Source: an uncultured Oscillospiraceae bacterium (GTDB taxonomy: Bacteria > Bacillota > Clostridia > Oscillospirales > Ruminococcaceae). From it: DNA of 42,004 nt. Positions within the stretch are counted from its first letter, which is position 1. The number at the start of each line of letters is the position of its first letter. The stretch lies in NCBI GenBank assembly GCA_964460915.1, contig CAYWRQ010000003.1:1-42004 (forward strand), in the 5' to 3' direction. The position numbers and the translations under genes are program-made. The notes under the pieces were generated by a model. It was not told where the DNA came from and did no database searches. It saw only the letters and a list, made by a program, of their open reading frames with translations. Positions 1 through 42,004 of this stretch are shown here, one piece after another.

Positions 1-1003
1 GATGTATATCAATCCCGAGCTGGAGGCGGCAAAGGAAATCGCGCGGATCCTCCGCTTCCCTTTCGCCATCAAAGTAAACCCCTTTATGCTGGACCGGGCC
101 GAGATGATTGAGATCAAGCTGCAAAAGGGAAATCCGCTGGTCGGGCTGGCCCTGAAGGATCTCAAGACCTATTATAACGGCGATATCCTGATCTGCGCCG
201 TATCCCGCGGCAGTCACCACTTTATTCCGGGCGGCAATTTTGTCCTGGAAGAAAGTGACCATGTGATTGTCCTCGGCTCCCCTACCGACCTAAACGAGCT
301 TTCCAAAAAGATCAATCCCTCCGTCCGGAAGGTGAAAAACGTCATGATCGTCGGCGGCAGCCGCATTGCACACTACCTTTCCGACATTCTCCTGGGGCAT
401 GGGGTTCATCTGAAAATCGTTGATCTCAGCGAAAAGCGCTGTCAGGAATTAAGCGAACAGATACCCAGCGCGCGGATCATCTGCGGTGACGCCCGGGACC
501 GGGAACTGCTCCAGGAGGAGGGCATTGAGAAAATGGATGCCTTTATCTCCTTAACCGGCGTGGACGAGGAGAACATCATCGCTTCGATTTATGCCGACTC
601 CTGCCATGTGCCGAAGGTTATTTCCAAAATCAGCGACCGCGATATGGCCGGTATGGTGGACAGGCTGGGGCTGGACATCGTCGTTTCCCCCAAAACCCTG
701 ACGGCGGATATCATCGTCCGGTACGCCCGCTCGATCGAAAGCGCGGCGGAAAACGCTGTCAAGACGCTCTATACAATCTGCGACGGCAAAATTGAGGTCA
801 TGGAGTACCATGTGGACGGCGATCTTCCCTTCCTGGGCCAGCCGCTCGCCAATCTGAAAATCAAACCGGGCATCCTGATCGCCTGCATCGTACGGGACGG
901 ACGGACGATTATCGCCAATGGCTCATCGACCATCGCCCACGGGGACAATGTCATTGTCGTCTCCCGAAAAGGCAGGGTGAAAAGCCTGGCGGATATCCGA
1001 TAA
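1..1003 (+). CDS. trkA: Trk-type K+ uptake NAD-binding subunit TrkA, 5'-truncated by the window edge
   Basis: ORF 2..1003 is open to the window start. It has a Rossmann-like motif VMIVGGSRIAHYL followed by an RCK_C-like C-terminal half. trkH follows 17 nt downstream. Confidence 0.85.
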   Translation, partial: MYINPELEAAKEIARILRFPFAIKVNPFMLDRAEMIEIKLQKGNPLVGLALKDLKTYYNGDILICAVSRGSHHFIPGGNFVLEESDHVIVLGSPTDLNELSKKINPSVRKVKNVMIVGGSRIAHYLSDILLGHGVHLKIVDLSEKRCQELSEQIPSARIICGDARDRELLQEEGIEKMDAFISLTGVDEENIIASIYADSCHVPKVISKISDRDMAGMVDRLGLDIVVSPKTLTADIIVRYARSIESAAENAVKTLYTICDGKIEVMEYHVDGDLPFLGQPLANLKIKPGILIACIVRDGRTIIANGSSTIAHGDNVIVVSRKGRVKSLADIR

Positions 1004-1020
1004 GGGGGCGCCGGGACAAA

Positions 1021-2460
1021 ATGAACTACAAAACAGTTTTCAACATGATTTCCCGCATCCTTTTGGTAGAAGCGGTCTTGATGTGCCTTCCGATGATCGT
1101 GGCGCTGATTTACGGAGAAGATGTTTATTATTATCTGATTCCGATTCTGCTGCTCTTTGTCATCGGAGGGATTGGCGTGCTGCTGCTGCATACCGACGAC
1201 AAGATCTATTCCCGGGAAGGGTTTGTCATTGTCGCGCTGTCCTGGATTTTTATGTCGGTTGCCGGATGCCTGCCGTTTATGATTTCCGGGTATATCCCGT
1301 CCTTTGCCGACGCGTTTTTCGAAACGGTCAGCGGGTTTACGACGACCGGTGCCTCCATCCTGACGGATATCGAGGCCCTGCCGCAGGGGCTGCTTTTTTG
1401 GCGCAGCTTCACCCACTGGGTCGGCGGCATGGGGGTTCTGGTCTTTGTAATGGCGATTATGCCGCTGAGCAACATCCGCAGCGTCCATATCATGCGGGCG
1501 GAGGTTCCCGGGCCGACCAAATCCAAGCTTGTCCCGCGGATGAAGGATACCGCCAAGCTGCTTTATAAAATTTACATCTTTCTTACCCTATTGGAAATTA
1601 TCCTCTTAATGGCGGGCGGGATGCCGCTTTATGACGCCTTTATCAATGCGTTCGGCACAGCCGGTACGGGCGGTTTTTCCAACAAGGCCCTCAGCGTCGG
1701 CGCATACAATTCCGCTTATTTTGAGGTGGTCATCGGTATATTCATGCTGCTGTTCGGCATCAACTTCAACCTGTATTATCTGATCCTGCTCGGCGAAATC
1801 AAAAACGCCCTGAAAAGCGAGGAGCTGCACTGGTATCTCGGCTTTGTATCGGTTTCAACCGTGGCAATTGCAATCAATATCGCCGGCCGGTACGAGAATT
1901 TTGCCCAGAGCCTGCGGTACGCCTTTTTCCAGGTTTCATCTATCATCACAACCACCGGTTATTCCTCGACTGATTTTAACACCTGGCCGACCCTTTCCAA
2001 AGTCATCCTGCTGATTTTGATGGTCATCGGCGGCTGTGCCGGGAGCACGGGCGGCGGCGTCAAGGTATCAAGGGTTGTGATTGCCTGCAAATCGATTGTA
2101 CGGGAAATGCGCCGCCTGCTTCATCCCCATGCGGTTCAATCGGTCCGGATCGACGGCTCCGCCATTGAAAAGAAGGACGCACACGCCACGATGATTTTTT
2201 TGGTCGCGTACTTTTTTCTTTGCCTGCTTCTTTTCCTGGTTGTTTGTTTCGACGGCTACGACCTGATTACTTCCGGGACAGCGGTGCTGGCCTGTGTATC
2301 CAACATCGGGCCGGGCCTGGAGCTTGTCGGGCCGATGGGTTCCTTTGCGATCTTTTCCCCCTTTGTAAAAATCGTATTATCCTTTGGGATGCTGCTGGGA
2401 AGGCTGGAAATCTTCCCCATTATGATGCTCTTTGTTCCCTCCACCTGGCGCCGAACGTAA
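1021..2460 (+). CDS. trkH: Trk-type K+ uptake membrane subunit TrkH
   Basis: 479-aa polytopic membrane protein with repeated TTTG/STGGG-type selectivity-filter-like motifs (GFTTTGAS, GTAGTGGFS, ITTTGYSS, GSTGGGVK). It is adjacent to trkA, with AAGGGGG upstream of the ATG. Confidence 0.85.
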   Translation: MNYKTVFNMISRILLVEAVLMCLPMIVALIYGEDVYYYLIPILLLFVIGGIGVLLLHTDDKIYSREGFVIVALSWIFMSVAGCLPFMISGYIPSFADAFFETVSGFTTTGASILTDIEALPQGLLFWRSFTHWVGGMGVLVFVMAIMPLSNIRSVHIMRAEVPGPTKSKLVPRMKDTAKLLYKIYIFLTLLEIILLMAGGMPLYDAFINAFGTAGTGGFSNKALSVGAYNSAYFEVVIGIFMLLFGINFNLYYLILLGEIKNALKSEELHWYLGFVSVSTVAIAINIAGRYENFAQSLRYAFFQVSSIITTTGYSSTDFNTWPTLSKVILLILMVIGGCAGSTGGGVKVSRVVIACKSIVREMRRLLHPHAVQSVRIDGSAIEKKDAHATMIFLVAYFFLCLLLFLVVCFDGYDLITSGTAVLACVSNIGPGLELVGPMGSFAIFSPFVKIVLSFGMLLGRLEIFPIMMLFVPSTWRRT

Positions 2461-2461
2461 G

Positions 2462-2500
2462 AAAAATTGCCCAGCTTTTTGAAAGAGCTGGGCAATTTTT
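2462..2500. terminator. Bidirectional rho-independent terminator between convergent trkH and the MATE gene
   Basis: Perfect inverted repeat AAAAATTGCCCAGCT / AGCTGGGCAATTTTT (2462..2476 and 2486..2500). The A-run and T-run flanks allow termination in both directions. Confidence 0.8.
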
Positions 2501-2517
2501 CTGCTACGGATATCTTC

Positions 2518-2541
2518 CCAGCCTTTTGAAAAAGGCTGGGC
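2518..2541. terminator. Second hairpin, sequence-related to the first (CCCAGCC-N10-GGCTGGG)
   Basis: 7-bp GC-rich stem with loop TTTTGAAAAA. The core CCCAGC..GCTGGG is shared with hairpin 2462..2500. The T-tail is weak. Confidence 0.4.
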
Positions 2542-2750
2542 GAAAACTTTTTAGTTCGCGGGATGTCCGAAGGACATCGAGTCGCATACTGCTGCGCAAT
2601 CCGCTCGCTCGCTTATTTTAGAAATGGCCGAGCGCGCCGGTTACGTGCGGCGGTTTAGAACGTTTTCCTGCGGGATCGGAACAAAAATCGTTCGAAGACT
2701 GCGAACTTGTTGAGCAGTCTAGTCAGTTTGGTTCGCTTGACCGCCCGCGT

Positions 2751-4127
2751 TTATGCTTTCTGCACCGCTTTGGCATCGCGGGTCAGGTTCTTCATCCAGT
2801 TAAACCGGTTGATCTTAAAGAACGCGACAATGCACTTCAGGATCTGGTCACACTTTAGGCAGGCAAACACAACCCAGGCCGGTGCGCCAAGATAGGACGC
2901 GATTATCGCCGAAGGAAGGACAACCAGGAATACAAAAATCGTATCATTCTTAAAGACAAAGCCGATATCCCCTCCGGATTTGACCAGCCCGAACAGCCCG
3001 GCCGCCTGATAGCAGGTGCCGATCATCGTAACCGACAAAACGGTAATAAACTGTGCCGAATAAGCCGCCGCCTCAGCCGTAATACCCGAGTAAAGGCCGA
3101 TAAACGGCATTTTCAGTAGCGCAATAAACCCGCCGGTTACAAGCCCCATCCCGAAGAAAAGGATCTGAACCGTATAGGCGTATTCCTTCATCAGCTCGGT
3201 CTTTCCGGCCCCTACCGTTTTTCCGGTAATGATGCCGACCGCGGAAGACATCCCGTTCATCGTCACGTATGCAAGCGAATTCATCGTGTTGGCGACACTG
3301 GCCGCCGTAATTACGCTGGCGGAAAAATGGCCCAAAATCGCCGAGTTGGCCATCATATTGACACTCCAGACAACCTGTCCGCCGATGATCGGCAGGCCAT
3401 ACCGGATAAAGTCGCGCCGAAGCTCCGCGTCACTGCGCAGGAAATCGGAAAACTTCAGCTTCAGTTTCTTGTCTATCCGGGCAATATAGATGACCATGAC
3501 GGTTGTCTCAACAATACGGGAAATCAGCGTTGCAATGGCCGCGCCGGCAATCCCCAGAGCCGGAAGCCCCAGCTTGCCGAAAATCAGCAGGTAGTTCAGT
3601 GTCACATTAAACACCAGGGAAATAGCTGAAACGACCATCCCGATCCGCGCGACCTCCACGCTGCGCATCGAGGCGATCAACGCCTGGGTTACGCAGAAAA
3701 AGATATAGGACACGCAGACAATCCGCAGGTATATGCCGCCGTCTGCGATAACAGACGGATCATCTGTAAACAGCGAGATAATTTGGCGCGGAAACGCAAG
3801 GCACACCGCCGTCAAAATCGCGCCGAAGGCAATCGAAAAATGCAGGCCGATCGAAATGATCCGCTTGATGCTGTCCGTGTCCTGTTTTCCCCAATATTGG
3901 GCGGCAAGAACCAAAATCGCGCCCTCAATGCCGCCGGAAAACATCTGCAAAAGCGTTTGGATCTGGCTGCCCATATAAACGCCGGAAACCGCGGAGTCTC
4001 CTAAGGAACCGACCATCAGGTTGTCCGCGAAGCTGACCGCGAAGGTAATCAGGTTTTGCAGCGCAACCGGTATTGCCAAGGTGATCAGCGAGCGGTAAAA
4101 GCTCCGATCACGGGTAATAAGCCTCAT
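2751..4127 (-). CDS. MATE family multidrug/toxin efflux transporter
   Basis: About 458-aa 12-TM-like protein with a MATE-typical N-terminus (RSLITLAIPVALQNLITFAVSFADNLMVGSLG). I chose the internal ATG at 4127, which is preceded by GGAAGGAAG. The longer ORF to 4205 has no RBS. Confidence 0.8.
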   Translation of the reverse strand: MRLITRDRSFYRSLITLAIPVALQNLITFAVSFADNLMVGSLGDSAVSGVYMGSQIQTLLQMFSGGIEGAILVLAAQYWGKQDTDSIKRIISIGLHFSIAFGAILTAVCLAFPRQIISLFTDDPSVIADGGIYLRIVCVSYIFFCVTQALIASMRSVEVARIGMVVSAISLVFNVTLNYLLIFGKLGLPALGIAGAAIATLISRIVETTVMVIYIARIDKKLKLKFSDFLRSDAELRRDFIRYGLPIIGGQVVWSVNMMANSAILGHFSASVITAASVANTMNSLAYVTMNGMSSAVGIITGKTVGAGKTELMKEYAYTVQILFFGMGLVTGGFIALLKMPFIGLYSGITAEAAAYSAQFITVLSVTMIGTCYQAAGLFGLVKSGGDIGFVFKNDTIFVFLVVLPSAIIASYLGAPAWVVFACLKCDQILKCIVAFFKINRFNWMKNLTRDAKAVQKA

Positions 4128-4210
4128 CGCATACTCTTCCTTCCCAAACTCATACATATTTAGGGTTTCCCCGCATCTGAAAAAATATACAGGGCTTCCC
4201 GCCAAAATTC

Positions 4211-4239
4211 ATTATAATAATTTGCAAAATGAAAGTCAA
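4211..4239 (-). promoter_or_regulatory. Sigma-A type promoter for the MATE gene
   Basis: On the minus strand: TTGACT (4239..4234), a 17-nt spacer, then TATAAT (4216..4211). Confidence 0.6.
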
Positions 4240-4507
4240 GACGACACCCTACCCGGATTTCCAGTCATTTTCATCAAAGTTTTTCCCAAAAAACCGGCAT
4301 ATTCCCCGCTTTTTTGACCTTTTAACCATACCTGGCTTCCTAATCCGGGTAGTCTGCACAAGAAAAGCCTTTTCCCGATATACTTCCATTTTTTGAAAAA
4401 ACAAAGGCTGACGCAAAACCTGCATCAACCTTTGCCGTATCCATCCGTTGTCTGCGGCAGCCGCCTATCCAAGCGGAATACAGGCATCCTGCCGCAAATA
4501 TAAGTCC

Positions 4508-5323
4508 TTAGATTCTTCTCTTGCTGCCTGCGTAGGCGTCCGTCCTGGGAATCCAGTCGAGGAATTCCTCAATGTTTTCGTTCCAGCAGCGCCATTCATG
4601 GCCATAGTCCTTCTCAAAGTTTGTCGTAACCGAGATGCCGTTGTCCTTTAAGAACTCCGCAAAAGCCTTGGCGCGTTCCGGGCCGTCCTTCTTGCCGGTC
4701 GAAATATAGTAGTCGGGGAATTTCTTTCCTTCCGCTTTTCCTTTCTCCGCCAGCTCGACTGCCAGGGGGCTGATCATCCCTTTCAGTTCTTCCGGCGTAT
4801 AGCTCTTCGTGCGGTCCATATCCATCCGCATCAACGGGCCGGAGAACGAACCGACTGCACGGTACTGTTCCGGATTGGTCAGCGAGTGAACCAGCGAACC
4901 CATGCTCCCCATGCTCAGGCCCGCAATATAGGTATCCTCCGGACGGTCGGAAACCGGGAAGTTCGCCTTAACAAACTCCGGCACCTCTTTGGACAGGAAA
5001 TCAAAATGACGGTCGCCGCCGCCGATCAGGTTGCCGCCGCCCTCTTGATTCTGATAGCTCTTATTTTCGCCGGAAATCATCACCACCGCGATCTGCCGTT
5101 CCTCTGCAAAAAGCTCGACATCAGTATACCGGCCCCAAACCGAGTAGTTGTTGCCGAAGCCGTGCAGCAGGTACAGCACCGGGAAAGGCGCCTTATGCTG
5201 ATGGGTCGGCTGAACCTTATCCTTCGCCATCGATTCGGGAATCGTACAGGTCGGGATAATGACGTTCATCTCCACTTCACGCATCAGGGTGTAGGAAATA
5301 AAACCGACATGAAAAAGTGCCAT
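4508..5323 (-). CDS. Esterase-D family alpha/beta hydrolase (tributyrin-esterase EstA-like)
   Basis: Contains PVLYLLHG, the nucleophile elbow GLSMGS and a C-terminal HEW motif. Start is at the ATG at 5323, preceded by AAGGAGG. Confidence 0.75.
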   Translation of the reverse strand: MALFHVGFISYTLMREVEMNVIIPTCTIPESMAKDKVQPTHQHKAPFPVLYLLHGFGNNYSVWGRYTDVELFAEERQIAVVMISGENKSYQNQEGGGNLIGGGDRHFDFLSKEVPEFVKANFPVSDRPEDTYIAGLSMGSMGSLVHSLTNPEQYRAVGSFSGPLMRMDMDRTKSYTPEELKGMISPLAVELAEKGKAEGKKFPDYYISTGKKDGPERAKAFAEFLKDNGISVTTNFEKDYGHEWRCWNENIEEFLDWIPRTDAYAGSKRRI

Positions 5324-5362
5324 AATAAAATCCTCCTTATTTTGTAACTTCATTACATATCT

Positions 5363-5391
5363 ATCTTACCAGATTATCCAAACGCAATCAA
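5363..5391 (-). promoter_or_regulatory. Candidate promoter for the esterase gene
   Basis: On the minus strand: TTGATT (5391..5386), a 17-nt spacer, then TAAGAT (5368..5363). Confidence 0.45.
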
Positions 5392-5477
5392 GTGGAGATT
5401 TGAACAAAAAAGGGCGTATTCCTTTAGACACTCTTTTTTCCGCTTTATATATGCTCCGCTGTTCCCCAAATGCCCGC

Positions 5478-5517
5478 AAAAAAAGCCTCCGCCCTCCTGT
5501 TACAGGAAAGCGGGAGC
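5478..5517 (-). terminator. Candidate rho-independent terminator after lysA
   Basis: Imperfect GC-rich hairpin (5485..5517) followed on the minus strand by a run of 7 U (plus-strand A-run 5478..5484). It lies 12 nt downstream of the lysA stop. Confidence 0.55.
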
Positions 5518-5528
5518 TTTTCATCTTT

Positions 5529-6821
5529 TCAGATATCGTCCCGGCACAGCTCCTCATAGGTCTGGCCCTTTATCATCACACGGTCATTTCCGCCCTGCAC
5601 CATGACAACAGGGGGGATCGGGTTACGGTTATAGCAGGACGCCATCGAATAATTATACGCTCCGGTGGACAACACCGCCATAATATCGCCCGCCTCGGCC
5701 TTTGCCAACGGGACGTTTTCCCCCAGCAGGTCGCCCGATTCGCAGCACTTGCCCGCGACGGTCACAACCGTATCGGCCTGTGCATCCGCTTTATTGGCCA
5801 GCAGGAAATCGTACTTGGACTGGTAGAGAATATAACGGGGGTTGTCGCCCATGCCGCCGTCGACCGACACATAGGTACGGATATCCGGGATCTGCTTGAC
5901 GGAGCCGATTGTGTACAGGGTGGTACCCGCTTCGCCGACAATGCTTCTTCCCGGCTCCATCAGGATAAACGGGGTGTTCAGGCCGAGTGCCTTTGCCTTC
6001 TGATGGATTGCTTCGGAAACGGCCTCCATATACTCCGCGTACGGCACCGGGTCGTCCTCGTCCGTATAACGGATACCGTAGCCGCCGCCGAGGTTCAGCT
6101 CCTCGATTTCGTAGCCGGTTTCCTTCTTCACATCGCCGATCAGCTGCATCAAGACCTCTGCCGCTTTGACAAAGGGCGTAACCTCATGGATCTGGGAGCC
6201 GATGTGGCAATGGATCCCGCATAGACGGACAGAGGGCGTCCGGATGGCCTGCTTGATGGCCTCCATCGCCTCGCCCGTCTCAAGGGCAAAGCCGAACTTG
6301 GAATCAATCTGGCCGGTCATAATAAATTGATGGGTATGGGCGTCAATGCCGGGCTTGATACGCAGCATAATTGGCTGGGTTACGTCCAGTTCCTCCGCCA
6401 TTTTGCCGACACGGTCCAGTTCCTCAATATTGTCGACGACAATCCGGCCGACACGGTTTTGCAGCGCCATCCAAATCTCCCCGTCGGACTTGTTGTTGCC
6501 ATGGAAGCAGACATTCTCCATCGGGAACCCGACCGACAGCGCCGTATACAGTTCGCCGCCCGACACGACATCCGCGCCCAGCCCCTCGCTTCTCGCAATC
6601 CGGTACATCTCCTTACAGCAAAAAGCCTTAGAAGCATAGCAGATCAGCCCGCGGCCGTCGTAAAAGCGGTCGATGGAATCGCGGTAGGCGCGCATCGCGA
6701 CGCGGATCGTATCCTCTTCCATAACATACAGCGGCGTTCCGTACTTTTCCGCCAATACGACCGCATCTACACCGCCCAATACGAGATGACCTTCCGCATT
6801 GACATTTACTCTTCTGTCCAT
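5529..6821 (-). CDS. lysA: Diaminopimelate decarboxylase
   Basis: Fold-III PLP decarboxylase signatures (YASKAF with the PLP lysine, HCHIGSQ, EPGRSIVG, CESGD). Start is the ATG at 6821 (MDRRVNV), preceded by AAGGAAAGGGA. The Arg-rich 61-aa upstream extension of the ORF was rejected. Confidence 0.9.
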   Translation of the reverse strand: MDRRVNVNAEGHLVLGGVDAVVLAEKYGTPLYVMEEDTIRVAMRAYRDSIDRFYDGRGLICYASKAFCCKEMYRIARSEGLGADVVSGGELYTALSVGFPMENVCFHGNNKSDGEIWMALQNRVGRIVVDNIEELDRVGKMAEELDVTQPIMLRIKPGIDAHTHQFIMTGQIDSKFGFALETGEAMEAIKQAIRTPSVRLCGIHCHIGSQIHEVTPFVKAAEVLMQLIGDVKKETGYEIEELNLGGGYGIRYTDEDDPVPYAEYMEAVSEAIHQKAKALGLNTPFILMEPGRSIVGEAGTTLYTIGSVKQIPDIRTYVSVDGGMGDNPRYILYQSKYDFLLANKADAQADTVVTVAGKCCESGDLLGENVPLAKAEAGDIMAVLSTGAYNYSMASCYNRNPIPPVVMVQGGNDRVMIKGQTYEELCRDDI

Positions 6822-6879
6822 TTTCAATTCCCTTTCCTTATTTTCTCTATCCCGGCCGCAGGAAAAACGCCGCCGGTAT

Positions 6880-7584
6880 CTATTCATCAAAGCCGATATA
6901 CTCGACCTTAATCTCTTCGTCCTTTGGCTGCTCCTCCGTTTCTGCGGCCGACTGTTCCGGCCGCGCCGGCAGCAGCTCAGGATGCTCCGCACAGAAGGTG
7001 ACAAGCTGCGTCAAAATTTCCCGCAGCTGCTCCACCCCTTCCCCGTCCTTGGCGGAAAAAGGCAGGATCACCGTATCCTCCCCTACCTCCGGCAGCTCCT
7101 CACGGATAGAGGCAAGGCGGTTTGCCCGCTCGGTCTTGTTGAGCTTGTCGGCCTTTGTCAGCACAATGATAAACGGAATTTCCATCTGCACCAGAAAATG
7201 GATCATTTCGATATCCTGCACAGACGGCGGGTGCCGCATATCAACCAGCTGCACCACCAAGCCGAGAAACCGTTTTTCATCCTTCAGATACCCTTCAATC
7301 AGCCCCGACCAGCGCTTTTTCTCGCTCAGCCCGACCTTTGCGTAGCCATAGCCCGGCAGATCGACCAGATGCATCTGATTGTCCAGGTTATAGAAATTGA
7401 TCGTAACCGTTTTCCCCGGCTCCGAGCTGACCCGCGCCAGGGCTTTCCGCTCCAAAAGGCGGTTGATAAGCGAGGATTTCCCGGCGTTGGAGCGCCCGGA
7501 AAAAGCGACCTCCGGAAGCCGTGAAAGCGGGATCTGCTGATGCAGGCCATAAGCTGCCTCAAAGGATACATTATGATAATTCAT
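6880..7584 (-). CDS. engB: Ribosome-biogenesis GTPase EngB/YsxC with an acidic C-terminal tail
   Basis: G1 GRSNAGKSSLIN, G3 DLPGYG and G4 TKADK motifs. It sits immediately downstream of lon, as in Bacillus lonA-ysxC. Confidence 0.88.
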   Translation of the reverse strand: MNYHNVSFEAAYGLHQQIPLSRLPEVAFSGRSNAGKSSLINRLLERKALARVSSEPGKTVTINFYNLDNQMHLVDLPGYGYAKVGLSEKKRWSGLIEGYLKDEKRFLGLVVQLVDMRHPPSVQDIEMIHFLVQMEIPFIIVLTKADKLNKTERANRLASIREELPEVGEDTVILPFSAKDGEGVEQLREILTQLVTFCAEHPELLPARPEQSAAETEEQPKDEEIKVEYIGFDE

Positions 7585-7684
7585 CTATTCAGCCTTTCTT
7601 CTTGCCTTCCCATCCTATGCATCCGCACCCCGGACGGGAAAGCACACGCTTCTATAAAGCAATGGATACTCCGTGGGCGGGAGA

Positions 7685-10129
7685 TCAGCATTGGACCCCG
7701 CTGCGCACAGGATCCGTATGCGGCAGATTCGCCGTCGGGATTTCCGGTTTTTCGGGACGCTCCAGTACCGACGTCTTCTCTGTGATCGGCTCCCGCCGGA
7801 TCAGCACCCGGTCCAAAATCTCGTCGACATGGTGCACCGGCACAAACTCGACCTTCTCCTTGACAACGGCTTCTACCTCTTCCAGATCCTTTTGGTTCTC
7901 CCAGGGGATGAAAACCGTATGAATCCCCCGGCGGTAGGCCGCCATAGATTTCTCCCGCAGGCCGCCGATCGGCAGTACCCGGCCGTGGAGGGTAATCTCC
8001 CCGGTCATGGCCACATCGTGGCGCACCGGCTGGCCCGAAAGGGCCGAAACCAAGCAGGTCGTCATCGTCACACCGGCGGAAGGGCCGTCCTTCGGCACCG
8101 CTCCTTCGGGAGCATGGATATGAATATCGTTCTTCCGGTAAAATTCCGGATCAATATGATACCGGTCCGCAAGGCTGCGCACCAGGCTGACTGCAATCTG
8201 GGCCGATTCCGTCATCACCTCTCCCAGAGAGCCGGTTATCTGGATTTTCCCGACGCCCGGAAGGATGATCGCCTCGATCTCCATTGTCTCGCCGCCAGCC
8301 GAGGTCCAGGCAAGGCCGTTGACAACGCCGACCTGATCCTCCTGTTCCATGACCGAATCGGTATAACGCGGGATCCCGAGCAGCTCTTCCAGATTTTTCG
8401 GCGTCACACTCAGGCTTTCGGTTTCCCCGGAGACAATGCTCTTTGCAGCCTTCCGGCAGATCGAAGCCAGCTCCCGCTCCAGCTGACGGACGCCGGACTC
8501 CCTCGTATAGCTGTCAATCAAGGCGTACAGCGCCTTTTTGTTGATCTTCAGCTGCGCAGAGCTTAGGCCGTGCTTTTTCATCTGCTTGGGCAACAGATGT
8601 TTGCGGGCAATATGCCATTTTTCCTCGCGGGTATAGCTGTTCATCTCAATCAGTTCCATACGGTCCATCAGCGGGCGCGGAATCATCGAGACGTCATTGG
8701 CCGTTGTGATAAACAATACATCCGATAGGTCAAAGGGAACCTCCAGATAGTGGTCGCGGAATTCGACATTCTGTTCCGGATCCAAAACCTCCAGCATCGC
8801 CGAGCTGGGATCCCCCTTATAATCGGCGCTCATCTTATCGACCTCATCCAGCAGGATCAGCGGGTTACGGGTCCCGGCCTGCTTGATCGCGTCGATGATG
8901 CGGCCGGGCATCGACCCGAGGTAAGTCTTGCGGTGGCCGCGGATTTCCGCCTCATCCTTCACGCCGCCAAGGGAAATACGGACATATTTCCGTCCCAGCG
9001 CCTCCGCGACCGAACGGGCGACCGAGGTCTTGCCGACACCGGGAGGGCCGGCGAGGCACAGAATCTGCCCCTTGATATCCGGCGCCATCTTCCGGACCGC
9101 GATCAATTCCAGGATCCGTTTCTTGACCTTATCCATACCGTAATGGTCGCGGTTTAAAATCCTTTCAGCCCGGGCAATATCGTTATGGTCTTCGCTCATC
9201 TTATCCCAGGGGAGGTCGGTAACCGTTTCCAGATAGGTCCGGATCACCTGGCCCTCCTGCGACTGGGGCGGCGTGCGGTACAGCCGCTCGCACTCCCGAA
9301 TCAGCTTTTCGCGGGATTCGTCGGAGATGTGCTGGATACCCTGGATGAACTCGGAGAAATACATCGAGTCCTCCATCGGGGAATCCCCTTCCCCCAGTTC
9401 GGCCGAAATCACCCGCAGCTGCTCGCGCAGGAAATAATCGCGCTGGTTTTTATCCATCGAATCCTTGACCTGGTCGTAGATATCCCGCTCCCAGCCCATC
9501 ACCGAAACCTCCCGCTGCAACACGGCTACCAGCATCCCGATACGGGTTGCGAGGTCCGGCTCTTCCAAAAGCTCCTGCTTATCCTCGACCTGCAAAAACA
9601 GGCTCTGGACAATTTTATCATACATCCCCTTCGGCGTCTTCTGGGACAGTACAGCCGTTACAATCTCGTCCGGCATCTTCGGTACCATTTCCACATACTC
9701 GTCAAAGCCCCGGATCATCGCCCGCAGCATGGCCTCCTGCTGCTCATCGGTCGCGTCCAGCTGGTTGTGATCGTAAAGCCTTCTGACCTGGGCTGTATAA
9801 AACGGCCCGGAAAGGTCATAATGAATGGCTTCCGCCTTGTACAGCCCTTCCACCATTACGCGGACGGAATTTTTGCCGTTGCCCAGCATCTGGACAATCC
9901 GGGCCACAACCCCAACCGTATAGATTTCGTCTTCTTTGGGTGATTCAACCGTAAAATCCTTCTGTGCCGCGAGAAAAAGCCGCTTATCCTGTGCCATAGC
10001 TTCGCGAATGGCCTGGATAGACTGCTCTCTGTTGACATCAAAATGCAGGGTCATCGCCGGGAACATGACGATACCGCGCATAGCCAGTGCCGGGAGAATC
10101 ATCATCTGCTCTCTTCCTTCGTTTTCCAT
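7685..10129 (-). CDS. lon: ATP-dependent Lon protease
   Basis: 814 aa with a Lon N-terminal domain, Walker [10 protein letters not shown], Walker B LLDEVDK and the protease catalytic serine motif PKDGPSAGV. Confidence 0.95.
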
Positions 10130-10221
10130 AGCTGTTCCTTTCTATCTCATCGGTCATACGTACTGCAAAATTAAGTACCTCTACAGGATATGTTTCAATC
10201 CACAGAGAATGACTTAAATTC

Positions 10222-10250
10222 ATTATACTAAAGTTCCGTAAAAAATGCAA
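10222..10250 (-). promoter_or_regulatory. Sigma-A type promoter for lon
   Basis: On the minus strand: TTGCAT (10250..10245), a 17-nt spacer, then TATAAT (10227..10222). It lies about 95 nt upstream of the lon ATG. Confidence 0.6.
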
Positions 10251-10506
10251 CTGGTAGATTTCTCATACTTTGACAGATTCTGCGCCCTCTTTTCAGAAAA
10301 GCCGCTGTCTCAATTTTTACCAAACCCGCATAAACTGAAAATATCCCGAAATCCAGGGCATGATAATGCCACGCAGGCGGCAAAAACCGCTGCCTGACCG
10401 CTGCCAAAAATGCCAGGAACCGGAAAGGAACAGAGTGCGGGAGTTTCCTGCCATAGAATCGCTCTGGTTCCCGCCACCGGCGCCGTTCCTGTTCCAGACG
10501 GATAAA

Positions 10507-10538
10507 GAAAAAAGCTGTCCGGCGCGGGCAGCTTTTTT
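10507..10538. terminator. Rho-independent terminator ending the HydS signalling cassette
   Basis: Stem AGCTGTCCG / CGGGCAGCT (10513..10521 and 10525..10533) flanked by an A-run and a T-run. It begins 2 nt after the PHP gene stop. Confidence 0.8.
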
Positions 10539-10539
10539 C

Positions 10540-11259
10540 TTATTCACCATATCCATCCCGGAAGAGCCTCAAAACCTCTCCAATCGATAATTCCGCCAAT
10601 TCCATTTCCGATGCCGTATGGGCGGAGAGGACCTCCAGCGCATGGGCATCCGAATCGGTAATGATCCGATACTTCTCGTCTCCAGGCGGGACAAAACCCT
10701 TTTTGATCCCGTTCGGGCTGATCTCAACGGTCTTCACTTCCAGCTCGGGCGGAATCATGCCGAGATTGGACAAAACCGAGTAAGAGGACTTGTCGATATG
10801 CGCCGGGACCGGTACGCCGCCGTACCCGCGCACCCTCTTAAACACCTCGTTGATGGAAAAGCGGGTCGCGTTGATGAGCAGCTTGTCCAGTTCCCCGATC
10901 GGGTTATCTTCCTCATCCAAAATCCGCTGAGTGCCAAAAATATTCGGCTTGTTCCGCACCGGCGGTAGCGCCTCATAAAGCTCCTCTCCCATGGCCAGAG
11001 CCGTCTCCAAATCGGGGAAAAGGGAAAGGATATGCGCTTCCTCCGCCGTTGTAATCTCAATCGCCGGAATCAGCAGGATACCGGCCTCCTCCGTCAGCTT
11101 CTGCACAGCCGGGAGCTGACGGGCCGTATTGTGATCCGCGACGGCGATCATCGGAAGTTCCAGAATTTGTGCCATCCCTACAATATTGTTCGGCGTCATC
11201 TCCTCATCCCCGCAGGGAGAAAGGCAGGAATGGATATGCAGATCGTACGGAATCAGCAA
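10540..11259 (-). CDS. PHP-domain phosphoesterase (putative protein phosphatase of the HydS cassette)
   Basis: N-terminal DLHIHSCLSPCGD is typical of PHP metal-binding motif 1, followed by later ADHN and HID motifs. Proposed TTG start at 11259, preceded by GGAAGGAG and overlapping the upstream stop by 7 nt. The longer ORF to 11325 lies inside the upstream gene. Confidence 0.7.
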   Translation of the reverse strand: MLIPYDLHIHSCLSPCGDEEMTPNNIVGMAQILELPMIAVADHNTARQLPAVQKLTEEAGILLIPAIEITTAEEAHILSLFPDLETALAMGEELYEALPPVRNKPNIFGTQRILDEEDNPIGELDKLLINATRFSINEVFKRVRGYGGVPVPAHIDKSSYSVLSNLGMIPPELEVKTVEISPNGIKKGFVPPGDEKYRIITDSDAHALEVLSAHTASEMELAELSIGEVLRLFRDGYGE

Positions 11260-11591
11260 AGCCCCAACTCCTTCCCAAGCTTTAAAGCAACCGCAAAGCT
11301 TGGCCCATCGCTTTCGAGGACGCAAACATCCTGCTGCTCCGCACGGGAGCGGCTCATATCGTCAAAATGAATCCCTTCGCACAGGATTACACAGGCCACA
11401 TCCGCCAGTACGGCAACCGCAATCGTATTCACATTGGCCATGACCGTTACAAAGGCGTCGTTTTCCTTTGCGCGCCCCATAACCATACTGAGCAGGTCAC
11501 AGCAGTACGCGCCCTCAATCTGGCGCTCTTCCCCACAGCCAACATTCACAACCCGCAGGCCGTGTTTTTCAGCAAATTCAATTGGCGTCAT
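11253..11591 (-). CDS. Single-domain DRTGG protein (second copy)
   Basis: 112 aa. The pattern CCDLLSMVMGRAKENDAFVTVMANVNTIAVAVL...VCVLESDGPSFAVALKLG matches the stand-alone DRTGG family. The ATG at 11591 overlaps the hydS stop by 14 nt. Confidence 0.7.
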   Translation of the reverse strand: MTPIEFAEKHGLRVVNVGCGEERQIEGAYCCDLLSMVMGRAKENDAFVTVMANVNTIAVAVLADVACVILCEGIHFDDMSRSRAEQQDVCVLESDGPSFAVALKLGKELGLC

Positions 11592-12870
11592 CCGGTTTTT
11601 CCCCCTTTTCTTCCGTACGGAACGGAGCCGGTACATAATTCTTATACCGGAAAATACAATCATCAATCGACGCCAGCCCGCGCACGACGTCCTCCGCCAG
11701 CGCACGGCAGGACGGTGCACCGCAGGACCCGCAGTCCAGACCCTCCAGCGACTGGTAAATCTCCTCTACCTGCTCCATCTTCAGCATCGCTTCCCAGACA
11801 TCCTCGTCCAGTTTCAGCACCGGCACAAATTCCAGCGGCGTATCCCAATTCAGATCGCTGTCGATGATATCCGAGTTTTCCAGATGGTTTAAGCTGACCG
11901 GCAGGTGCTTCCGGATACGGTACAGCTTTGTCTTGGCAACATACGGGTTTTCAACATTCAAGACGCCGCCGACACATCCGCCCGCGCAGGCGTTCAGCTC
12001 GATAAAGTCCACGTCTCGGAACTTCTCGTCCTCCAAATCCTCCAGCACGCGGATCACGTTTTCAATGCCGTCCGCCGCCAGATAGTTGTCATTGATCAGC
12101 CCGGAGCACTCGCCGCCGCTGCTGCCCCAGGAAAGGCCGATCTTCCCGGACTCCGAAATATCCTTGGGCGAATCTTCTTTCATGAACGGGAGCAGCTTGG
12201 AATAGATATCGCTGACGGCGACAACGCCGTCTACCCAGCTCTTTTCCGTCCCCAGCGGCATTTTCGTCGCGGTCACCTTTGCCGGGCAGGGGGAGATAAA
12301 AATCGCGCCGATCTGTTCCAGCGGAAGGCCGGTTTTTTTCGCCGCCGCCCGTTTCGCCATCCGAGCCGCAACCTCAATCGGGGCGTGGAGCGGCAGTACC
12401 TGGTCGATCATCCCCGGGAAACGGACCCGGATCAGCCGCGTGACGGCCGGGCAGGCCGAACTGATAACCGGCTTTATCAGCTTACCGGAATTCATCATCT
12501 GCCTGGTGGCGGCCGAAACGATTTCCGCCGCCTTGGCTACCTCAAATACCTCGTCGAATCCAAAGTCCGTGAGCGCGTTCAGGACAATGTCCACATCTTC
12601 TAGGTTATTAAACTGCGCCATAAAGGACGGCGCGGGAAGGGCGATGGTATACGAAAAATTGTGAAGGATATCCAGACTGTCGCAGGTCGCGCGCTTTGCG
12701 TGATGCGGGCAGACCCGGATACATTCACCGCAGTCAATACATCGTTCGGCGATTATGTATGCCTTTTTGTTACGCACCCGGATCGCTTCGGTCGGACAAC
12801 GCTTGATGCAGTTGATGCACCCTTTACATCGGTCACGATCCAGCGTTACCGAGTGGAAAAACTCCTGCAT
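11578..12870 (-). CDS. hydS: Sensory-type [FeFe]-hydrogenase homologue (HydS-like, no PAS domain)
   Basis: N-terminal 2x[4Fe-4S] ferredoxin motifs (CKGCINCIKRCP, CIDCGECIRVCP). The H-domain motifs are variant: SSACP in place of TSCCP, SPCPAK in place of MPCxxK, and ACAGGCVGG in place of CxxGCxxGGG. A C-terminal CGSCGAPSC-x16-C motif is present. AGGAGG lies 8 nt before the ATG. Confidence 0.8.
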   Translation of the reverse strand: MQEFFHSVTLDRDRCKGCINCIKRCPTEAIRVRNKKAYIIAERCIDCGECIRVCPHHAKRATCDSLDILHNFSYTIALPAPSFMAQFNNLEDVDIVLNALTDFGFDEVFEVAKAAEIVSAATRQMMNSGKLIKPVISSACPAVTRLIRVRFPGMIDQVLPLHAPIEVAARMAKRAAAKKTGLPLEQIGAIFISPCPAKVTATKMPLGTEKSWVDGVVAVSDIYSKLLPFMKEDSPKDISESGKIGLSWGSSGGECSGLINDNYLAADGIENVIRVLEDLEDEKFRDVDFIELNACAGGCVGGVLNVENPYVAKTKLYRIRKHLPVSLNHLENSDIIDSDLNWDTPLEFVPVLKLDEDVWEAMLKMEQVEEIYQSLEGLDCGSCGAPSCRALAEDVVRGLASIDDCIFRYKNYVPAPFRTEEKGEKPDDAN

Positions 12871-12943
12871 AATAAGTACCTCCTGTTCTATATAAAATAG
12901 GGAAAGAGCGTATTCCCCTCTGTCATTTTTTCAAAAGAATCGA

Positions 12944-12968
12944 CTGCCTCCCGGTCTTAGGGAGGCAG
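12944..12968 (-). other. Intra-operon hairpin between the kinase gene and hydS
   Basis: Perfect 9-bp stem CTGCCTCCC / GGGAGGCAG with a 7-nt loop. On the minus strand it is followed by TCGATTCTTTTG. Confidence 0.5.
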
Positions 12969-13002
12969 AAGCGATACGAAAGTTTATATCAATCAGAACC
13001 AA

Positions 13003-13440
13003 TCATGCTTTTGCCGACTTTCCGATATAGACGGTCATATAAACCGTCGTACCGACGCCAACCGTGGATTCAATCCGCATTTCATCCGTATTTTTTTTCA
13101 TATTCGGCAGGCCCATGCCCGCGCCGAAGCCAAGCGAACGCACTTCATCCGCCGCCGTGGACCAGCCGGCCTGCATCGCCTGCTCGATGTCGGGAATTCC
13201 CTTCCCTTTGTCCGCCAGGATCATATCGATCCGGTCTGGGGACATTTCAATTGTAATGGTACCGCCTTTGGCATGGATGACCATGTTGATCTCCCCTTCA
13301 TACAGGGCGATCGATACCTTGCGAATCACCTCGGACGAGACGCCGAGCGCCCGCAGCTTTTTCTTCAAATTGGAAGAAGCCTCACCGGCACGGGTAAAAT
13401 CGCTGCCGTCTACCTCATACACCCACTTGAGCGCGCTCAT
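13003..13440 (-). CDS. RsbW/SpoIIAB-like serine protein kinase (HATPase_c-only, anti-sigma-factor type)
   Basis: 145 aa with N-box EGEINMVIHA, G1 DKGKGI and G2 GFGAGMGLPN. The ATG at 13440 is preceded by GGGGAGGGA and overlaps the upstream DRTGG gene by 26 nt. Confidence 0.75.
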   Translation of the reverse strand: MSALKWVYEVDGSDFTRAGEASSNLKKKLRALGVSSEVIRKVSIALYEGEINMVIHAKGGTITIEMSPDRIDMILADKGKGIPDIEQAMQAGWSTAADEVRSLGFGAGMGLPNMKKNTDEMRIESTVGVGTTVYMTVYIGKSAKA

Positions 13441-13798
13441 CTGATTTCCCTCCCCGCAGACCGTTTTCCCAAAGCAGCCCGCAGGCTGTAAACATACGGT
13501 GGTGGGTCGAGAGCAAAACCATCCCCCGCCGCTGTGCCAACGCAATCATATCTTCATCCGGCTTCTTGCCCCGGACGAAGACAATACATACCATATCCAT
13601 CATATCCGCCGTACGGACGGTCTGGATATTGACCAGGCCCGTCAGCAGCACCGCCTGATCCTTCACATAGGCCAGCACGTCGCTCATCATGTCGGAACCG
13701 CATGCCTCATGGACCTCCGTATCCAGACAATCCTCTCCACAAATGATCTCCGCATCCAAAACACGCATTACATCCTGAACATTCATTGAAATACTCAT
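13415..13798 (-). CDS. Single-domain DRTGG protein (first copy)
   Basis: 127 aa. The pattern GSDMMSDVLAYVKDQAVLLTGLVNIQTVRTA...VLLSTHHRMFTACGLL is typical of small DRTGG proteins. The start could be the ATG at 13798 or the ATG four codons downstream. Confidence 0.7.
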   Translation of the reverse strand: MSISMNVQDVMRVLDAEIICGEDCLDTEVHEACGSDMMSDVLAYVKDQAVLLTGLVNIQTVRTADMMDMVCIVFVRGKKPDEDMIALAQRRGMVLLSTHHRMFTACGLLWENGLRGGKSDERAQVGV

Positions 13799-13980
13799 TC
13801 CTTTCTCGTTTTACTGGGTATATGCCCCTACCCTATGGGGAATTTCAAATCCCGTTTCCAGATACAAATCGATTTTCCGCTGCCGCAAACGTACCATGCC
13901 CATATGTAGTCTCGTACAGCATATGCCATATAATTTTCTATATGGGCTGATTTAATAAAAATCTTTTTGTACTGCTTACT

Positions 13981-14009
13981 ATTATATACGATTTCCTGAA
14001 TATATGCAA
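13981..14009 (-). promoter_or_regulatory. Candidate promoter of the HydS cassette
   Basis: On the minus strand: TTGCAT (14009..14004), a 17-nt spacer, then TATAAT (13986..13981). This implies a leader of about 175 nt. Confidence 0.55.
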
Positions 14010-14104
14010 TAGATTTAATGACCATAAAAACTTTTTTGTCAAACCTGTTCAAAATTTAACGGAAAGGTTGTATAACCATAATACTAGAATTTCTCAAAAA
14101 GTTA

Positions 14105-14113
14105 TGGTATACT
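14105..14113 (+). promoter_or_regulatory. Candidate extended -10 promoter of the hydrogenase structural operon
   Basis: TGgTATACT at 14105..14113 with no good -35. This implies a leader of about 115 nt. Confidence 0.4.
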
Positions 14114-14236
14114 TATATAAAAGCATATGTGTATTTCGACCATAGAAGTGCCGTTGCTTGCCGGACAACCGACGTGGTGGCCGGCGTTCTTTTCGGTTAT
14201 GTATCCCCGCATTCAAACCATAAGGAGGTTTATCTT

Positions 14237-14734
14237 ATGTCCAACAAAAAGCCCGGCGTCCTTTTTAAGGATACACCGGAACAAAAGCAGAAACTCGAAG
14301 AGATCATCGCGGCGCACAAAGACCAGCCCGGTGCGCTGATGCCGATCCTTCAACAGGCACAGGAGCTGTACGGATATCTTCCCATTGAGATCCAGACCAC
14401 CATTGCACAGGCCTTGGATATCCCGCTGGAAGAGGTATACGGCGTTGTAACCTTTTACGCGCAGTTCTCCCTCTATCCCAAGGGACAGTATAAGATTTCC
14501 GTATGTCTGGGCACCGCCTGCTATGTAAAAGGCTCCGGCACCATTTATGATAAGCTTCAGCAGATCCTTGGCATCAGCGGCGGCGAGTGCACACCGGACG
14601 GCAAGTTTTCGCTGGAGGCGTGCCGTTGCGTCGGCGCTTGCGGCCTTGCTCCCGTTATGACCGTCAACGACGAGGTTTTTGGTAAGCTCGTTCCCGACGA
14701 TATCGAGGGGATCCTCGCGAAATTCGGCGCTTAA
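14237..14734 (+). CDS. hydC: NuoE-like [2Fe-2S] subunit of NAD(H)-linked [FeFe]-hydrogenase (HydC)
   Basis: Thioredoxin-like 2Fe-2S motifs CLGTAC and CRCVGAC. The ATG at 14237 is preceded by AAGGAGG. The upstream part of ORF 14129..14734 has no RBS. Confidence 0.88.
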   Translation: MSNKKPGVLFKDTPEQKQKLEEIIAAHKDQPGALMPILQQAQELYGYLPIEIQTTIAQALDIPLEEVYGVVTFYAQFSLYPKGQYKISVCLGTACYVKGSGTIYDKLQQILGISGGECTPDGKFSLEACRCVGACGLAPVMTVNDEVFGKLVPDDIEGILAKFGA

Positions 14735-14758
14735 TTTTCTAGAAAGGACTGTGCCGTT

Positions 14759-15301
14759 ATGCAGGAACTCTCTTTAAATGTTTTGGATATTGCACAGAAT
14801 TCGGTCCGTGCCAAAGCGTCTTTGGTAACGATCTCTGTAACACAGCGCACAAGCGACCACTACTTGGAGATTTCTATTGCTGATGACGGCTGCGGTATGT
14901 CGGAAGAACAGGTTGCCCGGGTAATTGATCCGTTTTTTACAACCCGTACGACCCGTAAGGTTGGACTTGGCGTCTCTTTCTTTAAAATGTCGGCAGAGGC
15001 CACCGGAGGCGATTTTTCCATCCAATCGAAGCTTGGCAAGGGCACCGTTACGACTGCCAGCTACCATACCGATCACATCGATATGCTGCCGATTGGCGAT
15101 ATGAACGAGACCATCCATACCCTAATCACGATGAATCCCGATATGGATTTTGTTTATCAGCGTACGCTGGATGATAAAACCTTTACTTTGGATACCCGGG
15201 AGCTGAAAGCGGTTCTCGAAGATATCCCCCTCAATTCTCCTGAGGTTTCCCTCTTTATTCAGGAAACCCTGGCAGAAGGGGAAGCGGAATTAACGACTTA
15301 G
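14759..15301 (+). CDS. HATPase_c-only protein (histidine-kinase-like ATPase without a sensor or His-phosphotransfer domain) embedded in the hydrogenase operon
   Basis: N-box-like LDIAQNSVRA, G1 DDGCGM and G2 GLGVSF, followed by a roughly 75-aa C-terminal region I do not recognise. Confidence 0.75.
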   Translation: MQELSLNVLDIAQNSVRAKASLVTISVTQRTSDHYLEISIADDGCGMSEEQVARVIDPFFTTRTTRKVGLGVSFFKMSAEATGGDFSIQSKLGKGTVTTASYHTDHIDMLPIGDMNETIHTLITMNPDMDFVYQRTLDDKTFTLDTRELKAVLEDIPLNSPEVSLFIQETLAEGEAELTT

Positions 15302-15324
15302 TATACAGAAAGGATAGATTTGTT

Positions 15325-15705
15325 ATGAAGAGTTTGGAAGAACTTAGAGCAATTCGGGATCGCGCGAAAAACGGCGTGCATCTGCGGAAAGAAAATTCTC
15401 CCGACAGCATCCGTGTCGTCGTCGGTATGGCGACCTGCGGTATCGCCGCCGGTGCAAGACCGGTTTTGACCGCGTTTACCAATGAGGTAGCCAAACGGGA
15501 TTTGCAAAATGTTATGGTTACCCAGACTGGATGCATTGGCCTTTGCCAGTATGAACCCATCGTTGAGGTGTATGAGCCCGACGGAAAAGTAACCACTTAT
15601 GTAAAAATGAACGCGGATAAGGTTGGACGCATTGTTACCGAGCATCTGGTCAACGGAAATGTTGTTGATGAATACACCATCGGCAGTCTCGGCAAATTAA
15701 AATAA
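15325..15705 (+). CDS. Small thioredoxin-like ferredoxin-fold subunit (HydD-like)
   Basis: 126 aa. It resembles the N-terminal 2Fe-2S domain of HydB (GCIGLCQYEP versus GCFGLCALGP) but contains only three Cys in total. Confidence 0.65.
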   Translation: MKSLEELRAIRDRAKNGVHLRKENSPDSIRVVVGMATCGIAAGARPVLTAFTNEVAKRDLQNVMVTQTGCIGLCQYEPIVEVYEPDGKVTTYVKMNADKVGRIVTEHLVNGNVVDEYTIGSLGKLK

Positions 15706-15717
15706 GGAGGCAACTTC

Positions 15718-17508
15718 ATGTATCGTTCTCATGTCCTGGTTTGTGGAGGCACTGGGTGTTCCTCTTCCAACAGCCAGCAAATCATCGACGCACTGGAAAC
15801 TGAAATCGCCGCAGCCGGTCTGTCCGACGAAGTTAAAGTCGTAAAAACCGGTTGCTTTGGCTTGTGTGCACTCGGCCCGATTATGATTATCTATCCGGAA
15901 GGCTCCTTCTATTCGGAAGTCAAGCCCTCCGACGTTCCGGAAATTGTCCAGGAGCATCTGCTCAAAGGCCGTATTGTAAAACGTCTGCTTTACCAAGAGA
16001 CCGTTCAGGAAAGCAACAACGTCAAATCCCTGAACGAGACGCAGTTCTATGCAAAACAGAACCGTGTCGCACTGCGCAACTGCGGCGTTATCAACCCTGA
16101 AAACATTGAAGAATACATAGCTGTTGACGGTTATGCGGCTCTGGGCAAGGTTCTGACCGAAATGACCCCCCAGCAGGTTATCGACACCATCCTCGCTTCC
16201 GGCCTGCGCGGACGCGGCGGCGCTGGCTTCCCAACCGGCAGAAAATGGGCTTTTGCCGCTGCAAACCAGGCTGACCAGAAGTACGTCTGCTGCAACGCCG
16301 ACGAAGGCGACCCCGGTGCGTTCATGGACCGTTCCGTCCTGGAAGGCGACCCCCATGTTGTATTGGAAGCAATGGCAATCGCAGGCTACGCAATCGGTGC
16401 TTCTCAGGGCTATATCTATGTCCGTGCAGAGTACCCGATCGCTGTTCACCGCCTGCAGATCGCAATCAAACAGGCAAGAGAATACGGCCTTTTGGGCAAG
16501 GATATCTTCGGCACCGGCTTTGACTTTGACATCGACCTCCGTCTCGGCGCCGGCGCATTCGTCTGCGGCGAGGAAACCGCTCTGATGACCTCGATCGAAG
16601 GCCACCGCGGCGAACCCCGTCCCCGTCCTCCCTTCCCTGCCGTTAAAGGCCTGTTCCAGAAACCCACCATTCTGAACAACGTTGAGACCTACGCAAACGT
16701 TCCGCGCATCATCCTCAACGGCGCAGACTGGTTTGCTTCGATGGGTACGGAAAAGTCCAAGGGCACGAAGGTATTCGCCCTGGGTGGCAAGATCAACAAC
16801 ACTGGCCTGGTCGAAGTTCCGATGGGCACCACCCTGCGCGAGATCGTCGAAGAAATCGGCGGCGGCATCCCCAACGGCAAGAAATTCAAGGCGGCGCAGA
16901 CCGGCGGTCCTTCCGGCGGATGCATCCCGGCCGAGCACCTCGATATCCCGATCGACTATGACAACCTGATCTCGATCGGCTCGATGATGGGCTCCGGCGG
17001 CCTGATTGTTATGGACGAGGACACCTGTATGGTCGATATTGCGAAGTTCTTCCTCGAATTCACTGTCGACGAATCCTGCGGTAAGTGTACTCCCTGCCGA
17101 GTCGGTACCAAGAGATTGTATGAGATGCTTGATAAGATTACCCGTGGTGAAGCAACCATGGAGGATCTTGATAAACTGGAAGAACTCTGCTATTACGTAA
17201 AAAATAATTCTTTGTGTGGCCTCGGCCAGACTGCCCCGAACCCGATCCTGTCTACCCTGCGGTACTTCCGCGATGAATATGTCGCGCATATTGTAGACAA
17301 GACTTGCCCGGCAGGCGTCTGCAAGCACCTGATGAAATACACCATTGATCCTGCCAAGTGTAAGGGGTGTACGCTTTGTGCACGCAACTGCCCTGTCGGC
17401 GCAATCAGCGGTACAGTCAAACAGCCTCATGTCATCGATTCGGCTAAGTGCATCAAGTGCGGAGCCTGCATGGAGAAGTGCAGATTCGGCGCGATCAGCA
17501 AGAAATAA
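15718..17508 (+). CDS. hydB: NuoF-like FMN/NAD(H)-binding subunit of [FeFe]-hydrogenase (HydB)
   Basis: N-terminal 2Fe-2S motifs (VCGGTGC, GCFGLC), FMN site GRGGAGFPTGRKW, CNADEGDPGAF, 4Fe-4S motif ESCGKCTPCR and a C-terminal 2x[4Fe-4S] region (CKGCTLCARNCP, CIKCGACMEKC). Confidence 0.93.
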   Translation: MYRSHVLVCGGTGCSSSNSQQIIDALETEIAAAGLSDEVKVVKTGCFGLCALGPIMIIYPEGSFYSEVKPSDVPEIVQEHLLKGRIVKRLLYQETVQESNNVKSLNETQFYAKQNRVALRNCGVINPENIEEYIAVDGYAALGKVLTEMTPQQVIDTILASGLRGRGGAGFPTGRKWAFAAANQADQKYVCCNADEGDPGAFMDRSVLEGDPHVVLEAMAIAGYAIGASQGYIYVRAEYPIAVHRLQIAIKQAREYGLLGKDIFGTGFDFDIDLRLGAGAFVCGEETALMTSIEGHRGEPRPRPPFPAVKGLFQKPTILNNVETYANVPRIILNGADWFASMGTEKSKGTKVFALGGKINNTGLVEVPMGTTLREIVEEIGGGIPNGKKFKAAQTGGPSGGCIPAEHLDIPIDYDNLISIGSMMGSGGLIVMDEDTCMVDIAKFFLEFTVDESCGKCTPCRVGTKRLYEMLDKITRGEATMEDLDKLEELCYYVKNNSLCGLGQTAPNPILSTLRYFRDEYVAHIVDKTCPAGVCKHLMKYTIDPAKCKGCTLCARNCPVGAISGTVKQPHVIDSAKCIKCGACMEKCRFGAISKK

Positions 17509-17617
17509 TCAGGGAAAAAAGTTTATTGTCTTTGCCGGTCAATCGGCATGACCGGTAGCCTGTCCCAGCCTAGCTTGGCGCCGACAGGCAAGCAAAAACG
17601 GAAAGGAACATGAGAAG

Positions 17618-19360
17618 ATGATAAATCTAAAAATCAATAATATCCCTATCTCTGTCGAGCCTGGCACCACTATCTTGGAAGCCGCCCGTCAGCTGGGTAT
17701 CAATATTCCCACCCTTTGTTACCTTAAGGACATCAACGAAATCGGTGCTTGCAGAATCTGCACCGTTGAGGTAAAGAATGCCAAGGGTTTGCTCCCTGCT
17801 TGTGTTTACCCGGTAAACGAAGGAATGGAAGTATTCACTAATTCCATAAAGGTTCTCGACGCCCGTAAGAAAAACCTTGAGTTGCTGCTTTCTGTGCATC
17901 ATAAGGAATGTTTGTCCTGTCCCAGAAGTGGCAGCTGTGAATTCCAGAAGCTGTGCAACGATTACGGCATCTCTGATGAACATGTTTATGAAGGCGTGAA
18001 AAATGAATATGAAATCGATGACAGCGCTGTTCACATGATCCGTGACAATTCCAAGTGTGTACTTTGTCGCCGTTGTGTAGCTGTATGTCGGAAGTATCAG
18101 GATTGCGGCGTCATTGGCCCAATCGATCGTGGTTTCCAGACCCACATTGGTTCTGCTTTCGAGCAGAACCTGGCTGATGTTGCTTGCGTATCCTGCGGTC
18201 AGTGCATTGCTGCTTGCCCCACTGGCGCTCTTCAAGAAAAAGATTCCACTGACAAGGTTTGGGCTGCCCTGTCCGATCCGACCAAAACTGTTATCGTTCA
18301 GACTGCCCCTGCGGTCAGGGTCGGACTTGGTGAATCGTTTGGCCTGCCAATGGGTACCAATGTTGAAGGCAAGATGGTGGCTGCTCTCCGTCGTATCGGT
18401 TTTACAAAGGTATTTGATACCGTTTTTGGCGCGGATCTGACAATCATGGAAGAAGCAAATGAACTGGTCGAAAGAATTAAAACTGGCGGCGTTCTTCCGA
18501 TGATCACTTCTTGCAGCCCTGGTTGGGTTAAGTACTGCGAATACTACTTCCCTGATCTGATTCCGAACCTGTCCACAACTAAATCGCCTCAGCAGATATT
18601 CGGTGCAACTGTAAAAACTTGGTATGCGGAAAAAATGGGGATAGATCCTAAGAATATTGTTGTTGTTTCCATCATGCCCTGCACCGCTAAGAAATTCGAG
18701 ATCGGCCGTGACGATCAGAACGCTGCCGGTGTTCCCGACGTCGATATCTCGCTGACCACCAGAGAACTGGCGAAGATGATCAAGGCTTCCGGCCTGGACT
18801 TCAACCTCCTGCCCGATGAAGATTTCGACGCGCCTCTGGGCCTTGGCGCCGGTGCTGGCGTTATCTTCGGCGCAACCGGCGGCGTTATGGAGGCTGCTCT
18901 CCGTACCGCAAACGACTGGCTCACCGGTACCGATACGCCTGCTGAAAAGATGGACTTCACCGCTGTACGCGGCACCGAAGGCATCAAAGAAGCGACTTAT
19001 ACCGTCGGCGGCGTAACCCTCAAGGTTGCGATCTGCTCCGGCCTGGCAAACGCGAAGAAGCTGCTGACTGCGATCCGCAACGGCGAAGCAGATTATCAGT
19101 TTGTCGAAGTCATGGCTTGCCCCGGAGGCTGTGTCAACGGCGGCGGCCAACCCTTCGTTCCGGCTTCGGTCAAGAACTTTGTCAATGTTCGCGCGATCCG
19201 TGCGAAAGGCCTGTACAGCGAAGATGAGGCGCTTACGATCCGTAAATCCCATCAGAATCCCTCGATCATTGAACTGTACAACGATTACCTTGGCACTCCC
19301 GGCAGCGAAAAGGCTCACCACCTGTTGCATACCTCTTACGTTCCCCGCAAGAGATACTAA
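17618..19360 (+). CDS. hydA: [FeFe]-hydrogenase catalytic subunit (HydA, CpI-like M3 architecture)
   Basis: N-terminal 2Fe-2S domain, His-ligated cluster motif HKECLSCPRSGSC and 2x[4Fe-4S] motifs (CVLCRRCVAVC, CVSCGQCIAACP). H-cluster motifs are TSCSPGW (variant), MPCTAKKFE and EVMACPGGCVNGGGQP. Confidence 0.93.
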   Translation: MINLKINNIPISVEPGTTILEAARQLGINIPTLCYLKDINEIGACRICTVEVKNAKGLLPACVYPVNEGMEVFTNSIKVLDARKKNLELLLSVHHKECLSCPRSGSCEFQKLCNDYGISDEHVYEGVKNEYEIDDSAVHMIRDNSKCVLCRRCVAVCRKYQDCGVIGPIDRGFQTHIGSAFEQNLADVACVSCGQCIAACPTGALQEKDSTDKVWAALSDPTKTVIVQTAPAVRVGLGESFGLPMGTNVEGKMVAALRRIGFTKVFDTVFGADLTIMEEANELVERIKTGGVLPMITSCSPGWVKYCEYYFPDLIPNLSTTKSPQQIFGATVKTWYAEKMGIDPKNIVVVSIMPCTAKKFEIGRDDQNAAGVPDVDISLTTRELAKMIKASGLDFNLLPDEDFDAPLGLGAGAGVIFGATGGVMEAALRTANDWLTGTDTPAEKMDFTAVRGTEGIKEATYTVGGVTLKVAICSGLANAKKLLTAIRNGEADYQFVEVMACPGGCVNGGGQPFVPASVKNFVNVRAIRAKGLYSEDEALTIRKSHQNPSIIELYNDYLGTPGSEKAHHLLHTSYVPRKRY

Positions 19361-19372
19361 TTTTATAAATCG

Positions 19373-19403
19373 AATGGCTCCCGGTTTCGGCCGGGGGCCA
19401 TTT
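19373..19403 (+). terminator. Rho-independent terminator after hydA
   Basis: Stem AATGGCTCCCGG / CCGGGGGCCATT with one G-U pair, followed by TTTGTCTGT. Confidence 0.7.
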
Positions 19404-19505
19404 GTCTGTCCGGAAAGGCAGGACGGCCCGGAATAAAAGCCGGATGTACACTCCTCTGTAAATGATTGCCGGATTTTTTGTCCATGAAAATTTACAAAAT
19501 CCATG

Positions 19506-19534
19506 TTGGAAGAAAATATTTACTGCGTTATACT
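19506..19534 (+). promoter_or_regulatory. Candidate promoter of the MarR gene
   Basis: TTGGAA (19506..19511), a 17-nt spacer, then TATACT (19529..19534). The palindrome-containing motif GGTTAGCTAA (19544..19553) sits at the predicted transcript start. Confidence 0.5.
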
Positions 19535-19578
19535 ATTGACTAAGGTTAGCTAAATAATGCTGAAAAGGGGGCAAAACG

Positions 19579-20007
19579 ATGGATTACGCGTTATTAGCAG
19601 ACGAGTTAATCCGGTATATAATTCGGCTGCGGTTCACCGAAGTGAATCGCTGCATTGACGACAATATCCGTGGAGAGCCTTTTATTTTAGCCCATGTCTA
19701 TCATGCTCACTCTGCCCTTCCCGGCGAATTGGCCGCAGCTATGCAGACTTCGACTGCATATGTGGCCAAGGTCCTGCGGGGACTGGAGGAAAAAGGGCTG
19801 ATCTGCCGCACACTGGATACCCACGACCGCAGGCGGATCCTGGTTACCCTGACAGATAAAGGGATCCGGCAGGCGGAAATGAACGAGCAGTTTGTCAAGG
19901 CAAAAACACAGCAGATGCTTGAAAATCTGGGCGCGGAAGATGCTTTGGCACTGATCCGTATCTTGAAAAAGATTTCGGGTGCCTTGGCTGAAGCACATTC
20001 CTCATAA
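19579..20007 (+). CDS. MarR family transcriptional regulator
   Basis: 142 aa with a winged-HTH region (LPGELAAAMQTSTAYVAKVLRGLEEKGLICRTLDTHDRRRILVTLTDKG). Confidence 0.85.
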   Translation: MDYALLADELIRYIIRLRFTEVNRCIDDNIRGEPFILAHVYHAHSALPGELAAAMQTSTAYVAKVLRGLEEKGLICRTLDTHDRRRILVTLTDKGIRQAEMNEQFVKAKTQQMLENLGAEDALALIRILKKISGALAEAHSS

Positions 20008-20118
20008 GCAGCACCGCAAACGGCAGCTGGAAAGCTGCCTATTTAAAAGGAAAAATGCTAACCTTTTTAGCTAACTTTGTTCATATTCTTCATGTTTTCG
20101 TCATAAGGAGGTTACACA

Positions 20119-21879
20119 ATGCTCAAACTGTTTAAACGGCTGAATGGGCGGGAATGGGCCATGGCGGGCGCTTGTCTCGTCTTTATTGTCGGGCAGGTCT
20201 GGCTGGATTTACGGCTGCCGGAATACATGAGCGAGATCACCAAGCTGGTGCAGACGGAAGGCAGCAAAATGGCGGATGTCTTGCTTGCCGGCGGAAAAAT
20301 GCTTCTCTGTGCGCTGGGAAGTATGTCGCTGGCCGTACTCACCGGTTTTTTTACCGCAATCATTGCATCAACCCTGACCCGGAATCTGCAAAGCGAGATT
20401 TACCACAAGGTCCTCTCCTTCTCTTCCGAAGAAATGGGACGCTTTTCGACCGCCAGCCTGATCACCCGTTCAACCAACGACGTCAACCAGATTCAGATGA
20501 TCGTGGCGATGGGGATGCAGCTGGTCTTGAAAGCGCCGATCATGGCGGTCATGGCCATTGCCAAAATCCAGGATAAAGGCAGCTGGCAATGGACTGCGCT
20601 TACCGGCGGCGCCGTTTTGGTCCTTCTGACCCTGATTCTGGTTTTGATGTGTTATGCCCTGCCGAAGTTCAAGCGGATCCAGGGCCTGACCGATAATCTC
20701 AACCGGATTACCCGCGAAAACCTGACCGGCCTGCGGGTTGTCCGCGCGTACAACGCCGAAGCCTACCAGGAAGGCAAATTCACAAAGGCCAACCGCGAGC
20801 TGACGGAAAACAACTTAAAAGCACAAAGGGCTTTGGTCTGCACCAACCCGGTCATGAACATGGTTATGAATGGGCTGACCCTGGGGATTTACTGGATCGG
20901 TGCATATTTGATCAACAGCGCCGGGATGCAGGAAAAGCTGGACATCTTCTCCAACATGGTAGTCTTTTCCTCATATGCCATGCAAGTTATCATGTCCTTT
21001 ATTATGGTCGCCATGATTTTCGTCATGCTGCCCCGTGCGTTGGTTTCGGCAAAACGTATCCTTGAGGTTTTGGAAACGCAGCCGGCCCTGAAAAACGGGG
21101 AGAATGACGGAAAAACCGAGAAGACCGGCGAAATTGAATTCCAAAATGTCAGCTTTCGTTATCCGGATGCCGACCAGGACGTTTTGCAGGACATTTCCTT
21201 TACGGCAAAGCGCGGCGAAACCGTTGCCTTTATCGGCGCGACCGGCTCGGGCAAGACGACCCTTGTCAACCTGATCCCCCGGCTTTACGATGTCCGTGCC
21301 GGCCGGGTCTTGGTTGACGGGATCGATGTCCGCGCGTACGATATCAAGGCGCTGCGGAACAAGCTCGGGTACGTTTCCCAGAAGGCGGTTTTGTTTGCCG
21401 GAAATATCCGCAGCAATATCACCCTCGGCGACAACGGGCGGGAATCCCCCGACGATGCCGGTATCGAAACCGCCATCGACATCGCCCAGGGCAGCGATTT
21501 CGTAGACGGCATTCCCGAAGGGATTGACGGTATGGTCGCGCAAAACGGCGCCAATTTTTCCGGCGGCCAGAAGCAGCGCCTCTCCATCGCCCGTGCGATC
21601 GCCCGCAAACCGGAAATCTACATCTTCGACGATTCCTTCTCCGCCCTGGACTATAAGACCGACCGAACGCTGCGTACCCGGCTGAAACAGGAAACGGCCG
21701 GTGTCACGACGCTGATTGTTGCCCAGCGGATTGGCACGATTCTGGACGCGGACAAAATCGTTGTCCTTGAGGACGGAAAAGCGGTCGGCATCGGAACCCA
21801 TCACGAGCTGCTGAAAACCTGCCCAGTATACCAGGAAATCGCCGCATCCCAGCTTTCAAAGGAGGAACTTGAACGATGA
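20119..21879 (+). CDS. ABC exporter half-transporter (TMD-NBD), degenerate-site partner
   Basis: Walker A GATGSGKTT and signature FSGGQ. Walker B is IYIFDDS, with Asp where the catalytic Glu normally sits. The switch region is IVAQR, with Gln in place of His. AAGGAGG lies upstream. Confidence 0.88.
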   Translation: MLKLFKRLNGREWAMAGACLVFIVGQVWLDLRLPEYMSEITKLVQTEGSKMADVLLAGGKMLLCALGSMSLAVLTGFFTAIIASTLTRNLQSEIYHKVLSFSSEEMGRFSTASLITRSTNDVNQIQMIVAMGMQLVLKAPIMAVMAIAKIQDKGSWQWTALTGGAVLVLLTLILVLMCYALPKFKRIQGLTDNLNRITRENLTGLRVVRAYNAEAYQEGKFTKANRELTENNLKAQRALVCTNPVMNMVMNGLTLGIYWIGAYLINSAGMQEKLDIFSNMVVFSSYAMQVIMSFIMVAMIFVMLPRALVSAKRILEVLETQPALKNGENDGKTEKTGEIEFQNVSFRYPDADQDVLQDISFTAKRGETVAFIGATGSGKTTLVNLIPRLYDVRAGRVLVDGIDVRAYDIKALRNKLGYVSQKAVLFAGNIRSNITLGDNGRESPDDAGIETAIDIAQGSDFVDGIPEGIDGMVAQNGANFSGGQKQRLSIARAIARKPEIYIFDDSFSALDYKTDRTLRTRLKQETAGVTTLIVAQRIGTILDADKIVVLEDGKAVGIGTHHELLKTCPVYQEIAASQLSKEELER

Positions 21880-23654
21880 AGCCAATGAAAATGAAGAAAA
21901 TGTCTCCCTCCTCCCCTCCTTCCAAAGAAGGTCTGATGAAGCTTTACGCTTTCTGCAAAAAATACCTCTACGCAATTATCATTGCGCTGGTATGCGCCGC
22001 CGGCAGCGCCATCTTTACGATCATCGGCCCGAATAAAATCCAGAATCTGACCGATACGATCACCGCCGGGATGCTGAGCGGGATCAACATGGACGAGGTA
22101 ACTCGGATCTGTATCACCCTTGTCCTGATGTACGGCAGCTCGGCGCTGTTAAACTTTATCCAATCCCAGCTGATGACAACGACGACCCAGCGCATCTCCC
22201 AAAGCCTGCGGGAGGAAATCAGCCATAAGATCAACCGCCTCCCCATCGGCTATTACAACAAAACGACCTTCGGAGACGTTTTGTCCCGCGTCACCAACGA
22301 TGTCGATACCATAGGAGAAACCTTCCAGCGCAGCATTGTTACGCTGATTTCTTCGGTTATTCTGTTGATCGGCTGCCTGATTATGATGTTTAAGACCAAC
22401 TGGATTATGACCGTTTCCGCGATTCTCGCCTCCCTGATCGGCTTCGTCCTGATGATCCTGATCATGGGCCGGTCGCAGCGGTACTTTATCGCCCGCCAGC
22501 AAGGGCTTGGCGACCTCAACGGCCATATCGAAGAGGCTTTCTCCGGACACACGGTTCTCCGGGCCAGCAACGCCGAGGAGCAGTTTATAAAGCGCTTTGA
22601 GGTGCTCAACAACAAGCTGTACAGCACCAGCTGGAAATCCCAATTCCTCTCCGGGCTGATGCAGCCGCTGATGGGCTTTATCGGCAACTTTGGATACGTG
22701 ACCGTCTGCGTCGTCGGCGCGGCCCTCGTGATAAACGGAAACATCACCTTTGGCGTGATTGTGGCGTTTATGCTCTACGTCCGCCTATTTTCCAATCCTC
22801 TCTCCCAGATCGCACAGGCCGCGACCAGCCTGCAGTCCGCCGCTGCCGCATCCGGGCGGGTATTCGAATTCCTGGACGCGGAGGAAATGGCGGACGAAAG
22901 CGGCAAAACCGCTTTGCTGTCCAACCCCACCGGCCAGGTCACCTTTTCCCATGTCCGGTTCGGTTATGAGCCTGACCGGATGATCATCCACGACTTTTCC
23001 CAGCAGGTGAAACCCGGCCAAAAGGTTGCCATCGTCGGCCCGACCGGCGCAGGCAAGACGACGCTCGTCAACCTGCTGATGCGCTTTTACGAGTTAAACG
23101 GCGGCAGTATCTCGCTCGACGGGATCGACCTCTCCTCACTGACCCGGCAAAATGTGCACGGGCTGTTTGGCATGGTGCTGCAGGATACCTGGCTGTTTGA
23201 AGGAACCATCCGGGACAATATTGTCTACGGCAAAGAAGGCATCACCGATGAAGATCTCGACCGGGTCACCAAGGCCGTCGGCTTGTACCACTATATCCAT
23301 ACAATGCCCAACGGGTACGACACGGTGATCGACTCCCGCACCAACCTTTCGGAAGGGCAAAAGCAGCTTTTGACGATTGCCCGTGCAATGATCGAAAACG
23401 CGCCGATGCTGATCCTCGATGAAGCGACCTCGTCGGTCGATACCCGCACCGAAATCCTGATCCAGCGGGCGATGGATAAGCTGACCGAAGGGCGTACCTC
23501 CTTCGTCATTGCCCACCGGCTGTCGACCATCAAAAACGCCGATGTGATCCTTGTCCTCCGCGACGGCGATATCGTCGAAAGCGGCAGCCATCAGCAACTG
23601 CTGGACAAGGGTGGCTTCTACGCGGAGCTTTACAACGCGCAGTTTGCCGGCTAA
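21876..23654 (+). CDS. ABC exporter half-transporter (TMD-NBD), consensus-site partner
   Basis: Walker A GPTGAGKTT, Walker B LILDEATS and switch IAHR. The signature is LSEGQ rather than LSGGQ. The ATG overlaps the upstream stop (ATGA). Confidence 0.88.
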   Translation: MKPMKMKKMSPSSPPSKEGLMKLYAFCKKYLYAIIIALVCAAGSAIFTIIGPNKIQNLTDTITAGMLSGINMDEVTRICITLVLMYGSSALLNFIQSQLMTTTTQRISQSLREEISHKINRLPIGYYNKTTFGDVLSRVTNDVDTIGETFQRSIVTLISSVILLIGCLIMMFKTNWIMTVSAILASLIGFVLMILIMGRSQRYFIARQQGLGDLNGHIEEAFSGHTVLRASNAEEQFIKRFEVLNNKLYSTSWKSQFLSGLMQPLMGFIGNFGYVTVCVVGAALVINGNITFGVIVAFMLYVRLFSNPLSQIAQAATSLQSAAAASGRVFEFLDAEEMADESGKTALLSNPTGQVTFSHVRFGYEPDRMIIHDFSQQVKPGQKVAIVGPTGAGKTTLVNLLMRFYELNGGSISLDGIDLSSLTRQNVHGLFGMVLQDTWLFEGTIRDNIVYGKEGITDEDLDRVTKAVGLYHYIHTMPNGYDTVIDSRTNLSEGQKQLLTIARAMIENAPMLILDEATSSVDTRTEILIQRAMDKLTEGRTSFVIAHRLSTIKNADVILVLRDGDIVESGSHQQLLDKGGFYAELYNAQFAG

Positions 23655-23662
23655 ACAGACAG

Positions 23663-23704
23663 AAAAAGGCCCGCCCCGATCAAACATCGTGGGCGGGCCT
23701 TTCC
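23663..23704. terminator. Bidirectional terminator between the ABC exporter and the HEAT-repeat gene
   Basis: Stem GGCCCGCCC / GGGCGGGCC (23668..23676 and 23691..23699), flanked by AAAAA and TTT. Confidence 0.75.
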
Positions 23705-23716
23705 GATTCATTTCTA

Positions 23717-24058
23717 TTATCCGCGGAATTTGGCGATCGCTTTGCGGATTTCCTCCTGTACGGCAGGCTCCTCTTCTGTCTCCAGCCGCCGGACTAGGAA
23801 GGTCACGGCTGTCGAATAGCGCATTTCTCCCAGCGCATAGGCCGCGGCAGCCCGCTTTTCCGAATCCGGGGAACCCAGCATCTCGCAGAGCTGCGGCAGA
23901 TAAGAATCCATCTGTTCCTCGCCGATGATACGCACCGTCTTAATCAGCATCGCTTTTCCCTGCTTCATACACTTCTGAAGATATTTTTCGTTTCGATCAT
24001 TGCAGGCCTGGCGGATTTTTTCCTCCAGCTTTTCCGGATCTTTTTGAAACAGCGGCAT
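23717..24058 (-). CDS. Small HEAT-repeat (PBS-lyase-like) protein, function unknown
   Basis: 113 aa. The pattern EKRAAAAYALGEMRYSTAVTFLVRRLETEEEPAVQEEIRKAI is HEAT-repeat-like. Confidence 0.5.
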   Translation of the reverse strand: MPLFQKDPEKLEEKIRQACNDRNEKYLQKCMKQGKAMLIKTVRIIGEEQMDSYLPQLCEMLGSPDSEKRAAAAYALGEMRYSTAVTFLVRRLETEEEPAVQEEIRKAIAKFRG

Positions 24059-24156
24059 AAAAGTCCTTCTTTCCGATCTTTTCTTTCCTTTAGTTTACCG
24101 CTCCCGGCGGATGAAGTCAAGAAAGGGATCATGAAATTTTTGTCAATAAAGCGGGC

Positions 24157-25068
24157 TTACCGGTCGGTCAAAAACGCCTGCACCTCCGCCGCCGACGGGA
24201 TTGAGGCCTGTGCGCTGGGGCGGGAAACGGCAATCGCGGCGGCTGTATTGGCGTACTGCAGCGCCTCTTCGATACTGCCCGCATAGGCACACACAAAGGC
24301 CGCCGTAAAGCAGTCCCCGGCGGCCGTAGAGTCGACCGCCCGCACCTTTCGCGCCGGTACCAGGACCGGCTTTCCTTCCCCGACCGCGAGGACGCCCCTG
24401 CTCCCAAGGGAAACCAGCACCGTCCCCGCTCCTTTTTGCCGCAGAGTATGTGCCGCCGCTTCGCACTCCTCCACCGTACCGGCCGGCATACCGGTCAGGA
24501 TTGCCAGCTCTGTTTCATTGGGTTTGATGAAATCCGCAAGGCCGATCAGTTCATCCGGCAGATCCGGAACCGCCGGGGCCGGATCCAAAACGACCGTCTT
24601 GCCCAACCGGTGCGCCAGCTCCGCACCATATAAAACCGTCTCGACCGGCACCTCCAGCTGCAGGACTACGCAGTCTGCCGCTTCGATCAGCGCCCGATGG
24701 CGGTCGATATCGCCGGGAGAGAGGGTTCCGTTGGCACCGGAAAGGATGATGATGCTGTTCTCTCCGGAGGAATCGACCGTAATAAAGGCCTGCCCGGTCG
24801 GCTGTTCCCGGCGGGCAATGCCGGAAACATCCACCCCGACCCTTTGCAGATTCTCCAGCAGCAGCTTCCCCGCGTCGTCCTCTCCTACGGCCCCGATCAT
24901 CGCCGTCCCGCACCCCAGTTTCCCGAGGGCATAGGCCTGGTTGGCCCCTTTCCCGCCCGGGGTCAGGGTCAGCGTATCCGCCGAAACCGTCTGTCCGGGG
25001 CGCGGCATCTGCTGTAAACCAATCGAATAATCGAGATTCAAGCTTCCGATTACAACCGCTTTTTTCAT
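24157..25068 (-). CDS. rbsK: Ribokinase
   Basis: PfkB family with GSLNLDY, GGKGANQA and a C-terminal DSTAAGDCF anion-hole motif. Confidence 0.85.
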   Translation of the reverse strand: MKKAVVIGSLNLDYSIGLQQMPRPGQTVSADTLTLTPGGKGANQAYALGKLGCGTAMIGAVGEDDAGKLLLENLQRVGVDVSGIARREQPTGQAFITVDSSGENSIIILSGANGTLSPGDIDRHRALIEAADCVVLQLEVPVETVLYGAELAHRLGKTVVLDPAPAVPDLPDELIGLADFIKPNETELAILTGMPAGTVEECEAAAHTLRQKGAGTVLVSLGSRGVLAVGEGKPVLVPARKVRAVDSTAAGDCFTAAFVCAYAGSIEEALQYANTAAAIAVSRPSAQASIPSAAEVQAFLTDR

Positions 25069-25106
25069 AAACAGCCTTCCCTTCGCAAATACTTCAAAAC
25101 CAAATC

Positions 25107-27335
25107 TTACTCGACCTTTGTCATCAAAGCCGTACCGATATGCGGCTGCAGCGTAAAGCGCACTTCATAGGCGCCCTCCTCCTGGGAAACCACTTCCGCC
25201 TGGCTGGTGGTTCCGGCAAAGGTATCCCAAACCTCCGGAACCGTGCGCGACGGCACCCGAACGGTCAGCGTCTGCGGCTCGGAAGTAAAGTTTACGAAGA
25301 AGTATTCCCGGAGATCCTCCTTCCGGTAGCGGATATAGGCGACGCCGGAAAGATCCTCGTCATTATGCATAACCGGGTCAATGATCCATTCCGGATAGCA
25401 GCGATGGTTGTTGGGGCAAACTGCCATGCCGGAAACGATTTTCATCGGCGGCGGGCAGACCGCGTTTACCCATTCGCCCAGCCTTTCCGCATCGGCGGCA
25501 TCCTCCATAAAGGAGAGCTTCCCTTCCTCTTTCAGCTTCTCGAAAATAGCCGCGACCGCCGCGTCGTCCTCTTTCCGCATCCCGTATTTCGGCATACAGT
25601 CCATCAAGCAGAGATGGCCGCCCTGACGCGCAAAGGCATCCAACAGCTCCGCGGTTTCCAGCGGCAGAACCTCTGCCATCGGCAGGACAAAAACGCGGTA
25701 CGCAGCCCCGGTCAGTGTGTTGACCAGTTTCCCGTCCACCGTCTTAAAATTGCAGGCGGCATCTGACGAGAAGGAGACAAAATCAATGTTTTGCTCCTGC
25801 AATCCGGTCAGCAGCAGCTGTTCGTCCCGGTCAACCTGAGCTGCCCGCTCATCCGCAAGCAGTGGGCCCCGCTGATACATCGTCAGGTACCCCTGCTTGC
25901 CAAGATAATGGAGCCAGAAGGTTTCAATCGGATGATAGACCAACAGATCTGTCTCCTGCTGGCCGCCGGTCAGCAGGCCGTACATCCTTCGGGTCATGGC
26001 ATTGGCCATAGGCATTTTGTCCCAATGCGCCCATTGGAAAAACTCGGAGGGCGGCCAGTCGTTTGCCCGCTCGTCCCGGATCGAGTAGAAAAAGCCATGG
26101 TTGACAATCGTCTTAATGCCCTGCAGATACATCCAGGAAACCATCCGCAGGTATTCCTCAAACTGAAAGTCCCAGCCGCATCCCGCAAAAACCTCGACCT
26201 GCGCGCCCTCTTTGCCGTAACATTCCCCGGCGGAGGTCGCAAACTTGATATTCAGGCTGCCGATTCCCTTGCCCAGATGATCGACACCCGGCCTGGTCAT
26301 CGCGTCGACCTGCCGCATAAAGTCTGCGGAGTACCGGGTATGGCCGCCGAGCGTCTCCTCCCCCAGCAGATGGGCTGTATAATCCATCCCGTGCGCCTCG
26401 CTCCAGGCTTTTAGGCGGCCATGATAATTTTCCTTATACAGCTGGGCCACCACATCGTAATAATCGCATCGGGTCCGCCCCGCCCTGTCGCCCGGAAGGA
26501 CCAAGTCCGGCAGGCAGCTGCGGATATCGTACCCTTTCATCTTCATAAACATCTCCGGCAGGCCGTCCGACCAAGGGAATGAATGGGCAAAACGGGTTTC
26601 GTCATTGAAAAACGCTTTGATGGTCGAACCGATCGCGTCCGGGAAACGCTCAAGGTAACGGTCATAGGTCAGGTGGATAAAGGTATCCGTCGCTTCCGCC
26701 TTCAGATAATTGGGCTGCCCGTTGCCGCCCTCGTCATAGGGATCCATCAGGATCTGTACCTGGAATACGACCGTGTCCCGGTCGCGGAGCAGTTCAAACT
26801 CCTTCATCCCAATGGTCATATGGCGGATTTCCATCGGCGTCAGCATACTGTCCAGTGGAATCTGCTCCATCGTCTCGGCATCATAGCAAAACAGGTTCTT
26901 CGGGGCTGCGTCAAAGCCGCCCTTCGGCCTTCCGCCTCCAAAGGGGCGCAGATGCGCGCGGAAACGGGTGTTGGCCGGAACATCATAGCGGGTAAAATAC
27001 AGATACCGCTCCCGGAAGTGCTCGTTTTTCGTCACCTCGCCGTTGCAGATCCCCGCCGGCCAGTTAAACTCATCGTAGAGCCACATTGGCTCATTATGCG
27101 CCTTTTTATAATCAATAACCGTCTGAAGATGGGAAAACCATTCCTCCGTCATATAATCCCCGATATATCCGCTGCGCGCATGGGGCGTGGCACAGGTAAT
27201 CCCCGCTTCGGTCATCAGCCCGAGCTGCCGGAGGATTTCCGCGTCCTCCAGCTTATCGTTCCAAAACCAAAAAGGAGACTGCGCCTGATCCAGCGCGCGG
27301 CAATCCTGCGGATATAAAAAATCCTTCTTTTCCAT
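25107..27335 (-). CDS. Large glycoside-hydrolase-like protein (GH106/jelly-roll-like; family tentative)
   Basis: 742 aa. The N-terminal pattern SPFWFWNDKL...HARSGY...WLYDEFNWPAG resembles uncharacterised clostridial and paenibacillal glycosyl hydrolases. Start is the ATG at 27335. The longer ORF to 27398 adds a non-protein-like extension. Confidence 0.45.
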   Translation of the reverse strand: MEKKDFLYPQDCRALDQAQSPFWFWNDKLEDAEILRQLGLMTEAGITCATPHARSGYIGDYMTEEWFSHLQTVIDYKKAHNEPMWLYDEFNWPAGICNGEVTKNEHFRERYLYFTRYDVPANTRFRAHLRPFGGGRPKGGFDAAPKNLFCYDAETMEQIPLDSMLTPMEIRHMTIGMKEFELLRDRDTVVFQVQILMDPYDEGGNGQPNYLKAEATDTFIHLTYDRYLERFPDAIGSTIKAFFNDETRFAHSFPWSDGLPEMFMKMKGYDIRSCLPDLVLPGDRAGRTRCDYYDVVAQLYKENYHGRLKAWSEAHGMDYTAHLLGEETLGGHTRYSADFMRQVDAMTRPGVDHLGKGIGSLNIKFATSAGECYGKEGAQVEVFAGCGWDFQFEEYLRMVSWMYLQGIKTIVNHGFFYSIRDERANDWPPSEFFQWAHWDKMPMANAMTRRMYGLLTGGQQETDLLVYHPIETFWLHYLGKQGYLTMYQRGPLLADERAAQVDRDEQLLLTGLQEQNIDFVSFSSDAACNFKTVDGKLVNTLTGAAYRVFVLPMAEVLPLETAELLDAFARQGGHLCLMDCMPKYGMRKEDDAAVAAIFEKLKEEGKLSFMEDAADAERLGEWVNAVCPPPMKIVSGMAVCPNNHRCYPEWIIDPVMHNDEDLSGVAYIRYRKEDLREYFFVNFTSEPQTLTVRVPSRTVPEVWDTFAGTTSQAEVVSQEEGAYEVRFTLQPHIGTALMTKVE

Positions 27336-27479
27336 TAAAATCACAGCCTTTCCGGCGCGGCCCGCTGAGCTACCCATCGAACCGGCAGGACGCACCATTC
27401 TTTACCTCTATTGTACAGAATTTGCCCGATCATTGCAAGACGGGGTTCATTTGATATCCGGATAAGTTTATAAAAAAAC

Positions 27480-27508
27480 TGGACATTCTTTCCCTGTTTT
27501 GCTACAAT
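27480..27508 (+). promoter_or_regulatory. Candidate promoter of aroE
   Basis: TGGACA (27480..27485), a 17-nt spacer, then TACAAT (27503..27508). Confidence 0.55.
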
Positions 27509-27541
27509 AGAAGGTATCAGAACGTTAAGGAAGGAAACATC

Positions 27542-28414
27542 ATGAAACAGGAAATTACCGGCTACACCGCACTGTACTGCCTGCTCGGCAGCCCCGTTGC
27601 CCACAGCATTTCCCCCCAGATGTACAATGCTGCCTTTCAGGCCCTGGGAATCGATGCGCGTTATCTGACCTTTGACGTGCAGCCGGACGGCCTGCACACC
27701 GCCGTACAAGGGCTCAAAACCTTGGGCGTAAAGGGCTTTAACCTGACGATGCCCCTCAAAAGGGAGATGGTGCGGTTCTGCGACCGGCTCTCCCCCGCAG
27801 CGGAGATCTGCGGCGCCGTCAACACCATCGTCAACGACAACGGAATTTTAACCGGCCATACGACCGATGGGATCGGATATATCCTGGCGGCCAAGGATGC
27901 CGGTTACGACCTTCGAGGGGAAAAAATCGTCCAGCTGGGAGCCGGCGGCGCCGGTATCTCCTTCCTGGTCCAGGCCGCCCTGGACGGCGTACGGCAGATC
28001 GACCTGTTCAACGGGCACGCGCGCCCGGAGCTTTTGGAGATCGTGCACCAGCTGCAAACACGCACCCGCTGCGACGTCCGCTTTCATCTCCTGGCGGACA
28101 CCGAAGCCCTGCGCAGCGCCCTGATGGGGGCCGACCTGCTGCTGAATACGACCCCGGTCGGCATGGGCCCCGACCATTTAAACGAATGTCTGATCCCGGA
28201 TCCGAAATGGCTGCCGAAAAAGCTGATTGTCAGCGATATGATCTACGAGCCGATGGAGACAAAGCTCCTGCGGATCGCCAGACAGCGCGGCTGCGCGACC
28301 TTTAACGGGATGTATATGCTGCTGTATCAGGGAGCGGAGGCCTTCCATATCTGGACAGGCAGGCAGATGCCGGTCGACGAGATTAAAAAGCGGTATTTTC
28401 AGAGGGGAAAATAA
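27542..28414 (+). CDS. aroE: Shikimate (or quinate/shikimate) 5-dehydrogenase
   Basis: N-terminal GSPVAHSISPQMYNAAF, NLTMPLK and the Rossmann motif GAGGAG. Confidence 0.82.
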   Translation: MKQEITGYTALYCLLGSPVAHSISPQMYNAAFQALGIDARYLTFDVQPDGLHTAVQGLKTLGVKGFNLTMPLKREMVRFCDRLSPAAEICGAVNTIVNDNGILTGHTTDGIGYILAAKDAGYDLRGEKIVQLGAGGAGISFLVQAALDGVRQIDLFNGHARPELLEIVHQLQTRTRCDVRFHLLADTEALRSALMGADLLLNTTPVGMGPDHLNECLIPDPKWLPKKLIVSDMIYEPMETKLLRIARQRGCATFNGMYMLLYQGAEAFHIWTGRQMPVDEIKKRYFQRGK

Positions 28415-28714
28415 GCAGGCGGGAAATAGGTCTGCATGTTTGGGAATATCTGCAAAAAGGTGACCGGACAGCTGCGCCGCTGTCTCTCATTTTGCACGGG
28501 AAAACATGGCTATTGCCGTTGAACCGGATGCAGATCTGGCAATAGACGAAAGACCCGAATCTCAGAAATTGGATCCGGGTTTTTCGTTGCGCGGCCCCTA
28601 ACTGGCTGCGGTAACGCATTGGCGCCCGGCGTCGTTCGTCATAACCGCAGCGGTTTTTCCGTTCACCTATATCGGCAAAACAACATGAAAATGTCAAAAA
28701 TCATCAAAAAAGTG

Positions 28715-28743
28715 TTGACAAATTGCTTTTCCGGTGCTATAAT
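28715..28743 (+). promoter_or_regulatory. Consensus sigma-A promoter of tRNA-Thr
   Basis: TTGACA (28715..28720), a 17-nt spacer, then TATAAT (28738..28743). It lies about 40 nt upstream of the tRNA. Confidence 0.8.
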
Positions 28744-28786
28744 ATAAAAGCTGTGATAAATTATTTCAGCTGTGCAAGTTTGATAT

Positions 28787-28862
28787 GCTGTTATGGCTCA
28801 GGCGGTAGAGCACGTCCTTGGTAAGGACGAGGTCACCAGTTCGAATCTGGTTAACAGCTCCA
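28787..28862 (+). tRNA. tRNA-Thr (anticodon GGT), CCA encoded
   Basis: I folded the cloverleaf by hand. The acceptor stem is GCTGTTA/TAACAGC and the D stem is GCTC/GAGC. The anticodon stem is CGTCC/GGACG with loop TTGGTAA. The T stem is ACCAG/CTGGT with loop TTCGAAT. Total length is 76 nt. Confidence 0.92.
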
Positions 28863-28865
28863 AAA

Positions 28866-28902
28866 ACCATCGATGAATCAAGGGTTCGTCGATGGTTTTT
28901 TG
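28866..28902 (+). terminator. Rho-independent terminator after tRNA-Thr
   Basis: Stem ACCATCGA / TCGATGGT followed by TTTTTTG. Confidence 0.8.
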
Positions 28903-28950
28903 TTGTTGATTGGTCCGTTTATTCCGACCCATCTGGAAAGGAGCGCATAT

Positions 28951-29535
28951 ATGAAGCATATTTTGGTGATTTCCTGCGGGGGCAGGACCCACGGCAACAC
29001 CGCCCAGCTGGCCGACGCCTTTATCCGCGGCGCGCGGGAGGCCGGGAACCAGATCCAAAAAGTCTCTTTGCTGGAGACAAAAGTCGAGCCATGCCTGGGA
29101 TGCAATATCTGCCGCCGCGGCAAGCCTTGTGTCCTGCGGGACGGCTTTGCGGATATTGTGCCCAAAATCGAATGGGCCGATGCCCTTGTGTTCACCTCCC
29201 CGCTCTACTATTGGACGATTTCCGCGCGGATGAAAGCCTTTATCGAGCGTTTGTACGGTATCGCCGCCGAGGACCCTGCGCCGCCCTTGGGCCGCTACGA
29301 AAAATACCCCGATAAAGACTGTGCTTTGCTCATGACCGCCGCCGACAATTTCTTCTGGACCTTCCAGCAGGCGGAATCCTATTACCGGTTTTCCCTTATA
29401 CAGTACCTGGGGTTTCACGATAAAGGGATGCTGCTGGCGGGCGGCTGCGGCGGTTCCAGCGGGGAGCCGGCGATTCAGAAAACAGAGTGGCTGCAAAAAG
29501 CATACGAGTTTGGCAAAAATATGTACAAATCGTAG
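28951..29535 (+). CDS. Flavodoxin-like fold NAD(P)H-dependent FMN reductase family protein
   Basis: N-terminus MKHILVISCGGRTHGNTAQLA, plus ADALVFTSPLYYW. The ATG at 28951 is preceded by GAAAGGAG. Confidence 0.7.
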   Translation: MKHILVISCGGRTHGNTAQLADAFIRGAREAGNQIQKVSLLETKVEPCLGCNICRRGKPCVLRDGFADIVPKIEWADALVFTSPLYYWTISARMKAFIERLYGIAAEDPAPPLGRYEKYPDKDCALLMTAADNFFWTFQQAESYYRFSLIQYLGFHDKGMLLAGGCGGSSGEPAIQKTEWLQKAYEFGKNMYKS

Positions 29536-29615
29536 ATGAAAAATGCCGGTAAAACAATGAAATTCTCAATTTTCTCCTTGTAATGAACAAAAATATATGA
29601 TACAATATAAAAAAT

Positions 29616-30700
29616 ATGAATTGTGAAGAGAAAATTGTTATGAATCGAAAAAGCCGTCGAGCCGTTGCCTGCGTTTTGCTGACCGCGTCCATGCTGTTAT
29701 CCGCCTGCTCGGTTCCTGCGGGAGGAACCAGCTTTGCCCCGCCGTCCTCCGAAAGCAGCGCTTCTTCCGAAACTGCATCTTCGGCAGAATCCGCCGTATC
29801 GGAACAATCGAGGAAAAAATTGACCCGGAAATCATGGAGCTGTTTAAATATAACACCTATGTCGAACTAAACAACCAGATGATCGAGCTGTGCGATTCGA
29901 TTTATAATTATTACCTGGTCGTAGCGGAACAGGAAGAATTCTCCCTGATCCAGGATTCCGAATATACATACGGGTACGGCACCCATTATTCGGATGAAGA
30001 TGTCCTGGCGGATGCGCTGGAATTATCGAAAATGGAGCCTTCCTTTGGTGAAGCGGATCAGCTGGTCCAAAATCTTTACGAATCGACCAATGCCCTGATG
30101 GAAACCTTCGACACGATTTGCTCCAGCGGGTACGGAGCCGGTCCCAGCTATTCGGACAACCAATACGCAAACGCCAAGGAATGGCACAATGTCATTTATA
30201 CAAACGTCCCGGTCTACGAGTCGCTGTGCTACGACTATTTTGATGCAATTACGGCCCTTGCTAACCAGCGCGCCGAAGAGGACCGGGCGCAGATGCTGGA
30301 AGAAGGCCGTCTCATTATCTACAACGCCTCGACCGCCATTGAGCTGGGCCGCCAGATCCTCAGGGAAGTATACAGCCAGGAAGTAACCGACGCGAATCTG
30401 ACCGATCTCGATCTGACCAACATCAAAGAGCTGTACCAGCAGCTGCAGGATACGATTGCCGACTTTGACGCGGCGGCTGCCGACAATGATCAGATGATCA
30501 AAGAGTCCCTGAGCAATTCCCGCCCGTTCGACGGGCTGTTCGACCGCCTGTCCGACTCGGTAGACAGGATGATTCAGATGGTCGAAAGCGGGAGAGGAAT
30601 TGACGATCCCGGATCCGCTTCCCTGGGCTCGGTTTTGTTCATTGAAGAGTGCCTGTCGGACTGCATCGACCGGTATAATTCGGTATTTGTCGGATCCTAA
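29616..30700 (+). pseudogene. Lipoprotein gene interrupted by a frameshift at an A6 run (possibly DUF3829/YiiG-like; tentative)
   Basis: ORF 29616..29870 encodes a signal peptide with lipobox LLSAC and a Ser-rich linker. The reading frame that continues to 30700 is already open upstream of its first ATG and overlaps the first ORF. One extra A in the run at 29814..29819 would fuse them into a protein of about 361 aa. Confidence 0.6.
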
Positions 30701-30714
30701 AGCTATTTGCTGAT

Positions 30715-30757
30715 AAAAAGGCACTGCAAGCTGATCGTAGTTTGCAGTGCCTTTTTT
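30715..30757. terminator. Bidirectional terminator between the lipoprotein gene and the 503-aa gene
   Basis: Stem GGCACTGCAA / TTGCAGTGCC (30720..30729 and 30742..30751), flanked by AAAAA and TTTTTT. Confidence 0.8.
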
Positions 30758-30822
30758 CATGGAAACCGGGTGCCTTCCGGACAATCCGTTTTGGATGCCC
30801 AAAGCCTTCCCCGGCAAATTGT

Positions 30823-32334
30823 TTATAAAAGCGCGAGTTCGATATCCTCCAGCAGCTTCTCATGGAATTCAATCCGCCACTCTACCCGCTCCACCGGCTC
30901 AAAATGGCTAGCGGAACAGGCCGCGTGCTGCTCCGGCTCTTCGGCGCGCCCAGCAATAAACACCGCCGTCGGGCCGTCTGTGCCGCCGGTCATCCGGATC
31001 ATTGGGCGGATAACGGCGCAATACTCCGCCTGATGGGTGTTCCTCCGCCGCGCCGGATCCCCTTCATCGCAGTCCAGGACAAAGAAATGCCCGGCCGGGA
31101 TATCGGGTACAAGCGTATAGGTCATCATCGTGTAGCAGAGCGGGAATTCCAAATCCTCCCGGAAGGCAGCATCTACCTCCATCTTTTGCTGTTCAAGCCC
31201 CTGCACGGTCAAGGTATGCTCCCTTCCCGTAACCGGATGAACAAAAGTCAGGCTTTCGCCGGGGCGGAGGGAAAAACGCGGGCCGGGCATCGTATCCATT
31301 CTCTTTTCCAAGGTCATGGACAAAGACCGGATCACCGGTTTCCGCTTGGTCGCCCAGGAAAGCCGCATCCGATGGACAGCCCAGCAAAACGCGGGATCGA
31401 AGCCGTAGTGTTCAACCGCCTGCCGCGCGGGCAGATCCTCACTTTCGGCGCCCTCTGCCTTACATTCCCAGTAGACACATTGGATCGAACGCAGCAAAAG
31501 CTCCCTTCCATTGAGCCGGACTTTTCCCTTGCATTCAAAAATCATCGGGTTTTCTGCAATATGCTGTTCCCACTGCTCCTTGGAAACCGACTCTGCATCC
31601 ATTTCTGCCAAACGATATTTTTCGTAGAAAGCCCGAACCAATACGGGATCGACCCTCCGGCAGATATCAATGACAAGGCCCTCGCCGCAAGCATACATGG
31701 CGGGAATATACCAGCTGTTCTTCCCCCAGGTAAACGTTTTCCCAACGGGAATCTCCTTTCCCGGCCGTTCCCGGCCGTCAGGGGCACGGAAACCGCCGTT
31801 AAAATATACCTTCCATTCCGGCCTTTCTTCCTCTTGCTCCACTGGAATCGCTTCATAATATTCCGCAGGATAACGGATTTGGCTGTCATCAAATGCGGTT
31901 TGCAGTTCTTTTATATAAGCAAAAGGCTGCTCCATCGGCATAAGGGAAAACGCCTTCCTGATTTTATCCAAAACGGCCCTCTGCTCCGGGGACGGATGGT
32001 TTTCCTCCAGCCGGGAATCAAACGCTTCCTCGGTCAGGGTGCCTGCATCCTCCAGCAGCACCGGGGCGCCGCAGACCAGCAGCAAGCGCAGAAACTCCGC
32101 AAAGTTCCGTGCAAGCGGCTGAACCTGCTTTCCGCCGTAATGGGACGGATCCACCATAAAAACCATTTCGCCGAATCCCTTGATCAAACAGTAGTGAATA
32201 CCGTCCACCCCGGCCCAGCCAATGACCTTGGCGCCGATGGGCGTGCAATAATAACTGCCCCGCTCCGGCCCCTTGTTCATGCCGATCTGCTCAAAATCGA
32301 TTTTCAGCCGTTTAAACCGCCCGTACAGTGTCAT
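30823..32334 (-). CDS. Hypothetical protein, 503 aa, no recognised domain
   Basis: Normal acidic, globular composition and GC-rich third codon positions on the minus strand. The ATG at 32334 lies 6 nt after GGAGGA. It starts 19 nt downstream of the iadA stop. Confidence 0.65.
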   Translation of the reverse strand: MTLYGRFKRLKIDFEQIGMNKGPERGSYYCTPIGAKVIGWAGVDGIHYCLIKGFGEMVFMVDPSHYGGKQVQPLARNFAEFLRLLLVCGAPVLLEDAGTLTEEAFDSRLEENHPSPEQRAVLDKIRKAFSLMPMEQPFAYIKELQTAFDDSQIRYPAEYYEAIPVEQEEERPEWKVYFNGGFRAPDGRERPGKEIPVGKTFTWGKNSWYIPAMYACGEGLVIDICRRVDPVLVRAFYEKYRLAEMDAESVSKEQWEQHIAENPMIFECKGKVRLNGRELLLRSIQCVYWECKAEGAESEDLPARQAVEHYGFDPAFCWAVHRMRLSWATKRKPVIRSLSMTLEKRMDTMPGPRFSLRPGESLTFVHPVTGREHTLTVQGLEQQKMEVDAAFREDLEFPLCYTMMTYTLVPDIPAGHFFVLDCDEGDPARRRNTHQAEYCAVIRPMIRMTGGTDGPTAVFIAGRAEEPEQHAACSASHFEPVERVEWRIEFHEKLLEDIELALL

Positions 32335-32353
32335 ATTCAATCCTCCAAACGCC

Positions 32354-33493
32354 CTATCCGAAATACCCCGTTTTAACCGTCCGATGCTCCCAGAAAATAG
32401 GTTCCCCTTTTCCGATTACACCGTAAATGCCCATATCGCCGTCAAACACCACAAAGTCCGCGTCAAAGCCTTCCCGCACCCTTCCCTTTTGATGCGGCAG
32501 GCCCAGCCGCTCGGCAGCGTTTACCGTTATAAAGGGCAAGGCGTCCGACAGGGAAAGCCCGGCGTCCAACAGCCGGCAAAGCTCGGTATGAAGGACGCCT
32601 GTCCCCGACCAAGTTAGGCCGGTACAGCGCCCTTTTTCGTCAAACCGCGGCTGGCTGCCGTACCCGTCGCTGGAAATCGTCATATGAGACGGGTCACCGC
32701 CTTTATCCAGCGCATCCACAATCCGCCTGGCCGCTTTTCCGTCCTCAGAGCCGGTCAGATCAATATTGCCGCCCATCTTCATCAGCTCCAGGCCCTGGGC
32801 AAAAAGCGCGTCTGTCCGCCCCATATGGGTCGGCAGAAGGTTTTCCACCGGTACCTCCGACTGCTCCAGCAGCCGGAAAAGCGGAGAAAGCCCCGCCTTC
32901 CCGCTGCCCATATGAATCGTGACCAGGCCCTTTTTGCCGGAAATCAAGCCGCCGACCCGCGCCCAGGCCGCCGCATGAATCAGCATACGGGCATCGGGAT
33001 GGGAACTGCGGTGATCGGACATTGCAAGCTTCAGCCCGATACAGGGTCGAATCAGGGCAATATCCCGCTCAACACTCCCGGTCAGGGTGACGCTGGGCAG
33101 GCTGTAGGAGCCGGTCAGCATATAGGCCGAAATCCCTTCTTCATTTAAAGCGCAGGTCTTTGCATATAGGTTTTCCAGGCTTCTGCTGATCCCGTCGGTC
33201 CCCAGCAGCCCCAAAACCGTTGTGACGCCGGTGGTGGCGATATCCTCCATCCGGGATTCGGGGACCCGCGATGCAAAGCCCTGTTCCCCGCCGCCGCCGG
33301 TCACATGGACATGAAGATCGATAAAACCGGGGGACAGCTTTCTGCCCTTTGCGTCGATCCGCCGCAGATGATCATAAGACAGCCGCAGCTTTCCCGTCTC
33401 CGCAATCCGTTCAATCTTGTCCCCGGCGACCAGGATATCGCACCGCCCCAGATGCTCCGGCGCATAAACGTCCGCATCCTGAATGAAAGTCAG
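32354..33493 (-). CDS. iadA: Isoaspartyl dipeptidase (beta-aspartyl peptidase)
   Basis: Collinear with E. coli IadA as I recall it (VYAPE..CDILVA, GFIDLHVHVTGGGGE, LGTDGISRS, ALNEEGISAYMLTGSY, MSDHRSS, LLPTH, SSDGYGSQP). The N-terminal 63 codons, which include the HxH metal site, lie upstream of the first ATG/GTG/TTG. The start is therefore placed provisionally at CTG 33493, after GAGGAGG. Confidence 0.8.
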   Translation of the reverse strand: MTFIQDADVYAPEHLGRCDILVAGDKIERIAETGKLRLSYDHLRRIDAKGRKLSPGFIDLHVHVTGGGGEQGFASRVPESRMEDIATTGVTTVLGLLGTDGISRSLENLYAKTCALNEEGISAYMLTGSYSLPSVTLTGSVERDIALIRPCIGLKLAMSDHRSSHPDARMLIHAAAWARVGGLISGKKGLVTIHMGSGKAGLSPLFRLLEQSEVPVENLLPTHMGRTDALFAQGLELMKMGGNIDLTGSEDGKAARRIVDALDKGGDPSHMTISSDGYGSQPRFDEKGRCTGLTWSGTGVLHTELCRLLDAGLSLSDALPFITVNAAERLGLPHQKGRVREGFDADFVVFDGDMGIYGVIGKGEPIFWEHRTVKTGYFG

Positions 33494-33514
33494 CGTAAAA
33501 ATTCCTCCTCGAAA

Positions 33515-34330
33515 TTACAGGTACCGATAGGGTTCGCCCGTCGGAATCCAGTGCACCGGCACCGTCTCGCCCATCAGCTCGCCAATCCATTTGGCCGCGT
33601 ATTTCATGCCCAGGGCTTCCGAGTTAAAGTGCCCGAGCTGGATGATCGTTTTCTGCTGCCCCATCGCGGCGGCGTCATGGACAAAGCTCATAACCGTCCA
33701 GTCGATCAGTTCTCCCGCGATCATAACCTCCGTCTCGCCCATCATCATCTTGGTGTTGGAATCGTCAAAGGATAGGTTGCCGCCGCCCACATAGGCAACC
33801 TTGGAGATGATGCCATCGACGCAGCCGATGATGCGGACCGTCCGCATCCCAAGGATATCCTTGAGCCTGTCCGCCAGCTGCGCGACCGTCATCTGCGGAA
33901 GATGATACAGCATCGGCCTTCTGCCCGTGTCCGCGCGGTAAGGCTCCCATCCCAGCTCTTTCATAACCCCTGTGTAAATGCCGTCCGGGGTGTGGGCGTG
34001 CAGCGCGTCATGGTCGCGACAGATCACAATGCCATGCTCCGCAAGGACACGCTTCTTTTCCTGATAAACCGGGTTTTCCTCCATCCAATCGGTACAGTCG
34101 GGATGGTTATAAAAGCTCGGCTCATGGCAGATGATCAGGTTGCAGCCAAGCTCCGCCGCCTTTTTCACCACCTCGTAAACCGGCGCGCAGGTTACCGCGA
34201 TGCCGGTCAATTCCTGCTCCGGATCGCCGCACTTGACCCCGTCACAAGTTTTTGCGGGATCAATATGGTCGTAATCCCCTGCGACAGCGTGGAACGCGTG
34301 CAGTTTTTCTAAGGCTTCGGATATTTTCAT
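33515..34330 (-). CDS. NIF3-like (GTP cyclohydrolase 1 type 2 / DUF34) dinuclear-metal-centre family protein
   Basis: Contains LIICHEP and a C-terminal GHFNSE-type motif. I prefer the ATG at 34330 (GGGGGA 7 nt upstream) over the ATG at 34345. Confidence 0.65.
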   Translation of the reverse strand: MKISEALEKLHAFHAVAGDYDHIDPAKTCDGVKCGDPEQELTGIAVTCAPVYEVVKKAAELGCNLIICHEPSFYNHPDCTDWMEENPVYQEKKRVLAEHGIVICRDHDALHAHTPDGIYTGVMKELGWEPYRADTGRRPMLYHLPQMTVAQLADRLKDILGMRTVRIIGCVDGIISKVAYVGGGNLSFDDSNTKMMMGETEVMIAGELIDWTVMSFVHDAAAMGQQKTIIQLGHFNSEALGMKYAAKWIGELMGETVPVHWIPTGEPYRYL

Positions 34331-34565
34331 GATGATTTCCCCCATTGATGTACGGGCAAAAGACGGCCCGCCTATTTTTCAGCACTAACATTATACCACA
34401 CCCCTATGCATTTTGCAATTATGTGAAAAAATAGGCCGGGCAGATTTTAGATAAAACTGATAAAAATCGGAAGGGCCGTCCATCGGGAGAAAAATAGACA
34501 GCAAAAAGGGCACGGCCAAACGCACCGCACTTTCTGCTGTCTGGGATCCTGCAAAAACACGTTCT

Positions 34566-35093
34566 TTATTCGCTGACAATAACCGGCCTGCCCTCCGCCC
34601 GGGTGCGGCGCATATCCAGGTAGCGCTGGTTCTGCGAGCCGCGGAACAACAGGGTCAGATCCCGCTTAGCGAGCACAAACGGCCCGTCAATCAGGTAATC
34701 TATCTCCGCAAGCAGCGCCGCCACATCCGGCTCGCGTGCCGCCTTTTCGACCAGCTGCTCATAGGTCCACCCGGAATAGCAGGTCACGTCCAGCCCCCCG
34801 GGCAACCGGTGGATCTGTTCCGCCAGGGAAGCAAACGCTCCCGCCTGGCAAAACGGCTCTCCGCCGGAGAAGGTAACCCCCTGCAGCAGCGGGTCTTTTT
34901 TGATCTCATCCAAAATCTTCTCGACTGTGGTCACACTGCCGCCGGCAAAATCATGGGTCTGCGGGTTGTGGCAGCCGGGGCAATGGTGGGGGCAGCCCTG
35001 ACAGAAAATCGTAAAACGGATTCCCTTCCCGTCGACAATCGATTCCCGCACGACCCCCGCGATGCGCAGAGACTGCCTGTCCGTCTGGCTCAT
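34566..35093 (-). CDS. nrdG: Anaerobic ribonucleotide reductase activating protein (radical SAM)
   Basis: CQGCPHHCPGCHN cluster motif and GVTFSGGEP. It lies downstream of nrdD. Confidence 0.88.
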   Translation of the reverse strand: MSQTDRQSLRIAGVVRESIVDGKGIRFTIFCQGCPHHCPGCHNPQTHDFAGGSVTTVEKILDEIKKDPLLQGVTFSGGEPFCQAGAFASLAEQIHRLPGGLDVTCYSGWTYEQLVEKAAREPDVAALLAEIDYLIDGPFVLAKRDLTLLFRGSQNQRYLDMRRTRAEGRPVIVSE

Positions 35094-35242
35094 ATGCATC
35101 CTTCTTCCGTTTAATTTTACCTTTGCGGCTGCACTCATACACTCCAAAACGTACGGGGAAACAGCCTGCCGTAACAGACTCGTTTCCCCGCGTGCATCCC
35201 GCTATTCAATCCATGTGCCGAACCAGCGCATACCATCATTAT

Positions 35243-37573
35243 TTATTTTTCATTATTCATTCCATGCTTCACCCTGTCCTGTTCCTCGGCCTTTTTGGCG
35301 TCGTTGAAGCGGTCGGTGGTGCCGACGAGATAACCGGTAATCCGGCGGATGCGCTCGAAGCCGCGCTCCCCTTCCGTCTCCTTGCGTCGGCAGTGGGGGC
35401 ACTCGTTGGCGATGATGCCGGTAAAGCCGCAGACCGGGTCGCGGTCGACGGGATGATTGATCGAGCCGTAGCCGATGCCGACCTCTTTCATATACCGCAC
35501 AACCCGTTCAAAGGCCTCAAGGTTCTGGGTCGGGTCGCCGTCCAGTTCGATGTAGGAGATATGCCCGCCGTTGGTCAGCGCATGATAGGGCGCCTCCAGC
35601 CGCAGCTTCTCAAAAGCGGAAATATCATAATATACCGGGATATGGAAGGAGTTGGTGTAGTACTCCCGGTCGGTGACGCCGGGGATAACCCCATAGCGCA
35701 CCTTATCCTTGCGGACAAAGGTGCCTGAAAGCCCTTCCGCAGGCGTGGCAATCAACGAGAAGTTCAGGCCGGTCTCTTCGGCCGCCTGGTCCATCCGCTT
35801 CCGCATATGGCCGACGATTTTCAGCCCCAACTGCTGTGCCTCCTCCGATTCGCCGTGATGGACGCCGATCAGCGCCTTGAGACACTCCGCCAGGCCGATA
35901 AACCCGAGGGTCAGGGTGCCTTGCTTCAGCACTTCGCCGACCGTGTCATCGATTTTCAGCTTGTCCGAACCCAGCCAGACCCCCTGGCCCATCAGCATCG
36001 GGTAGTTGCGCACCCGTTTGGCCGACTGGATACGCAGCCGGTCGAGCAGCTGGTCGATAATCAAGTCGATCTTCTCGTCCAGCGTCTTGAAGAACAGGTC
36101 GACATCCCCGTGGGCATTGATCGCAAGCCTGGGGAGGTTGACCGAGGTAAAGGAGAGGTTGCCCCGCCCGGTAACGACCTCGTTGGACGGGTCGTAATGG
36201 TTGGCCAGCACCCGCGTCCGGCAGCCCATATAGGCGCACTCGGTCTCCGGATGGCCGGGTTTATAGTACTGCAGGTTATAAGGCGCGTCGATAAAGGAAA
36301 AGTTCGGGAACAGTCGCTTAGCCGAAACTCGGATCGCCAGCTTGAACAGGTCGTAGTTCGGATCGCCGGGGTTGAAGTTGACCCCTTCCTTGACCTTGAA
36401 GATATGGATCGGGAAGATCGGCGTCTCGCCCGCCCCAAGACCGGCTTCGGTCGCCAGCATAACGTTCCGGCTGACCATCCGCCCTTCGGGAGAGGTGTCG
36501 GTCCCGTAGTTGATCGAGGAAAACGGAACCTGGCTCCCGGCGCGGGAATTCATCGTGTTCAGGTTGTGAACGAGCGCTTCCATCGCCTGATAGGTCGCCC
36601 GTTCAGTCTCCTTATAGGCGTGTTTTTTCGCAAAGCCTTGCGCGCGCGCAATCGCTTCTTCCGCAAGGCCCAGTTCGATCAGGGCGGCTTTCTCCTCCGC
36701 GAGATAAGCCTCGTCCCCTTCCATCGCCGGGACGCAGCCCTTTTCCTGTATCTTTTCCAGCCGGTCCTTGACCATTTCCGCCTGCTGTTCATCGGTTTCC
36801 AGTTCTACCGCCCGGCAGAGGTTTTCCTTGTACCGTTTTTTATAGGTTTTCCGGACACCGTCTGACAGGTAATAGTCAAAACAAGGGATGCTCTGGCCGC
36901 CGTGCTGGTCGTTTTGGTTGGCCTGGATCGCGATGCAGGCCAGCGCCGAATAGGACGCGATATCGTTCGGCTCCCGCAGATGCCCGTGGCCGGTCGAAAA
37001 GCCGCCGGAAAAGAGCTTGTGCAGGTCAATCTGGCAGCAGGTCGTGGTCAGGGTCAAAAAATCGAGGTCATGGATATGGATATCCCCGTCGATATGGGCC
37101 TTCGCGTGCTCCGGCTTGAGGACAAAAAGTTGGTTAAACTTTTTCGCGCCCTCACTGCCGTATTTGAGCATTGTACCCATGGCCGAATCGGCGTCGATAT
37201 TGGCGTTTTCCCGCTTTAGGTCACTCTCGGCGGAGGACTGGAAGGTCAGCCCTTCATAAATCTTCATCAGGCTGGAGTCCATCTCCCGGATCCGGCTCCG
37301 CTCCGCGCGGTAGAGGATGTAGCTTTTCGCCGTCCCCGCATGGCCGCCGTCAACCAGAACCTTTTCGACAATATCCTGCACCTGCTCCACGTCGGGAACC
37401 TCGCCCAGCGGAATCTGCTGATCCAGACGGTTCGCCGCCGTTTCCGCCAGGGCATACGCCGTCCCGTAATCGCTGCCGCCAATTGATTGGGCCGCACGGT
37501 ATATTCCCCTCGCAATCTTATCGACGCTGAAAGAAGCTTCCCGTCCATCCCGTTTTTTGATTCTGGTTATCAC
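35243..37573 (-). CDS. nrdD: Anaerobic ribonucleoside-triphosphate reductase
   Basis: N-terminal ATP-cone (IKKRDGREASFSVDKI), a C-terminal Cys cluster (CGF...CPHC) and the glycyl-radical motif RRITGYL. GTG start. Confidence 0.93.
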   Translation of the reverse strand: MITRIKKRDGREASFSVDKIARGIYRAAQSIGGSDYGTAYALAETAANRLDQQIPLGEVPDVEQVQDIVEKVLVDGGHAGTAKSYILYRAERSRIREMDSSLMKIYEGLTFQSSAESDLKRENANIDADSAMGTMLKYGSEGAKKFNQLFVLKPEHAKAHIDGDIHIHDLDFLTLTTTCCQIDLHKLFSGGFSTGHGHLREPNDIASYSALACIAIQANQNDQHGGQSIPCFDYYLSDGVRKTYKKRYKENLCRAVELETDEQQAEMVKDRLEKIQEKGCVPAMEGDEAYLAEEKAALIELGLAEEAIARAQGFAKKHAYKETERATYQAMEALVHNLNTMNSRAGSQVPFSSINYGTDTSPEGRMVSRNVMLATEAGLGAGETPIFPIHIFKVKEGVNFNPGDPNYDLFKLAIRVSAKRLFPNFSFIDAPYNLQYYKPGHPETECAYMGCRTRVLANHYDPSNEVVTGRGNLSFTSVNLPRLAINAHGDVDLFFKTLDEKIDLIIDQLLDRLRIQSAKRVRNYPMLMGQGVWLGSDKLKIDDTVGEVLKQGTLTLGFIGLAECLKALIGVHHGESEEAQQLGLKIVGHMRKRMDQAAEETGLNFSLIATPAEGLSGTFVRKDKVRYGVIPGVTDREYYTNSFHIPVYYDISAFEKLRLEAPYHALTNGGHISYIELDGDPTQNLEAFERVVRYMKEVGIGYGSINHPVDRDPVCGFTGIIANECPHCRRKETEGERGFERIRRITGYLVGTTDRFNDAKKAEEQDRVKHGMNNEK

Positions 37574-37678
37574 TGTAGATCCATTCCTTTCGCATAAGGG
37601 AGCGCCTGCAGACAGACCCGTTCCGTTCGGGTTCTGCCTGGCTAAAATCGTACAAATTGTATATATTTTTTACGTATA

Positions 37679-37694
37679 CCACAACATCTAGTGC
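37679..37694 (-). promoter_or_regulatory. Candidate NrdR box downstream of the nrdD promoter
   Basis: CCACAACATCTAGTGC matches 12 of 16 positions of the NrdR consensus acaCwAtATaTwGtgt as I remember it, including all strongly conserved positions. Confidence 0.35.
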
Positions 37695-37713
37695 TATTGT
37701 AGTGATTGAATCC

Positions 37714-37743
37714 ATTATAGGACAGCAAAAGAATTATTGTCAA
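37714..37743 (-). promoter_or_regulatory. Sigma-A promoter of nrdDG
   Basis: On the minus strand: TTGACA (37743..37738), an 18-nt spacer, then TATAAT (37719..37714). Confidence 0.65.
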
Positions 37744-37877
37744 GGGGCCAAAAACTTTTCGTCTTTTTCGACAAAGATTGAAAAATGTGGAAATTTCATG
37801 TACAAGCTCGACAAAAAGTTTCTTTTTCCTTAGTTATATTCCCTATTGAAAAGAAAAATGTTTCATGGTAATGGGAA

Positions 37878-37910
37878 CAAAATCTGTCCGTCATAAAAAG
37901 ACAGATTTTG
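37878..37910. other. Perfect 11-bp hairpin in the nrdD-murA intergenic region
   Basis: CAAAATCTGTC (37878..37888) and GACAGATTTTG (37900..37910) with an 11-nt loop. Confidence 0.6.
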
Positions 37911-38180
37911 CCAATTTTCCACTTTTCAACCGCACTTTTGTCCTATATACAAAATGACGAATTTTTTCAAACTGTTTTGTCCAACAATCTAGATCCCTCT
38001 GTACTTGAATAAAAATCCGTGCTCTTCTTCGGCATTTTTCCCGCCCATTCCTTCCATTTTTCGTCATTTCAGCCGGATTATTATCTCCCATATTGTAAAT
38101 AGCAACCAGAAATCAAAAAGGCGGGGGAGAATCTTTTTTTTCAAAATTGGCAAAAAAACCTTTTCATTTGGCGCCGGCTG

Positions 38181-38189
38181 TGCTATACT
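38181..38189 (+). promoter_or_regulatory. Candidate extended -10 promoter of murA
   Basis: TGcTATACT, 33 nt upstream of the TTG start. Confidence 0.4.
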
Positions 38190-38221
38190 TGTAATGTTAA
38201 AAATGTAAAAGGGGTGTCGCT

Positions 38222-39508
38222 TTGGAAAAGTATGTAATCAAAGGCGGCAAAAAACTCTGTGGCGAAGTGACCATCAGCGCAGCCAAAAATTCCGCTGTTG
38301 CGATCCTGCCTGCCGCCCTTCTTTCCGACGAACCGTGTATTATAGAAAATGTTCCCAATATCAGCGATATCGACTGCGCCATCAAGATTTTACACCGTCT
38401 GGGCGCCGATGTCAAAATGCTGGATAAATCCACCCTCCGCATTGATCCGACCCATATTTGCAGTGATACCGTAGAATATGAGCTGGGCAAAAATATGCGG
38501 GCTTCCTACTATTTCATGCGCGCGCTGCTCGGAAAAGTAGGACACGCGAATGTTTCGATGCCCGGCGGCTGCGACCTGGGCGCCAGGCCCATTGACCAGC
38601 ACCTGAAGGGCTTCCAGGCCCTGGGCGCTGAAAATACCGTTGAGTACGGGATGGTTCGGCTGACGGCCGACCAGCTTACCGGCGCGCACATCTATTTCGA
38701 CGTCGTCACCGTCGGCGGGACGATCAACGTCATGCTTGCCGCCTGCAAAGCAAAGGGGCTTACTATTATTGAAAATGCCGCCAAAGAACCGCATATTGTC
38801 GATGTCGCCAACTTCCTCAACTCAATGGGCGCCGAAATCATGGGCGCCGGTACCGACGTCATCAAAATCCGCGGTGTCCAGCGGCTGCACGGCAGCGAGT
38901 ATTCGATTATTCCCGACCAGATTGAAGCCGGCACGTTTATGATTATTGCGGCGGCGACCGACGGCGATCTCCTGATCCGCGGGGTGATCCCAAAGCATCT
39001 GGAGGCCGTTACCGCCAAGCTGCAGAAAATCGGCGCGAAGGTTGTCGAATATGACGACGCCATCCGGGTGACCGGAACCGGCACTCTGCGCAAAACCAGC
39101 ATCAAAACGATGCCGCATCCTGGCTTCCCCACCGATCTGCAGCCGCAGATCACGACCCTTCTGACCCTGGCCAACGGCACCTCGATTGTCACCGAGGATA
39201 TCTTTGACAACCGATTTAAGTATGTAGATGAGCTGAGACGGATGGGGGCGGACATATCGGTCGACGGCAAGGTCGCCGTTATCGAAGGCACCGGGTGCCT
39301 AAAGGGCGCTCCGGTCAAGGCCAACGACCTGCGGGCAGGCGCCGCGATGATTATCGCCGGGTTGGCGGCACAGGGAATCACCGAGATCGAAAACATCCAT
39401 TATATTGAGCGTGGCTACGAGGGAATCGAACAAAAACTCAAGGCAATCGGAGCGGATATCAAAAAAATCTCTGTCCCCGACGGCCGGTATATTCAAAAGC
39501 AGGCTTAA
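38222..39508 (+). CDS. murA: UDP-N-acetylglucosamine 1-carboxyvinyltransferase
   Basis: Contains GGKKLCGEVTISAAKNSA and an active-site loop MPGGCDLGARPID with Cys retained. TTG start after AAAGGGG. Confidence 0.93.
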   Translation: MEKYVIKGGKKLCGEVTISAAKNSAVAILPAALLSDEPCIIENVPNISDIDCAIKILHRLGADVKMLDKSTLRIDPTHICSDTVEYELGKNMRASYYFMRALLGKVGHANVSMPGGCDLGARPIDQHLKGFQALGAENTVEYGMVRLTADQLTGAHIYFDVVTVGGTINVMLAACKAKGLTIIENAAKEPHIVDVANFLNSMGAEIMGAGTDVIKIRGVQRLHGSEYSIIPDQIEAGTFMIIAAATDGDLLIRGVIPKHLEAVTAKLQKIGAKVVEYDDAIRVTGTGTLRKTSIKTMPHPGFPTDLQPQITTLLTLANGTSIVTEDIFDNRFKYVDELRRMGADISVDGKVAVIEGTGCLKGAPVKANDLRAGAAMIIAGLAAQGITEIENIHYIERGYEGIEQKLKAIGADIKKISVPDGRYIQKQA

Positions 39509-39512
39509 CTCT

Positions 39513-39545
39513 CAAACGCTGTCGCCACCCGGTGTACAGCGTTTT
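39513..39545 (+). terminator. Rho-independent terminator after murA
   Basis: Stem AACGCTGT / ACAGCGTT followed by TTTTT. Confidence 0.7.
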
Positions 39546-39611
39546 TCCTTGCCTGTCTCTTCACGGCTCTTTCCCATCTGCCTGTATCTACATAAAGGAG
39601 ATTCATAACCG

Positions 39612-40400
39612 ATGTCCCTGTTCTACAATCTTTGCTCCTCCTCCAGCGGCAACGCCACCTTTGTCGGTGACCGGGAAGGCGGGCTGCTGTTCGATGCCGG
39701 CGTCGGCATCCGCAACTTCTCCAAATGGCTGATGCTGCAGGGGCTGACACCTGACTGTGTAGAAGGGATTTTCCTTACCCATGAACATTCGGACCATGTC
39801 AAGGGCGTCAGCGTAATTGCCCTCCGGCACGGCATCCCTGTCTACGGGAGCGAGGATACCATCCGTTGCCTCCTAGACACCGGGCGCCTCACCGGCGAAG
39901 AAGAAATCCATATCATCCGGCGGGAAACCGAAGTCGGCGGGTTCCTCGTGACAGCCGCCCCGACCTCCCACGACTCCCCCGGCAGTGTCTGCTACCGGGT
40001 CGATACGCCGGACGGGAAGGCGGTCGGGATCTGCACCGACCTGGGGTATGTATCCCCGTTGGTTTTTGAAAACATCCGCGGGGTCGACCACCTGCTGCTG
40101 GAGTCCAATTACGACGAGGAGATGCTCCGAAACGGCCCTTATCCCTACTACCTGAAAAAGCGGATTGCCTCCAAGGTCGGGCACCTTTCCAATGCCCAGT
40201 GCGCAGAAACAATCGGGCGGCTGATTGCCGCCGGGACACGTTCCTTTTCCCTGGGGCATTTAAGCGAGCACAACAACCTCCCGGAGCTGGCCCACGATAC
40301 GATCTGCGGCTACCTTACCCTGCTGGGGCTGACCGAGGGAAGGGACTATAAACTAAATGTCCTGCCGAAGGTTGGAGCCGGAAAGGCGGTGCTTTTATAG
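39612..40400 (+). CDS. MBL-fold metallo-hydrolase (YycJ/VicX-like)
   Basis: HxHxDH motif THEHSDH and a later SHD motif. 262 aa. Confidence 0.8.
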   Translation: MSLFYNLCSSSSGNATFVGDREGGLLFDAGVGIRNFSKWLMLQGLTPDCVEGIFLTHEHSDHVKGVSVIALRHGIPVYGSEDTIRCLLDTGRLTGEEEIHIIRRETEVGGFLVTAAPTSHDSPGSVCYRVDTPDGKAVGICTDLGYVSPLVFENIRGVDHLLLESNYDEEMLRNGPYPYYLKKRIASKVGHLSNAQCAETIGRLIAAGTRSFSLGHLSEHNNLPELAHDTICGYLTLLGLTEGRDYKLNVLPKVGAGKAVLL

Positions 40401-40883
40401 ATGCTTGGAGTCACGGTTCTCTGTATCGGCAAACTCAAGGAGCGATACCTGACGGACGCCTGCGGCGAATACGCGAAACGGCTCTCGGCCTTTTGCAGGC
40501 TGAGCGTCACCGAACTGCCCGAATACCGGCTGCCGGACAACCCCTCCGGGGCCGAGATACAAAAGTGCATCGAAAAAGAGGGTGAAAGCATCCTCGCCAA
40601 AATTCCCAAAGACGCCTTCGTCATCCCGATGTGCATTGAGGGGAAGATGCTCACCTCGCCGCAGCTGGCGGACAAGCTGGCCCAGATTCCCCTGATGGGC
40701 AAAAGCCAGATTGTCTTCATCATCGGCGGGTCCTGCGGCTTGTCGGACGCGGTCAAGGCGCGGGGGAATTTAAGGCTCTCCATGTCCCCGATGACCTTCC
40801 CCCATCAGCTGGCGCGGGTCATGCTGCTGGAACAAGTGTACCGCGGGTTTATGATCAACGCGGGGAATAAATATCACAAATGA
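40401..40883 (+). CDS. rlmH: 23S rRNA (pseudouridine1915-N3)-methyltransferase
   Basis: 160-aa SPOUT protein with CIGKLKERYL and FIIGGSCGLSD, plus C-terminal LLEQVYRGF and KYHK. Confidence 0.88.
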   Translation: MLGVTVLCIGKLKERYLTDACGEYAKRLSAFCRLSVTELPEYRLPDNPSGAEIQKCIEKEGESILAKIPKDAFVIPMCIEGKMLTSPQLADKLAQIPLMGKSQIVFIIGGSCGLSDAVKARGNLRLSMSPMTFPHQLARVMLLEQVYRGFMINAGNKYHK

Positions 40884-40962
40884 TAAGGGAGAATGACGAT
40901 AGATATTCATTCACCCCTCATGTCCATAGATAGAAATGAAAAAATGAAGGAGGATCTTTCCT

Positions 40963-42004
40963 ATGATTCGAAACGATTTGCGCAACATTGCCATTGTGGC
41001 TCACGTTGACCACGGCAAGACAACGCTTTTGAATGAAATGCTCAAGCAGGGCGGCGCGTTCCGCGAAAACCAGGCGGTTGAGGACCGCGTCGTCGACTCC
41101 GGCGACCTGGAACGTGAAAGAGGCATTACAATTACCTCCAAAAACACGGCCATCCGGTACAAGGACACCAAAATCAACGTCATTGATACCCCCGGCCATG
41201 CCGATTTCGGCGGCGAGGTCGAACGGATCATGAAGATGGTCGACGGTATCCTGCTGCTGGTCGACGCCTTTGAGGGATGTATGCCCCAGACCCGCTTTGT
41301 CCTGCAGAAGGCGATGGAGCTGGGCCACAAGATCATTGTTGTCGTCAACAAGATCGACCGCCCGGACGCGCGGCTGTATGAGATCGAGGAAGAGGTTTTG
41401 GAGCTGCTGCTCGACCTAAACGCCACCGAGGAACAGCTGGACTCCCCTGTCATCTACTGTTCCGGCAGAGAGGGCATCGCGTCCTTCTCCCCCGACACCC
41501 CCGGCACCGATCTGCAGCCGCTGTTTGAAAAGATTCTTGAACACATCGACGCCCCCGAAGGCGACGCTGACGGCCCGCTGCAGATGCTCGTCTCCTCGAT
41601 CGACTACAACGACTATGTCGGCCGGATTGCCGTCGGCCGGATTACCCGCGGCTCGATCCGCACCGGCCAGGAGGTCATGATCTGCGACTACCACAACCCG
41701 GAAACAAAATACAAAGGGAAGGTTGTCACCCTCTACCAGTTCGACGGATTAAAGCGTGTGCCCTGCGACTACGCGACCGTCGGGGACATCGTCTGCGTAT
41801 CCGGTATCGAGAACATTACGATTGGCGAAACCCTCTGCGATCCCGCCTGCATCGAGGCGATCCCCTTCCAGAAGATCAGCCAGCCGACCGTCGAGATGAC
41901 CTTCGGCGTCAACACCTCCCCGCTGGCCGGGCGCGAGGGAAAATACGTCACCTCCCGCCAGATCCGCGACCGCCTGTACAAAGAACTGCTGCGGGACGTC
42001 TCCC
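40963..42004 (+). CDS. typA: Translational GTPase TypA/BipA, 3'-truncated by the window edge
   Basis: This ORF is not in the supplied track because it has no stop inside the window. I translated it by hand from the ATG at 40963, which follows GAAGGAGG. The translation reads MIRNDLRNIAIVAHVDHGKTTLLNEML...DTPGHADFGGEVER...NKIDRP and stays open to position 42004. Confidence 0.9.
   Translation, partial: MIRNDLRNIAIVAHVDHGKTTLLNEMLKQGGAFRENQAVEDRVVDSGDLERERGITITSKNTAIRYKDTKINVIDTPGHADFGGEVERIMKMVDGILLLVDAFEGCMPQTRFVLQKAMELGHKIIVVVNKIDRPDARLYEIEEEVLELLLDLNATEEQLDSPVIYCSGREGIASFSPDTPGTDLQPLFEKILEHIDAPEGDADGPLQMLVSSIDYNDYVGRIAVGRITRGSIRTGQEVMICDYHNPETKYKGKVVTLYQFDGLKRVPCDYATVGDIVCVSGIENITIGETLCDPACIEAIPFQKISQPTVEMTFGVNTSPLAGREGKYVTSRQIRDRLYKELLRDVS

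Follow-up and report, generated by a model that had tools for sequence, protein, structure and literature searches.

The closest described counterparts of the locus analysed here are the Group D (M2e) [FeFe] hydrogenase loci that lie beside bifurcating HydABC hydrogenases, namely those of TamHydS, Cthe_0335, TTE0887, Athe_1292, Csac_1857, Cphy_3798 and Teth39_1463. Signalling by any Group D HydS is putative; a survey still lists the group as functionally undefined (Cell 2024), and TamHydS, from Thermoanaerobacter mathranii, shows catalytic activity, though at a low rate, while its C-terminal cluster is not H2-responsive. A recent paper calls for the interaction partners of this hydrogenase class to be found (PMC13104023, 2026), in keeping with the initial annotation of the present DNA, which had regarded the signalling route as open. 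A further set of loci belongs to Group C (M2f) and comprises hfsABCD of Thermoanaerobacterium and the HydS loci of Thermotoga maritima and Ruminococcus albus. There is genetic evidence for a regulatory role of hfsB, and in R. albus both Rex and HydS have been proposed as controllers of hydrogenase expression.

The window (the whole stretch of 42,004 nucleotides that was analysed) contains a locus that is essentially the same as those of Group D and is another member of that set, from an Oscillospiraceae-like gut bacterium. Common to all are a HydS with two [4Fe-4S] clusters at the N-terminus, an H-domain that lacks the proton-relay Cys, a four-Cys cluster at the C-terminus and no PAS domain, together with an adjoining A1-type HydABC operon and a kinase-like ATPase nearby. 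The gene-number offsets of Group D loci fit the order HydS-DRTGG2-PHP-NuoE-HATPase and onwards (Carere 2012). The cassette of the window is divergent from hydABC, whereas in the described counterparts it lies upstream in the same direction. The available portions of the literature account of Group D loci nowhere mention two DRTGG proteins or a PHP enzyme. The hfs, Thermotoga and Ruminococcus loci, which the initial annotation had offered as comparators, are less apt, being Group C with a PAS domain, whereas the HydS of the window is Group D/M2e. In both, genes for a protein kinase and a phosphatase and for a catalytic hydrogenase are linked to a degenerate [FeFe] hydrogenase that has a C-terminal cluster; however, the hfs operon has a homologue of serine phosphatases, HfsC, where the cassette of the window has a PHP phosphoesterase, and the two DRTGG proteins are extra in the latter.

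The cassette and the operon that it faces

Table 1. Coordinates of the cassette genes, the facing hyd operon and associated non-coding features in the window.
Feature	Position	Strand	Length	Description
Hairpin GCTGcCCGcgcCGGaCAGC	10508..10538	-		Intrinsic-terminator-like, between A-run and T-run, immediately past the PHP stop codon
PHP	10540..11259	-	239 aa	TTG start; PF02811; metal-dependent phosphoesterase family
DRTGG2	11253..11591	-	112 aa	PF07085, 23.7 bits, just below cut-off
HydS	11578..12870	-	430 aa	Two Fer4, Fe_hyd_lg_C, C-terminal FeS PF04060
Kinase/HydS spacer	12871-13002	-	132 nt	Two hairpins and the HydS Shine-Dalgarno sequence
Kinase	13003..13440	-	145 aa	HATPase_c_2, E 5.8e-10; SpoIIAB/RsbW-type GHKL serine kinase / anti-sigma-like ATPase
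DRTGG1	13415..13798	-	127 aa	PF07085, 31.1 bits, cut-off 25.2
Divergent control region	13799..14236	.	438 bp	37% GC vs about 55% for the window
HydC	14237..14734	+		NuoE-like [2Fe-2S] subunit; PF01257, E 2.3e-51
Stand-alone HATPase_c protein	14759..15301	+	180 aa	E 6e-16; histidine-kinase catalytic (CA) domain, no DHp domain
Small ferredoxin (HydD-like)	15325..15705	+		Thioredoxin-like, [2Fe-2S]
HydB	15718..17508	+		NuoF-like FMN/NAD subunit; Complex1_51K, NADH_4Fe-4S
HydA	17618..19360	+		Group A catalytic [FeFe] hydrogenase; Fe_hyd_lg_C, E 6e-100; Fe_hyd_SSU

The initial annotation had described five tightly packed minus-strand genes at 10540-13798, and open reading frames and Pfam matches bear out this set, in the 5' to 3' order DRTGG1, kinase, HydS, DRTGG2 and PHP. 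In these profile searches only DRTGG2 falls just short of its threshold. The overlaps given for three junctions are exact, at 26 nt (DRTGG1/kinase, 13415-13440), 14 nt (HydS/DRTGG2, 11578-11591) and 7 nt (DRTGG2/PHP, 11253-11259), and a Shine-Dalgarno sequence is present at every downstream start of the overlapping genes. Close packing does not extend to the spacer between kinase and HydS, which holds a terminator-like hairpin (12968..12944, 9 bp with 7 G-C pairs, then TTCTTT) and a second hairpin at 12919..12899. The cassette consists of two translationally coupled sub-blocks, DRTGG1 with the kinase, and HydS with DRTGG2 and PHP. The hairpin past PHP was read by eye from the sequence and is absent from the output of the automatic hairpin scan.

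By its sequence HydS is a Group D (M2e) putative H2-sensing [FeFe] hydrogenase and not one of the PAS-type Group C, because its domain make-up, its H-cluster motifs and its site beside a bifurcating HydABC match the literature definition. It has two N-terminal [4Fe-4S] motifs, the H-domain motifs SSACP, SPCPAK and ELNACAGGC, and a C-terminal Cx2Cx4Cx16C cluster; Pfam searches found no PAS domain. In the alignment SSACP stands in the H-cluster motif without the proton-relay Cys, and the protein is shorter than most homologues by about 14 C-terminal residues.

The AT-rich divergent region of 438 bp had been correctly described, and the operon beyond it does face the cassette. What had been called a hydC-hydB-hydA operon, however, contains two further genes, for a stand-alone HATPase_c protein and a small ferredoxin, which brings its total to five. 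Predicted promoters in the divergent region are a -35 TTGCAT (14009-14004) with a -10 TATAAT (13986-13981) on the minus strand for the cassette, and TGgTATACT (14104-14112) on the plus strand for hydC; blocks of the region are conserved with three relatives (L001, L004 and L006). The HATPase_c gene is present wherever a locus extends to the neighbouring NuoE/NuoF genes, and it lies at the cassette/NuoE boundary in every arrangement. It is probably a sixth conserved member of the signalling set, overlooked in the initial annotation.

Conservation in related genomes

The neighbourhood survey of HydS homologues that had been proposed was carried out, and the order DRTGG1-kinase-HydS-DRTGG2-PHP was found in 80/80 related genomes, at HydS identities of 56-86%. 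Metagenome-assembled genomes of Ca. Faecivivens and Ca. Merdivicinus come closest (82-86%), and at least 591 stretches were confirmed by tblastn. Such an arrangement is far from chance. Among 81 loci (the 80 relatives and the window), HydABC, HATPase and ferredoxin genes adjoin the cassette, divergently or co-directionally, in 59-65, the figure varying with the gene counted. In most cases, then, the cassette is accompanied by an operon for a HydABC-type NADH/ferredoxin hydrogenase, and since the same five genes recur in this order throughout, it is a further member of a known and common locus type. The locus is ordinary and very widespread, and its gene set makes the signal output of the sensor testable.

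The two sub-blocks are also seen in the relatives. Junctions of 0 nt or less occur in 75% of loci for DRTGG1/kinase, 51% for HydS/DRTGG2 and 62% for DRTGG2/PHP, but in only 4% for kinase/HydS, where 96% of the 81 loci have a gap and some (L002, L004 and L005) have inserted open reading frames. In 7/80 loci HydABC was not found although at least 5.5 kb of sequence flanks the cassette on either side, and about 10% of loci with enough two-sided sequence have the cassette apart from it. PHP and HATPase are not obligatory, since both are missing in one lineage (L081), where HydS, the kinase and the two DRTGG proteins are nevertheless present.

Kinase, DRTGG and PHP proteins

We judge it somewhat probable that these five genes make up the conserved accessory set of a putative H2 sensor of Group D (M2e) and form an autonomous signalling module with an adaptor-type mechanism. 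In sequence and modelled fold the kinase is SpoIIAB/RsbW-like, with its catalytic residues kept. Its best NCBIfam matches are SpoIIAB (spIIAB) and RsbW, both of which are also matched in the PDB, the N, G1 and G2 boxes for ATP binding are invariant across orthologues, and the homologous domain in a fusion model reaches a TMt of 0.83 against SpoIIAB. As in the SpoIIAB-SpoIIAA-SpoIIE and RsbW-RsbV-RsbU modules, the kinase shows translational coupling to a small alpha/beta protein, and the cluster includes a gene for a phosphoesterase. The cassette differs from those modules in lacking a STAS antagonist, a PP2C phosphatase and a sigma factor, and in pairing the kinase with a DRTGG domain, which in other lineages is often fused to the kinase N-terminus.

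The DRTGG1 family is marked by the motifs CGSDMMSDVLA, LLTGLxNxQ and FVRGK and by C33, C71 and C106, conserved in 78-81 orthologues. DRTGG2, with orthologues in distant lineages too, aligns with this family (hhalign probability 98.3%, E 1.2e-14), and on this profile comparison the two are paralogues. The Ser of D-[LM]-[LM]-S and one Thr are invariant in both and in DRTGG1-kinase fusions, and the AF2 fusion model (pTM 0.77, disorder confined to the linker) places this Ser at a helix N-terminus. The fusions, single polypeptides of ~270 aa from other lineages, number at least 119 clusters, every one within the same cassette context, and strongly support a direct partnership between DRTGG1 and the kinase. 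They are like HPr kinase/phosphorylase, in which a DRTGG-like N-terminal domain precedes a kinase that targets a Ser on a small protein (Pfam Hpr_kinase_N match; Foldseek match 1ko7 for the fusion model), although the HPr kinase domain is of the P-loop type and unrelated to the GHKL domain of the cassette. We know of no established role for the N-terminal domain of HPrK/P.

The initial annotation had proposed a partner switch gated by H2: the two free DRTGG proteins would be phospho-substrates replacing STAS, with the RsbW-like kinase as writer and PHP as eraser. The kinase type and its partnership with DRTGG1, to which both gene coupling and fusions attest, stand, and the invariant Ser and Thr and the STAS-like size of these small alpha/beta proteins also speak for such a switch. 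DRTGG1 as a free substrate does not stand so well: because it is fused N-terminally to the kinase, in the manner of a sensor domain, we read it as an input or adaptor domain, which it resembles more than a freely exchanging substrate, and a tethered substrate cannot switch partners. Furthermore, the lineage without PHP retains the other four proteins, and a sequestered output, such as a sigma factor, was not found. We consider the switch possible but rather unlikely.

The proposed eraser fares no better. The metal ligands of PHP (H8, H10, D42, H43, E68/E73, H76, H154, D204, H206) and C16 are invariant, and its AF2 model has a pLDDT of 94. By profile and fold it is nearest to EndoQ, RNase AM, BAD_1165, Cv1693 (a pAp phosphatase) and the Pol III PHP domain, with EndoQ, BAD_1165, RNase AM and TM0559 as best Foldseek matches. 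These are nucleases and nucleotide phosphoesterases, and none of the 50 matches listed is described as a protein phosphatase, so that homology gives no backing to phosphate removal from a protein. With the EndoQ/RNase AM (TrpH/YciV)/Cv1693/TM0559 branch it has in common the fold (TMq 0.55-0.69) and the HxH...D...H...E...H...H...DxH ligands, but it is shorter, lacks a Zn-ribbon or insertion domain and carries, behind the HxH motif, a 'PCG' insert whose Cys is invariant.

Such relatives would suit a role for PHP in degrading a small messenger, phosphodiester or nucleotide in nature, or the 5' end of an RNA, with the DRTGG proteins as receptors and the GHKL protein as an ATPase or clamp. DRTGG domains occur in nucleotide-regulated enzymes, e.g. 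CBS-pyrophosphatase (3l2b/3l31), and are similar to the N-terminal domain of HPr kinase, and the conserved Ser/Asp motif at the modelled helix N-terminus could bind phosphate. However, the cassette encodes no cyclase or synthetase that could make this messenger, DRTGG domains are without a demonstrated ligand, and the kinase keeps every SpoIIAB-type catalytic motif; we regard this explanation as improbable.

Signal route and output

It is equally doubtful that HydS acts as a slow partner in catalysis or electron transfer while the small proteins serve HydABC assembly, maturation or repair. The undefined status of Group D, the slow TamHydS with its unresponsive cluster and the tight linkage to NuoE/NuoF-type complexes, non-hydrogenase ones included (L081, L085), would fit. 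However, kinases of the SpoIIAB type and CA domains of histidine kinases belong to signalling and are not maturases, HydS is without the proton-relay Cys, some cassettes lie away from HydABC, and the literature describes purified HydABC(D) enzymes as trimers (HydABC) or tetramers (HydABCD).

In the adaptor-type mechanism that we prefer, H2 binding by HydS, at a slow H-cluster without the proton-relay cysteine, would cause a conformational change. The dimerising DRTGG domains of CBS-pyrophosphatases offer an analogy for the paralogous DRTGG proteins, which may be the adaptors between HydS and the kinase. DRTGG1 would be the input domain of the kinase, and the phospho-acceptor would be DRTGG2 or an external protein; the choice between adaptor and substrate roles is one that we only infer. 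The kinase would phosphorylate or sequester a protein encoded outside the cassette, most likely Rex, a redox repressor, or HydABC together with the HATPase that accompanies it, and the PHP enzyme, acting on a phosphoprotein or a nucleotide, would reset the system.

The initial annotation had noted that the cassette lacks STAS, sigma-factor, response-regulator and helix-turn-helix proteins, and this holds. None was found in the cassette or the scanned long open reading frames of the window, with the exception of a MarR-like gene (19579-20007) in front of two ABC exporter genes, and the cassettes and flanks of the window and its relatives have no conserved STAS, sigma or DNA-binding output. Rex is a plausible candidate for an unlinked DNA-binding output, judging from sequence. 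Although no Rex box was found in the divergent region of the window, and no rex gene within its 42 kb, 21 of 63 related loci have Rex boxes upstream of hydC, where 0.45 would be expected. Moreover, rex abuts the fusion gene in three loci (L083, L084 and L088), and in some lineages it is co-operonic with the cassette, as the first gene of the operon.

Gene layout and identity of the HydS protein

The five minus-strand genes at 10540-13798 reported in the initial annotation are borne out by the ORF list and the sequence, and their identities by profile searches (Pfam, NCBIfam). The overlaps of 26, 14 and 7 nt are as claimed, and the divergent spacer to hydC (ATG at 14237) measures 438 bp with 37% GC. 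The description of the cassette as tightly packed applies to these three overlapping junctions but not to the joint between the kinase and HydS genes, which is a gap of 132 nt. Similarly, the facing operon does contain hydC, hydB and hydA, but it comprises five genes, the other two encoding a stand-alone HATPase_c protein and a small [2Fe-2S] ferredoxin. The sequence also shows a terminator-like hairpin after the stop codon of PHP.

Features of the HydS cassette and its surroundings
Feature	Position	Strand	Details
PHP phosphoesterase	10540-11259	-	239 aa; family PF02811; TTG start preceded by GGAAGGAG
DRTGG2	11253-11591	-	112 aa; PF07085 23.7 bits, slightly under cut-off
HydS	11578-12870	-	430 aa; two Fer4 motifs, Fe_hyd_lg_C, C-terminal FeS domain PF04060
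Kinase/HydS spacer	12871-13002	-	132 nt; 9-bp GC-rich terminator-like hairpin 12968..12944, then TTCTTT; weaker second hairpin 12919..12899
SpoIIAB/RsbW-type GHKL kinase	13003-13440	-	145 aa; HATPase_c_2 (Pfam); NCBIfam spIIAB E 4.5e-16
DRTGG1	13415-13798	-	127 aa; PF07085 31.1 bits (Pfam)
Stand-alone histidine-kinase catalytic domain (HATPase_c)	14759-15301	+	without DHp/His domain; ~80 unassigned C-terminal residues
MarR-like regulator, then two fused ABC exporter genes	19579-23654	+	directly 3' of hydA; sole HTH in the 42-kb window (long ORFs scanned)

The H-cluster cysteines of HydS, C140 (SSACP), C195 (SPCPAK) and C295/C299 (ELNACAGGC), are invariant in the HydS alignment A1, and Fe_hyd_lg_C is matched at E 5e-28. 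In the same alignment motif L1 reads SSAC and L2 reads SPC. The canonical group-A L1 motif is TSCC, and with SSACP in its place the proton-relay Cys (CpI C299) is therefore lost; SPC instead of MPC replaces M353. Both changes fit the description of Group D in PMC8163306. At the M497-equivalent position the window protein has Asn, compared with Leu in TamHydS, the Group D HydS of Thermoanaerobacter mathranii. Fer4 families cover residues 8-58 at the N-terminus (two [4Fe-4S] motifs), and PF04060 covers 375-407 at the C-terminus, where C380, C383, C388 and C405 are invariant in a Cx2Cx4Cx16C pattern. The window HydS also lacks ~14 residues near its C-terminus (11578-11660) that are present in most homologues in A1. 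Judged by motifs and domain make-up against the published definition (PMC8163306, PMC13104023), HydS is assigned to the Group D (M2e) 'putative sensory' [FeFe] hydrogenases. A search of the PDB for a Group C or D sensor structure returned none, the best matches being Group A/B enzymes (E ~1e-22).

No PAS domain family matched anywhere in the 430 residues (Pfam), and such a domain at the C-terminus is the criterion for Group C. The comparators put forward in the initial annotation, namely the hfs locus of Thermoanaerobacterium and the HydS loci of Thermotoga and Ruminococcus, belong to Group C/M2f and carry PAS domains; they are analogous rather than orthologous to the window cassette. The hfs operon differs further in carrying a serine-phosphatase homologue. 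Closer counterparts were tabulated by Carere et al. (PMC3561251), who listed M2e genes beside A1-type bifurcating HydABC operons, and near protein kinases, in Clostridium thermocellum, Caldicellulosiruptor, Caldanaerobacter, Thermoanaerobacter and C. phytofermentans.

A conserved accessory module

A database search at E<=1e-20 gives at least 8000 relatives of HydS. Scanning one genome per species gave at least 600 pattern matches, 591 of which were confirmed as relatives. The order DRTGG1-kinase-HydS-DRTGG2-PHP is kept in 80 of 80 loci, these being the best 80 of the 591 (56-86% identity; Oscillospiraceae, Lachnospiraceae, Clostridiaceae and others), although in one of them PHP is shifted upstream by a few kb. 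HydC-HATPase-Fdx-HydB-HydA adjoins the cassette in most loci, either divergently, as in the window, or co-directionally 3' of PHP. Seven loci have no HydABC nearby despite at least 5.5 kb of sequence on both sides, and the cassette is therefore an autonomous unit. The window holds a typical Group D HydS locus.

Across 81 loci (the 80 and the window), the junction is 0 nt or less in 75% of cases for DRTGG1/kinase, 51% for HydS/DRTGG2 and 62% for DRTGG2/PHP, while the kinase and HydS genes are almost always spaced apart (median 40 nt). The cassette thus consists of two coupled sub-blocks, not one. Three close relatives (L002, L004, L005) carry inserted ORFs in this joint, e.g. DUF6199. GC hairpins occur there in some relatives too (L009, L016); a conserved attenuator at the kinase/HydS hairpin was considered and rejected because the spacer sequence differs among relatives.

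A full-library search with DRTGG1 recovered proteins of ~270 aa in which DRTGG1 is joined to the kinase by a linker of 15-30 residues, and querying with one such fusion added at least 119 clusters, all full-length fusions with 44-80% identity; their source names include Thermoanaerobacterales and Aminicenantales. The fusion genes sit in the same cassette, with these orders: rex, fusion, HydS, DRTGG2, PHP, NuoE, HATPase, Fdx, NuoF, HydA; and HdrCBA-like genes, fusion, HydS, DRTGG2, PHP, HATPase, NuoE, Fdx, NuoF and further genes. In four loci of environmental lineages (L085-L087, L089; ~4.6-16.8 kb) the fusion cassette has HdrCBA-like genes on one side and a NuoE/NuoF/NuoG-like set on the other, the latter followed in L085 and L086 by FlpD and a [NiFe] small-subunit gene. 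Given these Hdr, FlpD and [NiFe] contexts, the association is with flavin-based bifurcating complexes in general. A further variant (L081:7611-14855) runs DRTGG2, DRTGG1-kinase fusion, HydS, NuoE, NuoF and a molybdopterin (formate-dehydrogenase-like) subunit.

The AF2 model of the fusion (pLDDT 86, pTM 0.77) is disordered in the linker only. The C-terminal half matches the structures of SpoIIAB and RsbW (TMt 0.75-0.85), and the N-terminal half those of the CBS-pyrophosphatase and AF1212 DRTGG domains; HPr kinase/phosphorylase is also among the fold matches. Fusion within the same cassette context is Rosetta-stone evidence for one working unit, and DRTGG1 and the kinase are best regarded, from their sequences, as physically linked, while DRTGG2 is seen to travel with HydS. 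The HATPase_c gene keeps its place at the boundary between cassette and NuoE in every arrangement seen, and it and PHP are both missing in L081; the signalling set may thus have this gene as a sixth member. The accessory genes form a conserved module: DRTGG1 with the kinase, HydS with DRTGG2 and PHP, and the stand-alone HATPase gene as a constant neighbour.

The kinase is of the GHKL serine kinase/anti-sigma factor type (PDB profile matches 1l0o, 1til, 6m36), and its catalytic N, G1 and G2 boxes are kept among orthologues. For the small proteins the PF07085 cut-off is 25.2 bits, which DRTGG1 exceeds; the DRTGG fold is supported by PDB 3l2b/3l31 and 2ioj. DRTGG1 and DRTGG2 align by hhalign (98.3%, E 1.2e-14) and are classed as paralogues, and the small protein after HydS in distant lineages also scores as DRTGG2. 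The canonical 'DR' is changed to LxN and 'TGG' to RGK, as read from a partial alignment in which the 'DR' position falls outside the aligned part and was deduced. A D-[LM]-[LM]-S-D-V motif and a downstream Thr are kept in both paralogues and in the fusions, the motif lying at a helix N-terminus in the fusion model. DRTGG1 has three conserved cysteines (C33, C71, C106). Around residues 12-18 PHP reads H-S-C-L-S-P-C-G-D; compared with RNase AM it has a three-residue 'PCG' insert after HxH, and its invariant Cys sits in this insert. The conserved cysteines of DRTGG1 and the invariant Cys of PHP may be metal, Fe-S or redox sites.

In sets of 73 and of 50 sequences, the metal ligands of PHP (H8, H10, D42, H43, E68, E73, H76, H154, D204, H206) never vary. 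A profile search of the PDB matched RNase AM, EndoQ, BAD_1165, Cv1693, TM0559 and PolC, and Foldseek with the AF2 model (pLDDT 94, pTM 0.92) gave the same ranking, the 50 matches listed being dominated by EndoQ, RNase AM, BAD_1165, TM0559, Cv1693 and Pol III. Histidinol phosphatases appeared at E ~0.03 only, and nothing described as a protein phosphatase (the class of CpsB/YwqE) turned up, either in the profile search of the PDB to E<=1 or in the 50 listed Foldseek matches. By relatedness, PHP is placed with the nucleases or nucleotidases. In the initial annotation PHP was the eraser of protein phosphorylation, a role that is possible but finds no support in relatedness. The wider model to which it belonged, with free DRTGG proteins as STAS-like substrates of the kinase, is possible, and it is weakened both by these affinities and by the DRTGG1-kinase fusion architecture.

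Regulators, Rex and the control region

The absence of a STAS, sigma, response-regulator or HTH protein from the cassette, noted at the outset, was upheld by profile searches. A STAS antagonist matched neither in the cassette, nor in the scanned long ORFs of the window, nor as a conserved flank protein in the 80 loci, and a PP2C (SpoIIE/RsbU) phosphatase and cognate sigma factor were likewise found neither in the window nor in the conserved neighbourhood. The cassette shares its kinase type with the RsbW/SpoIIAB module but not the STAS antagonist, PP2C or sigma factor, and its small partners have the DRTGG fold. The MarR-like gene is probably unrelated to the cassette, because such an ORF occurs in only 5 of 81 loci and at no fixed position. 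Clustering of unassigned flank ORFs in the 80 loci yielded no recurrent regulator; the only genuine recurrent neighbours, in 17 loci each, are a 2-hydroxyacid dehydrogenase (Pfam) and an aminotransferase that is SerC-like by its N-terminus.

When the 13799-14236 spacer is compared with those of close relatives, a putative cassette promoter emerges on the minus strand (TTGCAT-17-TATAAT, 14009-13981), along with a putative extended -10 for hydC. The putative cassette promoter is conserved in L001, L004 and L006, relative to which the window has ~140 nt of extra 5' leader. No RNA family was found by an Rfam scan of 9800-20200 at E<=1, and no inverted repeat or palindrome in the 438-bp spacer.

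Among 42 divergent spacers, k-mer enrichment returned only RBS, -10/-35-like words and a Rex half-site. Prompted by the half-site, we counted Rex-type operators (TTGTTAAnnnnTTAACAA, <=2 mismatches) and found them 5' of hydC in 21 of 63 loci among L001-L080, where shuffling predicts 0.45. If the operon is co-directional, their place is between PHP and hydC, and this implies that hydABC has a promoter of its own under Rex control. In the window there is one match at <=3 mismatches, at chance level and far off at 4311, and a rex gene was found neither there nor in the sequence flanking the 80 cassettes. Two fusion lineages have rex (Put_DNA-bind_N + CoA_binding) as the first gene of the cassette, directly next to the fusion gene (L083:3224-3853, L084:7372-8001, L088:6372-7001, all Thermoanaerobacterales-like contigs). 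In the literature, Rex and HydS have been tied to the control of hydrogenase in R. albus, and for Hnd both a Rex site and a role for HydS have been proposed; in T. saccharolyticum a 'PHP domain protein' gene has a predicted Rex site in front of it. Rex and the stand-alone HATPase are likely to be part of the signalling circuit.

A candidate signalling route and its setting

In the route we propose, HydS would report H2, the paralogous DRTGG1 and DRTGG2 would bridge HydS to the kinase, and the kinase would have its target beyond the cassette, in Rex or in HydABC together with the HATPase. PHP would reset the system. A more far-reaching version, which we consider improbable, would make the cassette a novel type of partner switch that feeds H2 partial pressure into redox gene control. 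Here the kinase would bind or phosphorylate the NADH-sensing repressor Rex or the HydABC/HATPase complex, not a sigma factor; the DRTGG paralogues would replace STAS antagonists and dock on HydS; and a PHP enzyme of the nuclease branch would have been recruited as the resetting phosphatase. If true, a signal path would be defined for the first time for any [FeFe] 'sensory' hydrogenase, and RsbW-type kinases and PHP enzymes would both gain a new substrate class.

H2 is the product that thermodynamically limits fermenting anaerobes and couples them to methanogens and acetogens, and we know of no account of how they sense it via [FeFe] enzymes. The locus type itself is very common and already known from comparative work (PMC3561251, PMC8163306). 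A recent survey (Cell 2024) still calls the function of Group D undefined, and the view that the signalling route of the HydS class is unresolved is shared by PMC13104023, the latest biochemical paper on the class, which explicitly calls for interaction partners. A literature search for DRTGG with hydrogenase gave no relevant paper, and the DRTGG and PHP genes of such loci go unmentioned in the literature found. The cassette thus offers a reasonable starting point for an open question, not a surprise, and it supplies concrete candidate partners for Group D HydS. Hundreds of Clostridia from gut and rumen or of relevance to biofuels carry the module. Working out its mechanism would have consequences for H2 and ethanol yields and for the hydrogen economy of rumen or gut.

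Other genes of the window give the ordinary housekeeping context of a strict anaerobe. They are the anaerobic ribonucleotide reductase NrdD and its activase NrdG (34566-37573, minus strand) and, elsewhere, TrkA/TrkH, a MATE pump, Lon protease, AroE, NIF3 and MurA.

Follow-up and report, generated by a model that had tools for sequence, protein, structure and literature searches.

Group D, or M2e, [FeFe]-hydrogenases were defined by two N-terminal [4Fe-4S] motifs, a C-terminal Cx2Cx4Cx16C motif and no PAS domain, together with an H-domain from which Cys299 and the group A proton pathway are absent and in which Ser or Thr takes the place of Met353 (Land et al., 2020, PMC8163306). The M2e gene has a HATPase gene and the genes of a trimeric hydrogenase of group A as its neighbors, and the same study already posed the question of how a signal is relayed without a PAS domain. 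The class has been studied by spectroscopy, electrochemistry and mutagenesis since 2019-2020, with further sources in Cabotaje et al., 2023 (PMC10407848) and Schumann et al., 2026 (PMC13104023), and group D was still listed as functionally undefined in Cell in 2024 (PMC11216029).

In the type enzyme, TamHydS of Thermoanaerobacter mathranii, for which maturation with the [2Fe] subcluster and H2 activation have been demonstrated, H+/H2 interconversion is slow and reversible, at rates as low as those of the putative sensor TmHydS (PMC8163306). TamHydS-type enzymes have a raised H2 affinity and stabilize reduced H-cluster states, and a group-D-specific alternative proton pathway, E252-E289-S249-D265, has been described in TamHydS (Cabotaje et al., 2023, PMC10407848). 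Exposure to H2 alters both its H-cluster state and its secondary structure (PMC13104023). Only strong reductants, and not H2, reduce the C-terminal cluster of TamHydS (Schumann et al., 2026, PMC13104023); a redox-relay role for the accessory cluster is therefore unlikely, and the domain that holds it may be a docking surface.

Here, we describe a locus in a 42,004-nt stretch of DNA from an uncultured gut Oscillospiraceae bacterium (the window; contig CAYWRQ010000003.1), where a gene of this kind, hydS, lies in a sensor operon encoded divergently from a bifurcating-type hydrogenase operon (Table 1). We report that HydS is very probably a group D (M2e) [FeFe]-hydrogenase, orthologous to TamHydS and a putative H2 sensor, and that it belongs to a gene module of essentially invariant composition.

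Table 1. Features of the hydS locus, with positions in the window
Feature	Position	Strand	Evidence
PHP-family metal-dependent phosphoesterase	10540..11259	minus	Pfam PHP; PDB 3e0f, metal-dependent phosphoesterase
DRTGG-domain protein B (DRTGG_B), 112 aa	11253..11591	minus	Pfam DRTGG 4.5e-5, slightly below gathering score
hydS, probable group D (M2e), putative H2-sensing [FeFe]-hydrogenase, 430 aa	11578..12870	minus	ORF and RBS, Pfam, TamHydS identity, AF2/Foldseek
HydS predicted C-terminal accessory [4Fe-4S] domain, aa 375-407	11650..11748	minus	PF04060 1.4e-12, motif search, AF2 model
HydS H-domain, aa 75-302	11965..12648	minus	Fe_hyd_lg_C, alignment to CpI, residue mapping to TamHydS, conservation
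HydS N-terminal F-domain, aa 8-58	12697..12849	minus	Two [4Fe-4S] motifs; Pfam Fer4 dicluster families
SpoIIAB/RsbW-like serine-kinase-type ATPase, 145 aa from ATG 13440	13003..13440	minus	Pfam HATPase_c_2
DRTGG-domain protein A (DRTGG_A), 127 aa, first sensor-operon gene	13415..13798	minus	Pfam DRTGG 2.2e-7
AT-rich divergent intergenic region, 435 bp, sensor operon/hydCDBA	13799..14233		Sequence read directly
Bifurcating-type hydrogenase operon, hydC-HATPase_c-hydD-hydB-hydA, divergent	14234..19360	plus	Pfam, NCBIfam
hydC, NuoE-like		plus	Pfam
HATPase_c	14759-15301	plus	Pfam
hydD, small 2Fe-2S	15325-15705	plus	Pfam
hydB, NuoF-like	15718-17508	plus	Pfam
hydA	17618-19360	plus	Pfam; FeFe_hydrog_A6 893 bits (NCBIfam)

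HydS is a probable group D hydrogenase

The 430-aa reading frame that a sequence-only reading had placed at this site is real, with an ATG start and the ribosome-binding site AGGAGG at 8 nt upstream; its strand is the minus strand, and stops interrupt the plus-strand translation of 11578-12870. The F-domain carries two CxxCxxCxxxC motifs (C15/C18/C21/C25 and C44/C47/C50/C54) whose eight Cys are invariant among 125 homologues. It is followed by a divergent H-domain, where the Pfam family Fe_hyd_lg_C (PF02906) scores 98.7 bits over residues 75-302 (cut-off 22.1). The C-terminal PF04060 'FeS' domain, which recurs at the N-terminus of RnfB (9eri_B), has the exact Cx2Cx4Cx16C spacing that the sequence-only reading had noticed (C380-x2-C383-x4-C388-x16-C405). 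The same motif occurs in 110 of 122 family representatives, each standing for a cluster at 50% identity. After the last Cys, the protein continues for 25 residues rather than the 27 first counted, and residues 422-430 are predicted to be disordered.

The H-cluster motifs recognized in that first reading hold up: SSACP starts at residue 137, SPCPAK at 193, NACAGGC at 293 and GGVLN, the tail of motif 3, at 301. The four predicted H-cluster ligands, C140 (SSACP), C195 (SPCPAK) and C295 and C299 (both in NACAGGC), align to the ligands of CpI. Ala139 is the counterpart of CpI Cys299 because the HMMER alignment places SSACP on TS(C/A)CP of CpI, in agreement with the proposed loss of the proton-relay Cys. 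Ser193 occupies the CpI M353 position and Asn293 the M497 position. Across the family, the H-cluster Cys are kept in at least 121 of the 122 representatives, and the Met353 position holds Thr or Ser in 106 (Thr 59 and Ser 47 in a tally of 123). Since the Cys are invariant or nearly so in both the 125 homologues and the 122 representatives, the cysteine pattern of HydS is not due to chance. Residues S251, E254, D267 and E291 match the group D proton path (E252-E289-S249-D265 in TamHydS numbering), with E291 kept in 113 and E254 in 90 of the 122 representatives. As judged from its sequence, HydS should thus be able to bind an H-cluster through C140, C195, C295 and C299, as well as two N-terminal [4Fe-4S] clusters and one C-terminal cluster in the PF04060 domain. 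It would lack the group A proton relay (Cys299 to Ala139, Met353 to Ser193) and appears to have the alternative relay of group D. HydS does not fit the prototypical group A catalysts: Cys299, Met353 and Met497 are replaced by Ala139, Ser193 and Asn293, and HydS reaches 91 bits with the NCBIfam group A model TIGR02512, where the cut-off is 406 and HydA of the window has 528.

HydS and TamHydS are 54% identical over 411 aa (E 2e-161). The TamHydS reference used for this comparison was rebuilt from the published coding sequence and repaired by reading frame; the rebuilt protein has 99% and 96% matches to Thermoanaerobacter database proteins. The two proteins share their domain order, a similar length (430 aa for HydS, 435 aa for TamHydS), SSACP, Ser at the Met353 position, the proton relay, Cx2Cx4Cx16C, and the charged residues R31, R33, K36, K59, D379, E393, D394 and D404. 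All TamHydS functional residues that we mapped are kept in HydS except K126 (Ser128) and S384 (Ala385). They also differ at the Met497 position, which is variable according to the literature and is Leu in TamHydS but Asn293 in HydS, and in the tail, which is shorter in HydS. Thermoanaerobacter is a thermophile, whereas the host of HydS is a mesophilic gut Oscillospiraceae. With relatives in at least 593 species genomes, HydS is a typical and widespread member, from gut Clostridia, of a class, PAS-less with Cx2Cx4Cx16C, that has already been published. The proposal of a sensory-type [FeFe]-hydrogenase without PAS is borne out by Pfam, by the motifs and by the group D match.

A search with Pfam models for the PAS domain, which the sequence-only reading had taken to be missing, gave no match at E<=0.01 in HydS or in the other scanned cluster proteins. 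The AlphaFold2 (AF2) model of HydS (pLDDT 91.7, pTM 0.90) consists of helices only past residue 300, with no beta-sheet, and gives no sign of a cryptic PAS fold there; the best 50 PDB matches of this model in Foldseek are all [FeFe]-hydrogenases (TM 0.61-0.67, E 1e-17 to 1e-20). It was computed from a 125-sequence alignment that includes the Thermoanaerobacter, Thermoanaerobacterium and Caldicellulosiruptor branch, and a model from a shallow set of only 36 sequences, none under 68% identity, was discarded (pLDDT 61.9). The tail after the last Cys is 5-61 aa long in 114 of 122 full-length representatives, with a family median of 29 aa, and the eight long-tailed representatives have DRTGG and never PAS. 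Nor was PAS found in the ten longest homologues, eight of which are DRTGG or HATPase fusions in Pfam; in P0286 and P0378, which have no Pfam match, the C-termini resemble DRTGG_B by eye.

A conserved module of partner genes surrounds hydS

The kinase gene overlaps the DRTGG_A gene by 26 nt and the last 14 nt of hydS are shared with the DRTGG_B gene; because genes of the sensor operon overlap, translational coupling is suggested. DRTGG_A contains the invariant block A32-CGSDMMSDVLA-43, and a PDB search with this protein gave no matches. The best NCBIfam matches of the kinase are SpoIIAB and RsbW, both under their cut-offs, and its closest PDB entries are likewise SpoIIAB (1l0o/1til) and RsbW (6m36). 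Its N, G1 and G2 boxes are invariant or at least 95% conserved among 81 sequences, with the conserved residues E48/N52/H56, D77xGxG81 and L103-GFGAGMGLPN-113. The kinase has no His-phosphotransfer domain, and Pfam detected no STAS, PP2C or sigma factor among the products of the cluster, which has no response regulator either. For the PHP gene, translation probably begins at TTG 11259, preceded by the RBS GGAAGGAG, with the maximal ORF reaching 11325; the PHP ligands HxH, DH, E, H and DxH are invariant.

Between the kinase gene and hydS lies a gap of 132 nt with a GC-rich stem-loop (stem of 9 bp) that leads into a run of T. A regulatory RNA was considered here and rejected, as the length of the gap is not conserved (median 31 nt in related loci) and an Rfam scan of it gave no match; the stem-loop is at most a lineage-specific terminator or attenuator.

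The hydCDBA operon is the presumed regulatory target of the sensor operon, and the intergenic region that separates them presumably holds both promoters. A promoter scan returned none within this region; its only promoter-like match nearby lies just outside, within the coding sequence of DRTGG_A (13662-13690, plus strand).

The same ten-gene content is found in Thermoanaerobacter, where DRTGG, a SpoIIAB-like kinase, HydS, DRTGG and PHP are accompanied by hydCDBA with the extra HATPase, and where these five hydrogenase-operon genes come after hydS-DRTGG-PHP. The sensor and hydCDBA operons are thus collinear there but divergent here. In addition, a gene for a 263-aa product with no Pfam match lies upstream of the Thermoanaerobacter cluster, while no equivalent adjoins the cluster here; an AraC-family regulator has been reported to flank TamHydS (Land et al., PMC8163306).

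Among 80 related species loci, DRTGG_A, the kinase and HydS are present in all 80, with DRTGG_A upstream of the kinase. DRTGG_B is found in 79, directly downstream of hydS and on the same strand in 78, and PHP in 77, on the hydS strand and downstream of DRTGG_B in about 75. Genes of the hydCDBA type lie within 8 kb in about 51 of the 80. The DRTGG-kinase-HydS-DRTGG-PHP module is essentially invariant. Some homologues join these parts in one protein: DRTGG is fused to the N-terminus of HydS in P0281 and P0319 and to its C-terminus in P0253, P0262, P0376, P0315 and P0355, and the HATPase kinase is fused to HydS in P0280.

The C-terminal DRTGG of the fusions occupies the exact site of PAS in group C.

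A possible relay of the H2 signal through the partner proteins

Because the order of the module is near-invariant and HydS is at times fused to DRTGG or the kinase, our findings suggest that the DRTGG, kinase and PHP proteins take the signal-relay role that is assigned to PAS in group C. The sequence-only reading had pointed to signaling by direct protein-protein contact, which is reasonable. HydS could report the H2 level of this gut bacterium through direct contact with its co-encoded partners, namely the two DRTGG proteins, the SpoIIAB/RsbW-like ATPase/serine kinase and the PHP phosphoesterase, and its signal could tune how strongly the electron-bifurcating HydABC(D) of the divergent operon is expressed, or how active it is.

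Tentatively, we picture the missing PAS as replaced by the two paralogous DRTGG proteins, the kinase and PHP, in complex with HydS, in an H2-gated phosphorylation pathway that resembles partner switching. An H2-driven conformational change of HydS would gate phosphorylation of the invariant Ser motifs GSDMMSDV of DRTGG_A and DLLS of DRTGG_B, a step that is purely hypothetical, and PHP would be the opposing phosphatase, such that the module would form a new, partner-switching-like control of a bifurcating hydrogenase. We found no DRTGG-hydrogenase link of this kind in the open-access literature.

Several observations point in the same direction as a replacement of PAS by these partners: the gene order at some 75-80 of the 80 loci, the gene overlaps, the retention of the catalytic residues of the kinase and PHP, and the fusions.

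HydS might otherwise be a genuine though slow catalyst, or assist HydABC as an electron-transfer subunit, with accessory genes that serve maturation or are unrelated. In HydS, every H-cluster ligand is conserved, as is a proton path backed by mutational data, and group D has been called functionally undefined (PMC11216029). We nevertheless consider this unlikely: the rates of TamHydS are low and near those of TmHydS (PMC8163306), none of the cryo-EM HydABC structures among the PDB matches has a HydS-like subunit, and hydS always lies beside genes for the SpoIIAB-like ATPase, DRTGG and PHP (80/80, 79/80 and 77/80 loci), at times fused, a pattern of neighbors and fusions that is typical of signaling modules and not of metabolic enzymes.

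It is more doubtful still that the H-cluster of HydS is vestigial or merely modulatory. The occurrence of PF04060 as a ferredoxin-facing cluster domain in RnfB, the response of the TamHydS C-terminal cluster to strong reductants only and the conservation of charged residues near the clusters of HydS would all be compatible with this, but the retention of the H-cluster Cys, E291 and E254 across the representatives indicates a strong purifying selection that is hard to square with irrelevant H2 chemistry, and both the H-cluster state and the secondary structure of TamHydS shift under H2 (PMC13104023).

Finally, a group C (M2f, TmHydS-like) sensor that lost its PAS to a frameshift, to faulty assembly or to decay in the recent past is effectively refuted even though groups C and D are nearest kin and share the Cx2Cx4Cx16C domain (PMC8163306). 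The stop codon of hydS lies within the beginning of the conserved DRTGG_B gene, and most family members, too, end soon after the last Cys. The E254/S251/D267 relay is a group D trait, as is the Ser that HydS has at the Met353 position, where TmHydS has Gly. Neither a Pfam PAS in the scanned proteins nor an in-frame PAS-encoding remnant downstream was found.

The sequence-only reading had rediscovered a published class rather than a new one. For annotation, the gene can be labeled a group D putative H2-sensing [FeFe]-hydrogenase and the ten-gene cluster a HydS-regulated bifurcating HydABC(D) locus, the regulation being presumed. The DRTGG-kinase-HydS-DRTGG-PHP synteny seems little discussed and, with the fusions, offers concrete candidates for the relay of the signal in group D.

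Comparison with known systems

TmHydS from Thermotoga maritima, of group C/M2f (Chongdar et al., 2018, 2023; PMC10055695), resembles HydS in its two N-terminal [4Fe-4S] clusters, in Ala at the Cys299 position (A131), in its C-terminal Cx2Cx4Cx16C cluster, and in its low activity and presumed H2-sensing role. It differs in having a C-terminal PAS domain, which HydS does not, in the residues that correspond to Met353 (Gly) and Met497 (Ser), and in the absence of E252, S249 and D265. The partners of HydS are instead DRTGG proteins, a SpoIIAB-like kinase and PHP.

In HydDB, HydS would probably be placed in the putative sensory group C1, 'histidine kinase-linked' (Sondergaard et al., 2016, PMC5037454), whose members are likewise putative sensors with a HATPase-type protein encoded alongside; the C3 subtype is described as serine/threonine phosphatase-linked. 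HATPase_C fusions have been reported among C1 enzymes of Hydrogenedentota (PMC11406978) and match the HATPase-HydS fusion P0280. The linked kinase here, however, is without DHp/HisKA and resembles the serine kinases SpoIIAB and RsbW. The label 'histidine kinase-linked' may thus misname the chemistry.

SpoIIAB/SpoIIAA and RsbW/RsbV are the partner-switching modules of Bacillus sigma-F and sigma-B regulation. The hydS module is reminiscent of them in its kinase, a small HATPase_c_2 protein that stands alone and whose N, G1 and G2 boxes are intact, and in the small alpha/beta proteins with an invariant Ser motif and the dedicated phosphoesterase that are co-encoded with it, but here DRTGG and PHP proteins stand in place of the STAS antagonist, the sigma factor and the PP2C phosphatase.

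A PAS-less [FeFe]-hydrogenase of group D

We find that hydS is one open reading frame on the minus strand, the plus-strand reading of the interval being interrupted by stops; the sequence-only reading had placed the 430-residue frame correctly and left the strand unstated. The motifs it listed are all in the translation: SSACP at residue 137, SPCPAK at 193, NACAGGC at 293, GGVLN at 301 and the Cx2Cx4Cx16C motif as C380-x2-C383-x4-C388-x16-C405, followed by 25 residues rather than the 27 it had counted. In HMMER alignments SSACP falls on TS(C/A)CP of the reference enzyme CpI, and Ala139 is therefore the counterpart of the proton-relay Cys299, in agreement with the Ala it had proposed. HydS has every ligand needed for three accessory [4Fe-4S] clusters besides the H-cluster, and is predicted to bind all four.

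Features in and around hydS (aa, residues of HydS; other positions, nucleotides of the window)
Feature	Position	Strand	Remarks
4Fe-4S dicluster domain	aa 8-58		N-terminal; Pfam
[FeFe]-hydrogenase H-domain PF02906	aa 75-302		Pfam
Small FeS domain PF04060	aa 375-407		Pfam
Five-gene set	10540-13798	-	tightly packed
PHP phosphoesterase	10540-11259	-	7-nt overlap with DRTGG_B; TTG start behind GGAAGGAG
DRTGG_B	11253-11591	-	14-nt overlap with hydS
hydS	11578-12870	-	ATG start behind AGGAGG ribosome-binding site
Kinase-hydS gap	12871-13002	-	132 nt
Stem-loop in gap	12968-12944	-	9 bp (7 GC), then T run
Kinase (HATPase_c_2)	13003-13440	-	145 aa; 26-nt overlap with DRTGG_A
DRTGG_A	13415-13798	-	upstream of kinase gene
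Second orphan HATPase_c	14759-15301	+	180 aa; inside hydC-hydD-hydB-hydA operon
MarR-family regulator, then two fused ABC exporter genes	19579-23654	+	directly 3' of hydA
Ordinary anaerobic-Clostridia housekeeping	5529-10129	-
Same	24157-28414
Same	35243-39508
tRNA	28787-28859

Land et al. [quoted passage not shown] HydS is not a group A enzyme, since it scores 91 bits on the NCBIfam group A model against a cut-off of 406; on PF02906, the window HydA encoded 5 kb away reaches 334 bits versus 98.7 for HydS. Nor is it placed in group C / M2f, whose defining PAS domain it lacks: Pfam finds no PAS family in HydS at E<=0.01, as the earlier reading had held. To the question of a cryptic PAS fold, the AlphaFold2 model (pLDDT 91.7, pTM 0.90, 125-sequence alignment) answers with helices only beyond residue 300 (309-321, 337-340, 358-374, 388-396) and disorder at 422-430; the model has no five-stranded sheet and hence no cryptic PAS. 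The 50 best Foldseek matches of this model in the PDB are all [FeFe]-hydrogenases (TM 0.61-0.67), with no group C or D structure among them.

Judged by its sequence features, HydS belongs to group D / M2e, and these features set it apart from group C. It shares 54% identity over 411 residues (E 2e-161) with TamHydS, the type enzyme from Thermoanaerobacter mathranii, whose reference we rebuilt from the coding sequence in the PMC13104023 supplement, mending OCR errors by reading frame; the result matches Thermoanaerobacter database proteins at 99% and 96%. The TamHydS proton pathway E252-E289-S249-D265 maps to E254, E291, S251 and D267; conservation of E252, S249 and D265 does not extend to groups A-C (PMC10407848). 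By sequence HydS carries the group-D proton relay, and it has no PAS domain. The charged residues surrounding the TamHydS clusters recur as well (R30, R32, K35, K58 as R31, R33, K36, K59; D378, E392, D393, D403 as D379, E393, D394, D404), and only K126 and S384 are changed among the mapped residues. At the Met497 position, which the literature calls variable, HydS has Asn and TamHydS Leu. In HydDB terms HydS is probably group C1, 'histidine kinase-linked', because the group D sequences were drawn from Greening's group C.

Distribution and conservation of the family

A word-indexed search with HydS returned at least 8000 homologues, the best 120 of which are 423-475 aa long with Fer4, PF02906 and PF04060 in common; searched exhaustively, the 50%-identity cluster representatives gave 530 clusters at E<=1e-30. 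Relatives are encoded in at least 593 GTDB species genomes, the closest (82-86% identity) in chicken-gut Oscillospiraceae MAGs (Candidatus Faecivivens, Candidatus Merdivicinus). Among 122 full-length cluster representatives, all four H-cluster cysteines are kept in at least 121, the exact Cx2Cx4Cx16C spacing in 110 and Thr or Ser at the Met353 position in 106; the median tail beyond the cluster motif is 29 aa (5-61 aa in 114 sequences). The Cys299 equivalent is Ala, Ser, Phe, Thr, His or Leu in 104/123 sequences, Cys not being among the six commonest residues. The motif pattern of HydS is more than chance.

A nearly invariant gene neighborhood

Divergent from the hydS set, the plus strand carries hydC (NuoE-like), an orphan HATPase_c gene, a small 2Fe-2S protein gene, hydB (NuoF-like) and hydA, whose product scores 893 bits on the NCBIfam model FeFe_hydrog_A6. 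When window proteins were used as tblastn queries against 80 species loci, DRTGG_A and the kinase were found in all 80, DRTGG_B in 79 (in 78 immediately 3' of hydS and in the same orientation), PHP in 77 (downstream on the hydS strand in ~75) and the hydC-to-hydA set within 8 kb, divergent or downstream, in ~51. The module DRTGG - SpoIIAB-like kinase - HydS - DRTGG - PHP is nearly invariant (loci L001-L082) and identical in Thermoanaerobacter.

The orphan HATPase_c has typical histidine-kinase catalytic-domain boxes, DHp being absent; its position is kept in ~51/80 loci and in Thermoanaerobacter, and no counterpart occurs in the cryo-EM structures of HydABC found among the PDB matches. The kinase-hydS gap has no Rfam match, contains a promoter-like TTTATA-16-TATTAT immediately upstream of hydS and varies in length among relatives (median 31 nt). 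Elsewhere the window encodes a PfkB kinase, a GH106-like protein, shikimate dehydrogenase, anaerobic ribonucleotide reductase NrdD and EPSP synthase, along with a putative diaminopimelate decarboxylase-like protein, EngB-like GTPase and Lon-like protease read from ORF translations; among the ORFs that we inspected, none was recognized as a hydEFG maturase gene.

Partner proteins and fusions

The closest solved relatives of the kinase are SpoIIAB and RsbW, which are serine kinases and anti-sigma factors. As it also lacks a His-phosphotransfer domain (no DHp/HisKA), the HydDB label may misdescribe the chemistry. Its N, G1 and G2 boxes, like the metal ligands of PHP, are conserved at 95% or more. 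A 12-residue block of DRTGG_A, A32-CGSDMMSDVLA-43, is invariant, and the D32-LLS-35 motif of DRTGG_B is related to it; the serines conserved in the two motifs are candidates for phospho-acceptors or for interface residues.

The ten longest cluster representatives were considered as PAS-bearing group C proteins and rejected, Pfam showing fusions of HydS to its neighbors instead. Among the HydS homologues, DRTGG is C-terminal in P0253, P0262, P0376, P0315 and P0355 and N-terminal in P0281 and P0319, and HATPase_c_2 is N-terminal in P0280; P0286 and P0378 have no Pfam match, though their C-termini resemble DRTGG_B by eye. On the P0253 contig the fused ORF is followed by PHP. Some fusions may be frameshift artefacts, since the genes overlap.

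A possible relay

According to the literature, TamHydS turns over slowly yet reversibly, with raised H2 affinity and stabilized reduced H-cluster states, and its secondary structure changes on H2; H2 does not reduce its C-terminal cluster, whose redox state is therefore an unlikely signal. H2 binding would alter the conformation of HydS, a change that the SpoIIAB-like kinase and the DRTGG proteins could read through direct contact, with PHP as candidate opposing phosphoesterase and HydABC(D) as hypothetical target. Neither a STAS domain nor a sigma factor, a PP2C phosphatase or a response regulator is encoded in the hydS cluster. We tentatively propose that the DRTGG proteins, the kinase and PHP assemble into a dedicated complex that relays the signal in place of PAS, which we consider somewhat less likely than not.

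Relation to known systems

The sequence-only interpretation, a sensory-type [FeFe]-hydrogenase without PAS, is correct, being supported by the group D features and the similarity to TamHydS, yet it rediscovers a published class, and how a signal is relayed without PAS was already asked by Land et al., 2020 (PMC8163306). We found no DRTGG-hydrogenase link in the open-access literature, where the only two papers naming both terms are unrelated; what we did not find discussed there is confined to the DRTGG fusions and the strict synteny of DRTGG-kinase-HydS-DRTGG-PHP. Fusion of HATPase_C to HydDB group C1 hydrogenases has been reported independently in Hydrogenedentota (PMC11406978). In the fused proteins, C-terminal DRTGG sits where group C enzymes have PAS. 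In Thermoanaerobacter, the locus for the TamHydS relative of 96% identity contains the ten genes described here, all in one direction, whereas in the window they form two divergent sets.
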